This document shows positions 1-48,115 of a DNA stretch of 48,115 bases, in pieces. The stretch is from positions 1-48,115 of IMG/VR virus record IMGVR_UViG_3300045988_165611; one strand, 5' to 3'. Every line of letters begins with the position of its first letter. Within the stretch, counting starts at the first letter, position 1. The notes beneath the pieces were generated by a model. That model was given only the letters and a program-made list of their open reading frames with translations. It did no database searches and had not been told where the DNA came from. Source of the stretch: a virus. The position numbers and the translations under genes are program-made.

Positions 1-40
1 AAAGTGTTCAGGATTTTTTATTTTCGGTGCGAAGATAGTG
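1..40 (+). promoter_or_regulatory. Conserved intergenic motif, copy A (same sequence as 47997-48036)
   Basis: AAAGTGTTCAGGATTT-N10-GTGCGAAGATAGTG aligns without gaps to the copies at 2999-3038 and 18780-18819. Confidence 0.6.
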
Positions 41-119
41 TAAAGCCCCGCGATGTTAGAGCGTCCGGGGCACGACAGATACCTGACTTGTGAGGCGTAT
101 CCATGCACCGAATTTTACC
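1..119. repeat. Terminal exact direct repeat, copy 1 (identical to 47997-48115)
   Basis: Read directly. The first 119 bases equal the last 119 bases of the window, giving a 47,996-bp unit. Confidence 0.95.
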
Positions 120-139
120 AGAGCCAAAGGACATAACAA

Positions 140-589
140 TTGCTTGAGATTCGTGAATTAACCTACCAAGAGCTTGAGCAGTGTCCCGGCTTTCTCGATG
201 TGGCAACGGAGTACCAGCAAGAGACGCAGAACATGGCCATCGGTAACCCCAGTGTGCAGCTCGAACGGTATCGGGAGCTTGACAAACTCGGAAGAATCAA
301 GTGCCTCGGGGCTTTCGACGGTAAGACTTTAGTCGGCTTAGTCGGCGTGATGTTTGCCCGCAGTCAGCACTATGCGTTCCCGATTGCTTCGATGGAGTCG
401 TTTTATCTGCGAAAGGACTATCGCAAGGGTACAAATGGCTTGCGACTTATCAACGCGGTAAAGGACTTGGTGAGGCGAGAAGGAGCGCCCGGCTTGGTCT
501 TTATGGCGCCTCCCGGTTCAACTTATGACGCGTTGTGCGAGAAGCTCGGTATGGCGCACACACATAACGCTTGGTGGTGCAAGGTATGA
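140..589 (+). CDS. GNAT-family N-acetyltransferase-like protein
   Basis: 149-aa ORF with a TTG start. The segment FYLRKDYRKGTNGLRLINAV resembles the GNAT acetyl-CoA loop (R/Q-x-x-G-x-G/A). It is the first gene after the terminase terminator. Confidence 0.5.
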   Translation: MLEIRELTYQELEQCPGFLDVATEYQQETQNMAIGNPSVQLERYRELDKLGRIKCLGAFDGKTLVGLVGVMFARSQHYAFPIASMESFYLRKDYRKGTNGLRLINAVKDLVRREGAPGLVFMAPPGSTYDALCEKLGMAHTHNAWWCKV

Positions 590-1032
590 AACTTGTTGCA
601 GCGAAAAATTCGATTCCTGCGTGCTCCGAAGCGAGTAAGGAAATCTTTTCTCGGGCCATCGAGCGCTTTAAGGAGTTGCCGCAAACAGATGTACGAACAG
701 AGCATCACTTACATGCCGGTGTCTACTCACGAACCATCTTCATACCGAAAGGCACACTGATTATCGGTGTAGAGATGCAATGTGCCACGCAGTTGGTGCA
801 GTACGGCCACGGGTTCTTTACGGACGGTAACGGCACTAAGGAGATGCACGGATACCTCGTCATGGAGGGCCTTCCTCATCGACAGTGCGCATTCCTTGCC
901 ACGGAAGACACGTGGGCCACGATGTTCTTTGCGACGAAAGCAAAGACGGTTGAAGAGGCCGAGAGAGAGTTTTGTAGTGATCCGGCTCAGTTACTAACAA
1001 ACCGAAAGGAGAAGAAAATATGTCAGGGGTAG
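586..1032 (+). CDS. Hypothetical protein
   Basis: The ATG at 586 overlaps the upstream stop (ATGA) and is in frame with track ORF 571-1032. No motif recognised. Confidence 0.5.
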   Translation: MKLVAAKNSIPACSEASKEIFSRAIERFKELPQTDVRTEHHLHAGVYSRTIFIPKGTLIIGVEMQCATQLVQYGHGFFTDGNGTKEMHGYLVMEGLPHRQCAFLATEDTWATMFFATKAKTVEEAEREFCSDPAQLLTNRKEKKICQG

Positions 1033-1325
1033 CAGTTGGAATCGCCGCGGTAGCAGTCGCCGGAGCCTCAATTTACTCTTCCGAAAAGCAATCGAGTGCA
1101 CAGAAGAAAGCAGCGCGCATGCAGGCCCAAACGGCGCGCGAACAGTTCAACCGCGACGAGCAGAACTTCAATCGCCAGAACCAAAGTAAGGTCGATATGG
1201 AATCTTTGCTCGCAGGCGAGAGCGCAGGCCTTATGGGTGATACCGGTGGGACAATGATTACGGGTCCCCAGGGCGTTGACCGTAACAAGATGAACCTCGG
1301 AAAGAGTTCGTTACTCGGAGGCTAG
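1020..1325 (+). CDS. Small protein with N-terminal hydrophobic segment and Q/R-rich helix (possibly virion-associated)
   Basis: Strong SD (AAGGAG) upstream. N-terminus is VAVGIAAVAVAGASIY. Lies directly upstream of the portal gene. Confidence 0.55.
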   Translation: MSGVAVGIAAVAVAGASIYSSEKQSSAQKKAARMQAQTAREQFNRDEQNFNRQNQSKVDMESLLAGESAGLMGDTGGTMITGPQGVDRNKMNLGKSSLLGG

Positions 1326-1327
1326 TT

Positions 1328-2995
1328 ATGCCGGAGAAGGACCTTCGCACACGGTGCATGTCCCGTTGGCAGGACTTGGACACTGAGTTCTCCAGTTGGC
1401 GTGACCATTATCGGGAAATCAGTAAGGTACTGCTTCCGCGTTCCGGTCGCTTTTTGCCGACGGAGAACAATCGCGGAGACCTTCAGCGGTACAACGACAT
1501 TTACGACAATACGGGTACGCGAGCCTTGCGCACCTTAGCCGGCGGCATGATGGCAGGCATGACAAGTCCTGCTCGCCCCTGGTTCAGGCTCACGACAATG
1601 AACCCGGAGCTCGATGAAGCCTATGCCGTCAAGGTGTGGATGGGCAAAGTCACGGCTCTTATGCAGATGATCTACAACAAGTCCAACATCTATCGGACGT
1701 TGCAGATGTCATATGAAGAGCTCGGGGCTTTCGGCACGAGCGCGGCAATCGTCCTTGATGACTACGAGAAGGTCATCCACTGCATGCCTTTGACCATCGG
1801 CGAGTACCGCATTGCAACGGGTCCCCGTGGGAACATTAATACGCTGTATCGGCAGTTCCGCATGACGGTGGCCGCGCTTACCGAGGAGTTCGGGTACGAA
1901 CACCTTTCTCGTCAAACGAAGCAAAGGTACGACAGCGGTAAGTTCGACGACTGGGTGACGGTTGTCAATGCAATCGAGCCTCGGGACTATCGGGACTTAC
2001 ATAAGCGCGATTCCAAGAACATGCCTTACCGGAGCGTGTACTTCGAGATGGGAACACGGGATGACGACGGAATCCTCAGAGAGACGGGCTTTCGACAATT
2101 TCCCGTGCTTGCCGCCCGTTGGTATGTGACAGGGGGCGATATCTATGGAACGTGTCCGGGCATGGAGGCTTTAGGCGACCTTCGCCAATTGCAACAGCAA
2201 TCGTTGGCCAAGTCTACGGCCATCGCCTTCCAAGCCAATCCGCCGGTGGTGTTGCCGGCAGATTTGAAGAACAACGGTGCCGATTTGCAACCGGGCGGAA
2301 GCATCTGGGCAGACAATCCGGCGCAGGCACAAATGGTGCGTTCTGCCTTTGATGTGAATTTGCGGTTGGACTACCTCACGCAAGACATGGCCGACGTGCG
2401 TCAGCGTATCGACCAGGCGTTTTACAAAGACATCTTCATGATGCTTGCCTCGGGCAAGGACCGCATGATGACGGCAACGGAAGTGGCCGAACGGCATGAA
2501 GAAAAGATGCTCATGCTCGGCCCTGTTCTTGAGCGACTTAACGCCGAGCTTTTAGATCCTCTGATTGCCCTGACCTTTGACCGGCTTGTGCAGGCGAACC
2601 TCTTGCCGCCTATTCCCGAGGAGTTGCAAGGGCAAGAGCTTAACGTTGAGTTTGTGTCCATTCTCGCTCAGGCACAGCGTGCGATTACGACCAATGCTAT
2701 TGACCGCTTTACGCAGAACCTAGGCGTGCTGGTGCAGTTCAAACCGGAAATTGCGGACAAGTTCAATTCTGATTATTGGGTTGACTATTACGCCGATGCC
2801 TTGGGCATCGACCCGCAACTCATCGTATCGAGCGACCAGGTGGCCTTAATCCGTCAGCAACGCGCTCAAGCGCAACAGCAACAGGCCCAGATGGAGCAGA
2901 TGCAACAGCTCTCCGAGATGAGTAAAAACCTTTCCGGACAGACGCCTAGTACGCCGTCAAACGCCGAGCTGATGAATCAGTTTTCCGGGTACTAG
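1328..2995 (+). CDS. Portal (head-tail connector) protein
   Basis: 555 aa, placed before the scaffold and capsid genes, with a Q-rich C-terminus. Size and order match podovirus connector genes. Confidence 0.75.
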   Translation: MPEKDLRTRCMSRWQDLDTEFSSWRDHYREISKVLLPRSGRFLPTENNRGDLQRYNDIYDNTGTRALRTLAGGMMAGMTSPARPWFRLTTMNPELDEAYAVKVWMGKVTALMQMIYNKSNIYRTLQMSYEELGAFGTSAAIVLDDYEKVIHCMPLTIGEYRIATGPRGNINTLYRQFRMTVAALTEEFGYEHLSRQTKQRYDSGKFDDWVTVVNAIEPRDYRDLHKRDSKNMPYRSVYFEMGTRDDDGILRETGFRQFPVLAARWYVTGGDIYGTCPGMEALGDLRQLQQQSLAKSTAIAFQANPPVVLPADLKNNGADLQPGGSIWADNPAQAQMVRSAFDVNLRLDYLTQDMADVRQRIDQAFYKDIFMMLASGKDRMMTATEVAERHEEKMLMLGPVLERLNAELLDPLIALTFDRLVQANLLPPIPEELQGQELNVEFVSILAQAQRAITTNAIDRFTQNLGVLVQFKPEIADKFNSDYWVDYYADALGIDPQLIVSSDQVALIRQQRAQAQQQQAQMEQMQQLSEMSKNLSGQTPSTPSNAELMNQFSGY

Positions 2996-2998
2996 CCG

Positions 2999-3038
2999 AA
3001 AGCGTTCAAGATTTAAAAAAAAGAGTGGGAAGATTGTG
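2999..3038 (+). promoter_or_regulatory. Conserved intergenic motif, copy B
   Basis: AAAGCGTTCAAGATTT-N10-GTGGGAAGATTGTG lies between the portal stop (2995) and the next ATG (3041). Confidence 0.6.
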
Positions 3039-3040
3039 CT

Positions 3041-3379
3041 ATGGACAACCTAAAAGAACTTCTCTTACGTCGCACGAAGCAGGGAGAGTCTGTCGGTGTA
3101 GAGCGCCAAGATAAGAGTGCCGAGGCAGACGAAGACTTGCTTTGGTTGGCCAAGCAGCCGAGAGGGCAGCGCTTCTTAAAGCGCTTGTTCCGGATCACGT
3201 GCTTCATGGACAACACACTTGAGACGTTGCGCACCGACGAGGTTCACATGCCTTATCGGTTGATGTACATGGAAGGTCTTCGGTCCGTTGGCTACAGAAT
3301 CTACAAGGACCTTAAACGAGTCGCTCCGGATATCTGTGGGAAAGTGTTAATCGAGCCTGAGGAGAAAGCTCATGTATGA
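3041..3379 (+). CDS. Hypothetical head-module protein
   Basis: 112-aa ORF between portal and scaffold. It overlaps the scaffold start. Confidence 0.5.
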   Translation: MDNLKELLLRRTKQGESVGVERQDKSAEADEDLLWLAKQPRGQRFLKRLFRITCFMDNTLETLRTDEVHMPYRLMYMEGLRSVGYRIYKDLKRVAPDICGKVLIEPEEKAHV

Positions 3380-4061
3380 TTTGAATAACCAAGGCGGCGC
3401 ACAGGCGCCTGTACAAGAACCCCAAACACAGGGGGCACAGAACCCCGCTGTGTCTCCTAATCCGGCAGAGCCGGCAACGACGCCTCCGTCCACAGCGGGG
3501 ATTGAAGACCCGATGGCGGCGGCCGCGCAAGCGCAACCGCAGGGCGTCGAGGACCCGATGGCCGCTGCTGCGAAGGCGCAGGCCGGTGGAGCACAGCAAG
3601 AGCCCACAGGAGCGCCTGAGAAGTATGAGGCCTTCAAGATGGGCGACAGCACGCTTTCGGAAGAGACGACGGCAGCGTTTGCTGAAATTGCAAAGAAACA
3701 TAACCTGAGTCAGGAAGATGCTCAGGAGTTTGTAAACACCTTTGCTCCTGCTATCCAAGCTCAAGTGCGCGGATACCAGCAGCAGTGGTTGGAAGCTTGC
3801 CGAACCGATAAAGAATTGGGCGGTGAGCACTTTAATGAGAACATGGCCGTCGCCGGTGCCGGGTATCGTGCCTATGCCGACGAGGACCTTCGGGCCGTTA
3901 TTCAAGCGAGCGGCTTGAGCCGGCACCCGGCAGTGGTGCGGCACTTCTATCGCTTAGGGAAGAACCTACAGCAGGACAAGGGTGTAGCCGGCGGTGCCTC
4001 TGCTCCCGCGCCTGTTCGTCAGTTGTACCCGAATTCCGGAATGCTTCCGGACTTGAAGTAA
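3372..4061 (+). CDS. Scaffolding protein
   Basis: 229 aa immediately upstream of the capsid gene. Has an A/Q/P-rich low-complexity N-half with the tandem repeat (I/V)EDPMAAAA(Q/K)AQ and a helical C-half. Confidence 0.7.
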   Translation: MYDLNNQGGAQAPVQEPQTQGAQNPAVSPNPAEPATTPPSTAGIEDPMAAAAQAQPQGVEDPMAAAAKAQAGGAQQEPTGAPEKYEAFKMGDSTLSEETTAAFAEIAKKHNLSQEDAQEFVNTFAPAIQAQVRGYQQQWLEACRTDKELGGEHFNENMAVAGAGYRAYADEDLRAVIQASGLSRHPAVVRHFYRLGKNLQQDKGVAGGASAPAPVRQLYPNSGMLPDLK

Positions 4062-4073
4062 GGAGCCTTTTGT

Positions 4074-5099
4074 ATGGCAGTAATTTCTACTCTTTACCCC
4101 ACGCTTGCAGATATTGTTTCGCGTGCGGATGCGAGCGGCCGCATTGATACGTCCATTGTCGAGATGCTGACAGAAACCAACGAAATGTTGGATGACATGG
4201 TGTTCTTGCCGGCCAACGGTGTAACCGAGCACGTCACGACGGTGCGCGTCGGCTTGCCGAGCGCCACATGGCGCAAGCTCAACTACGGCGTTAAGCCGAG
4301 TAAATCTAAGACCAAGAAGATTAAAGATTCTCTTGGTTCGCTTGAAGCTCTGGCTCGGGTTGATAAAGCCCTTGTCGAGTTGAACGGAAACACGGAATCC
4401 TTCCGTCTCTCGGAAGAGTCCGCGTTTATCGAAGCAATGACACAGCAGATGCAGCAGGCGGTTATCTATGGTGATAGTTCCATCGATCCTGAGAAATTCA
4501 TGGGCTTACAGGCGCGGTTTAATGACAAGTCGGCTGAAACCGCCGCTAACGTTATTGATGCCGGCGGTACGACTGCACGTTCCGGAAAACTCGCCTCCAT
4601 GTATCTCGTTTGCTGGGGACCGCGTACGGTCTTCGGTCTGTATCCGAAGGGTTCGACAGCGGGCCTCTCGATGCGCGACCTCGGCGAAGAGCCGGCGCTC
4701 GATGATGACGGCGGCGAATACCGAGTCCTCAAAACCCACTACAAGTGGAACATGGGCCTGTGTGTGCGCGATTGGCGTTACATCGTCCGTATCGCGAACA
4801 TCGACCTTGAGAATCTGAAGATCAAACCGGATCCCGATAAGGAGGATACGGATGGCAAGGTGCTCATCGACCTGATGACGGAAGCCTTGGAGAAGATTCC
4901 GCATCCGACAGGCCGTATGGCTTTCTACTGCAACAAGGACGTTCGCACGTTCCTGCGTAAGCAGATTCGCTACGCCGCTAACGTGAACATCACGATGAGC
5001 GAAGTCGCGGGCAAGGAAGTCGTGTCGTTCGACGGTGTGCCGGTTCGCCGTGTTGATGCTCTCGCCAATACCGAGAAGCGCTACACGCCCCCGTCTTAA
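4074..5099 (+). CDS. Major capsid protein
   Basis: 341 aa with a strong SD, positioned after the scaffold. Size and sequence style fit HK97-fold capsid proteins. Confidence 0.8.
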   Translation: MAVISTLYPTLADIVSRADASGRIDTSIVEMLTETNEMLDDMVFLPANGVTEHVTTVRVGLPSATWRKLNYGVKPSKSKTKKIKDSLGSLEALARVDKALVELNGNTESFRLSEESAFIEAMTQQMQQAVIYGDSSIDPEKFMGLQARFNDKSAETAANVIDAGGTTARSGKLASMYLVCWGPRTVFGLYPKGSTAGLSMRDLGEEPALDDDGGEYRVLKTHYKWNMGLCVRDWRYIVRIANIDLENLKIKPDPDKEDTDGKVLIDLMTEALEKIPHPTGRMAFYCNKDVRTFLRKQIRYAANVNITMSEVAGKEVVSFDGVPVRRVDALANTEKRYTPPS

Positions 5100-5118
5100 T
5101 CATTAAAGGAGATGTTTC

Positions 5119-5544
5119 ATGATTATTGATAAGGCTTTGGAATTGGCAGACAAGCAGTCGCTTACGGCGGCCGCGGCCTCTACCAACACGATTGACTTCG
5201 GTGCGGATAAACCCGATCCTAATCTGGATTTCGGTAACGGTCGTCTGGCGTGTGTTTTCACGGTCAATACCGACGTCACCGGTGACGTTATCTTCAAGCT
5301 CCAGGACTCTGCTGACGGCACGACGTTCGCCGATATCTCGGCGACGTCTCCCGGTACGTTTAAGAGTCCGAAGGCAGGCACGAAGGTTGTCCTTCCCATT
5401 CCGGCGCACATTCGTCGGTATCTGCGTGCGAACTTCGCTGCGGATACGGCGACGAGCGCTACGGCTATCAGCGCCGGCAAGGTCAGCGCTCACGTGGTCT
5501 GGGGCTGGGATGACAACATCCCGCCCAAGGGCAATCCGCTCTAA
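5119..5544 (+). CDS. Small head protein (decoration/cement candidate)
   Basis: 141 aa, directly after the capsid gene with SD AAAGGAG. T/A/D-rich and beta-rich. Position resembles the cement or staple proteins of epsilon15/BPP-1-type heads (inference). Confidence 0.5.
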   Translation: MIIDKALELADKQSLTAAAASTNTIDFGADKPDPNLDFGNGRLACVFTVNTDVTGDVIFKLQDSADGTTFADISATSPGTFKSPKAGTKVVLPIPAHIRRYLRANFAADTATSATAISAGKVSAHVVWGWDDNIPPKGNPL

Positions 5545-5573
5545 GGGAGCACCCCCTTAGACGTACTGTAGCC

Positions 5574-5604
5574 AGGGGATGCTCCGACGGGGTGTCCCCT
5601 TTTT
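5574..5604 (+). terminator. Intrinsic terminator/attenuator after the head genes
   Basis: The stem AGGGGAT...GTCCCCT (5574-5600), with inner pairs, is followed by a T run at 5600-5604. Confidence 0.65.
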
Positions 5605-5620
5605 CGCAATAGGAGAGAAC

Positions 5621-6229
5621 ATGGAGCTTGTATCGATTTACAACCTAGCGCTTTCGCATATCGGCGAAACAGCGGCAACGACTTCGCCTGACGAGCAGAG
5701 CGAGGAACGGAAAGCCTGCGAAGCTTTCTATCCTATTGCGAAAAATAAGTTACTTGAACTGCACGACTGGAGTTTTGCTTCGCGCACGGAGCCTTTGGCA
5801 AAACTTGCTGAAACGGAAACGTTCGGTTGGGGCGGAGCCTATGCGCTTCCGGCCAACTGTCTTCGCTTGCAGTTCTTGCGGGATGCAACGCGCATGCGTC
5901 CGTCTTTGTACTTTCCGATTGACCGAGATTACGAGGTCCGAGCCAAGGGCACAGGGCGCATTCTTTATACGGACTGTGAGAACCCGGTCGTAGGCTTTAT
6001 CGCCGGCGACACGCCTGAGGCGCTCTTTTCACCGTCTTTTTCAGACGCCTTGGCGTGGTTGCTGGCGACCTACATTGCAGGTGAGCGCATCAAGGGCAAA
6101 GAAGGCGCAAGCTTTGCGCAGACTTGCCAGCAGCGCTACTTGCAAGCGCTGACACAGGCTAAGACCTTGGATGCCTCGATGATGCAAGTGCATATGCCGT
6201 ACAAAGCACCGTGGATGAGGGCACGCTAA
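5621..6229 (+). CDS. Head-tail adaptor / tail tubular protein A-like
   Basis: The ATG at 5621 is preceded by AGGAGAG, while the track start 5579 lies inside the terminator. Gene order (capsid, this gene, then the large tail gene) matches T7/epsilon15-type modules. Confidence 0.45.
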   Translation: MELVSIYNLALSHIGETAATTSPDEQSEERKACEAFYPIAKNKLLELHDWSFASRTEPLAKLAETETFGWGGAYALPANCLRLQFLRDATRMRPSLYFPIDRDYEVRAKGTGRILYTDCENPVVGFIAGDTPEALFSPSFSDALAWLLATYIAGERIKGKEGASFAQTCQQRYLQALTQAKTLDASMMQVHMPYKAPWMRAR

Positions 6230-8931
6230 TGGCTGTTCGTGTTTTACAAAATGCGTTTAACGGCGGAGAAGTCGCGCCGTACCTATACGGGCGTATCGAC
6301 GACTCGAAGTTCCAGATGGGTTGCGCAACGCTCAAGAACTTTATCTGCCGAGTGCAAGGGCCGGCAGTGCGCCGTACAGGTTTTGCGTTTGTGGAGCAAA
6401 CGAAATACGGCGACCGAAAAGTTCGTCTGATTCCGTTTCGGTTTAACTCCGACCAAACGTGTGTTATCGAGCTCGGCGACCACTATGCACGCTTTCACTC
6501 GTACGGACTGACGGTGTATCGAAACGGCGCCATTCACGAAATTACAACGCCCTACGATGCCACTGACTTAGACGAGATTGAATATGCGCAGTCGGCAGAC
6601 GTAATTACTTTGGTGCATACGAAGTATCCGCCGCAGGCATTGGCGCGTCATTCGGATGCAACCGGCGTTTACTTTACGATAACGCCGATTCAGTTTTCGA
6701 TACCCATTGCCTCCCCGACAAATGTGACGGCTACGAACACGTACACCGGCAAAACCGGGGAGGGTATTAACCCGACTCGCTACAAGGTCTATTACGTTGT
6801 TACGGCGCTCAAAGACACGAACGACGGAACGATTGAATCGACGGCAAGTACAAAGGCCGAGGTCCTTTGCAATCTGTTCTTGAACGATTCCTCGAACACG
6901 ATCACGTGGACAGCGGTACCCGATGCGGACCGCTACCGTGTGTACAAGACGTATTCCGGTCTTTACGGTTATATCGGCGAGACAGAGACCACAAGCTTTG
7001 TTGACAACAACAAAGAGGCCGATGACGGCATTACTCCGCCCAGGTGGGACGACATTTTTAACCAAGCGAGCGGTATTACGTCCGTCACGGTGACAAACGG
7101 CGGCTCCGGTTACTCAACGCTCGACGGAGGCCTGGCAACGCTTACGGGGCTGAACATTGTGATGCACTACAACAATAAAGGCGGCTACAGTCCGCCGAGT
7201 GCTCCTAAGTTCGAGATTTACGATGAGAAGCAGCTTGGCTATGGCGCAAAAGGAACCGTTGTCTACACGACGACGCACGATACATATGATGATGTGGACG
7301 GAGAAACGGTCACAGATTACTGGATCACTATTGACGGCATTCGCATAACGGCTCCCGGCACCGGCTACAGTAAGCCGAAAGTGCGTATAGAGACACGGCG
7401 CAAGGGAACCGGATGGACTTCCTTTCAGGACGCATGGCTTATCCTGAGTGGAAAAGATACTTGGTCAACCTTCGACATGCCGTTCGCCTCCGGAATCCCG
7501 TCGGTCGGCATTGTCGACCCGACAGGTTCAGGTGCAGAGCTCAAAGCCATTGTTGCCGCTAACGGTACGGTTAGTGGTGTTCGCATTATCCGCGCCGGTG
7601 CCGGCTACACAAGCCCTACTGTGGTCATTAGCACGGCGCAGGGCAACGGAAGCGGTGCCACAGCTACTGCAGAAGCCGGCAAGGCAGGGGACTACCCGGG
7701 TGCCGTCGGGTACTTTGACCAGCGCAAGATTTATGCGGGAACGGTACTGCGTCCCCGCATGATGTGGCTATCGAGCCCGGGGACGGAGACGGACTTTTCG
7801 TATCGCATTCCTGTACAGGACTCCGACCGCATTAAATTCAACGTGGCGGCGCAGGAAGCAGGGCGCATTAACCACCTGATTCCGTTAAGCCAACTCATCA
7901 CGACAACGCCGAGCACCGAGTTGCGTGTGCAGTCGGTTAACTCCGACGCCTTGTCGCCCACGTCGTTTTCCGTCAAACCCCAAGCGTATGTGGGCGCAAG
8001 TCAGGTACATCCGCAGGTGCTTAACTCCGTGATGCTGTATGTAGCCGAGCGCGGCTCCCATATTCGTGAGTTGGGGTACTCGAACCAGGCAGGGGGCTTT
8101 ACAACAGGCGACTTGTCCGTGCGTGCAACGCATCTATTTGATAGCGACAAGGTTATCGATATCGCCCTGGCGAAGGCCCCTGATCAGATTCTTTGGGCGG
8201 TCACTCGTTCCGGGCGCTTGCTCGGGATGACCTACATGCCTGATCAGAACGTGGCAGGTTGGCACCGGCACGAGACAGACGGGACGTTCGAGTCCATCTG
8301 CGTTGTGCCGGAAGGCGATGAGGATATCCTTTATGCCGTCATCCGTCGCACGATTAACGGCTCTGCTGTCCGTTACATCGAGCGCATGTCCGAGCGGGCC
8401 TTGGCTCCCCTTGAGGACTCGTTCTTTGTCGATTGCGGAATCAAGAAGACCTTCGAGACGGAGACAACGGCCATTACGGGGCTGCTCCCCGTGGCAGGCA
8501 AGACCGTCTCTATCCTCGCCGACGGCGGTGTGTTGCCGAATCAGACAGTAAGTGCCACAGGCACCCTGACGCTTCCTGTCGGCGCCAAGAAGGTCATTAT
8601 CGGTTTGCCCTACGTGTCCGACCTGCAGACGCTTCCTGCTGCATACCAAGCACAGGACGGCTCGTACGCCCGTGGGCACATCAAGAACATCAACAAAGTG
8701 TGGGTTCGTGTGTATCGGTCAAGCGGTATTTTCGCCGGTCCCACATTCGAGTCGTTAAGCGAGCGCAAGCCGCGTCAGAACGAGGCATACGCAACCGCAC
8801 CTGAATTGACAAGTGACGAGGTGGAGTTGGCGATTACGCCCGCATGGCAACGCAACGGACAGCTTTGCATCAGGCAGACGTATCCGCTTCCGCTTATTGT
8901 CGTCGGAATAACGGCGGACTTCGCACAGTAA
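6229..8931 (+). CDS. Large tail hub / tail tubular protein B-like structural protein
   Basis: A TAATG stop-start overlap at 6229 is favoured over the track start 6211. About 900 aa. The N-terminus LQNAFNGGEVAPYLYGRID..LKNF is typical of podovirus tail hub (stabilisation) proteins as I recall them. Confidence 0.6.
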   Translation: MAVRVLQNAFNGGEVAPYLYGRIDDSKFQMGCATLKNFICRVQGPAVRRTGFAFVEQTKYGDRKVRLIPFRFNSDQTCVIELGDHYARFHSYGLTVYRNGAIHEITTPYDATDLDEIEYAQSADVITLVHTKYPPQALARHSDATGVYFTITPIQFSIPIASPTNVTATNTYTGKTGEGINPTRYKVYYVVTALKDTNDGTIESTASTKAEVLCNLFLNDSSNTITWTAVPDADRYRVYKTYSGLYGYIGETETTSFVDNNKEADDGITPPRWDDIFNQASGITSVTVTNGGSGYSTLDGGLATLTGLNIVMHYNNKGGYSPPSAPKFEIYDEKQLGYGAKGTVVYTTTHDTYDDVDGETVTDYWITIDGIRITAPGTGYSKPKVRIETRRKGTGWTSFQDAWLILSGKDTWSTFDMPFASGIPSVGIVDPTGSGAELKAIVAANGTVSGVRIIRAGAGYTSPTVVISTAQGNGSGATATAEAGKAGDYPGAVGYFDQRKIYAGTVLRPRMMWLSSPGTETDFSYRIPVQDSDRIKFNVAAQEAGRINHLIPLSQLITTTPSTELRVQSVNSDALSPTSFSVKPQAYVGASQVHPQVLNSVMLYVAERGSHIRELGYSNQAGGFTTGDLSVRATHLFDSDKVIDIALAKAPDQILWAVTRSGRLLGMTYMPDQNVAGWHRHETDGTFESICVVPEGDEDILYAVIRRTINGSAVRYIERMSERALAPLEDSFFVDCGIKKTFETETTAITGLLPVAGKTVSILADGGVLPNQTVSATGTLTLPVGAKKVIIGLPYVSDLQTLPAAYQAQDGSYARGHIKNINKVWVRVYRSSGIFAGPTFESLSERKPRQNEAYATAPELTSDEVELAITPAWQRNGQLCIRQTYPLPLIVVGITADFAQ

Positions 8932-8941
8932 GGAGAACAAG

Positions 8942-9652
8942 ATGGCATTAACTTTCGGCGGCTCTCAAGTCATTCTTCCCAGCGGATTCTCCGGCTTGGG
9001 CACAGGAGGCACGGCGCTCCCGTTCGGTGGCTCCATGGTCACGATGTCGCCTGAGACGCTACAGGCTTGGGGGCTGAGTGCGCCGGGCACAACAGCCGTT
9101 GCAGGCGGCGGCAGTGCAGGTTCCGGCGGAGCAAGCGGAGGCATGCTCGGCAACATCGGTATTGGAGCCTCTATCGGCCAGGCTATCGGTGCGGCTGTCG
9201 GAGCGTTTATTAACGCCAAGGCAACAAGCTACGTACTTGAAAAACAGGCGGAGATAAACCGCATTAACCAAGGGCGTATGCAGTTAGGCTACGAGAGTGC
9301 CTTGCGCGCAGGCGAGTCTCAGATATCCAAGGTGACACGAGAGGCCGGGGCAATCAAGGCAAAGCAACGCACCGCGATGGCGGCCAACGGTGTGTCTCTC
9401 GGTCAGGGTTCGGCGGCCGAAGTTGCGGCCTCGACAGAAGTGAACAAGAAGCTTGACGTGAAGAACATCCAGGCGAACGCCTTGGCCAACTCGTGGGGCT
9501 ACTCCACACAGGCCGCACAGTACGGCATGCAAGCAAATATGCAAGTGATGGGCGCAGGCTATCAAAACGACACGGCAATTTCCCAAACAATTTCTTCTGG
9601 CTTGGAAGCTATCGGCACGGTTGCTGACCGCTGGTACTACTACAACAGGTGA
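8942..9652 (+). CDS. Internal virion / ejection protein (small)
   Basis: 236 aa with a Gly-rich N-half and an A/Q-rich helical C-half. First of three consecutive genes of increasing size after the tail hub. Confidence 0.5.
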   Translation: MALTFGGSQVILPSGFSGLGTGGTALPFGGSMVTMSPETLQAWGLSAPGTTAVAGGGSAGSGGASGGMLGNIGIGASIGQAIGAAVGAFINAKATSYVLEKQAEINRINQGRMQLGYESALRAGESQISKVTREAGAIKAKQRTAMAANGVSLGQGSAAEVAASTEVNKKLDVKNIQANALANSWGYSTQAAQYGMQANMQVMGAGYQNDTAISQTISSGLEAIGTVADRWYYYNR

Positions 9653-9655
9653 TAT

Positions 9656-12196
9656 ATGGCAGTTGTCCCTACTTATGAATCGAAAGTAACGCTTCAGGCA
9701 AACAACGGCGGAGGCGCAAATACTCCGCTTGATGTCTCAAAGATGTTCCCGGCTACAAAGCCTGACTTCTCCAAGGTCGGCGTGGCATTGATGAAGGCGC
9801 AAGACAAGATGGACAAGGCCCGGGTTCTTGAGTACAAGAATGCGATGCTTCAGTACGTCTCCGACCAGACCTACGGTGATAACGGATACCTAAAGCAATT
9901 GGGTAAGAACGCTCTTGCTCAAGATGAGCAAGGGAACGGACTGACGCAGCGAGGCTTGGCCGGATACGACAAGTTCTCCGACGACTGGTTTCGAAACAAT
10001 AACCTCACGCCTCGGCAGATGAAACTTGCTAAGGAGGAGGGGTTCAGTGTGCGCCTACAGTACCAGAACGGCATGGGCTCACACGTCCTTCAAGAAGGAA
10101 AGCGTTACCAAATCGAGCAATGCGAGACGGCAACAGCTAATGCTATCAATGCCGGACTTCTGGCAACGACGCCCGAGGGCATCGGTGAGGCGTACGGACA
10201 GCTTCGGCAGGCTGTCAAGACAGCCGATGATATTCTCGGTCGAGATGGCGACATGGCGACTATCGCCATGAAAACGAGTACATCGAAGTTCTGGCAGTCG
10301 CGTTTTACCAAAGAGTTACTTACAGCTGACAAGGACCCTATTGGCGGATACCAGCGTGCCAAGGCGATTCTCGCATCTCAGCATAAAGACATGGATGCCG
10401 CCACAATTCTTGACTGCCAAGCGAAGTTGCGTGAGCTTGAAGCCAATAGTGCCCTGGCAAACGTTCTTAATAACTTTAAGGGAGTGTCTGCGTTATCAGA
10501 CATACCGGGGGTTAAAGAAATCTCCATGGGTTCGACCAATGCGAAACGCCTGCCGAAGGACCTTATCTTCCAAGGGCTTGTCGGAAAGAACACGCAATCA
10601 GACGGAGTGAACGTCTCGCGTTATGCGAACGGAGGGTATGGCATCAGCGGACTTCGCATGGAGGACATGCTCAAAACCGTCAAGGCTGACCCGTCTTTGA
10701 ACCCGGATAAGTTGAGCGAGAAAGCGCTCAAGAACAAGTTCATCGTAGACCGCGTCTTTAACTACACGGTAGGCACGACGCGCTTTGCCATGCTCACTGA
10801 AGCCTATGGGGACGGCGAGAAGGCGGCGGTTGCCTATCAGCTGGGCGATGAGAAGGTCGATGAGGCTGTGAAACTTGCTACGAAAGACGGCAAGCCTGAG
10901 CAGTGGATGGATTACGTAAAGGGTGACACAGCCAATGTCAAGAAAGTTTTAAAGGAAGTCCGGGAGTCCCAAGAGGGCGTCGTCCGCGGTTCGGACGGCA
11001 AGATTCTCGATCCGTGCTCGGCAGACTACATCGAGAAACTCAATCCGCTTCGTACGGACGAGCAGTTGACAGCATTCATTGAAGCGCATGACGGAGGGTA
11101 CACTAAACGTAACCCCATGGCTAAAGAGCAGTTTCGTAGCCGACTTCGGGCGCAGGAAGTAACCGAGCTTGCTAACAAGAAAAAGCAGTACCAGCAGAAT
11201 TTCTACGCTTGTGTCACAGCCGCGCAAAACGGTCAGGACATGCCGGCGGAAAACTACAACGCATTGCCGATTAGTGCGCAGCGCTGGGTACAAAAGCTCA
11301 AGGATAAGCGCGCCATGGGTGACGGTACGCCCGACTACCGTGCCTATCAGCGTTACAAACTCAACCCTGAGCTTATGGTGGATATGCCTGAGGACGACTT
11401 TAATACGTTCGTGCTTCCGCTCATGGGCGATAAGGCCGAGGAGATTTCCATACTCCGTAACGCCTGCAGAGAGTCCCGTGGCATGTCTCTTGACCAGAGG
11501 TACCTTAACAACATCAAAGTTGCGGGCGGACAGTACGATCGTAGCTTCAGTCCGCCTCCCGAAGTACTGATAGGCTCGATTAGTCGAGTGTTTCGCCTGG
11601 GCAAGGCCCTGACAGGCACGCCACGAGACAACGGTTTGTATTGGCGCATGATAACGCTCGTCACTGCGGAGGCGCAGAAGCGTTCTCGCTATTCGAGCAC
11701 GGGTAAGGCACAACCCCTGGAAGGGATGGAGTTGGACCTTTTCTTGCAGAAGCAAAAGGATCAAATGACTGCGGAAGGCATTGTGCCAATCAGCATGCCT
11801 CTTTCAAATGTTCCTAACCGAAATGCACAGGACGCCAAGACAGTAACTCAAGGGATTGCCGATATGCTGACGGCGCAACGCTCAGGTCGCAATATTCCTA
11901 GCACAGTCGACCAGCAGGAAATGGTGTGGGGTGCCCTTTGCTCCGGGCTTCTGCCCGAGGGGCTGCACATTACCCTCGACGAGATTCGGAGCAGTTCCTA
12001 CATTAATCCGAAAATGCGCAACGAGGCTGAAGCTCAGCTCACGAAAGAAGGGTGTGCCATTACACCGGCAAGCCTTCTTAATCGGTATGTCCTGCTGTGT
12101 TGCGGCTGGACTCCGCAAGGAGGCGGTTTGCCTTTTGAGTTCGGTGCATCTGCCCCGCAGCCCCAGACACAGATACAGACCTACGATTGGGAGTAG
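9656..12196 (+). CDS. Internal virion / ejection protein (846 aa), possible muralytic segment
   Basis: Assigned by position and size. GGYGISGLRMEDM ... AAVAYQLGDEKV weakly resembles lytic transglycosylase motifs (uncertain). Confidence 0.45.
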   Translation: MAVVPTYESKVTLQANNGGGANTPLDVSKMFPATKPDFSKVGVALMKAQDKMDKARVLEYKNAMLQYVSDQTYGDNGYLKQLGKNALAQDEQGNGLTQRGLAGYDKFSDDWFRNNNLTPRQMKLAKEEGFSVRLQYQNGMGSHVLQEGKRYQIEQCETATANAINAGLLATTPEGIGEAYGQLRQAVKTADDILGRDGDMATIAMKTSTSKFWQSRFTKELLTADKDPIGGYQRAKAILASQHKDMDAATILDCQAKLRELEANSALANVLNNFKGVSALSDIPGVKEISMGSTNAKRLPKDLIFQGLVGKNTQSDGVNVSRYANGGYGISGLRMEDMLKTVKADPSLNPDKLSEKALKNKFIVDRVFNYTVGTTRFAMLTEAYGDGEKAAVAYQLGDEKVDEAVKLATKDGKPEQWMDYVKGDTANVKKVLKEVRESQEGVVRGSDGKILDPCSADYIEKLNPLRTDEQLTAFIEAHDGGYTKRNPMAKEQFRSRLRAQEVTELANKKKQYQQNFYACVTAAQNGQDMPAENYNALPISAQRWVQKLKDKRAMGDGTPDYRAYQRYKLNPELMVDMPEDDFNTFVLPLMGDKAEEISILRNACRESRGMSLDQRYLNNIKVAGGQYDRSFSPPPEVLIGSISRVFRLGKALTGTPRDNGLYWRMITLVTAEAQKRSRYSSTGKAQPLEGMELDLFLQKQKDQMTAEGIVPISMPLSNVPNRNAQDAKTVTQGIADMLTAQRSGRNIPSTVDQQEMVWGALCSGLLPEGLHITLDEIRSSSYINPKMRNEAEAQLTKEGCAITPASLLNRYVLLCCGWTPQGGGLPFEFGASAPQPQTQIQTYDWE

Positions 12197-12200
12197 TTAA

Positions 12201-15200
12201 ATGGACATGACGATTAGTGCCGGAGATAACTTTGCGACCTCCTTAGACCCGAATGCTCGTCCCAAGGAAGAGGTGCCGCCCATTGGCCCCACACCTGTTA
12301 CGTCCTCAGCTCGCTATAACTATACGCAGTCTGTTGCTTCGGGAAAGACTCCCGAGCAAGCGGCCGCCGACTCCAAGCTCGGAGCAGCCATCGGGGTCAG
12401 CCCCGAAGTCCTCGCCGGCATGGACGCCCAGGGGCGTGCCGAACAGCAGGCCAAGACGATTAATTGGGACAAGATGCAACAGGAAAGTCCTGTCCTCTTG
12501 CAGATGATGAACGATCCTACGTTCGCTGCCGAAGTCAGTTCCGACCCTCGTGAGGCAGGCCTGTGGGAGCGCCTTTGGTGGAAACTTGCCCCCGCTCCGA
12601 ATCGGCAAAGCGCACGCAACACGTATGCTAGAGGAGGATATGGACTTCTTAACTCCTTACCGATTTTCGGCAATAGCGCTGTTCTGGAAGATTGCCGTGC
12701 AGAGTTACAAAGCATGGACGATGCGACGCAGGCCCTGAAAGCCGGCAAGACAGTTGCCGAAGTGTTCGGCTCGGAAGAAGACCCCACGGGCGAGGGCGCC
12801 TATGCTCGCTTTGTCTCTCATGGTGAAACACGCAAGAAAGAGATTATGCAGCGCATGGCCAAGGCAGCAACTTCCATGGCGTGGGCCAATAACATGCGTA
12901 ACCTCTTTCCGTACTTTTATGAGACGCAAGCCCTCTTCCAAGCAGACACTGCCAAGGAAGCGTTCGGCATTTTTGCAAAGTACCCGTTGGCTATTGCGTG
13001 GGACTTAAGTGTTGAGAACCTTGTGCAACAGTCTCCGCAGTTGGCGGCGCTTGCCGTAGGTGCGGCAGCAGGCGGTACAGGCGCGGCGGCGCTCGGTCAA
13101 GGACTCGTCTCGTACAACATGGAGTTCGGGTCACGCATGGCCGATGCCATGACCGAGCATGGTTTAAACCCCAACGATGCCAAGGACATCCTGCGCTGGT
13201 ACGGCTCCAATGAGTTTAAGCAGCAGTTCGAGAAAGAGCGTGCCAAGGTGCGCGATGCGGCCGCAGCCGTTGCCGCATGGGACGCGGCCGCAGGCGGGCT
13301 TGTCACGAAGACTCTTGTCCCTAAAGGCTTTATGGGCATGGGGGAGCGTGCATCGAAGATTGGCAACGTGGGCGTGCAGTCGCTTCTGCAAGGCGCAATG
13401 GGCGGCGCAGGCGAGGCGTCGGCACAGTACGTGACTGAGGGCAAAATCACAAGCTGGCCTGATATCGTGGCTGAAGTTGCAGCCGAGTTCTCCACAGGGC
13501 CGGTGGATGTGGCTGCCGCTGCATTCGGCCGTACTACCGAAACGCGCGCCAAGGCAGCCTTGGCGCAAAAGTTCGCACAGCACACAGCGCAATTGGAGCA
13601 GTACGCCAAGGTTTCTCCCTTACTGGCCAATGACCCGGAAACCGCCGCTGAGTACGTCAAGAACATCAAGGCACAAACACAGTTACCGGATTTGTACGTC
13701 GATGTGCAGTCGCTCCACCAAAGTGGCCAAGATGACTTGATTTCCGGTGCATCACCCGAGTTAGCCGAGCGTTACCAGCAAGCGCTTCTTAAGGGCGAAT
13801 CGATGAAGGTATCGCCTGAAGAATTACTCACGGTTCTCGCACCCAGGGACACGAACAATGCCTTGGCGGAAGTCGTGCATCCTGAAGGCATGCCCTCTTT
13901 AGTGGAGGCGCAAAGCCTTGAGCAAACGGCCGCGCAGGAAACATCGGAGCGCTTAGCGCAGACGCTTGAAGGCGTCACGGGCGACTTTGCCACAAGTTCT
14001 GCCAATGTCGGCAAGCAAGTCGAGACGATGCTCAATGAAGCCTATGGCGAGAATACGGATGTTAAGACGGGAGGCATGTCTAAGAGCGCACGGCAGATTA
14101 TGACGACGTATCTGCAGACGCTGTTTTCCACAGTGGCTAAGGACCTTGGTGTTTTGCCCGAGCAGGTGTTTGCCGAGTACGGACCTAAGTCGGTGCTGAC
14201 GCCCGCGGATGCGACACATACAGCAGACGGCAAGCTACAGATAACGTCCGATAGGGCGAAGCAGTTGTTCACCAAGAGTACGAATTCATCGTACGCTATG
14301 ACAATCGGGGATAGGCTTCAAAATCAATTTGCCAAGCCTTCGAAGAGCGTTTCGGAGCAAGAATTAAGTGCGAGTATTCGCCAGGGGCATAACGGTCCGA
14401 AAAGGAGCCTGCGTGACTTTATTCGCAAGACGCTGTCGACAATTGGGGAAGCGGTGCCCGAAAACGAAAGGATTAGCAAGGGTGATTTTGAACGACGCCT
14501 TAAGAATGAAAAACTCGGTTACATCCACATCTCGCCGCGGTCTGCAAGAGAGCTCAGTGGTGAAGTTGCTCTGTACGCAGACGAAATGAAGGCGTTGGTA
14601 TATCTGGAGGATGTGCTCAAAAGCGGCGATTTTAGCGGCTGGAAACCGAACACGAAGACAGATAAAAAACCAAATGTTGTGGGCTATGGGGTGCTTAGCA
14701 AGCTTGCAAGGATTGACGGGAGAGTTTGCTGTATTGATGCGACTATCGAAAAATACAAAGACGGCAAGCTTTTCTATTATCTAAGAATGAAAAAGCTACC
14801 GTCGAAGGTAGCTTCTTCGTCCTTCAAACAAGGGGACCAGCACTCGCGCTTCGCACATCTAGCGCCCTCACTGGAGAACCCCATAGAAGGACTCAGCTCG
14901 AATAGTACACTTTCCGTATCATATGTGCAAGGCACCATCGGCGAATGGTTCCCGGAAGTCCGCGCCATTGCCACTTGGACAGGTGCCAATCGCTCGACGT
15001 TCTTGCACGAGACGGGGCATATGTTCCTGGATATGCGCACCAAAATTGCCGTGAAACTTAAGGCAAAGAAGGACTCTGGCGTAGAACTCACTAAGGGCGA
15101 ACAGCACTTGCTCGATTCCCTTGAAGCGACTATGAAGTGGCTCGGTACTGACCTTGATTCCTTCTCCAAGATGAGCGTCGATCAGCAACGTCCGATGCAC

Positions 15201-18200
15201 GAGAAATTCGCGCGCACGTACGAGGCGTACATCATGGAAGGGAACGCTCCGAGTTCGGCTTTAACGAAGATCTTCCGGTCGTTCTCTGCATGGCTCCGCG
15301 GTGTGTACCGCCTGGTTTCCAACATTCCTGAAGCGGAAATCAATCCCGAAGTCCGAGAGCTTTTCGACACGCTACTCGTCTCGTCATCCGAGGTGGAGAC
15401 AGCCCGTTTGCGCCGTGCGCAGTTCGAGCGCTACAACGATCCGCAGGTAGCCGCCATTGCCCAAGAGATGGGAGAAGACTTCGCAGGCCTCGTGCAAGAA
15501 AGCTCCGAGACTGCCGTGGACGATTTACAGCAGCGCTTGCAGAAAGCAAGTCGGCGTATCGCAAAAATGCGCCAGGGCAAAGTCGAGGAATTGACCGACG
15601 AAGCGCAGCGCATCTACAACGAGATTGTCGACCGCATCTGGCAGGAAGTCATGGCTTCGCCTGAGTACCGGGCGTACGTGGCCCTTACAGAAGGCATTAA
15701 CGGCATTAAGCCCAAACTTACAAAGAAGGACTTGGAAAGCGTCGAGCCGAAACTTACATCGGCGCAAATCAAGATGCTTGAAGATGCCGAGATGGTCGGT
15801 ACGAACCCCAAGGGGGTGAGCGCCAAGATGGTGGCCGAGAAGTACGGCTACGATTCGGTCAACGCCTTGGTGTTTGCTCTGCTAAAGCTCGGAGACCCTA
15901 CGCAACACGTATTCGATTTGGCCACAACCGAGATGCTGGAGCAACACGCAGAGCTCGCTTCCCCCGAATCCATCGAGCAAGCAGCCGATGCGGCCATCTT
16001 CAACGATGCGCGTCTGCGCATTCTCTCCATCGAGGCCATGGCCTTTAACCGTGCTCTCGGGAAGAAAGGCGACGTGCTGACGCAAATCCGAGAAGGTGCA
16101 AAAACAGCCGTCGGCCAAATACATTTGGCGGATATGTCTAAGGAACATGCCCGGCATGCAACCGAAGCCGCACGTAACGCCCGTGAATCGGAAGCGGCAC
16201 GAAGCAAGGGCGACATTAAAAACGCAGCGGCGGCCAAGATTCGTGAACTCTACCAGGCGGCACTCGTGCGGGTTATCACGGTTCGCCGTCGGGAGATCGG
16301 ACAGGCTCTTAAATTCTTTAAAAAGTTCAAGGGCGTCACGACGCTAAAGACGTGCGACACGCAGTACCTGATGGCGATTCAGCACGTCCTAGATAAAGTC
16401 GGTATCGCCAAGTTCCCCGATGCCGGAGCGAACCAACGTCAGTCTTTGGCTGCATTCTTGGACGACCTTAATACGGCGGCTTCTCTTGAAGATGCCGAAG
16501 TCAAGGGCATCGACATTGATTCGGACTTCGTTGCGAAAATCGATGCCGGAGAACTCACGCTCGACCGTATGACAGCGGACCAATTCGAAGTCCTCAATGG
16601 GCTTGTTCACGAGCTTTACACGCTCGGCCGCAACGTAGCGAGCATTGAGGTCGAAGGGCAGCGTGTTGCCTTGGAGGAGGCTCGTGCAGACTTAGCCGAG
16701 GGCATCGAGGAGCACGCAAGCCAGCGCGGCAAAAAGCCCTTGGATAACTACGAGAAAACCGGAAGGCTGACGCAAATTAAAGAACAGTTACATCGAATCG
16801 GACTCTCGCATCGCCGCATTCCGTCGCTCTTTAACTGCATGGAAGGCGTTATGCCCGGGTACGGGCGGTTCTTCAAATACATCACACGTAAGTTTGATGA
16901 ATGCGGAAATCGAGAAACTGCACTAAAGAACGAGATTACGAAAGCGCTGTTCGAGGCCTTGGAGCCGATGTTCAAAGACTTGGCCAAAACAAAGCCGCGC
17001 TTCTACGGAAGTCTCGGGCTGAGCTTTACCAAACAACAGATTTTCGTCATGGCCCTTAACATGGGTAACGAGGGCAATATCCAACGCTTGGTCGATAACT
17101 CCAACGGCTGGAGTTTCATGAAAGGCAAGAAACTCACACAAGCCGATGTCTTGAGCCTTATCCAACAGACGTTGACGGCCGATGAGCTTAACCGTGTTCA
17201 AGCAGTTTGGGATTTGTTCGCTACCTTGCAAAAGGAAGTCGAGGCCAAAGAAATCCGCATGCGCGGAAGAGCTCCTGCATGGGTAACTCCGCAACCGATT
17301 ACCATGGCGTCCGTCGACGGTAAGGTCGTGCAGCTGAAAGGCGGGTACTACCCAATCGTCTATGACCGCCTGGCAAGCTCAAGAGGGCAGGCTATCGACG
17401 CCTCCAAGGGGGTCCTCCAGGAGCTCAAAGGCGTACAGGGCCATGCCTCCACATGGAAAGGGCACCTCAAGGACCGTGCTAAAAAAGTCGATATGAGCAC
17501 ACCGTTAACGCTCACGCTTCGCGGTGCGTTCGAAGGCTTTGAGAACACAATCCACGACGTGTGTTGGGACGAGTGGGTGACAGATACTCGGCGACTCTTC
17601 GGACGCAACAGCACGCTCGATAATGCTATCCGCGAATACTACGGCGCGGACACTGTCGCGGCCATTCGCCAATGGATTAAAGATACGGCGGTCGGTAAAA
17701 GCAACCAGGGGCGCATGGAAGATGGCATTGCGACGATGCTCCGCAAGAACATCTCACTTGTCGGTATCGGCTTTAACTTGGTAACGGCCGCTATCCAAAC
17801 GGTCGGCATCACGCAGACGGTCGTGGCCCTCGGTGGCAAGTGGACCTTATCGGGTCTCGGAGATCTCGTGACTAAAGGCCCGATGGGCTCGTACAAGTTT
17901 GCTGCCTCCAAGAGCCTTCTTATCCAAGATCGTATCCGCACGCAATTCCGCGAAGTGGCCGAGATTCAACGCTACACGGCAAGCGGCGGCAATAAGCTTT
18001 ATGACGGCTTCGCTCGTATGGCCTACATGCCGGTCGCCATGGTGCAGATGCTTGTTGACTTACCGACCTGGATGGGTGCGTACAACAAGGCCTTAGCTGA
18101 AGGCAAGGCCGAAGCCGAAGCGGTGGCCATGGCGGACCGTATGCTCATCGAGGCGCAAGGCTCGGGTCGCTACCAAGACTTATCAGGTGTAGAGCGCGGC

Positions 18201-18779
18201 AATGCATGGGTACAACTTGCTACCGTGTTCTACACGTTCTTCAATACCACATACAACCTTGCTCGTTTGACGATGGAAACCAAGGGCACGCTTGCGGCAG
18301 CTCGTGACTTGATGCTTCTTCTCGTAGCTCAGCCGGTTATCGAAACGTTCGTTCGGGAAGCTCTGAAGGTGCAACCGCCTGACGACGATGATGATGCATA
18401 TTGGGACCGGATGCAGAACGCCATGCTCACAAACACAATCAGTTTCAACATGAGCCTTTTCGTCGGTTTACGTGAGCTTGCATCGGCAATTGACTTTGTC
18501 TCGGACACGCCTGTGTTTAACTACCAAGGGCCGACAGGATTCAAAAAGATTAACGATACCGGCAGATTGGTCAAGACGGTCATGAAGGAATGGAACAAGG
18601 AAAGCGGTGAGGAAATCGACCCTGCCTTCATCCGTCAGTCCATCACGGTGTTTACTGAATGGGCAGGCGTTCCGATTCCTGTTGTGCCGGTCAATCGCTA
18701 CCTGCGCGGCAAGCAGGCTATTGACGAGGGAGATACGACAGATTGGAAGGCCTACCTCTTCGGATACTCGAAACGCTAA
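12201..18779 (+). CDS. Giant internal virion / ejection protein (2192 aa) with zincin HExxH motif; polyvalent-protein-like
   Basis: One uninterrupted 6.6-kb ORF. HETGH lies at nt 15006-15020 (aa 936-940). A visibly AT-richer segment lies around 14280-14900. Confidence 0.7.
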   Translation: MDMTISAGDNFATSLDPNARPKEEVPPIGPTPVTSSARYNYTQSVASGKTPEQAAADSKLGAAIGVSPEVLAGMDAQGRAEQQAKTINWDKMQQESPVLLQMMNDPTFAAEVSSDPREAGLWERLWWKLAPAPNRQSARNTYARGGYGLLNSLPIFGNSAVLEDCRAELQSMDDATQALKAGKTVAEVFGSEEDPTGEGAYARFVSHGETRKKEIMQRMAKAATSMAWANNMRNLFPYFYETQALFQADTAKEAFGIFAKYPLAIAWDLSVENLVQQSPQLAALAVGAAAGGTGAAALGQGLVSYNMEFGSRMADAMTEHGLNPNDAKDILRWYGSNEFKQQFEKERAKVRDAAAAVAAWDAAAGGLVTKTLVPKGFMGMGERASKIGNVGVQSLLQGAMGGAGEASAQYVTEGKITSWPDIVAEVAAEFSTGPVDVAAAAFGRTTETRAKAALAQKFAQHTAQLEQYAKVSPLLANDPETAAEYVKNIKAQTQLPDLYVDVQSLHQSGQDDLISGASPELAERYQQALLKGESMKVSPEELLTVLAPRDTNNALAEVVHPEGMPSLVEAQSLEQTAAQETSERLAQTLEGVTGDFATSSANVGKQVETMLNEAYGENTDVKTGGMSKSARQIMTTYLQTLFSTVAKDLGVLPEQVFAEYGPKSVLTPADATHTADGKLQITSDRAKQLFTKSTNSSYAMTIGDRLQNQFAKPSKSVSEQELSASIRQGHNGPKRSLRDFIRKTLSTIGEAVPENERISKGDFERRLKNEKLGYIHISPRSARELSGEVALYADEMKALVYLEDVLKSGDFSGWKPNTKTDKKPNVVGYGVLSKLARIDGRVCCIDATIEKYKDGKLFYYLRMKKLPSKVASSSFKQGDQHSRFAHLAPSLENPIEGLSSNSTLSVSYVQGTIGEWFPEVRAIATWTGANRSTFLHETGHMFLDMRTKIAVKLKAKKDSGVELTKGEQHLLDSLEATMKWLGTDLDSFSKMSVDQQRPMHEKFARTYEAYIMEGNAPSSALTKIFRSFSAWLRGVYRLVSNIPEAEINPEVRELFDTLLVSSSEVETARLRRAQFERYNDPQVAAIAQEMGEDFAGLVQESSETAVDDLQQRLQKASRRIAKMRQGKVEELTDEAQRIYNEIVDRIWQEVMASPEYRAYVALTEGINGIKPKLTKKDLESVEPKLTSAQIKMLEDAEMVGTNPKGVSAKMVAEKYGYDSVNALVFALLKLGDPTQHVFDLATTEMLEQHAELASPESIEQAADAAIFNDARLRILSIEAMAFNRALGKKGDVLTQIREGAKTAVGQIHLADMSKEHARHATEAARNARESEAARSKGDIKNAAAAKIRELYQAALVRVITVRRREIGQALKFFKKFKGVTTLKTCDTQYLMAIQHVLDKVGIAKFPDAGANQRQSLAAFLDDLNTAASLEDAEVKGIDIDSDFVAKIDAGELTLDRMTADQFEVLNGLVHELYTLGRNVASIEVEGQRVALEEARADLAEGIEEHASQRGKKPLDNYEKTGRLTQIKEQLHRIGLSHRRIPSLFNCMEGVMPGYGRFFKYITRKFDECGNRETALKNEITKALFEALEPMFKDLAKTKPRFYGSLGLSFTKQQIFVMALNMGNEGNIQRLVDNSNGWSFMKGKKLTQADVLSLIQQTLTADELNRVQAVWDLFATLQKEVEAKEIRMRGRAPAWVTPQPITMASVDGKVVQLKGGYYPIVYDRLASSRGQAIDASKGVLQELKGVQGHASTWKGHLKDRAKKVDMSTPLTLTLRGAFEGFENTIHDVCWDEWVTDTRRLFGRNSTLDNAIREYYGADTVAAIRQWIKDTAVGKSNQGRMEDGIATMLRKNISLVGIGFNLVTAAIQTVGITQTVVALGGKWTLSGLGDLVTKGPMGSYKFAASKSLLIQDRIRTQFREVAEIQRYTASGGNKLYDGFARMAYMPVAMVQMLVDLPTWMGAYNKALAEGKAEAEAVAMADRMLIEAQGSGRYQDLSGVERGNAWVQLATVFYTFFNTTYNLARLTMETKGTLAAARDLMLLLVAQPVIETFVREALKVQPPDDDDDAYWDRMQNAMLTNTISFNMSLFVGLRELASAIDFVSDTPVFNYQGPTGFKKINDTGRLVKTVMKEWNKESGEEIDPAFIRQSITVFTEWAGVPIPVVPVNRYLRGKQAIDEGDTTDWKAYLFGYSKR

Positions 18780-18819
18780 AAAGCGTTCAAGATTTTTGGA
18801 AATAGGTGAGAAGATATGT
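18780..18819 (+). promoter_or_regulatory. Conserved intergenic motif, copy C
   Basis: AAAGCGTTCAAGATTT-N10-GTGAGAAGATATGT begins one base after the stop of the giant gene, upstream of the fibre cluster. Confidence 0.6.
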
Positions 18820-18841
18820 TTAAGCCATTGCGAGGTTCAAC

Positions 18842-19975
18842 ATGACTGTAGCAGCAATTACCCGAAAAGCAGGACCCTTTATCAATGAGACGCAAGCGCC
18901 TCAAGTCGGTCCTTTCCCTTTCACCTTTAAAGTTTTTGCCTATAGCGACATCAAAGTGATGTGCTCGGAATCGGCAGACTTGGAAGGCGGTGCCGAGACA
19001 CTTGAGTACGGAACGGACTACACCGTCTCGATTGATTTGAGTAAGCAGGACACAGCACCGGGCGGCTCGATTACGTTAACCGGGAACGCGCAGACAAGCG
19101 AAGGTTCGCTTCTAATGCCGGGGTTTGCCTTGGCGATTCTCTCGAACGTGCCGTACTCCCAACTGACAAGCCTTACCAACTACGACCGCTTCATGCCGAG
19201 CGTGTTAAATGCCGTGCACGATCGAGCCGTGGCAAATATCCAGCAGTTGGTAGAACGCCTCGACCGTACCGTCTCGGTACCTGCTACATCGAGCCAAACG
19301 CCTGAAGAACTTGTCTCGAAACTACAGCATGCCGCAGACTCGGCAGAGCAAGTAGCAAGCAGTTTCGCTGTCCAAGCCGGCACAAGTGCGGCAGCAAGCG
19401 CTGCCTCCGCCACGCTTGCCGAGCAATGGGCCACCAAAACCGACGGAAAGGTCCAGGACATTGATTACAGCGCCAAGCACTACGCTTTGGACGCTAAACA
19501 GACGGCTGCCGAGCTACCTGCCAAAGAGCAGGCGTTGGAGGCGCAGCTCACGGCTCACACCGACACACAGATTGCGCGCATTGATGACAAAACAGACTCA
19601 GTTCTTGCGGTCAACGCAACGGGGTGCGCTGAGAAAACATGGACACTTACGGCGGACGTTGCAGCAAATGCCGAAATCACAATCCCCGGCGGAATTTATT
19701 ACGTTGTAGGTCGTCACCATTTGCGAGTCGGGTACAACGGCTTGACGTGTTACATCGGCACGAATTTCGTTGAAGTCGGGAACACGGACACGAAATCCAA
19801 CAAATTCAAACTGACCTTCAACGCCAAATCGGGCGATGAGCTTGACGTCTGGGTTGCAGCGCTCGGCAAGGCGGATGTGGCGGATGCAATCAATACCGCG
19901 CAGGCTGCCAACGATGCGGTTGCAGAACTGAGCCAGAAGGTTGTTTACAAAGATGCTGAAAGCGCAGGGAGTTAA
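18842..19975 (+). CDS. Tail fibre / tail spike-like protein
   Basis: 377 aa, first gene of the fibre cluster, with an A-rich coiled segment (AASAASATLAEQWA). Confidence 0.6.
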   Translation: MTVAAITRKAGPFINETQAPQVGPFPFTFKVFAYSDIKVMCSESADLEGGAETLEYGTDYTVSIDLSKQDTAPGGSITLTGNAQTSEGSLLMPGFALAILSNVPYSQLTSLTNYDRFMPSVLNAVHDRAVANIQQLVERLDRTVSVPATSSQTPEELVSKLQHAADSAEQVASSFAVQAGTSAAASAASATLAEQWATKTDGKVQDIDYSAKHYALDAKQTAAELPAKEQALEAQLTAHTDTQIARIDDKTDSVLAVNATGCAEKTWTLTADVAANAEITIPGGIYYVVGRHHLRVGYNGLTCYIGTNFVEVGNTDTKSNKFKLTFNAKSGDELDVWVAALGKADVADAINTAQAANDAVAELSQKVVYKDAESAGS

Positions 19976-19977
19976 TC

Positions 19978-20949
19978 ATGGCGAACTTAGTAGAAACAAC
20001 ACTTTACTCGCACGAGGGCGCAACCAATACGCCCTTAGCACCTGCGACCAAAGCGACGCAGGTGCAGATTGCGAACGTGGAGGGGCAAGCGTCTAACGTG
20101 GAGACGGAAATCGTTGCGCTCCGTACAAAACTCAATCAGGCGATTGATGCAGGCGTGCATTTCCGCGGCGCAGTCAATTCGACAACGCCATTGCCGACAG
20201 TTGCATATAAAGCGGGTTGGCAGTACATCGTGGGCGAGGCCGGCACGTATGCCGGCAACGTGTGCGAAGCGGGCGACTACATCATTTGTATTAAGGACTA
20301 CGCAAGTGGGAGCGCATCCAATTCGGATTGGACTGTCCTGCAGAAAAACCTTGACGGCGCAGTGACAGGACCGTCAACGAGTGTTGCCAATCACGTGGCT
20401 GTGTTTGACGGCACGAGCGGCGCGAAGCTCAAAGACAGTGGGTTCACGATTGGTAAGTCCGTTCCTGCCGATGCCGAATTTACGGACACAACCTACAAGC
20501 CTGCGACCGACAAAGCAGATGGCCTGATGACGGCTGCGCAGTACACGAAACTTGCAGGCATCGAGACGGGTGCGGACAAGACGGACGCTGACAATGTGGA
20601 GGCAGCAGGCGCTTTCATGAAGGCTACGGACAATTTGGACTCCGTGGCTGACAGCACGACCTACGTGAAGATGAAAGCGACCGAGCGCACGAAGCTCGAA
20701 GGCGTCGCCACAGGCGCTGAAGTCAACCAGAACGCTTTTGCCAAAGTGAAAGTCGGCGAGACAACGCTCACGGCTACAGCCAAACAGGACACGCTGGAAA
20801 TCGAAGCGGGCGAGGGCGTGACGATTACAGCCAGCGGGAAGAAGGTCACGATCAAAGAAACGTACATTGACTCGTGCGTTGTTTCGACGCTTGACAACGT
20901 GCCAGCGAATCTTCGCAATGGTGGCTTGATCATCTTGAAGGATGCTTAA
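19978..20949 (+). CDS. Tail fibre protein with repeated fibre motif
   Basis: Two copies of a motif common in phage fibres: DKADGLMTAAQYTKLAGIETGADKT and TTYVKMKATERTKLEGVATGAEVN. Confidence 0.6.
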   Translation: MANLVETTLYSHEGATNTPLAPATKATQVQIANVEGQASNVETEIVALRTKLNQAIDAGVHFRGAVNSTTPLPTVAYKAGWQYIVGEAGTYAGNVCEAGDYIICIKDYASGSASNSDWTVLQKNLDGAVTGPSTSVANHVAVFDGTSGAKLKDSGFTIGKSVPADAEFTDTTYKPATDKADGLMTAAQYTKLAGIETGADKTDADNVEAAGAFMKATDNLDSVADSTTYVKMKATERTKLEGVATGAEVNQNAFAKVKVGETTLTATAKQDTLEIEAGEGVTITASGKKVTIKETYIDSCVVSTLDNVPANLRNGGLIILKDA

Positions 20950-21089
20950 TGTTGACTGAACTTCGTCAGGTGCTTAAAGACCCGATCTCTAGAAAGTTTT
21001 TCTGGAAGGGCGTTCGAGACGGTTTGGTTATCGGATGCCTAATCATGCTTCCGGCCTTCCTTATCGTTTGCTTGAGGGTTTTTGAATGA
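20949..21089 (+). CDS. 46-aa membrane peptide inside the fibre cluster (not in ORF track)
   Basis: TAATG and ATGA overlaps with both neighbours. Contains the hydrophobic stretch GLVIGCLIMLPAFLIVCL. Confidence 0.45.
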   Translation: MLTELRQVLKDPISRKFFWKGVRDGLVIGCLIMLPAFLIVCLRVFE

Positions 21090-21583
21090 CAGACAGCCTG
21101 TACGTCAAAACAGCGGGCGGAATACTCCCTATTGCGATTGAAGGCACGGGAGGTGGCAGTGGTTCGACCACAATCGAAGCCGAGACGCACACGATAACGG
21201 AGGCGGCGACGAGTGCGCAGTCGTATGACATCGGAACGTGCGCCTACGTGATGGTTTTCGTCAATAGCGTGCTAGGTGTGGACGGCGTTACATATGGCAT
21301 CACGGGCGGGACGACGTTGCAGTTTACCGACGTGTTGCCCGTTGGGAGCGAGGTTGTCATCGTCAAATTCAAGACCGCAGGGAGCGTTACGCCGACGCCG
21401 ACGTATGCGATTGATTCTGCACTAAGCGCGACCAGCACGAACGCTGTACAGAACAAGGTTGTGAAGGCGGCGATTGATGCCAAGGCCGACAGCACGGCGG
21501 TTACGACGGTTGATACAAATGTCACGAACCTTCAGGCGTCGATTGATTCGGCTTATGCGAAATACGTTGCGGAGATTGGGTAA
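21086..21583 (+). CDS. Tail-fibre-cluster protein
   Basis: 165 aa, T/V/G-rich and beta-like, translationally coupled to both neighbours. Confidence 0.5.
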   Translation: MTDSLYVKTAGGILPIAIEGTGGGSGSTTIEAETHTITEAATSAQSYDIGTCAYVMVFVNSVLGVDGVTYGITGGTTLQFTDVLPVGSEVVIVKFKTAGSVTPTPTYAIDSALSATSTNAVQNKVVKAAIDAKADSTAVTTVDTNVTNLQASIDSAYAKYVAEIG

Positions 21584-22098
21584 TGGCGACATTAGAAGAA
21601 ATGGTTGATAAAGCGATACAGGTAGCCGTGCTACGGGCACATCCCGTCGGGAGTTACTTCATCACGGAATCTGCCGACAACCCTCACGAAATTTTAGGGG
21701 GGGGGGTATGGCAAAAATTGGAAGGGCGATTCCTGCTCGGCGCAAATGCGTCGTACTCCGTTGGAAGTGAGGGAGGCGAGGATATGCACACACTGACAGT
21801 GAATGAAATGCCGTCGCATACACACGACTCAACGATTAAAACCTTCACGCATCAAGGAAATAAGATTCAGTTCTTCAACGCTGCAAGCGCAGACAAAGGA
21901 GGTTCGTGGTACGGAGATTACGAGTTCATGATTGCGGCGGCTCGAAAGATGAATGGCACTTCGGGCGTTCAACGCGTACTTACCGAGGCGAACCTAATAA
22001 CGAAGAAAGCGATTGAGACTGCCAACACGGGCGGTGGCACATCGCACAACAATATGCCACCGTACCGAGCCGTGAACATTTGGAAGAGGACAGCGTAA
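21583..22098 (+). CDS. Tail-collar-domain fibre protein (contains G10 tract)
   Basis: HPVGSYFIT..NP...GGGVWQKLEGRFLLGA...GGEDMHTLTVNEMPSHTH...GGGTSHNNMPPYRAVNIWKRTA matches the phage tail collar / MdpB-like pattern. Confidence 0.75.
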   Translation: MATLEEMVDKAIQVAVLRAHPVGSYFITESADNPHEILGGGVWQKLEGRFLLGANASYSVGSEGGEDMHTLTVNEMPSHTHDSTIKTFTHQGNKIQFFNAASADKGGSWYGDYEFMIAAARKMNGTSGVQRVLTEANLITKKAIETANTGGGTSHNNMPPYRAVNIWKRTA

Positions 22099-22613
22099 TG
22101 GCTACGTTTGAAGAGACAATCGAGAAAGCTGTTCAGGCGGCGGTCAAGAGGGCAAACGCTTATACCGACGAGGCGCTCGAAAACTACAGCGGAACGGCCA
22201 AACTAAACACGCTTATTGATAGCCGAATCCCAAAGGTGAATTACAAGTTTGTGAAGTGGAAGAAAACCGTTCTTACGAGTAGCGCTCCCTCAACGGAGCA
22301 ATCACTCACGCTTACCACAACGGGCAAGCCCGTGTTCCTTTTGGTGTGTGGCGATGGCAACCCCGAAGTCAATGCTGCATGGCTTCGCATTACCTTACAA
22401 CGAGGTACGACCAAGCTTGCTACTCAAATAACACAAATGTCCGATGGTGTATCCACAAACAAGGTTTTCTCACTCGGATTTATCGATACGCCTAGTGCGG
22501 GAACTCAGACCTATAAAGCAACTGTCGCTTTAGGAAACACAGCTCGCTCAATTACCTTGGGTGAAGATGGCGACATAAATGCGCCTCAATTCATGGCATT
22601 CGAGATTCACTAA
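22098..22613 (+). CDS. Fibre-cluster protein sharing the N-terminal module of 21583-22098
   Basis: The ATG at 22098 is in frame with the track ORF. Its MATFEETIEKAVQAAVKRA parallels MATLEEMVDKAIQVAVLRA of the preceding gene. Confidence 0.55.
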   Translation: MATFEETIEKAVQAAVKRANAYTDEALENYSGTAKLNTLIDSRIPKVNYKFVKWKKTVLTSSAPSTEQSLTLTTTGKPVFLLVCGDGNPEVNAAWLRITLQRGTTKLATQITQMSDGVSTNKVFSLGFIDTPSAGTQTYKATVALGNTARSITLGEDGDINAPQFMAFEIH

Positions 22614-22627
22614 TTTAGGAGAAACAC

Positions 22628-23206
22628 ATGTCTGAAACAAGTTACATCGGAACGCAATTCGCCAAGCCGTTGCAGAACGACAAGATTGAGCAAAACACAG
22701 GTACTGAAGAAATGCCTCGGTTTGAATTCGTCGACAACCCCGCTCCGAATACGTACAAGAAGTACGCCGAGGCGGCGCAATGGTGCAACGAAGATGGCTG
22801 GGCGACGATTGAGGACAAGGGTGATTACTACGAAGTGGTTGCAATTCCTAAACCGCCCGAACCGACGCCCGAGGAGATTGCCGAGCGAGAGAAAGCAGAA
22901 GCGCTTGCGCAAGCCAAGAAAGAGCGAGCCGAGGCTGTTAGCAAACTCACGGTTACGGTCGACGGTATGGTTTTTGACGCTGACGAAACAAGTCAGAACC
23001 GCATGAGCCGTGTGGTCGCTGGGGCGCAAGCACTTGGCATTGACCAAAGCACAACGCAGATTTGGGTTCTTGCAGATAACACTGTTGCAACACCTACAGT
23101 TAAACAATTGGCTCAAGCACTCAAACTCGCAGGAGAGGCGCAGACGGCGCTGTGGACTGTGCCGTACCAAACCACAGAAACTGAACCGACTACCGACGGA
23201 GAATAA
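22628..23206 (+). CDS. DUF4376-like fibre-associated protein
   Basis: The C-half VTVDGMVFDADETSQNRMSRVV...IWVLADNTVATPTVKQL resembles the DUF4376 pattern seen next to phage fibres. Confidence 0.5.
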   Translation: MSETSYIGTQFAKPLQNDKIEQNTGTEEMPRFEFVDNPAPNTYKKYAEAAQWCNEDGWATIEDKGDYYEVVAIPKPPEPTPEEIAEREKAEALAQAKKERAEAVSKLTVTVDGMVFDADETSQNRMSRVVAGAQALGIDQSTTQIWVLADNTVATPTVKQLAQALKLAGEAQTALWTVPYQTTETEPTTDGE

Positions 23207-23208
23207 TC

Positions 23209-24285
23209 ATGGCATTCCCGAAACTACTACAAAAACTTTTCCAGAACAATGGAGCGGGGGACAAACTCAATCCCGACATCATCCCCGAGATGAATTACCT
23301 ACCGACAAGCGGTGGTACGGTTAACGGCTCGGTAACAATCAATGGTACAACTATCCCCGCTTCCGGCAATATTGGGGCTTATAAAGAAGGCATCAAGTTC
23401 GGTTGGGGTTCGGAGATTTCTCAATCAACACCCAGCGGTTTGAACCTTTGGGCGAAGAAAGGTGATTCGAACACTGTTCTTGCCCTGTACGCAGAAGCGA
23501 AAGGGAATGACAACGGCAATACGCCGGGAATCTACCTGCGTGCAGGGAACGGCACGGCCACAAAGGGTTTGCGCCTCACAACGAGTGCCGCAACAATTGA
23601 TGGGGTAGAAATTGCAACATTGAATACCGCCTCAAGAAATCTTGGGCATACGACGATGGTTGGCCTAGGTTTTGCGAAGGACTCAACAGTTACCCTAGTG
23701 CAATTTTTTCAAAAACTCGCCGAGCATGGATATTCCGAGTTCAACTCTGTATTAAAAATTGATTATTTATACGCAAACTCGGCTTACGTCACAGATGGAA
23801 CAAACACCGTCAAGATTGCCGGTGGCACGCTCTATTTGGGGCAAAATACACACAATCCTTCCAATGATTATGGTGTTGCTTGGGGGTTTTTTGTGCCGTC
23901 AGAGGGAACTAAACTATATCGATTCAGAACATATAAAGACAATTCGCAAGCAACATCAGACTCGCCCCAGCAGAGTATCTACCCGTATGAGTCGGGGGGT
24001 GGCCTCTCCGTCGTCGCCGAGTCCTACAGCGCTAACTCCTGGTACCGCAAATACTCCGACGGATGGATTGAGCAGGGGGGAAAGACCACGGGGAGTAGTG
24101 GGTTTACACTAACGTTCCCGCTCGCATTCAGCAACACAAACTACTCGTTTGTTTGCAACACACAAGGGAACTCCACGGGCTACGGCTACAAGCGTTCTGC
24201 TTGGATTAGCTCACGAACAGCAACGACGGTTACTCTCGGCTCAGACGCAGGCGACCCTGCTATATGGTATGCCTGCGGAAAGTAA
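23209..24285 (+). CDS. Tail fibre / receptor-binding protein with exchangeable C-terminus
   Basis: 358 aa. The conserved fibre motif SWYRKYSDGWIEQGG lies inside the 56-bp inverted repeat. Confidence 0.75.
   Translation: MAFPKLLQKLFQNNGAGDKLNPDIIPEMNYLPTSGGTVNGSVTINGTTIPASGNIGAYKEGIKFGWGSEISQSTPSGLNLWAKKGDSNTVLALYAEAKGNDNGNTPGIYLRAGNGTATKGLRLTTSAATIDGVEIATLNTASRNLGHTTMVGLGFAKDSTVTLVQFFQKLAEHGYSEFNSVLKIDYLYANSAYVTDGTNTVKIAGGTLYLGQNTHNPSNDYGVAWGFFVPSEGTKLYRFRTYKDNSQATSDSPQQSIYPYESGGGLSVVAESYSANSWYRKYSDGWIEQGGKTTGSSGFTLTFPLAFSNTNYSFVCNTQGNSTGYGYKRSAWISSRTATTVTLGSDAGDPAIWYACGK
24025..24080. repeat. Inverted repeat, left arm (56 bp, perfect)
   Basis: TACAGCGCTAACTCCTGGTACCGCAAATACTCCGACGGATGGATTGAGCAGGGGGG is the exact reverse complement of 24557-24612. 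Confidence 0.95.
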
Positions 24286-24612
24286 TTATTTGCCCCAAGC
24301 AACGACAGGGATAGATAAAGTGGCGTTGGCGCTATAGTCTTGTTGCGATACCGAGAAAAGCACCTGTGTTTTATTCACACCTGCAAAGGATACTGTCGCA
24401 TAGTAGGTGCTATCTGAGTCACCCCCTGTGTTATACGAGCCCGTGGCAGATGCCGGACCTCCGATAGCATACCCGTAAACAGCGGTAGAAAAAGGAATTG
24501 CTAGATTAACGCGGTTATTGTTAGATGGCCGCGTAGAGGTAGAGTAGTAAAAAATACCCCCCTGCTCAATCCATCCGTCGGAGTATTTGCGGTACCAGGA
24601 GTTAGCGCTGTA
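24286..24612 (-). other. Silent (start-less) alternative tail-fibre C-terminal cassette
   Basis: The minus-strand frame is open for 108 codons, YSANSWYRKYSDGWIEQGG IFYYSTSTRPSNNN...SIPVVAWGK*. It has no usable start, and its stop at 24286-24288 abuts the stop of the expressed copy. Confidence 0.8.
24557..24612. repeat. Inverted repeat, right arm (56 bp, perfect)
   Basis: Exact reverse complement of 24025-24080. It abuts the stop codon (24613-24615) of the next minus-strand gene. Confidence 0.95.
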
Positions 24613-24936
24613 TCAAAACAACGAATACGCTTCCCATCCGAGCGCGAGGATAAGGAACGCTACACCGAGAATCATTGCGTAAGCGCCCTGGGTATCGTCT
24701 TCCTTGTATCTGAGTATCTCGCAATGGATTCCGTAGAAAAAGACGACGAACGCTGTTGCCAGTGCATTCACCACATTGTCGGGCGTGTCGCTACCTGTAA
24801 ACCACTGCATCAGGTCGCCGAGGAGCGAGGCAACGTGGTAGCAACCTGCCCAGAAAATAAGCAAGAATGTGATGATTGCTAGATAGCCGATATACGTTAG
24901 CTCTTTGGGGTATGACTTCCACATCCATGTGCGCAT
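24613..24936 (-). CDS. Multi-pass membrane protein (107 aa), function unknown
   Basis: Several hydrophobic segments (YLAIITFLLIFWAGCY, ALATAFVVFFYGI, AMILGVAFLILALGW). It has its own 120-nt upstream region and an SD. Confidence 0.6.
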   Translation of the reverse strand: MRTWMWKSYPKELTYIGYLAIITFLLIFWAGCYHVASLLGDLMQWFTGSDTPDNVVNALATAFVVFFYGIHCEILRYKEDDTQGAYAMILGVAFLILALGWEAYSLF

Positions 24937-25056
24937 TTTTTTCTCCTTCGGCTAATTGATCGAGGAAATCATACCTTACCGTGGTATGCCCTTGACTACT
25001 GACTTCTCGTCTAGCCCTTCGTCTTTGAAAATGCAGGACAAGTGGCAATTGATATT

Positions 25057-25521
25057 TTATTTTGTTGTATCAAAAATCAACGCTAGTGCGTCTTTTTCTC
25101 TTGCGATTCTTCCAGCCAACTCACTGCCCTCGCTAAGTAGTCCTGCACCCTCGCTGAGAAAGCGTCGGCACTGGGCGTACTCGGCTCGGTAAGAGCGGTC
25201 GGAATTTGCTGACGCTCCGTCGGCACGGGCACTTGCGACGCGCAACCGACGCAACAGATCGTCACGCTCAGCGCGATTAGCATCAGCCCGACGGCTTTCC
25301 AAAACCAGTTTGCTAGTCGCTTCAGATAATCGTCGTTCATAGTCTTTCCCCTGTTCTTTGATTGCTAATGCGGTTTGCTCGCGTTCAGTCGCAATCTGAG
25401 CCTCGTAGCGCGCCTTGGTGAGCCAATGAGCCATGTACGCCGACACGAGGCATAGGACGACGATTAGCGCTGTCCGTGAGTTTGTTTTGAGTAGTGCGAG
25501 GATATTTAAAAGCGTGCTCAT
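25057..25521 (-). CDS. i-spanin (Rz-like)
   Basis: N-terminal TM (ALIVVLCLVSAYMAHWL) followed by a charged coiled coil. The gene follows the endolysin and contains an embedded +1-frame ORF. Confidence 0.75.
   Translation of the reverse strand: MSTLLNILALLKTNSRTALIVVLCLVSAYMAHWLTKARYEAQIATEREQTALAIKEQGKDYERRLSEATSKLVLESRRADANRAERDDLLRRLRVASARADGASANSDRSYRAEYAQCRRFLSEGAGLLSEGSELAGRIAREKDALALIFDTTK
25083..25340 (-). CDS. o-spanin (Rz1-like), embedded in the i-spanin gene
   Basis: Signal and lipobox-like MLIALSVTICCVGC followed by a Pro-rich mature part (ASQVPVPTERQQIPTALTEPSTPS). The real start may be the internal ATG at 25283. Confidence 0.65.
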   Translation of the reverse strand: MNDDYLKRLANWFWKAVGLMLIALSVTICCVGCASQVPVPTERQQIPTALTEPSTPSADAFSARVQDYLARAVSWLEESQEKKTH

Positions 25522-25973
25522 GTGTCAGCCCTCAAAAACATCTTTGCCTCTTTCTCGCGCCGACGCTTCAGCCCTTCGACCACGCGACCACCGGCTCGGC
25601 AGATATCAAGAAACTCATGAGCAGCTTTGTCTTCCTGACCGGCATTGAGATAGTGAAGCAATTTCGGCGCTTTGCGTCTCAGGTCGCCGACGTTGAACGA
25701 CAGACTGACAAGCGCAATGTACTGCCACTTCGTGACCGGCGCTTTGATGTACGATGCCATACGCCCAGCGCAGTCAATCACGTCGGCTCGAAGTAAATCC
25801 TCGGCGTGCGCTTGGCTAATCGCCATGCCCTCGGTCACGCCTGCCGTGTGCCCGTAGCCGATTGTCCAGCGCCCCGCAGAGCACTGGTAGGCTTTGAGTT
25901 TGCAGCCCTCTTCGTTGCGGATGAAGTCGAGCGCTATTTTGGGGTCATAAGAAGAAAAAGGTGAGTAGGTCAT
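25518..25973 (-). CDS. Endolysin, T4-lysozyme-like (GH24)
   Basis: NEEGCKLKAYQCSAGRWTIGYGHT fits the E-8aa-D/C-5aa-T catalytic triad. No N-terminal TM or SAR segment is present. Confidence 0.8.
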   Translation of the reverse strand: MTYSPFSSYDPKIALDFIRNEEGCKLKAYQCSAGRWTIGYGHTAGVTEGMAISQAHAEDLLRADVIDCAGRMASYIKAPVTKWQYIALVSLSFNVGDLRRKAPKLLHYLNAGQEDKAAHEFLDICRAGGRVVEGLKRRREKEAKMFLRADT

Positions 25974-26404
25974 CTGAATGTCGTCCTATTCTTAAGTCGT
26001 TCTAAAAAAGATTGCACTTGTTGCGGTACAAGTCCGGGATGTACGCGCCCCACGTTTTCAATGATTGACATCATCTCGTTTAGCCCGAACGCGCCGACAA
26101 AAACTTGTTGGATAATCGTGATGCCGATGATCACATCCAGGCCGTGAGCAAGCGCACAGAGCCACAAGATGATGAATTTTTTAATCAACCCGTTTGCGCC
26201 TTTCTTACTGTCATACTCGCCGAGCCGCAGGGCTTGATACACGCCTGATAAATAATCGCTTAGCATCAGTACGAGGAACCATTGCATCGCAAGATGCACA
26301 TTGTCGAACGCGAGCGCCCAGACATAGCCGATACATGCTCCGATACCAAGAACGATGCGTTCCAAATAGTTCGGTAGTAGGTCGAAAAAGAACTCTCGCA
26401 ACAT
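25970..26404 (-). CDS. Holin
   Basis: 144 aa with multiple TM segments, first gene of the cassette, overlapping the endolysin start. Confidence 0.65.
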   Translation of the reverse strand: MLREFFFDLLPNYLERIVLGIGACIGYVWALAFDNVHLAMQWFLVLMLSDYLSGVYQALRLGEYDSKKGANGLIKKFIILWLCALAHGLDVIIGITIIQQVFVGAFGLNEMMSIIENVGRVHPGLVPQQVQSFLERLKNRTTFR

Positions 26405-26427
26405 GAGAAACTCCCGGTTTTCGTTGG

Positions 26428-26467
26428 GCAGACGCTACCACGTGCTTTTTAAAATCCTGAACGCTTT
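26428..26467 (-). promoter_or_regulatory. Conserved intergenic motif, partial copy D (minus strand, upstream of the holin)
   Basis: The minus strand reads AAAGCGTTCAGGATTT-N10-GTG.... The first block is conserved and the second block diverges. Confidence 0.45.
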
Positions 26468-26579
26468 TCTCCGTTATGGTTATTTACTAGTGTGAAATAC
26501 GGATTGCTCTTTGATTTAAAAGGACTATTATGAGTTTTGGCAGATACTCTCTGCCAAAAAATTTATTAAGGAGAACGGT

Positions 26580-26738
26580 ATGGAAATCGTGCGATGTCCG
26601 AAGTGCCATAAACGGCTCTTCGATATGTCTGATGATTTAATCGGTACAATCTCCATTCAGTGCCGACGATGTAAGACAGTGGTTGTTTTCAGTTTCCCCT
26701 CCCTGCACGTGCAACCGGAACCTATTGCCGGTCCGTAA
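26580..26738 (+). CDS. com: Mu Com-like zinc-finger protein (52 aa; not in ORF track)
   Basis: MEIVRCPKCHKRLFDMSDDLIGTISIQCRRCKTVVVF has the RCxxCxKxLF...IxIxCxRCK pattern and Cys spacing of Mu Com. SD AAGGAGAA lies upstream. Confidence 0.7.
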   Translation: MEIVRCPKCHKRLFDMSDDLIGTISIQCRRCKTVVVFSFPSLHVQPEPIAGP

Positions 26739-26819
26739 TTCCAAGGCCTCTGAGCCACCTCTTTTAAGCCAAGCGAGCTTTAAGTAAACCTAAGAGTTTT
26801 CTCTTTTAAGGAGATTACT

Positions 26820-26870
26820 ATGGCTGAATTTGCCTCTAAAGGTGTGGCGGGTACAGGTCTCGGCTTGGGT
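26820..26870 (+). CDS. Exon 1 of the intron-split gene (17 codons: MAEFASKGVAGTGLGLG)
   Basis: SD AAGGAG lies 7 nt upstream. The frame runs into ATG TGA immediately after 26870. Confidence 0.7.
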
Positions 26871-27694
26871 ATGTGACAATGCCCTCTGAATCCTTTTCCT
26901 TAGCGGTTCTAAGGGGTAAAATTAAGTAGTTAAACTACTCTAGGATTGGCTATATGGTTGAAGTTAAGAACGTCATTGGGTACATAGGGCTGTATCTTAT
27001 TGATAGCCTTGGAAATGTAGTATCTCTACCGAAGATTCAAGGTCGTCGGTTACATAACAAGTACAAGATACTCAATACCAAAGTCAATAAGCTTGGCTAT
27101 AAGGAAGTTGCTCTGACGAAAAACGGCAAAACAAAGACTTTGCTTCTGCACCGTTTAATCGCTCAACACTTCGTTCCTAACCCAAACGATTTGCCTTGCG
27201 TGAACCATAAAAATGGCATCAAGGCTGATAACCGTATTGAAAACCTGGAGTGGTGCACGAAAAGCCAAAACACGAAGCATGCTTTTGACAATAATCTAGG
27301 CGGTTTTAAGCTTCGTGCGATTAAAAATCTTGAATCGTGGAACAGATGCCATGCATATCTAAGGATTGTGCTTGAGAAAGATGGAAGAACAATTGAGTTT
27401 TCGTCATCTTTTGATGCCGCTCGCTTCATTGGCGTGACGCAGAGCGACATCACTAGAGCAATAACGAAGCGTCAGTGTTGCCACGGTTACAGAGTGTTTG
27501 GTTTTAAGCTACAAGATTTTGCTAACGGGGAAACCTCTCAGAGGCAATCCCGTGGGAAGCCTGAAAAATCAGGAACCTGTATCGACTATTCCTCGGAAGG
27601 GAAGTAGAGCTGAGTTAACCACAGTTCGAAATGGGATTCGCAGCAAAAGCTGTTAAGAGATAGTCAGTGCCACTGGCGACAGTGGAAGAACATG
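26871..27694 (+). mobile_element. Group-I-like self-splicing intron (824 nt) carrying an HNH homing endonuclease ORF
   Basis: The 5' splice site follows a U in a U.G pair of P1 (GGGU|AU / AUGCCC). The IGS CAAUGCCC (26877-26884) also pairs with exon 2 AUUG. GACUAU (27584-89) pairs with AUAGUC (27660-65), and AAGAGAUAGUCA resembles the group I S element. A GNRA-capped hairpin lies at 27670-27685 and the terminal G is at 27694. Confidence 0.75.
26954..27607 (+). CDS. HNH homing endonuclease (intron-encoded)
   Basis: N-terminus IGYIGLYLIDSLGNVVS is NUMOD4-like. LHRLIAQHF..VNHKNGIKADNRIENLEWCTKSQNTKHA is an HNH motif. Confidence 0.85.
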   Translation: MVEVKNVIGYIGLYLIDSLGNVVSLPKIQGRRLHNKYKILNTKVNKLGYKEVALTKNGKTKTLLLHRLIAQHFVPNPNDLPCVNHKNGIKADNRIENLEWCTKSQNTKHAFDNNLGGFKLRAIKNLESWNRCHAYLRIVLEKDGRTIEFSSSFDAARFIGVTQSDITRAITKRQCCHGYRVFGFKLQDFANGETSQRQSRGKPEKSGTCIDYSSEGK

Positions 27695-28123
27695 ATTGCC
27701 GGAACTGCACTTGCTTTGTTAAATAACGGTGGTTTAGGAGGAATCCTCGGCGGCGGAAATACCAACGCCTACGTGGATTCTTTAAATAGCAAGATTGCCG
27801 AACTCAATGCCGAGAAGTATTCGGATAAGGTCGGAATCGAGGTGTTCAAGGCCGCGCGCGAATCTGACGCGAAAACCAACTCGCGTTTCGAGGAAATCGC
27901 TCGCACAATCGCTGATATGCGTGTCCGCGAAGCGCAGACTGCCGGCAAGATCGACTTGGTGGCCGCCACGGCTACTCAGGGCATTGCTGCGAACTCTGCG
28001 GCGATTACCTGCCTGCAGAACACGGTCGCCGGCATCACGAAGATCGTTGTGCCCAATAGTTCCATCTGTCCTGGGTGGGGGAATGTGACGATTACTCCGG
28101 CCTCTACAACTACTGCTGGCTAA
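27695..28123 (+). CDS. Exon 2 of the intron-split gene (Gly-rich hydrophobic N-region, coiled coil, C-terminal CPGWGNVTITP)
   Basis: In frame with exon 1 after removal of 26871-27694. The track ORF 27692-28123 starts at the ATG formed by the last three intron bases. Confidence 0.7.
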   Translation: MAGTALALLNNGGLGGILGGGNTNAYVDSLNSKIAELNAEKYSDKVGIEVFKAARESDAKTNSRFEEIARTIADMRVREAQTAGKIDLVAATATQGIAANSAAITCLQNTVAGITKIVVPNSSICPGWGNVTITPASTTTAG

Positions 28124-28140
28124 TGTAAGAGGAGGGCATC

Positions 28141-28470
28141 ATGAACATACACGTCAATAAAATCCCTGACATCGTGACTGAGTTCCTAATGACACGTGTC
28201 GTCACAAAAGCGCCTGATTCTGCGATGCAGTTCGGTTTTGGCTTCCTCGTGCCCTATGTGGCCAAGTCGGCCCAGGCTACGGTAAACAATCCGCTGCTCA
28301 AGAACCTCGGCGTAGTGACAGGCGACGGCTTGATTGACCTTGACACCGCTCGTGCCTCGGCCAACGAGGCCTTAGCCAAAGCAGGAGGTAAGGTCACAGC
28401 GTACGGTATTTCTTTTGATCGTAGCGACATCGATGCCCTTTTTGAAATCGCCAATAAGTATGGAGGTTGA
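28141..28470 (+). CDS. Hypothetical protein (109 aa)
   Basis: SD GAGGAGGG upstream. Same cassette as the intron-split gene. Confidence 0.55.
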   Translation: MNIHVNKIPDIVTEFLMTRVVTKAPDSAMQFGFGFLVPYVAKSAQATVNNPLLKNLGVVTGDGLIDLDTARASANEALAKAGGKVTAYGISFDRSDIDALFEIANKYGG

Positions 28471-28471
28471 T

Positions 28472-28642
28472 ATGGACACGAAAGACCTATGTAAAATGCG
28501 CTGTGAGCAAACCAAGGATGCGCTTTTAAATCGGATTGATGAGATTTTGGACGAGGACTACTTCGGGCATTCCGACGTCCAAGAAATCAAAGATTGCTGG
28601 AAGGCCATCTGGTACGCGCATCAGTGCTGTAAAGAAATGTAG
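28472..28642 (+). CDS. Small Cys-rich hypothetical protein (56 aa)
   Basis: The ATG at 28472 is preceded by GGAGG and is in frame with track ORF 28415-28642. Confidence 0.45.
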   Translation: MDTKDLCKMRCEQTKDALLNRIDEILDEDYFGHSDVQEIKDCWKAIWYAHQCCKEM

Positions 28643-28645
28643 TAG

Positions 28646-28681
28646 TTCAAAGTGTTACCGATTTTCGTGTAACACTTTGAA
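28646..28681. repeat. Perfect 13-bp inverted repeat with 10-nt spacer at the end of the accessory cassette
   Basis: TTCAAAGTGTTAC-cgattttcgt-GTAACACTTTGAA. No clear U tract follows, so it could be a terminator or a recombinase/att-related site. Confidence 0.6.
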
Positions 28682-28795
28682 ATTAAACCACTTAGGTACG
28701 CAAGTACCGTGCACCAAGCCCCCTTTCTTCAAACCCTGCATTTCCCTGCATATCCTGTTTTTAAAGCCTTTTTCCCTCCCTGTTTTGCGGTAAAC

Positions 28796-28855
28796 TCGGC
28801 ATAAGTCGGCATAGGTCGGCGTATTTTGTTACTTTTTTGTTACCGAAATTGTTAC
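28796..28855 (+). promoter_or_regulatory. Direct-repeat arrays upstream of the integrase gene (candidate arm-type/attP or int-promoter sites)
   Basis: Three tandem 10-mers, TCGGCATAAG/TCGGCATAGG/TCGGCGTATT (28796-28825), are followed by TTGTTAC three times at 28826, 28837 and 28849. Confidence 0.45.
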
Positions 28856-28862
28856 CGCAATT

Positions 28863-29894
28863 ATGGCTTCCATTTCCAAAACTCCTTCGGGTACGTACGC
28901 CGTGTCGTACCGCGTGAACGGCAAGCAGACTAAGCGTACCTTCAAAGACAAGAAACTCGCGCTGCGCTTTCGTGACGTAGTGGACATGGACCCGAGCGTT
29001 AAATCGACACGAGTTACCGTGGGTGAGTTGGTGCTTGCCTACCGCGACAAGATGTCTGCCAGGAAGCGTGGCGCTCGCGCTGAAAGCCTGCGCTTGACGG
29101 CCCTGGCGCGCAGGACCTTCGCCTCCATACGTTTGGACAAGGTCACGCACCGAGACCTACAGGCATTCGTCGATGAACGCACGACCGAGGTTGCGCCGGC
29201 AACGGTGGTCAGGGAAGTGGCCACTCTGTCAGCCGTGTTCGCTTGGGCAAAATCACAGGATCTTATTCTCGAAAGTCCGACCAAGGGGCTTGTGCTTCCC
29301 CGTCCTCCCGAGCATCGGGAACGTGTGGCCTCGGACGAAGACATTGAGAAGCTGCTTGCCGCCTCAGGCTGGGACGGCAAGAGTCCGCCTTGCAATAACA
29401 TGCAGACGGTCATCGCTGCATTTCTCTTCTCGTGTCGAACGGGAATGAGAGCCGGCGAGATACTACAGATTGAGGTATCTTGGATAGACGGCTGCGTAAT
29501 TCACCTGCCTGCAAGCGCCACGAAGACGGCCACCAGGCGGGATGTTGCCCTCGGTAAAGATGCCCTGCGTCTTCTTGCCCTGGTAAAGGAAGCCAACGGC
29601 GATGACCTCTTCCAAATGCGCTCGGGCTTACGAGACGCCCTGTTCCGCAAAGTCCGCGACAGGGCAGGGCTAGGGCCCGTACTCGATTCGCACGGCAACG
29701 TTATTAAAGAGGGGCTACACTTCCATGACGGACGCGCGACTTTCGCTACGTGGGCGGCAAGCCCTGACCCCGAGACGGGCGCTCCGCGGCTCGATGTGAT
29801 GGCGCTATCTCGCCAGACGGGCCACAGAGACCTTAAAATGCTCATGCGCTACTACCGCGCTACGGCACAAGAGATTGCGAAACGATTGAAATAA
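28863..29894 (+). CDS. int: Tyrosine recombinase / phage integrase
   Basis: 343 aa with ATRRDVAL (Arg), HDGRATFATW (H-x-x-R) and GHRDLKMLMRYY (His...Tyr). Confidence 0.9.
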   Translation: MASISKTPSGTYAVSYRVNGKQTKRTFKDKKLALRFRDVVDMDPSVKSTRVTVGELVLAYRDKMSARKRGARAESLRLTALARRTFASIRLDKVTHRDLQAFVDERTTEVAPATVVREVATLSAVFAWAKSQDLILESPTKGLVLPRPPEHRERVASDEDIEKLLAASGWDGKSPPCNNMQTVIAAFLFSCRTGMRAGEILQIEVSWIDGCVIHLPASATKTATRRDVALGKDALRLLALVKEANGDDLFQMRSGLRDALFRKVRDRAGLGPVLDSHGNVIKEGLHFHDGRATFATWAASPDPETGAPRLDVMALSRQTGHRDLKMLMRYYRATAQEIAKRLK

Positions 29895-29896
29895 AA

Positions 29897-29916
29897 ACGG
29901 GGGCATGTGCCCCCGT
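29897..29916. terminator. Bidirectional intrinsic terminator between the convergent int and xis-like genes
   Basis: The stem ACGGGGGCA-TG-TGCCCCCGT is flanked by an A run upstream and T-containing sequence downstream. Confidence 0.65.
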
Positions 29917-29943
29917 GTCTGCAATCACGTGAAAGTTATCGCA

Positions 29944-30234
29944 TCACTTCCCCATAAACTCTCCTTCACCTATGTTAAAAACTGACTCATTGGCGGCGCG
30001 ATACTGCTTGACGCGCTCCTTGAGCCAGGCTTCCACTTCCTCCCTGACCCACCGGTTCCTTCCGCCCTCTACTAGCTGGATAGGACGGGGAAATGATGCG
30101 TCACGAAGAATCTTTCTCAGGCCTGAAGAATCCTCATCGTAGCCGCAAAGCAGGGCGACCCCTGTGGAGGTGAGTAGACTCGCTTGTAGCTTCACGACTT
30201 CCAAAGCAACCTCTCGTGCGAAATTCTTATCCAT
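29944..30234 (-). CDS. AlpA/excisionase-family HTH protein
   Basis: LRKILRDASFPRPIQLVEGGRNRWVREEVEAWL matches the AlpA/Xis (MerR-like HTH) pattern. Adjacent to int. Confidence 0.65.
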   Translation of the reverse strand: MDKNFAREVALEVVKLQASLLTSTGVALLCGYDEDSSGLRKILRDASFPRPIQLVEGGRNRWVREEVEAWLKERVKQYRAANESVFNIGEGEFMGK

Positions 30235-31603
30235 GTACTTTCTCCAAAAGAATATCCATTACGCCGCGCTTAGTGGCCAGGCGCTCGGCCACGGCCATGT
30301 CTAAAGTGCCGTCGGCTACGATGTTGTAGATGTAAACAGCTCGGGGATGCCCTGCCTGCTTCTGTCGTGTCGGTCCGATGCGTTCGATAATCTGCTCGTG
30401 TTCCTCAAGGTTCCAACCGCGAGAAAAGAACACGAGGATGTTCCCGCCATCTTGCAGATTAAGCCCGTGACCACACGATGCCGGGTGCGCGAGAAGCATC
30501 TGAATCTTGCCTTGATTCCAGGAGCGAATAGTCGCGGGATTCGAATCGAGTATTTTCGCAGCCGGAAAGGCCTTCCGAATACGATCCAATTCATGTTTAA
30601 ACTGGTACGCAACGAGAAGTGGCGCACCTGATGCTTCGGAAACAATCGACTCAAGAGCCGATATCTTTTCGTCATGCGTCGTAACATAATCTCCGTTCTC
30701 CGTATAAAGCGCTCCGCCGGCCAGCTGCAGGCATCGTCCTGTCATCGCCGCTGCATTGGGGCTTTCAACCGATTCGCCGTTGGCCAACTCAACGAACAGG
30801 TTCCGCTGCATTTCCCGATACAGCTCCATCGCCTTCTTGGGAAGCGTGACGTGTACGTCCGACTCGATAGGCTTGTCGACCGGGAAATAGTCCTCGGTAT
30901 TAATCTTGAGCGTCACATCCTGCAGGCGCTCTTGGATTTGCTCATCGGCGAACGGGAGCAAGTCGTACTGCACGGCAAAGGCGTTCGCCCCGACACGCCG
31001 CGGTGTGAAGAACTGGTCGTGGTAAGCGGCCATGGATGACCCGAGGCGCTTGCCTTTGTCGATGAACCACATCTGCCCCCACAGGTCCTCATAGCCGTTC
31101 GGTGCCGGGGTTCCTGTCAGCTCGATAAAGCGCTTGCAGTAAAGGTGAGCCACGCGGCCGAGCTCACGCGCCCTCTGGCTTCCCTGACGCAGACGGAAGG
31201 ACTTGAGCCGTGTCGATTCGTCTGCGACGATAATCTTGTACGGCCACCCGCGTCCCCAATACTTAACTAAGTCGGGAATGCGCTCGTAGTTAACGCAATA
31301 CACGTCCGCTGTGGACGTGATGGCATTGAGAAACTCGTCCTTGCTGCCGACCGCTGAGATAACGTGCAAGCCCCTAAGATGCTCCCACTTGCGAGCTTCC
31401 TCCGGCCACGTTGTTGCCGCCACGCGCTTGGGTGCGAGCACAAGCACAGGCCCGTCTTCGAAAAAGTCGAGGACCTGCTTGAGCGCAGTCAGGGTAGACA
31501 CGGTCTTGCCCAGACCCATGCCGGCCCAAACGGCCAAGCGCGGATGCTCGACAATCGCATCAATGATGCGCTTCTGATACGGCCGCGGCGTAAACGCTGT
31601 CAT
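30227..31603 (-). CDS. SNF2-family helicase
   Basis: Contains GMGLGKT (motif I), DESTRLK (motif II) and QIIERIGPTRQKQAG (motif VI-like). The ATG at 31603 makes an ATGA overlap with the upstream micro-ORF, whereas the track uses the GTG at 31621. Confidence 0.85.
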   Translation of the reverse strand: MTAFTPRPYQKRIIDAIVEHPRLAVWAGMGLGKTVSTLTALKQVLDFFEDGPVLVLAPKRVAATTWPEEARKWEHLRGLHVISAVGSKDEFLNAITSTADVYCVNYERIPDLVKYWGRGWPYKIIVADESTRLKSFRLRQGSQRARELGRVAHLYCKRFIELTGTPAPNGYEDLWGQMWFIDKGKRLGSSMAAYHDQFFTPRRVGANAFAVQYDLLPFADEQIQERLQDVTLKINTEDYFPVDKPIESDVHVTLPKKAMELYREMQRNLFVELANGESVESPNAAAMTGRCLQLAGGALYTENGDYVTTHDEKISALESIVSEASGAPLLVAYQFKHELDRIRKAFPAAKILDSNPATIRSWNQGKIQMLLAHPASCGHGLNLQDGGNILVFFSRGWNLEEHEQIIERIGPTRQKQAGHPRAVYIYNIVADGTLDMAVAERLATKRGVMDILLEKVHG

Positions 31604-31719
31604 GACAGAATCCACGGGCACATGGCATAGACAACGCCGAACACCGCCATGGCGATAACGGTCGTCAGACCGAAAGAAACTTTCAATGCGAACACGAATG
31701 CCTCATCTAGTTCTTTCAT
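31600..31719 (-). CDS. 39-aa membrane peptide (not in ORF track)
   Basis: MKELDEAFVFALKVSFGLTTVIAMAVFGVVYAMCPWILS, with ATGA overlaps at both ends. Confidence 0.45.
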   Translation of the reverse strand: MKELDEAFVFALKVSFGLTTVIAMAVFGVVYAMCPWILS

Positions 31720-31940
31720 TCGAATTTCTCCTTTTCCGGTGCGTAGCGCCAGGAGATAATTTCCTTATGCGGGATTCGCTTGTCTTTATAGAGCAGGGGA
31801 CGGAACTCGTCGCCTTTACGCATGGCATACAGACAGATGCTTAGTGCCGTCACGGTGCTCCTGACCCTTGCAAGAATCCGCAGATTCTTAATTGGCCACG
31901 TCGTCTCATCGAATGGCTTGAATACGGTCCACGTCACCAT
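31716..31940 (-). CDS. Hypothetical protein (74 aa)
   Basis: ORF in the operon, overlapping both neighbours. Confidence 0.5.
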   Translation of the reverse strand: MVTWTVFKPFDETTWPIKNLRILARVRSTVTALSICLYAMRKGDEFRPLLYKDKRIPHKEIISWRYAPEKEKFE

Positions 31941-32209
31941 TGCCGCCCCTCCGCGATTTTCGCCTGGGCACTAAGCACTGCTCCGTACTCCTTAAGCACT
32001 TGGTCCTCGCCGCCGTCTTTGGCCAACAGGAGATTAATGCTGTAAAGCACGCGGGCCATAGCCTCGTGTTCTAAGAACGTGTAGTGCGAGGAATCGTTCC
32101 CTTGACGCTTAAGGATGCAGCTAACAAGCGTCATGCAGTCCTCCGCTAGGGCACGCTCATGCTCGATGCGACTGCCCGTCTTAGCTAAAGTCAAAAATCT
32201 TGCGTCCAT
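31934..32209 (-). CDS. Hypothetical protein (91 aa)
   Basis: ORF in the operon with an SD (GGAGGAGG) upstream. Confidence 0.5.
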   Translation of the reverse strand: MDARFLTLAKTGSRIEHERALAEDCMTLVSCILKRQGNDSSHYTFLEHEAMARVLYSINLLLAKDGGEDQVLKEYGAVLSAQAKIAEGRQW

Positions 32210-32219
32210 ACCTCCTCCT

Positions 32220-32489
32220 TTAAACTAAATCCAGTGGACTTACATCCTCACTATCAATAACAAATACCCGACAACCTGACTTCTCCATCCGGGCGATCTC
32301 CCTCTCTTGGTGCGGGCGAAGCTTCTCACCCGGCGCCTTGAACTCAATCCAATAATGGCGGCCATTGGCCATCACGAAGCGGTCAGGCGCCCCACGCCTG
32401 CCTTCCCAGGCGCACTTGCGCACATCTAGGCCAAGCGCTTTGCACCGCGCTAGGAACTTATTAATCACACGACCCTCGGGCGTTGTCAT
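32220..32489 (-). CDS. VRR-NUC domain nuclease
   Basis: GAPDRFVMANGRHYWIEFKAPGEKLRPHQ contains the D...E-x-K core. Confidence 0.75.
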   Translation of the reverse strand: MTTPEGRVINKFLARCKALGLDVRKCAWEGRRGAPDRFVMANGRHYWIEFKAPGEKLRPHQEREIARMEKSGCRVFVIDSEDVSPLDLV

Positions 32490-34568
32490 TTAATCAGCCT
32501 TTTTGTATCGGTTGCCTACAAAGCCGTCTACAGCGAGCGGTAGCCCCCTGTAAACCGTACTTGTAGGCTTAGTCATAACGGATACCAAGAAGTCGTAGGC
32601 CTTTCGGCCGTTGACTTCCGGCACCTCACACACAATCTCGTCGTGCACGTGCATGACAGGACACATGCCTGCTTTCTCCAAGCGCACAAGCGCACCGCAC
32701 AGAAGGTCGCAGCTTGTCGCTTGGACAAGGTTTTCCACGCACTTGGCCCCGTGGGTTTCGAGTCGGCACCATTTGCGCACTTTCTGGTCAATGCCAAGGT
32801 ACGTAAAGGACCCCGATTGCTCGTCATTGATACGCGGCTTGGCGTACACAAGCTTGCGACCAGCAGGAAGGCGCACTGTCAGATACTGGCCGTCGTACTT
32901 GGCCACGATGCCCCGACGCACGGGAAACTCGATGCCGGGGTTCTCGATGGCATTAAGGCAGGCCGTGCCGACTAGGTCCCAGAACTCGGCAATGTGGGGG
33001 TTGGCCAAGCGCCAAGCGCGCTTGACAGCGTCAACAGCCACGAACGTATGCTTGTCTAGGTCGCACGTGCGATTGTTCTTAACGAACCAATCCCACGACT
33101 TGTCGGCTTCGGCCACGAGGACGGGATCGAGGGCGGCGTAAATGTCATCGGCCACAGCCTTCAGATTCATTCCGTATCCGTTGGCGAACGTGACAAATGC
33201 ACCCGCTCCGCCCCCATACCCCAGGGCAAGCTCTAGCACTTTGCCCATTTGCCGTTGCGGCTTCGTCACATCTTCCGGACGAATGCCGAATGTTTTGCCG
33301 TACGTCATCTTGTACAGGTCGTGTCCGTGCCCTGCATCGAAATCTCGGAAAGCCTTAAGCTTCCACTCCTCGCCGGCAAGCCAAGCGAGCACACGGCCTT
33401 CCACGTTGCTCCAGTCAGCCACGACAAAGGTCTTGTCCTCGGGCGCGACGATGAGGCCTCGCAGGCACGTAGAAAGGACAGGGCGCACGTCTTCATAAAA
33501 AGACTCGGCCACTCCTGCCTTGATCAAATCGATAGCCTCGAAGAATCCCGCCTCCTTAAAGGCAGGGCGGGCAAGATTCTGCGGTTGGAAGATGCGCCCG
33601 GCAAAGCGCCCGGTTCGCATCGCACCACGGAATTGGAGTGTGCCGCGCAAGCGCCCGTCCGATGACACGGCATCGAGCACCTTCTCGTACTTCGTGGCAC
33701 TTGTGGCCGCGCTCGCAAGACGCAGGCGCAGCAGATCCTTAACAGGTTCCGGCACATCGTCGGCGTCAATCTTGCGCTCCACCTCGGCCTTGGTCATAGA
33801 CGACAAGCGCCAGCCGTACTGCTTCTCGATGAACTTGAGCATGGCGTCGCGCTGCGTGGCCCGTGTTACCTCTCCGTTCGTTAACTCGGCTGTACGCATA
33901 GCGAGGCCCTCCTTGTGCTCCTTATCAAGGCGCAAGGCCCCCTTGGCCAACTCTTGGTCGATAAGGTACCCACGGCGGTTAATGGCTGCGTCCGTGAGCT
34001 GGATCTCGCGCTCTTCCTTCGTGCAGTTGAACTTCGGGAGGCGCTTGAACACCTCGCGCATGGACACGATGTCCATACGACAATATTCTTTGAATAACTC
34101 CCAATCGGCAGGGCGGTTCTCTTTCGTCGCTCTGCGGTTCTTCCAGTTGGAGGGTAGGGGTTTGCAGAAAAGATTTACAAGCCGTGAGCCGTCGGCCATC
34201 TTCGATTCGCTCTCGGTAAGTCCGAAGACCTTGCACAGGTCCGCAAGCGCACCGGGAAGGCCGTGCTCGTAGGCAATGACCATCGAATCGATGATGCGCT
34301 TGGGGCTCCAGTCGTACTGAGGCAATACGTGTGCGAGCACGACTGAATCGAACTGCATGCCGTTGTGGAACACAAGGCGCGTTGCCTCGTCACGCAAGGC
34401 CTTGTCGAGATCGGCCGGCACAGGCTCGCACGTTGCATCCCACACCTTGGCATGACCATCGGCGAGCGCATAGCCGAAAAGCAAAAGCTCCGCTGTCTCC
34501 GCGTACTTATGTGTGCCGACACTAATCGGTGTCTTGTTAAAAGTTTCGATGTCCGCAAAAACTAACAT
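32490..34568 (-). CDS. Family A DNA polymerase with 3'-5' exonuclease domain
   Basis: Exo I FADIETF, motif A VVADWSNVEGRVLAWLA, motif B RQMGKVLELALGYGGG, motif C VMHVHDEIV. Confidence 0.9.
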   Translation of the reverse strand: MLVFADIETFNKTPISVGTHKYAETAELLLFGYALADGHAKVWDATCEPVPADLDKALRDEATRLVFHNGMQFDSVVLAHVLPQYDWSPKRIIDSMVIAYEHGLPGALADLCKVFGLTESESKMADGSRLVNLFCKPLPSNWKNRRATKENRPADWELFKEYCRMDIVSMREVFKRLPKFNCTKEEREIQLTDAAINRRGYLIDQELAKGALRLDKEHKEGLAMRTAELTNGEVTRATQRDAMLKFIEKQYGWRLSSMTKAEVERKIDADDVPEPVKDLLRLRLASAATSATKYEKVLDAVSSDGRLRGTLQFRGAMRTGRFAGRIFQPQNLARPAFKEAGFFEAIDLIKAGVAESFYEDVRPVLSTCLRGLIVAPEDKTFVVADWSNVEGRVLAWLAGEEWKLKAFRDFDAGHGHDLYKMTYGKTFGIRPEDVTKPQRQMGKVLELALGYGGGAGAFVTFANGYGMNLKAVADDIYAALDPVLVAEADKSWDWFVKNNRTCDLDKHTFVAVDAVKRAWRLANPHIAEFWDLVGTACLNAIENPGIEFPVRRGIVAKYDGQYLTVRLPAGRKLVYAKPRINDEQSGSFTYLGIDQKVRKWCRLETHGAKCVENLVQATSCDLLCGALVRLEKAGMCPVMHVHDEIVCEVPEVNGRKAYDFLVSVMTKPTSTVYRGLPLAVDGFVGNRYKKAD

Positions 34569-34806
34569 TGCTTTTCCTTAAAAATGTCGCGGGGTAACCG
34601 GACGACAGGGACCAGGAAATGACGGCAACGTATACAAGCCAAAACCGGAAACCCTTTAGAACCCGAGGGAATCAACAGAAACCCCGGGCCGCCAGAGAGT
34701 CCACCCAACGATGGACGAGCACTACATCCTCCGGTTCCCCGATAAAGCCTCCGTCGCCAGGGGCTTTACCGGGAAGGCTCCGTCAGGAGCCAACCCGATG
34801 TTCTAC

Positions 34807-35388
34807 TTAACTAAACACATCCAACTCGTCAGCGAAGTCGTCGTTGGCCGCAACCGGCGTGGCTAACGCCTCGAAGTCGTCAGCCGTCGCACGGATTCCG
34901 GAGCCCTCAAACGGTTCACCCTCTTTACGGAAGTGAACCGAAACGAGCTCGAAGGACACGCCTTTTGAGCCGCTTGCGTCGTAGCACCAGGACTGCACGA
35001 CTACGTCGATGTAGTCGCCCGACCGGGGCATATCCGCCTGCGATGTAAGCACCCTCTTTAAGTCAGCCGAGTACACAATCGGGGCACCGTTCTCCTCCCG
35101 GCGCTTTGCATTGATGTACCAGCGTTGGCGGTCGGTATCGTGCTGCAGGCCACGTGTGTTCTTGTTCTCCTTAGCGGCAGCAAAAACACGCTCGGCCTTG
35201 TCACCGAACTTGGCTACAAAAGCCTCTTTCATGCCCGCAGCGACTTTCTGCAAGTTCTCCTTGTCGTCTTCCGCGATCACAATCTGAGCGCTGTAGAACT
35301 TGCGTCCGTCTTGCGAGTAGCGGTTCTCTTGAGCGACCACCAGGCGCGGAAAATTAATCCGCACATTTTTCAAAATAATCTTTGCCAT
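34807..35388 (-). CDS. DUF2815-type phage single-stranded DNA-binding protein
   Basis: 193 aa between the nuclease and polymerase genes. The N-terminus MAKIILKNVRINFPRLV and the acidic tail DDFADELDVFS are SSB-like. Confidence 0.6.
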   Translation of the reverse strand: MAKIILKNVRINFPRLVVAQENRYSQDGRKFYSAQIVIAEDDKENLQKVAAGMKEAFVAKFGDKAERVFAAAKENKNTRGLQHDTDRQRWYINAKRREENGAPIVYSADLKRVLTSQADMPRSGDYIDVVVQSWCYDASGSKGVSFELVSVHFRKEGEPFEGSGIRATADDFEALATPVAANDDFADELDVFS

Positions 35389-35423
35389 AACTAACTTCCT
35401 AGATATAAATTAATCAACGCTTT

Positions 35424-36665
35424 TTAATTCTCAATCGCTTCGAAATCAGCGGAACTTGCCGCCGTAATCGCCGGCCGTTTATCTGACTCCTCTACGACTG
35501 AGGGCTTACCCTCGGACTGCGTAACGCAGTCACGGATTTTTTGCTGCTGTTGGGTACCCAGCAGTTTCGGATTGGCCTTTAAGGCCGCTTCGAATTTGGT
35601 CGGAGAGATGAGCTTGAAGTCGTACATTTCCTCACGCTTCAAACGCATGCTCTTCATGAGTTTTTCCACCTGGGCATCGTCTGCCCACTTGCGCGGTCCC
35701 TTGCGCCCGGCGACTAGCTTGTAGCCGGGAATCTTCTCCCCCTGACCGAGGCGCGCCGTGACGGACTCTCGGACCATCTTGGTAAAGGTCTCCAGAGCAG
35801 GCAGGAGGCTGTAGGCCTTAGCGAGTTTCTCCGGATCGTCCGGCACGCGAATGACCTGCACGGCTTCGGGCTTCGGTTCGTCCGCTTTGTAGTCCACAAG
35901 TGCAGCCGAGGCCGCTTGTTCAGCTAACATCGGGCACTTGGCTTTGCCACGGCACCACCGACAAACGGACTCGTTACAGCAGTAGTCGTCCGGCCCGACC
36001 GTCGGCTTCTCCTTTTCGTTGTAAAAGCGGATTGCCTTCTCAGCACGAGGCCGCACATTTGCCTTAAACGCCTCCAATTGCTCTGGCGTCAGCTCCCACT
36101 GGTTCACACCGCCGGCACGCGGCTGCACGATGGCCAAATGCACGTGCTCGATATCGTCGTAAAGCAGCGAGACCTCATCCCAGAGCGCGGCCGCATAGAT
36201 TGAAAGCTGCTCGTTTCGTTCAGCTGACACGGGCACGCCGGCGCCGTACTTAAGGTCAATCACCCACATGTGGCCGGGGTAGGCTAAAAGGCAGTCAATC
36301 GTGCCCTTTGCACCTTCCTCGGACGTAACCGGCGAAACGTCGACCGGATGCTCGAACGCGATATAAGCACATTCGTCCGCCTTCTTTGCCTCGGCAATTC
36401 GTTCAGCTACGAAGCGCACGTACTCGCCGACGTACTCACCCATTTCCCGGCCGCACTCCTCCGAGAAACGGATATCTTCCGGCATGCAAGGCGCATCCTC
36501 GAACATTTGCCGAAGCGTTCGTTCAGCTAGGGAATGCGCCTTTGTGCCTTCCTCGGCATAGGGTGAGGACGGATTGGGAACGCCCTTTTCAAGCCATGCT
36601 GAGGCCGGGCAACACGCCCAGGTGTGGGCGTGGCTCGGACTTAATATTGCGTGTTTACCCGGCAT
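35424..36665 (-). CDS. PD-(D/E)XK (Cas4/RecB-like, DUF2800-type) exonuclease with Fe-S cysteine cluster
   Basis: GTIDCLL...VIDLKYG is a D...D-x-K core. Has an N-terminal Cys pair (WACCPAS) and a C-terminal CRWCRGKAKC. Confidence 0.75.
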   Translation of the reverse strand: MPGKHAILSPSHAHTWACCPASAWLEKGVPNPSSPYAEEGTKAHSLAERTLRQMFEDAPCMPEDIRFSEECGREMGEYVGEYVRFVAERIAEAKKADECAYIAFEHPVDVSPVTSEEGAKGTIDCLLAYPGHMWVIDLKYGAGVPVSAERNEQLSIYAAALWDEVSLLYDDIEHVHLAIVQPRAGGVNQWELTPEQLEAFKANVRPRAEKAIRFYNEKEKPTVGPDDYCCNESVCRWCRGKAKCPMLAEQAASAALVDYKADEPKPEAVQVIRVPDDPEKLAKAYSLLPALETFTKMVRESVTARLGQGEKIPGYKLVAGRKGPRKWADDAQVEKLMKSMRLKREEMYDFKLISPTKFEAALKANPKLLGTQQQQKIRDCVTQSEGKPSVVEESDKRPAITAASSADFEAIEN

Positions 36666-36668
36666 TGA

Positions 36669-37208
36669 TCAGGCCTCCTGTAGCGCCTTATCGGCATTAG
36701 CACAGAAAATCTGAATTTGGCCGGCCGTTAGGGCGGATAGTTTTTTCACGCCCACCGAGTCCAAAAGGCCCCGGAGCGCATCGGCGCCGCGGTTCTTTAA
36801 AAGCGCGGTCGCTTTGCTGCGGGCATCGGCCAAGGAAAACGCCTTCGGCTTTTCTTCCGAAATTTTTCCCGCGGCCGCTTGTTCAGCTACGGGCGCGGTT
36901 TCGGGTTCGGCCTTTTGCGGCGTTTCGGCGGCTTTGGCAGGCGCTTCGAAAAGCGGATCGCTCGGGTCCTCGCCCGGTTTGCACGGGATTCCGTCTTTTT
37001 CCACATCCTCACAGCCGCCGGCCTCCCCTTTCTGGGCGGTTCCGCGGACTTCGTCGCGTTCGCGCTCTGCGGGCGAGCGGTCCGACCGGTCAAACCGTTC
37101 GGCATTCGCCGCGCCTCGGACGGCCATCGCCGCAGCCAGTTTCTCAAGTGCCCCGGCGTGCGCTTGCAGCGCACCGGCTAGGGATTCGATAGAGCTTTCA
37201 AGACTCAT
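36669..37208 (-). CDS. Hypothetical early protein (179 aa, A/E/P-rich)
   Basis: ORF in the operon, with a coupling junction to the nuclease gene. Confidence 0.5.
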   Translation of the reverse strand: MSLESSIESLAGALQAHAGALEKLAAAMAVRGAANAERFDRSDRSPAERERDEVRGTAQKGEAGGCEDVEKDGIPCKPGEDPSDPLFEAPAKAAETPQKAEPETAPVAEQAAAGKISEEKPKAFSLADARSKATALLKNRGADALRGLLDSVGVKKLSALTAGQIQIFCANADKALQEA

Positions 37209-37229
37209 GTAAAAACCTCCTTTTTCGGT

Positions 37230-37292
37230 TACTTTTAAAAGGCCGCCGATCGCACCGACGGACTTTTAAAAGTGCCCCCGGAGCCCGGGGGC
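37230..37292 (-). terminator. Two tandem hairpin + CUUUUAAAAG elements (terminator-like) inside the early leftward operon
   Basis: On the minus strand, GCCCCCGG-gcu-CCGGGGGC is followed by ACUUUUAAAAG, then CCGUCGG-ugcga-UCGGCGG is followed by CCUUUUAAAAG. Confidence 0.55.
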
Positions 37293-37299
37293 GCAGCGT

Positions 37300-37626
37300 C
37301 TATTTGAACGAGAGCCTCGAAAAAAGCGCCTCGCAAAAAGCCTTTTCCTCAAAGCGAATAAACGCGCCGACTCGCCCGCCGCGGGGCGCGTCGTTTCCCA
37401 GCTCATAGGCGACGCCCAGGGCGTCTAAAAGCCGCATCGCGTCATCGTGTAGTGCCGTAGACAGACGCGCAAACCGGCCGCGGCCGCGGGATTCAATCCC
37501 GTGCAATTTCCGCAGCATGGATGTAAAGTCATGATTGCAGCCGGCCACGGGTGCATACACCAGGGCATACGCCACTTTCTTACCCCACTTAGTCAGGGCC
37601 CCGCCGTTTTTAAAAAGTTTTGCCAT
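37300..37626 (-). CDS. Hypothetical early protein (108 aa)
   Basis: The ATG at 37626 (MAKLFKNGG) has an SD (GGAGAAAC). The upstream extension in the track overlaps a micro-ORF. Confidence 0.5.
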   Translation of the reverse strand: MAKLFKNGGALTKWGKKVAYALVYAPVAGCNHDFTSMLRKLHGIESRGRGRFARLSTALHDDAMRLLDALGVAYELGNDAPRGGRVGAFIRFEEKAFCEALFSRLSFK

Positions 37627-37643
37627 TTTTTGTTTCTCCGTAT

Positions 37644-37751
37644 TTAAAAAAGATTGATGATCCCCTCGACCGCGAGCACCTCTAAAAGGACGCTTACGGC
37701 GAGCACGGCGATAAAACCGAGGATCCAAGAGGGGGGGAGGCCGTCATTCAT
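37644..37751 (-). CDS. 35-aa membrane peptide (not in ORF track)
   Basis: MNDGLPPSWILGFIAVLAVSVLLEVLAVEGIINLF, with an ATGAATGA overlap with the upstream stop. Confidence 0.4.
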   Translation of the reverse strand: MNDGLPPSWILGFIAVLAVSVLLEVLAVEGIINLF

Positions 37752-38044
37752 AGCCGCGACCACATAACGCAGCGCCCATCGCACACAAGCCAGATCTCGG
37801 AGGCGAGCGCCGCATCAAATTCAACTCGGTAGCCACACGGCGAGCAGTTGCGATCGGTTATGACCTCTTCCAAGGCTTCCGGAAAGGCCTTTGAGTACTC
37901 GCTACTCATCGAGGCCACCACATACCAGCGGCGATTTTTTAAATCGATGCCGGTTTTCTTTTCAAAAACCGTGATTGCCCGGAGGATGTTTCGTTTCGCC
38001 GGGCTTGCCGGGATTTGAGAAATATGCGAGACATCAAGCAGCAT
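37748..38044 (-). CDS. Hypothetical early protein (98 aa)
   Basis: ORF in the operon, with the junction GGCCTGATCATG. Confidence 0.5.
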   Translation of the reverse strand: MLLDVSHISQIPASPAKRNILRAITVFEKKTGIDLKNRRWYVVASMSSEYSKAFPEALEEVITDRNCSPCGYRVEFDAALASEIWLVCDGRCVMWSRL

Positions 38045-38046
38045 GA

Positions 38047-38445
38047 TCAGGCCCCCTTTTTCTGCTGTTCGATTGCGGACCAGGCAGAGGATTGCAGCGC
38101 CGCACCGAGGCGATTAAGCACCTCGGAAACCGTCCAATAAATCGCCAGGTTGTGATATCTGGCTTCGGCCTTGATTGCCGCGTCGCCGTCCCAGTCGCCG
38201 CGGTCCGGGTCAGCCTGAAAGCCGATCTCATCGTCACCGTCAGTTAAGACTGCATCGATGTAGCTTTCGGCGAGGCTTTTAGTTTCTGTATCAGATAGAT
38301 AAACACAGATGCTGCGATACACGCCGAAAGGCTCGCCGGCGCAGCGGTCCAGAGGCTCCCAGGCTCCGGCGTCTGTGCTTTCGCTTACGGTAACGCGCAG
38401 CGAGGTGCGCGGAACCTGAAGGGCGCATGTGAAATCGCTGCTCAT
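38047..38445 (-). CDS. Strongly acidic early protein (132 aa)
   Basis: D/E clearly outnumber K/R (for example TDGDDEIGFQADPDRGDWDGD). Lies at the promoter-proximal end of the early operon. Confidence 0.55.
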   Translation of the reverse strand: MSSDFTCALQVPRTSLRVTVSESTDAGAWEPLDRCAGEPFGVYRSICVYLSDTETKSLAESYIDAVLTDGDDEIGFQADPDRGDWDGDAAIKAEARYHNLAIYWTVSEVLNRLGAALQSSAWSAIEQQKKGA

Positions 38446-38447
38446 GA

Positions 38448-38837
38448 TCAGGCCTCCGCGTAGTCTCGGATGAGCTGGGCGATGTCAGCACCGGCACCGG
38501 CATCCGTATCGATATCGACGGTTACGCTTTTACCGGCCCAGTTATAGCTAAAGGTAAGCTGCGCGCGATAGCTGTCATAGGTAAAAGAGGCGGTAGGCCC
38601 GCCAAGGGCTACCGTCGCCTCCGCCCAGTACTCGCCGGAAGCGGCGTTCCGATACACCTGGAAGTCGAGCCAGCTCTCAGCGTCCGGGCTTTCGAGATAT
38701 CCGGCCAGTGCTTCGGCCGCATCGGCCTGAAACTCCGGGCTAAGCAAAGCGCTGCTATTGAAATAGGCGTTACCTAGATAGGCATTGCATTCTGTTTTAG
38801 CAAATGCCTCGAAAAATTTTTGAGTGTTGTTTGTCAT
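38448..38837 (-). CDS. Strongly acidic early protein (129 aa)
   Basis: D/E-rich (SPDAESWLDF, VDIDTDAGAGAD). First sizeable gene of the early leftward operon. Confidence 0.55.
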   Translation of the reverse strand: MTNNTQKFFEAFAKTECNAYLGNAYFNSSALLSPEFQADAAEALAGYLESPDAESWLDFQVYRNAASGEYWAEATVALGGPTASFTYDSYRAQLTFSYNWAGKSVTVDIDTDAGAGADIAQLIRDYAEA

Positions 38838-38866
38838 TTTTTAGATCTCCGTATTTAAAAAAGTTG

Positions 38867-38968
38867 TTAGAGTGAGCCCACAGCCACCACCAGGGCGAGG
38901 GCGGTCACTACAAAGGCAAAGCCGGCCAGAGCGGCACCGGCTATAAAGAGGTAATCGCGGAATGTCAT
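38867..38968 (-). CDS. 33-aa hydrophobic peptide (not in ORF track)
   Basis: MTFRDYLFIAGAALAGFAFVVTALALVVAVGSL, with SD GGAGACAA upstream. Confidence 0.4.
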   Translation of the reverse strand: MTFRDYLFIAGAALAGFAFVVTALALVVAVGSL

Positions 38969-38978
38969 TTTTGTCTCC

Positions 38979-39101
38979 TTAGATATAGAGGCAAAGAAGA
39001 CCCACGCAGCCAACCAGCTCACAGGCGAGGCCAATGAAACAAAGAGCGTTGTAAACGCGAAAGAATTTGCGATCGAAAGCGGTCGGATTGGTAATCGTCA
39101 T
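38979..39101 (-). CDS. 40-aa hydrophobic peptide
   Basis: The ATG at 39101 is preceded by GGGAGACAG and encodes MTITNPTAFDRKFFRVYNALCFIGLACELVGCVGLLCLYI. The GTG start at 39164 used by the track lies in the operator region. Confidence 0.4.
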   Translation of the reverse strand: MTITNPTAFDRKFFRVYNALCFIGLACELVGCVGLLCLYI

Positions 39102-39134
39102 TTTTTTCTGTCTCCCAAAAAGTGTTGTTAAAAA

Positions 39135-39149
39135 CATGCTTTTCTGATG
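39135..39149. promoter_or_regulatory. Operator-like motif CATGCTTTTCTGATG (leftward early promoter region)
   Basis: Same 15-mer family as 41708-41722 and 41765-41779. Followed by the inverted AAAGCAT at 39151-39157. Confidence 0.5.
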
Positions 39150-39295
39150 CAAAGCATTATACACGCATGTTTGAGAAATACTTAAAAAAGCATTGAAAAA
39201 GTTTGACCAAAATCAAAAGAACCGTAAAGAAAAAAGGTGTGCCGGTGCTTTTCCAGGGGGTGCCGCCGATGGGTGCTTGCAATCTTTTGCAGATA

Positions 39296-39323
39296 GATAA
39301 CCGTTATTATTTGAACGGTTATC
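39296..39323. repeat. Perfect 10-bp inverted repeat GATAACCGTT-N8-AACGGTTATC in an AT-rich intergenic region
   Basis: Read directly. It is flanked by TTTGCAGAT direct repeats, and ATAACCGT/AACGGTTA recur near 39456 and 39533. Confidence 0.7.
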
Positions 39324-39696
39324 ACTTTGCAGATTTTTGCAAGAAAAAACGTTAATACATTGATTTATAAGGGAAAGTGATTTGAGTGACGCTTATAAAA
39401 AGTTTAAAATGTGTGAAAAAGCATTAAAAAAGCGAGTGCTATAGGGGGTTTTAAATAACCGTCACCATCGTCACCGAATGGCATATAAGTGGCTGAATTT
39501 AAAAGGAATTTTATAAAAAGTGTGTAAAATCAACGGTTAGCAGTGATTTACATATGTGGAACTTTGCAAAGGGGCGTTTTTAGGGCTCTTCCCCTGGCTG
39601 GGTTCGTGCTTAAAAAATAGGCACACTTTACACTCGGAAAATCGGGGGGCTTTTCGGCTGCTCTTCGGTAGGCTCGCCGGCCCCGTGCCCGTGGCA

Positions 39697-39770
39697 GGCT
39701 CTCAGCGCCTCAAGGCCTCAGGCTCCCGGCTCTCATGGCTCCCGTCTCTCAGGGCCTCAGGGCCTCAGGG
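39697..39770. repeat. Degenerate tandem GGCCTCAG-type repeats (GC-rich island)
   Basis: GGCTCTCAG CGCCTCAAG GCCTCAG ... GTCTCTCAG GGCCTCAG GGCCTCAG. Confidence 0.55.
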
Positions 39771-39851
39771 TAGCCGTGTGACCGTGGCGAGAAATGTAAA
39801 GATTGCCTAAAATCTGGGCTGTATTCATCGTGTGCGAACCCTGGGGCGCTT

Positions 39852-40103
39852 ATGGCAGTCTACAAACTCAAGGCGGTGATGCTGCGCAGGGCGATCGACG
39901 CCCTGGACGCCGGTTTCAGCATCCGAGCCGTGGCCGAGGCTACGGGCATTCCGCTCAGCACGCTACACGCGGCGCAGTCCGGGAAATTGGCTTATCTTTT
40001 TGAGGGGGATGATTATGCTCGATCTTTTCGCGGTAAACCCGGCGACATCCGAGCCGGGCGCGGCCGACAAGCCGGAAACAAAACCCCCGGAGAAACTTCT
40101 TGA
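39852..40103 (+). CDS. Small HTH-like protein (83 aa)
   Basis: LRRAIDALDAGFSIRAVAEATGIPLSTLHAAQSG looks like a helix-turn-helix. First rightward gene after the regulatory region. Confidence 0.45.
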   Translation: MAVYKLKAVMLRRAIDALDAGFSIRAVAEATGIPLSTLHAAQSGKLAYLFEGDDYARSFRGKPGDIRAGRGRQAGNKTPGETS

Positions 40104-40998
40104 AAAAGCAGCGGGGGTGGGGGTACCCCCAAAAAATTTTCACGAAGCGAGGGGGAATATCGACCAAGTAGTAGACCCTCCCAAAATCCATCCTGACCCT
40201 TGCAAAAAAGCACAAGGCCTTCTTATCCCCGCCTCCCCTACTCCTGTCAAAGGCAAGTATCCGAGGGTCAGTGCGATGGTCAAACCGCCGACAGAAGAAG
40301 CGCTGCGAGAAGAAGGGGTGGTTGTGGAGGATGCAGACGATCCGAGGCGCACGGACAAGTGGCAGCCGCAGTGGCGGGCGAGGGAAAAGTCGCCGAGCAA
40401 GAAAGGCTGGCATGCGAACCTTAATGCGGTTCATTTGGTGGAATCGAAGGCGCAACTTCCGAAGCCTGACGTGATTAACTGGACGGAGTACCTGAAGGGA
40501 CGCAAGAAGTTCACTGCACTCCCGTGGGATGAGATTGAGCCGGACATTTTGAACTTTATTGCAGCAGGCGGGACAGTAGCGGCATACTGTTCGGCAAGCG
40601 GGTTGGACCGTAGCACGGTTCTAAGGCACCAATTGGTTGTGCCGGCGTTTGCAGCCTCTCTGGCAGAAGCGAGGAAAGCGGGGGCAGACGCTCTGGCGGC
40701 GGAGGCTTTGACGATTGCATCGACGCCGATGCTCACTGAGGAACGGATAACGGTCTTTGACAAGAACGACGAGGTTGTTACCCGGAGTGTGAAGGTCGCG
40801 GACAACACCTATGCGCGGAAGTTGGCATTTCAAGCGAGAATGCAGCTGTTGGAGAAATGGGCACCTGAGAAGTACGGACCGAATGCGAAGGCAGAAGTGA
40901 GCGGTGGGATGGCCGAGAAGCTACGAGCGGCGCGTGATCGGATCCGCACGAAGCTCAAGGAGGAGCGACGGGCGGCTAAGGCTGCCGATGCCTCCTGA
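40000..40998 (+). CDS. Terminase-small-subunit-like HTH protein with P/K/E-rich N-terminal extension
   Basis: The C-half ILNFIAAGGTVAAYCSASGLDRSTVLRH...EARKAGADALAAEAL...ARKLAFQARMQLLEKWAPEKYG matches the pattern of many annotated phage small terminases. The start is uncertain (an ATG at 40015 is also possible). Confidence 0.4.
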   Translation: MRGMIMLDLFAVNPATSEPGAADKPETKPPEKLLEKAAGVGVPPKNFHEARGNIDQVVDPPKIHPDPCKKAQGLLIPASPTPVKGKYPRVSAMVKPPTEEALREEGVVVEDADDPRRTDKWQPQWRAREKSPSKKGWHANLNAVHLVESKAQLPKPDVINWTEYLKGRKKFTALPWDEIEPDILNFIAAGGTVAAYCSASGLDRSTVLRHQLVVPAFAASLAEARKAGADALAAEALTIASTPMLTEERITVFDKNDEVVTRSVKVADNTYARKLAFQARMQLLEKWAPEKYGPNAKAEVSGGMAEKLRAARDRIRTKLKEERRAAKAADAS

Positions 40999-41683
40999 AG
41001 ACGGCCCACCCTTCCACGTAGGCCACGATGCGGTCCACGGGCACGCTTTGTCCTGAGGCGGTCTTGAGGGCGATACGGCCGAGGGAGACCGAGGGTGTAC
41101 CGAGCACGAGAGCCCTACCTCCGTTATCGAGCGCTACGACGCCGACAGCGGGGGCATCGGGCTCTAAGCGAGGCTTATCGGGGTAAGGCTCGACGGCGAG
41201 GTAAAGAAGGGCGCCCCGGGGCACGACAGGGGCCAAGTCATCGGTGGGCATATAAGCGGTGAGCGTCGGCTCATCGCCCTCCTCTCTTGCGACAGCGACG
41301 GCCGTCTCCCAAGCCTGCGCCCTCTTCTCATCATCAAGGAGCACGTCGGGCTCGACGTGGCACGACGGGGTTGCCGGGCAGATGGCGGCCCTGCGCTCTT
41401 CAGCTGTTGTGGGGTCAGCCTGGGCGAGGGTCCTTACGACACCGGTCTCGCCATCTACGATAGGCTGCGTGCGTAGCGCCCACGGGTCGACGTTAAGCGC
41501 CTTGGCCAACGCTCGGACGGTCGCGTCACGGGGTACGGTTTGTCCTTTCACGATGCGAGAGATTGTGGGCTGATTGACGCCTGATAGCCGAGATAGGTCA
41601 TTATGCGACAGCCCGTATCTGTCAAGAAGTGTCTTGATATTGCTAATAAAAATCGAAGTCATGTCGTATTTCTCTGTTTTCAC
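40976..41683 (-). CDS. CI-like repressor (XRE HTH + S24-like C-domain)
   Basis: N-terminus LLDRYGLSHNDLSRLSGVNQPTISRIVKG is an HTH. The C-domain is beta-rich and LexA/CI-like, but TDDLAP replaces GDSMxP. GTG start. Divergent from the cro-like gene. Confidence 0.7.
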   Translation of the reverse strand: MKTEKYDMTSIFISNIKTLLDRYGLSHNDLSRLSGVNQPTISRIVKGQTVPRDATVRALAKALNVDPWALRTQPIVDGETGVVRTLAQADPTTAEERRAAICPATPSCHVEPDVLLDDEKRAQAWETAVAVAREEGDEPTLTAYMPTDDLAPVVPRGALLYLAVEPYPDKPRLEPDAPAVGVVALDNGGRALVLGTPSVSLGRIALKTASGQSVPVDRIVAYVEGWAVFRRHRQP

Positions 41684-41707
41684 GCAATCGGCATTATATG
41701 TAGACGT

Positions 41708-41722
41708 AATGCTTTTCTCATG
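41708..41722. promoter_or_regulatory. Operator-like motif AATGCTTTTCTCATG (cI/cro intergenic)
   Basis: Repeated 57 bp downstream and again at 39135. Confidence 0.5.
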
Positions 41723-41764
41723 CTTTGAATAAAAGTTTTTGCAAGTCTTTGTTAAATACTATAC

Positions 41765-41779
41765 AATGCTTTTCTAATG
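41765..41779. promoter_or_regulatory. Operator-like motif AATGCTTTTCTAATG (cI/cro intergenic)
   Basis: Second copy in the 117-bp divergent region. Confidence 0.5.
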
Positions 41780-41800
41780 GCACTTTAATGAGGGGAAGTA

Positions 41801-41995
41801 ATGCTTAAAACAGCTAAAGAGATGGTAGCGGAGCTATATGGCTGGGGGATGTCCTGCGACCGTATTGCGAAAGAAACAAAACTTCGGCAGTCAATTATCT
41901 ATCGGATTCTGAAACAGCAAGTTAAAAGGCCTCACCTCGAAACCGAACTCAAAATCCGCAACTTGTACGACAAGTACATCGGGAAGGGCATCTAA
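41801..41995 (+). CDS. Cro-like small HTH regulator
   Basis: 64 aa, divergent from the repressor. Contains SCDRIAKETKLRQSIIYRIL. Confidence 0.55.
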   Translation: MLKTAKEMVAELYGWGMSCDRIAKETKLRQSIIYRILKQQVKRPHLETELKIRNLYDKYIGKGI

Positions 41996-42143
41996 TGGCT
42001 TTTTCCGAATATCTCCAGCAAAGCAATTGGCATCCAACGGCGGCAAGAGTATCGAGCACAGAGTTTCTCCTTCTTGTTTGAGGTAATGGCTTTGACAACA
42101 CAATTATCGCAGGCAAGAAGGAGTTCTTTTTAGGTAGCAAAAA

Positions 42144-44540
42144 ATGATTCGTGAGCAAGGCGCGAAGTTAGCAAGTAAGGGCTATGACGTCATTCCGGTC
42201 AGGCCCAACAGTAAGATTCCGAGTATTCCCTCATGGCAGAAAAATCCGCTTTCCGAGCAGGACTGCCTTTCCCGTCCGGAGGACGAGGGCGTAGGGCTTC
42301 TTTGCGGGTACGGCGACCACCCCCTCTTGGGAATTGACTGCGATATCGAGGACGATGCGGATCTCGCAGCATCCGTTCGCAATCGCTTCGATACGATTCT
42401 TCACTTTGAGGAAATGAACCCGATTCGGCACGGTAAACGACCGAAGTTCATGATTCTCGGGGCTATGAAGTCCGACGAGCGTTTCTCAAAGATGTCGTCT
42501 GTCAAGTACACCAAGGATGGTGGCAAAACGACCGTACAGGTTGAAATGCTCGGAGTCGGCCACTACTTCGTGGCCTACGGCATCCACCCGGATACAGGCA
42601 AAGCCTACGAGTGGGAAGAGAGCCTAATGGGAGCCGGGCCCGAGGACTGGAGTCCTTCCGACTTTGTTCCTATCACGCTTGAAGATCTTAAAGCGTGCAT
42701 TGCCGCCTTTGAGGAGGAAGTGGCCAAGCGCGGAGGCTACCAACCTGTGGGCTCGGCAACCGGGAGCACGGAGGTGCTTGATTGGACGAGTCGGGAGCCG
42801 CAGAAAGCACCGATGGAGCTCAAGCCACACTTCGTTGAGAAGATCTTAGAGGACCTGACGACGGAAAAGAAAATCGATGCAGACAGTTACGACAACTGGC
42901 TCCAGGTCGGCATGGCGCTGCACCATCAGTTTGCAGGGGATGTTGAGGGTTTGAACATTTGGGACACATGGTCAGCATCCTCTGCAAAGTACAAGCCCGG
43001 CGTCTGCGCGACCAAGTGGGCAACTTTCGGCAAGTACCCGGCCAAGATGAAAACGATGCGCTCGTTTGTCTATGCCTGGTACGCCTTGGGGTTAAACGGA
43101 AAATACTCGTTTTGTGAAACGGGCATCGTTCACCGTATTATCCGAGAGTCGGGGGACAGGATTCGGTTTCTTGCCGACGCGAATCGCTTCCGCGAGTGCA
43201 ACAAGCTTACCGGCCGTTGGATTGATACGGACGACGTCTGCATCCAGCATCAGGTTTTCAACCAGATTGAGTACGGCCTGGAAGACGAGGCCAAGGACAT
43301 CAAGGAACAGGGCTTTGAGGAACGAGCAACGGCATTACTCTCTTTCCGCTCCAAGTGCCGTGCTTCGATGAGCCGAGTTTTGACAAGTGTTTGCAAGGAC
43401 ATGAAGGCCACGACGACGGCCAAGTTTGCGGACTTTGACGCAGATGCGAATCTATTCGGTGTCGGGAACGGCGTTTTGGACTTGGCCAAGGGGCGCTTCT
43501 TGGGGGCAAAACCCGAGCTCATGATTTCCAAGGGGTCTTTCGTGGACTATGTCGAGGGAGCGAGAAACGCCCGTTGGGAGCAGTTTATCCAAGAGGTTAC
43601 CGGGGGCGACGAGACAACGGCCGATTACCTGCAGCGCGTCGTCGGGTATGCGATGAGCGGAGTGCCGAATCAGCACCTGATGTTCTTTTTAATCGGTCGC
43701 GGCTGTAACGGCAAGTCTGTGTTTCTCAACACGCTTTCGAAGGTATTCGGGAGCTATCACAAAGCCGTGCCGGCGGACTACTTCACGATGACGGAAAAGC
43801 AGGTACAGGGGACCGGAAAAGGGCCCGATGCAACGCTCGTGTCCATGGCGGGCTCAAGGCTTTGTGTGAGCGCGGAGACGGCGCTCGGTGCCTCGATGCA
43901 AGAGGCGGTAATTAAACGCCTCGTGAGCCGAGACGTCCTTACGGCTCGTGCTTTGTACAGCAACTCCGTGATGGAGATTATTCCGACATGGGTTTTGTTT
44001 GTGGCCACGAATCACTTCCCGGATGTGCGTACACGAGACAAGGGCACCTGGAGACGCATCCGAGCTATCGAGTTCGGCGTGGATTTTGACGACGGCAAGC
44101 ACGAGATGGACCCGTGGCTTGAAGACAAGTTGGCACAGAATCTGCCCGGCATTCTCAATTGGTGCATCGAGGGCTATCGCAAGTACCGCAAGTACGGCCT
44201 TACGCAGTCCGATTCAGCGAAGGCCTTTACCGAGCAGCTGCAGGAGCAAGGCAACTACATCGGCCGTTGGCTTGCCGATAAGTGCGTTAAGAGTGCCAAT
44301 GCCGAGGTGCTGCTCAAAGACGCTTTCGCCTCGTGGCGCGCATGGAGCGCCAAGGAGGGCGGGTTTGAGTATTGCCCCAACGACAAGGTGTTCGGCCAAT
44401 CGCTTGTGGAGTGTGGATTTAACAAACATAAGACGAACAAGGGGTTACTGATGCAGGGCTTCCGACTTCTCACGGACGAGGAGTTAGCTGCCAGGCAGGA
44501 AGCCGAGGACGGGGAAGAGATTAAAGAATTGTTTGCATGA
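42144..44540 (+). CDS. Bifunctional primase-polymerase / P4(D5)-type replicative helicase
   Basis: 798 aa. Has an N-terminal prim-pol-like region (GLLCGYGDHPLLGIDCDIEDD), a PriCT-like DNWLQVGMALHHQF and the Walker A motif GRGCNGKS. Confidence 0.85.
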   Translation: MIREQGAKLASKGYDVIPVRPNSKIPSIPSWQKNPLSEQDCLSRPEDEGVGLLCGYGDHPLLGIDCDIEDDADLAASVRNRFDTILHFEEMNPIRHGKRPKFMILGAMKSDERFSKMSSVKYTKDGGKTTVQVEMLGVGHYFVAYGIHPDTGKAYEWEESLMGAGPEDWSPSDFVPITLEDLKACIAAFEEEVAKRGGYQPVGSATGSTEVLDWTSREPQKAPMELKPHFVEKILEDLTTEKKIDADSYDNWLQVGMALHHQFAGDVEGLNIWDTWSASSAKYKPGVCATKWATFGKYPAKMKTMRSFVYAWYALGLNGKYSFCETGIVHRIIRESGDRIRFLADANRFRECNKLTGRWIDTDDVCIQHQVFNQIEYGLEDEAKDIKEQGFEERATALLSFRSKCRASMSRVLTSVCKDMKATTTAKFADFDADANLFGVGNGVLDLAKGRFLGAKPELMISKGSFVDYVEGARNARWEQFIQEVTGGDETTADYLQRVVGYAMSGVPNQHLMFFLIGRGCNGKSVFLNTLSKVFGSYHKAVPADYFTMTEKQVQGTGKGPDATLVSMAGSRLCVSAETALGASMQEAVIKRLVSRDVLTARALYSNSVMEIIPTWVLFVATNHFPDVRTRDKGTWRRIRAIEFGVDFDDGKHEMDPWLEDKLAQNLPGILNWCIEGYRKYRKYGLTQSDSAKAFTEQLQEQGNYIGRWLADKCVKSANAEVLLKDAFASWRAWSAKEGGFEYCPNDKVFGQSLVECGFNKHKTNKGLLMQGFRLLTDEELAARQEAEDGEEIKELFA

Positions 44541-44548
44541 CCGCAGAA

Positions 44549-44650
44549 ATGTGTCTTAAGGCTGTCGAATGGCTTGCCATGGGCATCTTTGGGGTGCTTG
44601 TTCTAGGGTTTGTTCTGTGGCGGGTAGTGTGGTTTTTGAATGCTTTTTAG
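44549..44650 (+). CDS. 33-aa membrane peptide (not in ORF track)
   Basis: MCLKAVEWLAMGIFGVLVLGFVLWRVVWFLNAF. Confidence 0.35.
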   Translation: MCLKAVEWLAMGIFGVLVLGFVLWRVVWFLNAF

Positions 44651-44757
44651 AGTTAATTGGTGGGGAGATCAAGGAATTGAAACGAACTGGGAGGAGGTAC
44701 AGAGATGAGTAAGACGGAGAATCAAGCATTAAAAACGAAGCTAAAGAGGAGATAAAC

Positions 44758-44898
44758 ATGGAGCTTGCGGAATGGGTTACTATCGGTCTTTTAGTCGGTA
44801 TGCTCGTTATTGTCACCGTGGCTTTTGGCCTTGGGTTTGCGAGTATCGCTAGTGTTATGGCATCGATAGGAAGGAGAAAGAACGATGATCGGACGTGA
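44758..44898 (+). CDS. 46-aa membrane peptide (not in ORF track)
   Basis: MELAEWVTIGLLVGMLVIVTVAFGLGFASIASVMASIGRRKNDDRT, with SD GAGGAG upstream. It overlaps the next start. Confidence 0.4.
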   Translation: MELAEWVTIGLLVGMLVIVTVAFGLGFASIASVMASIGRRKNDDRT

Positions 44899-45073
44899 TG
44901 AAGACATCATTACCAATGATGGCAGTGTCGTTGTTGTAAGAGAAGACATAGAGAGCAAAGCGATTTATTTAATTTTCAAACAGGACGATGCCTCGGTGGA
45001 GTTGTCGCCTTCTCAGGCGCGACAGGTTGCCTTGGCGCTTCTATTAAAGACCAATGAGGTAGAGGAGGTGTAA
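44885..45073 (+). CDS. Hypothetical protein (62 aa)
   Basis: SD GGAAGGAG upstream, in an AT-richer accessory stretch. Confidence 0.45.
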   Translation: MIGRDEDIITNDGSVVVVREDIESKAIYLIFKQDDASVELSPSQARQVALALLLKTNEVEEV

Positions 45074-45078
45074 TTGAG

Positions 45079-45324
45079 ATGATGCAATTTAAGTTTCCAG
45101 CATGCAACGGAAGACACTTTGTTCTTATCGCGTCGACGACTACACAAGACGAGGTGTTGTTGTCTCTCGAAAAAAAAGACAAAGACGAAGACGTGCGAGT
45201 TTTGTTTAGAGGAACGGCTCAAGAGTTTGGCCATCTTGTTTCGTTTCTCGACAACCGTTTACAAGATATTGAAGCCGTCCAAGAGATACTAAAAAAGGAT
45301 GGGAGGAACAGTAGAAAATGTTAG
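45079..45324 (+). CDS. Hypothetical protein (81 aa)
   Basis: ORF in the same operon. Confidence 0.45.
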   Translation: MMQFKFPACNGRHFVLIASTTTQDEVLLSLEKKDKDEDVRVLFRGTAQEFGHLVSFLDNRLQDIEAVQEILKKDGRNSRKC

Positions 45325-45671
45325 ACATGGTTAATCATCCGCCGCATTACGAGCAGCAGTCGATTCGTGTTGAGCCGATTGACATTCTGCAGTTTGCCCC
45401 GTTTGATCTGGGCAATGCCTTGAAGTACATCATTCGTTCCAAGCACAAGGGCAATGAATTGCTGGACTTGAAGAAGGCCGAGTTCTACTTGCAACGTATC
45501 GTAGACAATGAAAACTTCACGCACCGAGAGCATATCAACTGGTTTGCGGAGCAGTACGGACACTTAGTTCGGCGTTTTGAAGGCTGTGAGACGTTCGAGT
45601 GGCATACGTGGGCTGATGTAACACGCATTCTTAATGATGTGCAAGAGCGTATTGAGACTCTAGAGAAGTGA
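45318..45671 (+). CDS. DUF3310-like phage protein
   Basis: VNHPPHYEQQSIRVEPIDILQ...GNALKYIIRSKHKG matches the DUF3310 (SaV-like) signature. Confidence 0.65.
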   Translation: MLDMVNHPPHYEQQSIRVEPIDILQFAPFDLGNALKYIIRSKHKGNELLDLKKAEFYLQRIVDNENFTHREHINWFAEQYGHLVRRFEGCETFEWHTWADVTRILNDVQERIETLEK

Positions 45672-45684
45672 AGGAGGTAGAAGA

Positions 45685-45999
45685 ATGAATGAATATGAAA
45701 AAGAAGAACTTAAAAGAATCGACTATGACGAGATATATCTCTCATGGAAGGAAATCTCTACGAATATTGAGTTCTTCATTGACGGTAGATTTCGTGAAGG
45801 TGACCTCGCGGCCATAAGGAAAGCCCTTGCAACGTTTACCAAGGGCACAGAAAAGGCAATGGAGCTTATCAAGGAGCTCCGTAACCCCCTGCCGATGACC
45901 GTGGCAGAGGTCGAGGCTATGACTCCTCAAGAAGTCCGCAACGCTTTGTGTGCGATTCTCCATTTGGAAGCTTCGCATAAAAATTCTTCTTCCCTGTGA
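45685..45999 (+). CDS. Hypothetical protein (104 aa)
   Basis: ORF with an SD (GAAGGAGG). Confidence 0.45.
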   Translation: MNEYEKEELKRIDYDEIYLSWKEISTNIEFFIDGRFREGDLAAIRKALATFTKGTEKAMELIKELRNPLPMTVAEVEAMTPQEVRNALCAILHLEASHKNSSSL

Positions 46000-46113
46000 G
46001 GGCTGTTTTGCTGGAAAGAAACATTTTCGTATAGGGAAGGGAATAGTTTCCTGAGGGAGTCGAGCAAGCATCCTTGCCACCGCTTCTCGGCTCCCGAGGG
46101 ACTTGGAGAAATC

Positions 46114-46422
46114 ATGGACGAAAGAGAACGAATTATTGCGACGCGCTACGGTTTGCGTCATCAGTTGGAAAAGACGCAAGAGGAGTTGCGTGAATTGAAC
46201 ACGGCAATCTTGAAGCACCTTGCCGGCCCGACACCGAAAACACGAGAGGCCGTGATAGAGGAAATCATTGACTGCGAGGTGCTGTTCGAGCAACTCAAGT
46301 ATCTGTTGAGCGTGGGCGATCGAGAAGCCAACTTGTACAAGGACTTCAAGATTAACCGCCAGCTGGCACGTATCGGAGAATGGGAGAAGATACCCAAGGG
46401 AGGGGACAATGTCGGGCAATGA
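46114..46422 (+). CDS. Small helical protein upstream of terL (MazG-like or small-terminase candidate)
   Basis: 102 aa, overlapping the terL start. EELRELN...EEIIDCEVLFEQL weakly recalls MazG-type all-alpha NTP pyrophosphohydrolases. Confidence 0.3.
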   Translation: MDERERIIATRYGLRHQLEKTQEELRELNTAILKHLAGPTPKTREAVIEEIIDCEVLFEQLKYLLSVGDREANLYKDFKINRQLARIGEWEKIPKGGDNVGQ

Positions 46423-47959
46423 CGTCTTCTTCGCGGACCTTGCTGCGTGTTACGACGACCCCTTAAGGTTCGTCTTGTGGGCATTCCCGTGGGGCACAAC
46501 GCCTGAGCTTTCGCTTGTAACGCTCAAGGAGCCGTGGGCCTCGCGGTATCCCGGTTGCAAGTACGGCCCCGACAAGTGGGCCTGCGAAGTCCTCGACTAC
46601 GTCGGCGAGCAAGTTAGGGCCAACGCCTTTGACGGCGTGCACGCCGTTAAGCCCGTACAGGTTGCCGTGGCTTCAGGCCATGGCTTAGGAAAATCGGCCA
46701 TTACGGCATGGCTCGTCTGCTGGATTATGGCCACCCGTCCGGGAGCGAAGGGTGCGGTGACGGCAAACACGGCTTCGCAGCTTGAAACGAAAACGTTCGC
46801 TGAAATCTCCAAGTGGCTTAAACGTTCGCTTGTCCGAGATATGTTCGATATCAAGGCCTCGTCCGTTGTTCAAAAGGACGAGCCGGAATCGTGGCGAGTG
46901 GACGCTCTTACGTGCCGAGAGGAAAACTCGGAAGCCTTTGCCGGCCAGCACGCCGCATCCTCGACGTCTTTCTACATTTTCGACGAGGCATCGGCTGTGC
47001 CCGATAAAATCTGGGAAGTGGCCGAGGGTGGCTTGACCGACGGCGAGCCCATGTGGTTTGTGTTCGGAAACCCGACACGTAATACGGGGCGATTCAAGGA
47101 ATGCTTCGGGCGTTTTCGTGAACAGTGGAAAACGTTCCAGATTGACTCACGTGAAGCCCAGATTACGAACAAAGAGCAGATTGCCGTCTGGGCCAAGGAG
47201 TATGGGGAGGATTCGGACTTCTTCCGTGTTCGTGTCCGTGGCCAATTCCCGAATGCTTCGACGACACAGTTCATCCCGACCAAACTTGCCGAGGATGCCA
47301 TGGCCCGTCCTGCGCCTGCCAGGCACCGCATTGCTACGGCAATCGTCGGCGTGGATGTGGCGCGTTTCGGCGATGACGATACGGTGATAGTTACTCGCTT
47401 CGGGAAAGATGCGACGACACCCTTTGCGCGTTACCACGGTCTTAGCGGAGATCGAGTCATTGCCTTGGTCAAGGCAAAGATTAACGAGCTGTACCGTGAA
47501 GGATTCGAGCGTGTTTACGTGTTCCTTGATGAGGGGGGCTTAGGCGGAGCCATTGTGGACGTCTTACGTGCTGACGGCTTCCGAGAAGTGCGAGGTGTGA
47601 ACTTCGGCCAAGGTGCGGACGATCCCGAGCTTTACCCTTTCAAGCGCGAGGAGATGTGGGCACGCATGAAGAAGTGGCTTGAGTTTGGCTCCATTCCGAA
47701 TGACCAGCAGTTGCTCGATGATTTGACCGGCATCGAGTTTGAATACAATATTAAAGGGCAACCGAAGCTGGAGTCGAAGGCAGACATGAAAAAACGAGGA
47801 CTGCATTCGCCTGACGCGGCCGATGCCCTGGCGCTTACGTGGGCCTATCAAGTCCGTGAAGTGTCCGACAGAACCGTTGGCCCTGAGCGTGTTCGAGGTG
47901 GCGCCGATACCCCTAGGAAGTTTGACCCCTTCGATTTGAAGTTCTGTACCCGACGATAA
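46409..47959 (+). CDS. terL: Terminase large subunit
   Basis: Walker A VASGHGLGKS, Walker B FYIFDEAS, nuclease domain GVDVARFGDDDT. Confidence 0.9.
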   Translation: MSGNDVFFADLAACYDDPLRFVLWAFPWGTTPELSLVTLKEPWASRYPGCKYGPDKWACEVLDYVGEQVRANAFDGVHAVKPVQVAVASGHGLGKSAITAWLVCWIMATRPGAKGAVTANTASQLETKTFAEISKWLKRSLVRDMFDIKASSVVQKDEPESWRVDALTCREENSEAFAGQHAASSTSFYIFDEASAVPDKIWEVAEGGLTDGEPMWFVFGNPTRNTGRFKECFGRFREQWKTFQIDSREAQITNKEQIAVWAKEYGEDSDFFRVRVRGQFPNASTTQFIPTKLAEDAMARPAPARHRIATAIVGVDVARFGDDDTVIVTRFGKDATTPFARYHGLSGDRVIALVKAKINELYREGFERVYVFLDEGGLGGAIVDVLRADGFREVRGVNFGQGADDPELYPFKREEMWARMKKWLEFGSIPNDQQLLDDLTGIEFEYNIKGQPKLESKADMKKRGLHSPDAADALALTWAYQVREVSDRTVGPERVRGGADTPRKFDPFDLKFCTRR

Positions 47960-47979
47960 CTCGTTGATTTAGAAAGAGA

Positions 47980-48020
47980 AAAATCCTGAACGCCCAAAAG
48001 TGTTCAGGATTTTTTATTTT
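47980..48020 (+). terminator. Intrinsic terminator after terL (spans the repeat junction)
   Basis: The 12-bp stem AAAATCCTGAAC / GTTCAGGATTTT has a 10-nt loop and is followed by TTATTTT. The 3' arm is also block 1 of motif copy A. Confidence 0.75.
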
Positions 48021-48115
48021 CGGTGCGAAGATAGTGTAAAGCCCCGCGATGTTAGAGCGTCCGGGGCACGACAGATACCTGACTTGTGAGGCGTATCCAT
48101 GCACCGAATTTTACC
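47997..48115. repeat. Terminal exact direct repeat, copy 2
   Basis: Identical to 1-119. Consistent with circular closure by an assembler or with true terminal redundancy. Confidence 0.95.

Follow-up and report, generated by a model that had tools for sequence, protein, structure and literature searches.

An invertible tail-fibre tip in a temperate gut podovirus that encodes no invertase

Mu G, P1 C, e14 P and p15B Min, the tail-fibre switches of the Gin-Cin-Pin-Min serine invertases, join a constant N-terminal fibre part in frame to one of two or more inverted C-terminal parts, with the crossover site in the coding sequence at the constant/variable junction and alternative host range as the outcome. 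The Fis-dependent enhancer of serine-invertase systems normally lies within the invertase gene, and to our knowledge all well-studied tail-fibre inversion switches come with their own invertase. The shufflons of R64 (Rci) and of bifidophages (Rin) swap C-terminal receptor-binding parts at short asymmetric repeats in coding sequence, and have several segments and a dedicated adjacent tyrosine invertase (rci, rin). In the Bifidobacterium prophages Bb423phi2 and 689b-1, about 500 bp, which take in a small gene and the 3' portion of a structural gene, are inverted between relatives at an "orphan" tail locus that has an 8-bp repeat (CAGGGTTA) and no flanking recombinase; Mavrich et al. (2018, PMC6109161) suggest that an invertase works on it in trans. 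Pneumococcal hsdS/SpnIII inversions are not abolished by deleting the nearby recombinase (PMC9881135), and cyanophages isomerise about 30 kb between inverted repeats (bioRxiv 10.64898/2026.02.14.705889); in these cases inversion is proposed or shown without a dedicated recombinase, presumably by general recombination.

Here we analyse a stretch of 48,115 nt (the window), the ends of which share a repeat of ~119 nt and which therefore represents a complete circular assembly of ~48 kb. The source is a temperate BPP-1-like podovirus of the human gut; in Pfam scans the window contains the BPP-1-like marker genes Bbp16 (PF21190), Bbp19 (PF25181, a weak match), the GP7 capsid protein (PF20911) and a T7-type head-tail connector (PF12236). 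A diversity-generating retroelement as in BPP-1 was rejected because the Pfam scans showed no reverse transcriptase. In the INPHARED phage collection neither the locus (megablast) nor either tip (tblastn) had a match, so that no isolated phage in it is close, and we found no description of this family of tail-fibre-tip switches in the literature.

A first-pass annotation of this DNA likened its tail-fibre locus to the Mu G and P1 C segments. The comparison holds for function, since here too a constant fibre part is joined in frame to alternative inverted C-terminal parts at a junction within the coding sequence. It fails for the machinery: neither a serine invertase nor a gix-like site was detected, there is no invertase gene that would hold a Fis-dependent enhancer, and the segment carries no gene for tail-fibre assembly or a chaperone. 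It is 476 nt long rather than about 3 kb and has arms of 22-59 nt among relatives. Compared with the shufflons, the locus has one segment and two core copies, and its sole tyrosine recombinase, an integrase, is not conserved across the phages that carry the switch. The Bifidobacterium orphan locus is similar in its short repeat and in lacking a recombinase beside it, a likeness of description; it differs in its actinobacterial host, in its genes without assigned function and in its 8-bp repeat, whereas the arms described here are longer, code for a motif conserved in the domain and vary together within each genome. The hsdS/SpnIII and cyanophage repeats differ in being 85-700 bp long and in not forming the first strand of a receptor-binding domain, and no fibre tip is swapped there.

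Anatomy of the inverted repeat

The fibre gene closes the tail module, downstream of a DUF4376 protein, and its constant body ends in the motif SWYRKYSDGWIEQGG (Table 1). The left arm, which encodes YSANSWYRKYSDGWIEQGG, forms the constant/variable junction, and this falls at the same motif in all relatives. The two arms are 56 nt long, 100% complementary and 476 nt apart, and a scan of the whole 48 kb found no other inverted repeat with more than 81% complementarity. A 23-nt core occurs exactly twice in the window even when 3 mismatches are allowed, with 0 copies expected from 100 shuffles. When the minus strand is translated from 24612 to 24286, the right arm yields YSANSWYRKYSDGWIEQGG once more, followed by 89 differing residues and a stop that directly abuts the TAA (24283-24285) of the expressed gene. 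Both the perfect repeat and this start-less frame with its abutting stop are as the first-pass annotation had described them.

In the frame of the silent cassette the ORF list has no entry of 40 aa or more, and independent expression of the cassette was rejected, there being no start codon that would give at least 40 aa. Lacking a start codon, the spare tip is passed over by gene callers, and switches of this kind would be silently mis-annotated. At its outer edge the right arm is abutted by the TGA of a 107-aa hydrophobic ORF, which is in frame with the silent cassette. This ORF is replaced by other genes in the relatives L053, L054 and L058, where the switch is still present, and other lineages carry a hairpin or a different gene at the same edge; the in-frame junction is therefore lineage-specific, and a read-through fusion offers no general explanation.

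Table 1. Features of the tail-fibre locus and of the recombination and replication genes in the window
Feature	Coordinates	Strand	Basis or remark
Tail-fibre gene, 358 aa, constant body and expressed tip A	23209-24285	+	ORF; Pfam PF21882 Gp53-like_C; PHROG tail-fibre and virion-protein matches
Left repeat arm, encoding YSANSWYRKYSDGWIEQGG, the conserved strand that opens the tip domain	24025-24080	+	Constant/variable junction
Invertible segment, 476 nt, variable parts of tips A and B tail to tail	24081-24556	.	Opposite orientation in L001, L052 and L053, with same spacing and content
Tip A variable part, 67 codons and TAA, expressed here	24081-24285	+	ORF
Start-less silent cassette, right arm and tip B (19 codons in common with the other copy, 89 of its own)	24286-24612	-	Stop 24286-24288
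Right repeat arm	24557-24612	-	Repeat search
107-aa hydrophobic ORF, context, outside the switch	24613-24936	-	No Pfam or PHROG match
Tyrosine integrase	28863-29894	+	Pfam PF00589, PHROG 1; 4.2 kb from the switch, beside attP
VRR-NUC/Holliday-junction-resolvase-like endonuclease	32220-32489	-	Pfam/PHROG scans
DNA polymerase A	32490-34568	-	Pfam/PHROG scans
Enc34-type ssDNA-binding protein	34807-35388	-	Pfam/PHROG scans
DUF2800 PD-(D/E)XK exonuclease	35424-36665	-	Pfam/PHROG scans

Both orientations among related genomes

Orientations were compared between consensus contigs of different samples. When the relatives L053 and L058, which come from different samples, are aligned, the flanks are collinear (97.7% identity over 2324 nt and 99.2% over 2216 nt), the central 570 nt are inverted at 99.1% identity, and the overlaps between the alignments equal the repeat. 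The same pattern is seen between the window and both L052 and L001, in which tip B is expressed and tip A is silent. Tip B is also expressed in L053, in L061 and in P0001-3, where the flipped fusion protein is found in public data (86-91% identity, 100% coverage). Once oriented alike, the segment is 95-99.6% identical across eight genomes with flanks of 74-99%, and on the flank phylogeny of the eight A/B genomes the orientation states are interspersed, which implies at least 2-3 inversion events. A second clade (GC 48%) has the same arrangement, with L008 and L011 flipped relative to L009 and L010 over a 435-nt segment bounded by arms of 22-26 nt. An assembly artefact was rejected, as independent samples agree and assembly used k of 119-141, which exceeds the 56-nt repeat and means that the orientation is supported by reads. 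Among the marks of gene-altering programmed inversions (PMC9881135) are inverted repeats inside or beside a coding sequence, the occurrence of both orientations in near-identical genomes and breakpoints that fall within the repeats, and the locus shows these three. Judged from these genome comparisons, the segment has flipped repeatedly in nature, its breakpoints lying inside the repeat, as the first-pass annotation had anticipated in proposing that recombination within the in-frame repeat would swap the tip, and we are highly confident that the locus is a real switch that flips.

The differences in orientation might instead be rare accidents at a locus that holds a stored or relic tip and no operating switch, or they might arise from horizontal exchange of the whole repeat-tip-tip-repeat module, and switching inside a population would then be negligible; we consider this unlikely. 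The module does move horizontally, being more similar between genomes than its flanks and present on different fibre bodies, and the pairings D/A, D/B, C/E and F/H in relatives show cassette replacement besides inversion. Two observations on the tips would also fit: tip B has a pN/pS of 0.77, a sign of weak constraint although the counts are small, and silent cassette H has no stop. Against this reading, the eight A/B genomes require at least 2-3 independent flips, one flipped pair differs by only ~1% in its flanks, which makes the rate of flipping high relative to point substitution, and the same design recurs in both orientations in the second clade. The silent copies are all intact, with open frames in 26 of the 26 cassettes examined, where decay in related phages had been named in the first-pass annotation as grounds for refutation. 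The arms are kept identical, and tip A, with a pN/pS of ~0.20 across 10 genomes (silent-versus-silent pairs included), is by this measure under purifying selection even where it is silent.

The two tips had been described as unrelated, with the silent frame diverging completely after the shared residues, and this proved to be wrong. Within the 358-aa protein, tip A matches PF21882 (Gp53-like_C) over residues 282-357 at 30.6 bits (E 4.9e-7), above the gathering threshold of 24.9 bits, and silent tip B scores 19.4 bits (E 0.0015) against the same family, under the curated 24.9-bit cut-off. The tips have a common framework, WIEQGG...FPLAFS..Y...CGK, to which tip B aligns through its start, middle and end motifs. 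Structure prediction, which had been suggested for both C-termini, gave an AlphaFold model of tip A (pLDDT 88.6) whose best PDB match is the foot domain of the R2-pyocin fibre (TM 0.70-0.76, E 5e-5), and the top PDB match of the tip B model (pLDDT 82.3) is also an R-pyocin fibre foot (TM 0.43-0.49, E 0.01). The predicted fold of both tips is that of R-type pyocin and P2-like foot domains (PDB IDs: 6CL6, 6CT8, 6CXB, 6CL5), although sequence identity to them is only 18-24% and pyocin fibres are not switched by inversion. Fold comparison alone succeeded in revealing this; sequence searches of the PDB, whether started from the protein or from a tip profile, gave no useful match. On the profile matches and models, tips A and B are divergent homologues of one domain family with the same predicted fold, and both are predicted to be fibre-foot domains.

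How the segment may invert

Serine invertases were not detected in the window: tblastn with Hin and Gin gave no match at E < 1, and Pfam scans of its ORFs did not find PF00239. The Pfam and PHROG scans covered essentially all window ORFs of at least 100 aa other than two large ORFs of the structural module (9656-12196 and 12201-18779) and those overlapping longer ones, and within this scope the tyrosine integrase is the only site-specific recombinase of the genome, so that the first-pass annotation was right on both counts. Across 61 related loci, tblastn with Hin and Gin likewise gave no match up to E 1e-3. No recombinase adjoins the switch locus in any relative examined, and in clade 2 Pfam detects none among 10 neighbouring ORFs. 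As the phage encodes no dedicated invertase, we infer that the crossover is most likely homology-driven, and we put the chances that it is so, and not site-specific, at about even.

In the mechanism that we propose, the constant body is followed by two alternative receptor-binding foot domains (A, 67 aa; B, 89 aa), which are arranged tail to tail; the same 56 nt open both of them, once in each orientation. An arm-to-arm crossover would invert the segment and fuse the other tip in frame to the body, leaving the former tip parked as a start-less silent copy. The new tip would change receptor specificity and with it, probably, the host strain. Crossover could occur by RecA-type recombination, by recombination assisted by the phage exonuclease, SSB and resolvase, or by strand switching during replication; its "site" would be a structurally conserved motif whose nucleotides are the same in both arms, and heteroduplex repair would maintain that identity. 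The recombination and replication toolkit at 32220-36665 could, we infer, support an inversion of this kind. Whether the locus is in every respect a two-state gene-altering inversion switch of the tail-fibre gene, with a homology-driven crossover and a tip swap that changes receptor specificity, seems to us evenly balanced.

The arms themselves provide evidence on the mechanism. Among relatives their length ranges from 22 to 59 nt, with a fixed inner boundary and a variable outer one. No 12+12 dyad in the 56-nt arm scores above 6/12, which is below the shuffle mean of 7.0, so that the imperfect dyad typical of the 26-bp serine-invertase sites is lacking, and the best match to hixL or gixL is 11-12/26. 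The variable arm length, the lack of a dyad and the lack of a recombinase beside the locus in relatives argue against a dedicated recombinase. However, asymmetric recombinase sites exist, such as sfx of Rci and rix of Rin, and the missing dyad symmetry is therefore not decisive. Within genomes the two arms co-vary at synonymous sites, which supports homology dependence as well as the ongoing exchange that had been read from the perfect identity of the repeat. Identity in clade 2 is 0.972 within genomes versus 0.886 between them, a value reached by 3/10000 permutations; in clade 1 the signal is modest (0.927 versus 0.899, 327/10000 permutations) and the genomes compared are not independent.

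Efficient RecA-dependent recombination needs roughly 25-30 bp, and the clade 2 arms of 22-27 nt are at or below this length, which would be better explained by a site-specific enzyme. Such an enzyme could be a recombinase acting in trans, from the host chromosome or a co-resident element, on the core GGNTGGATTGAGCAGGGGGG in the arms, an explanation that we regard as doubtful though not far-fetched. The 20-nt core GGNTGGATTGARCARGG, conserved in both clades despite their difference in GC, could act as a recognition site in addition to being constrained as coding sequence, and arms of 22 nt still mark the breakpoints. Phages with the PolA/DUF2800 module of the window and relatives with RecT/YqaJ or Erf/YqaJ in its place all flip, which a host factor would explain. 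Inversion in trans has a precedent in the Bacteroides master invertase Mpi. Precedents also exist for an invertible phage tail locus that no recombinase flanks (PMC6109161) and for invertible regions that have no recombinase close by (PMC9881135). Nevertheless, the phage genes and loci screened here offered no candidate enzyme and the core has no dyad symmetry. The core encodes a strongly conserved protein motif that also occurs in fibres without a silent cassette, so that its conservation does not need a recombinase. Arm identity extends up to 56-59 nt, beyond any plausible site, and strand exchange at a fixed site does not produce the co-variation of arms within genomes. The two clades probably also differ in host, in which case the same factor would have to be widespread.

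The first-pass annotation had offered three routes, namely the integrase, a host invertase and homologous recombination; the last is the one we favour and the first appears the least likely. It is very improbable, in our view, that inversion of the segment is a side activity of the phage tyrosine integrase, comparable to that of Rci or Rin. The scans of the genome gave no other site-specific recombinase, and lambdoid phages are known to undergo integrase-mediated inversion (HK022). In addition, 13 nt of the arm (GGTACCGCAAATAC) resemble attP (GGTACGCAAGTAC), which was mapped to about 28690-28716 from the phage/host junction of prophage L052. This resemblance does not exceed chance, however, with 1162/5000 shuffles and 317/1181 genome windows scoring as high or higher, and the resembling part is missing in the right arm of L052 and in every clade 2 arm. 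The arms also lack a core-type dyad. Homologues of the window integrase are present in only 4 of the 61 loci; carriers of the switch have other integrases or none nearby (L054 has a P4-type enzyme, and that of L055 is only 64% identical), and the L053/L058 pair has flipped in an L054-like genome type.

The window is thus a complete temperate phage genome without an invertase, yet the segment has flipped repeatedly in two clades with arms down to 22 nt. We tentatively suggest that a self-contained design of this kind may be common in gut phages, in which the nucleotide sequence of a structurally conserved strand, the one that opens the receptor-binding domain, doubles as recombination site and any two tips of the family placed tail to tail would make a switch that needs no enzyme of its own. 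Should arms of 22-27 nt flip usefully, this would point either to a short-homology inversion pathway in phage replication, which would be new for host-range switching, or to an unrecognised trans-acting recombinase with an asymmetric site overlapping the coding motif. If general recombination suffices, host-range bet-hedging by inversion would be far cheaper to evolve than assumed, and such switches could be widespread and missed by searches that require a nearby recombinase. Host prediction from one assembled orientation would be incomplete. As the system is small (0.6 kb, two defined tips and a pyocin-foot-like fold), the question of how recombinase-less loci flip becomes directly testable, and the switch is a compact scaffold for engineering switchable receptor-binding domains. 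Pattern scans of metagenome and viral DNA for further junctions of this type added only a few extra loci.

Anatomy of the fibre-tip locus

The tail module of the window ends with a fibre gene whose variable C-terminus (tip A, 67 aa) lies tail to tail with a silent minus-strand cassette encoding an alternative one (tip B, 89 aa), and the two are bounded by inverted-repeat arms enclosing a 476-nt segment, 24081-24556. The perfect repeat described in the first-pass annotation was recovered by our repeat search, and a genome-wide scan showed it to be the sole long perfect pair in the 48-kb window, the next-best inverted pairs being 70-81% complementary. A 23-nt core of the arm has exactly two copies there with up to three mismatches allowed, against none expected. 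The left arm encodes YSANSWYRKYSDGWIEQGG within the fibre ORF, and translation from 24612 agrees with the frame as first described: it has no usable start codon and its stop adjoins the TAA of the expressed gene (24283-24285).

Features of the fibre-tip locus and the attachment site
Feature	Position	Strand	Details
Inverted-repeat arms	24025-24080 and 24557-24612		56 nt, 100% complementary, 476 nt between (repeat search)
Tail-fibre ORF	23209-24285	+	358 aa; includes left arm
Silent frame	24612 to 24286	-	19 residues as in left arm, then 89 different, then stop 24286-24288 (translation)
Hydrophobic 107-aa ORF	24613-24936		TGA in frame, directly before the start-less cassette
attP / phage-host junction	window 28690-28716; prophage L052 15720-15748		just upstream of the integrase

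The TGA of the hydrophobic ORF (24613-24615) abuts the cassette in frame (…AYSLF*YSANSWYRK…), a junction also present in six related loci (L001, L002, L055, L057, L065 and L066) and replaced by a hairpin or another gene in other lineages. Read-through fusion of this ORF with the silent cassette seems unlikely.

Orientation and identity of the tips

When near-identical genomes are compared, the inversion and tip swap proposed earlier are borne out. The related loci L053 (ERZ653640) and L058 (ERZ28637877) have collinear flanks (97.7% identity over 2324 nt and 99.2% over 2216 nt) around a central 570 nt that is inverted at 99.1% identity, and the alignment overlaps match the position of the repeat. 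The window's segment is also inverted, at 95.8% and with collinear flanks, in the prophage L052 (104.9-kb contig), and a more distantly related 48-kb viral contig (L001) has this locus with the same 476-nt spacing and the segment reversed: there the fibre carries tip B, which matches the silent tip of the window at 93% identity, and tip A is the silent one. A hypothetical flipped fusion protein used as a query gave full-length matches to the related proteins P0001-3 (86-91% identity), and native-orientation relatives were found in the same search (P0006, 7, 9-11). Of the eight genomes that carry the A/B pair, five express A and three express B; L053 (B expressed, A silent) nests within the oppositely oriented L058 and L059 at 96-99% flank identity, and therefore at least two or three independent flips are required to explain the eight.

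In a second clade of phage contigs (clade 2, GC 48%) the convergent layout recurs, with arms just 22-27 nt long and the core ATGGGTGGATTGAGCAGGGGGG; between L008 and L011 on one side and L009 and L010 on the other, a 435-nt segment is inverted at 91-93%, with collinear flanks at 83-90%. Further expressed/silent pairs occur at the same junction (D/A, D/B, K/D, C/E, F/H, D'/G and I/J), so cassette replacement also takes place; for each of tips A, B and D, both expressed and silent copies occur. In other contigs (P0015-P0032), tip B at 89-95% identity is joined, always at WIEQGG, to a variety of fibre bodies of shorter length (265-343 aa), so the tips have moved horizontally between fibre types. 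Another way to carry several tips, without inversion, is seen in phages that have three to six small free-standing genes arranged in tandem on one strand (~100-140 aa; L019 7920-9039; L015 about 7400-10200; L023 9120-9833). Each of these genes has an ATG of its own and encodes a short N-terminus followed by this tip domain (…WYRKYSDGxIEQGG…).

The two C-termini were first taken to be unrelated, a view that we abandon. The C-terminus of the fibre gene exceeds the curated threshold for Pfam PF21882 (Gp53-like_C tail-fibre domain); the silent frame matches this family too, with a score below threshold. An alignment of nine different tips from relatives reveals a common framework: WIEQGG, then h-x-FP-h-AFS-x-x-x-Y, then a terminal C/W-G-K. 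Structure prediction, which had been suggested for both C-termini, gave confident AlphaFold models (pLDDT 88.6 for tip A, 82.3 for tip B), and both find their top PDB matches in the receptor-binding foot domains that R1 and R2 pyocins carry on their tail fibres (tip A, E 5e-5, TM 0.70-0.76; tip B, E 0.01, TM 0.43-0.49). The common family, framework and pyocin-foot match argue for homologous C-termini, with tips A and B probably divergent versions of one receptor-binding domain. The arm is the nucleotide sequence of that domain's conserved first strand.

Decay of the inverted cassette in relatives had been named as evidence against a switch; we found an open frame in 26 of 26 silent cassettes examined, with the final stop absent in one type, H. 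In type H (L004 8637-9158, minus strand; L066, plus strand, from 186) the stop after the terminal …VVGK is lost and the frame continues, antisense to the expressed tip, for another ~50 codons, which may represent either the onset of decay or a longer form of the cassette. Pooled pN/pS is 0.20 for tip A, pairs silent in both genomes included, and 0.77, from few substitutions, for tip B. That there is no active switching at the locus we consider improbable.

Search for a recombinase and mechanism of inversion

Consistent with the first-pass annotation, Hin and Gin probes found no serine invertase in the window, nor did Pfam and PHROG scans of nearly all its ORFs from 100 aa upwards; the same probes had no match across 61 related loci, each 4-21 kb long. 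The arms lack dyad symmetry (best 6/12, against a shuffle mean of 7.0) and do not resemble hix or gix sites. No conserved gene adjoining the locus was found among relatives, the 107-aa ORF being swapped for plus-strand genes in L053, L054, L058 and clade 2.

The tyrosine integrase (28863-29894) had been raised as a candidate invertase. By comparing the window with prophage L052 we mapped attP: homology to the phage stops at window position 28716, after TTAGGTACGCAAGTACCGTGCACCA. The site contains a perfect small palindrome (GGTAC-GCAA-GTACC), and genes for an IclR-family regulator, an M20 peptidase and an amidohydrolase lie on the host side. A 13-nt resemblance between attP and the arm is at chance level (1162/5000 shuffles and 317/1181 genome windows score as high), and the resembling part is missing from the right arm of L052 and from all clade 2 arms. 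Switch carriers also have different integrases (P4-type in L054; 64% identical to the window's in L055), with homologues of the window's enzyme in only 4 of the 61 loci. Catalysis by the integrase is therefore very improbable.

The inner arm boundary is constant and lies where the two tips begin to differ; the outer one differs by lineage (56, about 46, about 42, 33, 59 or 22-27 nt) and simply marks the end of the shortened silent copy. Synonymous arm positions vary between genomes and usually match between both arms of one genome: arm identity is 0.972 within versus 0.886 between genomes in clade 2 (3/10000 permutations as high) and 0.927 versus 0.899 in clade 1, the window's relatives (327/10000). 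Heteroduplex repair in homologous recombination homogenises flanking bases, whereas fixed-site strand exchange does not. The window encodes a DUF2800 PD-(D/E)XK exonuclease, an Enc34-type ssDNA-binding protein and a VRR-NUC/resolvase-like nuclease, and relatives have RecT/YqaJ or Erf/YqaJ instead. Homology-driven inversion is the best-supported mechanism, and we give it an even chance; host RecA and/or phage recombination functions would invert the segment, possibly during replication. A recombinase acting in trans is a serious rival, if distinctly less probable, because arms of 22-27 nt are marginal substrates in RecA-type recombination and the arm core is conserved across clades.

Known systems and the carrier phage

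The Mu G / P1 C architecture first claimed for the locus holds in function (gene-altering inversion, a constant body with alternative inverted C-termini, crossover inside coding sequence), but family membership does not, because invertase, gix-type site and chaperone gene are all absent. Nor is the switch a shufflon or Rin system, as it has a single segment and no adjacent tyrosine invertase. Among published systems, the nearest precedent we found is in Bifidobacterium prophages, which have a second, 'orphan' invertible locus in their tail genes (~500 bp, 8-bp repeat, no flanking recombinase; PMC6109161). A systematic survey includes some programmed inversions without a nearby recombinase (PMC9881135), and in cyanophages, segments of 30 kb with repeats of 400-700 nt have been proposed to isomerise without a recombinase (bioRxiv 10.64898/2026.02.14.705889). 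We found no published description of this invertase-less fibre-tip switch family in the literature. The window locus is very probably a fibre-tip switch of minimal design that lacks an invertase and uses a conserved structural motif as its recombination site, and sequence comparison suggests that gut phages of at least two clades have such switches.

The window's two ends share a ~119-nt repeat, so the assembly is complete and circular; it has a twin contig in ENA (sample ERZ27229772). The phage is a temperate BPP-1-like podovirus encoding a T7-type connector, GP7 capsid protein, Bbp16, Bbp19, a 2192-aa internal protein, holin, lysozyme, a CI-like repressor and the integrase. Its host group is tentatively Sutterellaceae, because Duodenibacillus MAG contigs gave weak matches; one of them (L049) shares the layout, its perfect repeat being 59 nt long.

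Phages sharing structural and tail-fibre modules are strongly mosaic: three replication/recombination modules (RecT/YqaJ, Erf/YqaJ and PolA/DUF2800/Enc34-SSB; compared at L054 20213-21176, L055 20319-21167 and window 32220-36665) accompany near-identical structural and tail-fibre modules. Window block 26852-27736, with an HNH/NUMOD4 gene (26954-27607), is missing from the otherwise collinear L052 (flanks 92-94% identical) and thus looks like a mobile homing-endonuclease insertion. Among the minus-strand early genes, a plus-strand ORF (40000-40998) that overlaps annotated-looking minus-strand ORFs matches the small-terminase PHROG 1482 (residues 178-321, E 1e-13).

Follow-up and report, generated by a model that had tools for sequence, protein, structure and literature searches.

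A putative mobile group I intron with a noncanonical P3-to-P4 region interrupts a coiled-coil protein gene of a temperate phage

We report that a 159-codon gene of a temperate phage related to Sutterella prophages is interrupted by a predicted self-splicing, mobile group I intron with an IA2-like core, a reading of the sequence to which we assign a probability of roughly 0.9. The window, by which we mean the whole 48,115-nt stretch of viral DNA that was analyzed, had been given an initial annotation in which a group-I-like intron bearing an HNH homing-endonuclease ORF divided this gene; uninterrupted homologues and empty sites place the junction exactly where that annotation predicted it, and all of its coordinates proved correct when they were reread from the sequence. 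Endonuclease-carrying group I introns are well-known selfish elements, and the window intron reveals no new mechanism. What stands out is the layout of the RNA, which lacks P2, has two hairpins between P3 and J3/4, and carries the ORF in the second of them (Table 1); hundreds of phage introns have the same arrangement of helices.

Table 1. Features of the interrupted gene and its intron (window coordinates; a slash marks a splice site)
Feature	Coordinates	Strand	Details and basis
Shine-Dalgarno AAGGAG	26808-26813	+	Same AAGGAG before the uninterrupted gene in L406 and L408
Exon 1, 17 codons, MAEFASKGVAGTGLGLG	26820-26870	+	Runs into ATG TGA
5' co-conversion tract	26852-26870	+	About 19 nt of exon that came in with the intron
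P1 hairpin	26867-26884	+	GGGU/AU 26867-72 with AUGCCC 26879-84; sequence, folding
Group I intron (predicted)	26871-27694	+	824 nt; between codons 17 and 18 of the 159-codon gene
Ribozyme parts	26871-26923 and 27515-27694	+	233 nt in total
ORF-bearing insert	Between the two ribozyme parts	+	591 nt
P3 5' strand GAAUCC	26888-26893	+	3 nt (UCU) after P1; covariation
Hairpin A CCUUAG-CGGUU-CUAAGG	26898-26914	+	Between P3 5' strand and P4
Hairpin B 5' strand AAAAUU	26918-26923	+	Endonuclease ORF in the hairpin loop
HNH homing-endonuclease ORF, 217 aa, I-HmuI type	26954-27607	+	Pfam, PHROG, and PDB matches
Hairpin B 3' strand GAUUUU	27515-27520	+	Followed by GCUAA 27521-27525
P4 (ACGGGG with UCCCGU) enclosing P5 (27534-27544)	27525-27553	+	Rfam alignment
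P6 (GG with CC) and P6a (CCUGA-AAAA-UCAGG)	27554-27577	+	P6a covariation
P7 5' strand GACUA	27584-27588	+	Pairs with UAGUC 27661-65
P7.1 (27589-603) and P7.2 (27607-27)	27589-27627	+	Covariation
P3 3' strand GGAUUC	27634-27639	+	Pairs with 26888-93; covariation, folding
P8 GCAGC-AAAA-GCUGU	27640-27653	+	5/5 pairs compensatory (14 relatives)
J8/7 and P7 3' strand AAGAGAUAGUCA (UAGUC 27661-65)	27655-27666	+	Invariant in family
P9 hairpin, GCGA loop	27670-27685	+	5/6 pairs compensatory (14 relatives)
Terminal G of intron	27694	+	3' splice site directly after
Exon 2, 142 codons and stop	27695-28123	+	Homologue continuity
3' co-conversion tract	27695-27727	+	About 33 nt of exon 2

The predicted splice junction and the host gene

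A single register of the window sequence lets the 5' exon end in U while the intron ends in G. In that register the exons join in frame across 26870/27695, with a predicted ligated junction of GGCUUGGGU-AUUGCCGG, also written GGCUUGGGU/AUUGCCGGAAC. The terminal G was correctly placed in the initial annotation, and the same G directly precedes exon 2 in loci L011, L284, L128, L144, and L100.

The joined 159-aa protein combines a Gly-rich membrane helix at its N terminus with a long coiled coil and has more than 5000 homologues. All 26 of the aligned full-length homologues are uninterrupted across G17/I18 (MAEFASKGVAGTGLGLG/IAGTALALLNN), and the homologues carry the N-terminal extension rather than starting at position 27692, the arrangement that had been named as contrary evidence. 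The AUG at the 3' end of the intron (27692) is itself not conserved in L011, L144, or L100. Conservation within the protein family peaks in exon 1, where residues A5, S6, K7, G8, V9, and A10 are nearly invariant (alignments A1 and A3).

The initial annotation considered the gene an unusual target for an intron, and its product is indeed uncharacterized: it matched no family in Pfam, PHROG, or NCBIfam, and its AlphaFold model (pLDDT 66) is essentially a single long helix. The gene is, however, a recurrent target and not a one-off; related introns occupy the same site in three diverged lineages (the window, L011, and L284), and L128 has a related intron 24 nt upstream of that site. A weak profile match of the protein to influenza HA2 (E = 8.5e-4) was judged to be compositional, and a 162-aa gene upstream in L005 to L007, considered as a possible paralogue, is an unrelated lipoprotein gene. 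An i-spanin role was rejected for the host gene; a 154-aa ORF beside the lysozyme gene (25057-25521) looks like a better spanin candidate. By eye, that ORF has a hydrophobic N terminus and a charged helical region, and it matched no PHROG family. A promoter scan gave no match, and neither did a megablast search with 26750-28200 against GenBank phages and E. coli genomes or a tblastn search with the joined protein against phages.

Empty sites, spread, and the HNH endonuclease

Presence of the intron is precisely polymorphic. Three contigs of the same phage (L406 to L408), 93 to 97% identical to the window, lack exactly the intron, and L001 is another intron-less DNA allele that is continuous across the junction. 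Alignment with the sister phages holds at 93 to 97% up to 26848/26851 and gives way to divergence from there to the intron, and the exon patches at 26852-70 and 27695-727, which are the co-conversion tracts of Table 1, are diverged with respect to L406 to L408. Bases 26838-26870 are identical in eight intron-bearing loci that differ from one another upstream. Across nine diverged loci the intron differs at only 2 or 3 of its 824 bases, and exon 2 of the same loci differs at 18 to 53 of 426 bases. Exon 2 is under purifying selection, with 76 to 89% of these differences at third codon positions and 1 to 9 amino acid changes, and the host gene therefore appears to be still functional in intron-bearing alleles. 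Searches of viral and JGI metagenome contigs found neither the exact ligated junction as DNA nor an intron-less allele whose flanks were identical to those of an intron-bearing one.

The product of the intron ORF matches Pfam HNH_3 (1e-10, 41.4 bits against a cut-off of 24.8), PHROG 59 (6e-41), and I-HmuI itself (PDB 1u3e, E = 1e-14, query residues 3 to 186 against chain residues 2 to 172 of 174), and it has a NUMOD-like C-terminal DNA-binding region. Residues His85, Asn97, and Asn106 align with His75, Asn87, and Asn96 of I-HmuI. Asn84 aligns with Asp74, which we take to bind metal in I-HmuI, and the window protein may therefore fall short of full nuclease activity. The ORF had been described as running into the catalytic core, and its last 93 nt do overlap hairpin B, P4 to P6, P7, and P7.1; translation through P4 to P7.1 must compete with folding of the ribozyme. 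Sequestration of the HNH ribosome-binding site by the P3 strand was also considered and was not backed by folding (z = -0.9 and -0.6).

It can be envisioned that the 217-aa enzyme would nick or cut intron-less alleles near the insertion site and that repair from an intron-bearing copy would bring in the intron together with a few tens of flanking exon bases. An unlikely alternative history is one in which the intron splices but was spread by reverse splicing or by general recombination among phages infecting the same cell, while its own enzyme is inactive or serves another role. The closest relatives of the core (87% identity) lack an ORF and interrupt terL of related Sutterella-type prophages at the Walker A motif, which suggests that the ribozyme has changed sites and, independently of this, that the ORF has been gained or lost; a transfer of the ribozyme from the terminase gene into the host gene could have been an event of this kind, and the presence of Asn84 where I-HmuI has Asp74 is in keeping with such a history. 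Against it, the ORF is intact, with an identical 217-aa protein encoded on 18 contigs, and an HNH protein with 59% identity is encoded in the same hairpin of the same-site intron in L011. Moreover, short co-conversion tracts adjoin the insertion site, and such tracts are the classic footprint of endonuclease-initiated homing. Homing by the HNH enzyme is the history that we prefer. The locus appears to capture a clean and recent homing event for which there are both sister genomes with the site empty and a mapped co-conversion tract, and the 87% identical ribozyme that related prophages carry in their terminase gene is a record of a move from one gene to another.

Ribozyme helices, covariation, and the predicted splicing reaction

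The P1 and P10 assignments of the initial annotation hold. P1 contains the wobble pair U26870·G26881 at the 5' splice site and an in-frame UGA (26874-76) in its loop, and the guide CAAU (26877-80) forms a 4-bp P10 with AUUG (27695-98). In the diverged same-site intron of L011, P1 is GGGU/AA with UUGCCC, a compensatory change of the extension from AU with AU to AA with UU, and a U-A pair of P10 is replaced by C-G; P10 of L284 has 5 bp, and P1 of the terminase introns is CGGU/UC with GAGCCG. In all of these introns P1 and P10 have readapted to a different exon setting, and a stop codon lies within the P1 loop, as it does in the window.

Compensatory changes also back P3, P7.1, P7.2, P8, and P9 as they had been assigned. 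Both sides of the pair have changed at 5 of the 6 P3 positions among 14 sequences and at 6/6 among 126, with variants such as GAGUCC with GGACUC, UAUACC with GGUAUA, and GACACC with GGUGUC. Among the 14 relatives, hairpin A has compensatory changes in 4/6 pairs, is 96% paired, and is recovered by folding, and all 6 pairs of hairpin B covary. The latter is a short hairpin in ORF-less relatives; in L011 it is GCUGUA with UACGGC and encloses that intron's own ORF. The last bases of GCUAA (27521-27525) correspond to J3/4, the final A being also the first base of P4, and the stretch GCUAACGGGG in this part of the intron is invariant in the family. In the same 14 relatives, P6a has changed on both sides in 5/5 pairs, compensatory changes occur in 4/4 pairs of P7.1 and 5/6 of P7.2 (99 to 100% of cells paired), and the P4 helix is invariant, as are P6 and P7 among the relatives. 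Since P4, P6, and P7 never vary, it is conservation that upholds their assignment (for P7, GACUA 27584-88 with UAGUC 27661-65), and the J8/7-P7 stretch AAGAGAUAGUCA agrees with the Rfam consensus AAGAUAUAGUC.

Taken over the whole structure, 92% of pair cells in the 14 relatives are paired, compared with 36 to 47% in slid controls, and compensatory change is seen in 41/61 pairs with 14 sequences and in 53/53 with 126. The ORF-deleted intron has a z score of -3.2 against dinucleotide shuffles, and its minimum-free-energy fold recovers P1, P3, both extra hairpins, P4, P5, P6, P6a, P7.1, P7.2, and P8.

An Rfam scan, which had been proposed as a check, gave a divided answer: RF00028 (Intron_gpI) matched the intron stretch with E = 3e-7, but the 35.9 bits fall short of the gathering score of 50, and a scan of the whole window at the gathering threshold gave no match. 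Relatives of the window intron reach 24 to 30 bits. The model expects P2 and then a P3 that adjoins J3/4, and the family has neither; a custom covariance model of the family (R1) scores the window intron at 165 bits. Rfam put P1, P2, and the 5' side of P3 within the ORF (27478-27525), a placement that we rejected, as its P3 is mostly G·U and has no counterpart in L011. The pairing of 26888-93 with 27634-39 is preferred as P3 because it covaries.

A splicing pathway can be proposed from this anatomy. The host gene would be transcribed together with an upstream Com-like ORF, and ribosomes on the unspliced RNA would halt at the P1-loop UGA. Folding of the RNA would yield P1, P3 to P9, P7.1/P7.2, and the two extra hairpins that separate P3 from J3/4; an external guanosine would then attack after U26870, paired to G26881 in P1, and the guide CAAU would position exon 2 through P10. 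Finally, the terminal G27694 would be swapped into the G site and the exons ligated to give ...GLGLG-IAGTALA....

The same data bear on the reading that the element is a decayed, splicing-dead relic, the host gene being either a pseudogene or reduced to the 143-aa downstream ORF (start at 27692) as its sole product. Although the Rfam score is under the gathering threshold, the topology is noncanonical, and gene callers annotate a separate 143-aa ORF, all core helices are intact and covary with those of relatives, and nine diverged contexts hold almost the same intron sequence. In addition, exon 2 of intron-bearing alleles is under purifying selection, the family's most conserved residues are encoded in exon 1, and AUG 27692 is not conserved in L011, L144, and L100; we consider a relic very improbable. 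That there is no intron, and that a free-standing HNH gene separates a short leader ORF from an independent 143-aa gene, is scarcely credible: free-standing HNH genes are common in phages and PHROG 59 is a general HNH family, but in homologues and intron-less alleles the two pieces are joined precisely where the junction was predicted, the 233 nt of flanking noncoding RNA are a covarying group I core, and 234-nt ORF-less relatives exist.

An intron family and its relation to known systems

The initial annotation had the helices right but missed that the P3 5' strand comes directly after P1 and that the ORF-bearing hairpin lies between P3 and P4. With no P2, UCU alone separates P1 from the P3 5' strand, and hairpins A and B, with the ORF in the loop of B, intervene before GCUAA and P4. 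This position of the ORF makes the topology noncanonical. P7.1 and P7.2, a hallmark of subgroup IA, are present between P7 and the P3 3' strand as in IA2 introns; the P2 and the P3-J3/4 adjacency of that class are absent, and the window intron also lacks P9.1 and P9.2.

The family motif CUAACGGGGAANCC...AAUCCCGUGGGAA occurs in at least 120 viral contigs and 32 genome contigs, and a search with R1 gave 207 matches in 100 loci. Members include the intron of Enterococcus phage EF1 (L410) and the Sutterella prophage terL introns, and the layout common to them is P1, the P3 strand, UUUU, hairpin A, hairpin B, GCUAA, and P4. In ten members that were inspected, either no ORF is present or an endonuclease ORF, of the GIY-YIG or HNH type as read from its translation, comes after the P4-P5 motif, at the position expected for P6. 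The window and L011 are the sole cases seen of an ORF in hairpin B. The intron of Bacillus phage LY2 has the canonical layout. ORF-less relatives of the window intron are 234 nt long.

We tentatively suggest, while judging the case to fall somewhat short of even, that the window intron represents a structurally distinct and very common subclass of group I introns in bacteria and phages, perhaps undescribed as a class. Its traits would be an IA2-like core, the lack of P2, and, between the P3 5' strand and J3/4, a conserved two-hairpin module in the order UUUU, hairpin A with a UNAUCA-type loop, GGGU, and hairpin B. A literature search for 'P3.1' and for such introns in Sutterella returned nothing relevant. 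A distant blastn search with the ORF-deleted intron gave no match in phages, and one with an AT-rich family member gave short matches alone.

The DNA polymerase intron of Bacillus phage SPO1, which encodes I-HmuI, is likewise a phage group I intron with an HNH endonuclease, and the two enzymes have the same fold and length. Unlike the SPO1 intron, the window intron interrupts the gene of a membrane and coiled-coil protein and resides in a Sutterella-type temperate phage, the host phyla being different; it carries its ORF in the hairpin between P3 and P4, and its protein is about 30% identical to I-HmuI, with Asn at the residue aligned with Asp74.

The td and nrdB introns of phage T4, which are of subgroup IA2, share with the window intron CGACUA, P7.1/P7.2, CGAAA followed by the P3 3' strand, GAUAUAGUC, and the P9 hairpin, and td (not nrdB) also shares the P4 motif ACGGGG...AAUCCCGU. 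Like the window intron, both encode mobile endonucleases in an ORF looped out of a peripheral hairpin. R1 aligns only their 3' cores (36 bits for td and 26 bits for nrdB). Unlike both of them, the window intron lacks P2 as well as P9.1 and P9.2 and places two hairpins after its P3 strand; in td, the P3 strand presumably lies directly before J3/4, in agreement with the position of the P3 3' strand in the R1 alignment, and P2 lies between P1 and P3, a 5' layout that we take nrdB to have as well. The T4 nrdD/sunY intron is presumably another to which the window intron can be likened. Outside phages, the yeast mitochondrial COX1 aI5-beta intron is described as having a 'noncanonical sequence inserted between P3 and P4' (PMC2396411, legend of Fig. 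1), and a primer given there shows the same UAAACGGGGAAAC P4 motif. That intron is organellar and protein dependent, and the likeness between its P3-P4 insertion and the two-hairpin module is one of description alone.

The family is a natural experiment in group I topology, in which two hairpins stand between the P3 strand and J3/4 and, in the window, a 591-nt coding insert adds to the separation; the 234-nt ORF-less versions provide a ready set for biochemistry. In public data, the gene studied here is mis-called as a truncated 143-aa ORF and a free HNH gene. Since the Rfam model scores family members below threshold, the same has probably happened to many phage genes that carry introns of this family, and if the subclass is real, many split phage genes will have stayed annotated as separate 'hypothetical proteins'.

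A split gene and its uninterrupted alleles

From sequence comparison, we conclude that the window contains a genuine group I intron that has been mobile recently and carries a homing endonuclease of the I-HmuI type; we infer its splicing and endonuclease activity. This kind of element is known; its host gene here is new. The ORFs, the Shine-Dalgarno sequence and their in-frame joining were all found where the initial annotation had placed them. Excision of 26871-27694 fuses the 17-codon and 143-aa ORFs in frame; three registers yield an identical joined sequence, and this register is the sole one that combines a 5′ exon ending in U with an intron ending in G.

Features of the split gene, its intron and related introns
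Feature	Location	Strand	Remark
Shine-Dalgarno AAGGAG of split gene	26808-13	+	sequence
Exon 1, 17-codon ORF, then ATG TGA	26820-26870	+	sequence
HNH endonuclease ORF, 217 aa	26954-27607	+	sequence
Downstream ORF, 143 aa	27692-28123	+	sequence
Hairpin A, after UUUU, between P3 5′ strand and J3/4	26898-914		
Hairpin B stem, between P3 5′ strand and J3/4	26918-23 with 27515-20		
Diverged intron, same codon, diverged member of same gene family	L011		HNH 59% identical
Intron without ORF, same site	L284		
Related intron, same Gly-rich gene family, 24 nt upstream (between G8 and V9)	L128:1-155		contig cut off, 5′ half missing
234-nt introns without ORF	L144:2892-3125, L135, L155, L281:359-575, L100		87% core identity to window intron

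More than 5,000 homologues exist for the 159-aa protein that joining produces, the close ones being 161 to 165 aa long. Homologues of the downstream ORF that naturally start at 27692 would have refuted the split reading; this test did not refute it, and the 26 full-length homologues aligned read through the junction as an uninterrupted protein. The homologues P0008 and P0013 have the junction sequence MAEFASKGVAGTGLGLG|IAGTALALLNN, the residues of exon 1 are the family's most conserved in the protein alignments, and a DNA allele without the intron (L001) has GGC|ATC at the insertion site.

The decisive evidence for reading the gene as split comes from the empty alleles on L406-L408, three contigs belonging to the same phage. 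They share with the window the holin, the lysozyme, a Com-like ORF, and 109-aa and 56-aa ORFs (in L408, integrase and helicase are visible too) and carry an uninterrupted 161-aa gene instead of the split one. Their identity to the window is 93 to 97% up to 26848/26851 and resumes from 27728; in between, the window has the intron flanked by 19 nt and 33 nt of exon sequence that diverges, a co-conversion tract.

Across nine loci, the intron differs at 2 to 3 of 824 positions and exon 2 at 18 to 53 of 426; the near-identity of the intron beside diverged exon 2 copies indicates that it is much younger than its hosts. Because 76 to 89% of the exon 2 differences fall at third-codon positions and only one to nine residues are altered, the split gene is still under purifying selection, which implies that the exons are joined in RNA. 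In one intron-bearing contig (L004:2790-2917), unrelated sequence stands in place of the upstream part of exon 1 with its start codon and Shine-Dalgarno sequence, and only the last ~25 nt of the exon remain; this is either a gene-killing rearrangement or an assembly chimera.

Ribozyme core and its topology

Rfam at the gathering threshold gave no match in the whole window; on 26700-27800 alone, it reported Intron_gpI (35.9 bits, E = 3e-7), recognizing P4-P6, P7, P3′, P8 and P9, with a 41-nt insert at the place of P7.1/P7.2. Searches with the HNH protein and core motifs yielded a graded series of homologues, and in a 14-sequence alignment, standard pairs occupied 92% of pair cells versus 36 to 47% with slid partners. 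Both sides had changed in 41 of 61 pairs; P3, both extra hairpins, P6a, P7.1, P7.2, P8 and P9 covary, and P4, P6 and P7 are invariant. The covariance model built from this alignment (R1) scored the window at 165 bits. Among 126 distinct further matches, compensatory change was present in 53/53 pairs, a result that leans towards the modelled structure since that alignment was fitted to R1. Independently of the R1 alignment, minimum-free-energy folding of the intron with its ORF deleted (z = -3.2) recovered P1, the long-range P3, both hairpins, P4, P5, P6, P6a, P7.1, P7.2 and P8.

P1 and P10 adapt to their exons: the window and L284 share the P1 GGGU|AU/AUGCCC, L011 has GGGU|AA/UUGCCC and the terminase (terL) introns have CGGU|UC/GAGCCG, and P10 in L011 has changed from U-A to C-G. 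The window, L011, L284 and terL introns all have an in-frame stop codon within the P1 loop, which would halt ribosomes short of the intron core.

On checking the sequence, P1, P10, P3, P7, P7.1, P7.2, P8 and P9 lay at the positions proposed by the initial annotation, but its anatomy had missed that the P3 strand follows P1, along with hairpins A and B and the placement of the ORF in hairpin B. The P3 5′ strand (26888-93) begins 3 nt after P1, leaving no P2. Hairpin B is short (10 to 60 nt) in ORF-less relatives, and its loop holds the endonuclease gene in the window and L011; without the insert, the ribozyme thus comprises 53 + 180 = 233 nt, in agreement with the 234 nt of the relatives that lack an ORF. 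The last 93 nt of the HNH ORF pass through hairpin B, P4-P6, P7 and P7.1, and because the I-HmuI alignment stops at residue 186, the C-terminal tail of the protein is probably mere read-through of ribozyme sequence.

On these alignments, the core topology is atypical and common to a large, mostly unannotated family of phage introns. The Bacillus phage LY2 terminase intron and the Rfam consensus, unlike the window intron, have the canonical order (P1-P2-P3-J3/4-P4 in LY2), and the match of T4 td and nrdB to R1 is limited to their 3′ cores. In the 5′ sequence of T4 td, the P3 strand abuts J3/4, consistent with P3′ in the R1 alignment. The position of the insertion has a precedent in yeast aI5-beta, which is described as having noncanonical sequence inserted between P3 and P4 (PMC2396411).

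Endonuclease and intron relatives

The 217-aa ORF scores above the Pfam HNH_3 cut-off, matches the NUMOD4 and I-HmuI NUMOD-like models weakly, and also matches PHROG 59. Its product aligns end to end (E = 1e-14) with I-HmuI (PDB 1u3e), the SPO1 intron nickase; His85, Asn97 and Asn106 align with His75, Asn87 and Asn96 of I-HmuI, whereas I-HmuI Asp74 is replaced by Asn84. An identical protein is encoded on 18 contigs, which show two or more distinct gene orders.

In L144 and the near-identical L135, L155 and L281 (Sutterella wadsworthensis 2_1_59BFAA), the intron lies within the terminase large-subunit gene, dividing it at the Walker A codons (ASGHGIG|KS). In terL and structural genes, the window phage has ~70% identity to an S. 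wadsworthensis prophage with this ORF-less relative in its terL; in the window, terL (46451-47849) is uninterrupted, with no intron at the Walker A site. The window and terL introns have the P1-loop AUGUGA in common but different guide sequences, and therefore the ribozyme has passed from one gene to another in this phage group. On one viral contig (L015), a 1.7-kb stretch contains three group I introns (563-773, 836-1089 and 2079-2238; Rfam 101, 96 and 43 bits), the first two 62 nt apart.

The motif CUAACGGGGAANCC...AAUCCCGUGGGAA occurs on at least 120 viral and at least 32 genome contigs, including Lachnospiraceae, Clostridia, Bacilli, Sutterella and Melainabacteria. In 100 motif loci (L280-L379; 822 kb of phage/prophage DNA), R1 found 207 matches, often two to five per locus. 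Enterococcus phage EF1 (MF001358; L410:1198-2160) provides an unannotated example, the pieces of which are annotated in GenBank only as hypothetical proteins. Inspection of ten members placed the endonuclease ORF after the P4-P5 motif, at the expected place of P6. Hairpin B reaches ~70 to 90 nt in L079, L108, L151, L156, L289, L293 and others, with TTGGACA...TATAAT-like and GAAGGAG-like strings inside, as if it carried expression signals for a downstream intron ORF. A 2025 survey of Bastillevirinae introns came to a similar general conclusion, that phage introns exceed current subgroup models and are underdetected by Rfam and GISSD (PMC11878797).

Host gene and its neighbourhood

The host protein matched no family in Pfam, PHROG or NCBIfam. 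AlphaFold predicts a membrane helix (12-27), a single long helix (43-135) and a disordered Thr-rich tail (pLDDT 66). The gene is always accompanied by ~110-aa and ~57-aa ORFs and often adjoins holin and endolysin genes. The initial annotation fairly remarked that it is an unusual intron target, but the family has been hit repeatedly, at two sites and in at least four lineages.

The host family profile gave weak matches to many HA2 chains of influenza haemagglutinin (best E = 8.5e-4), with the Gly-rich N-terminal segment aligned with the HA2 start, the place of the fusion peptide, and the helix with the HA2 coiled coil; the match is probably compositional, and the architecture is fusion-protein-like. 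Directly upstream of the split gene, in a position conserved in sister phages, lies a 52-aa zinc-ribbon ORF (26580-26738, + strand) that resembles Mu Com (PHROG 6417, translational regulator; 4e-8) and could regulate how the split gene is translated. A perfect 56-nt inverted repeat close to the tail-fibre and lysis region (24025-24080 and 24557-24612, with 476 nt between its arms) possibly delimits an invertible DNA segment.
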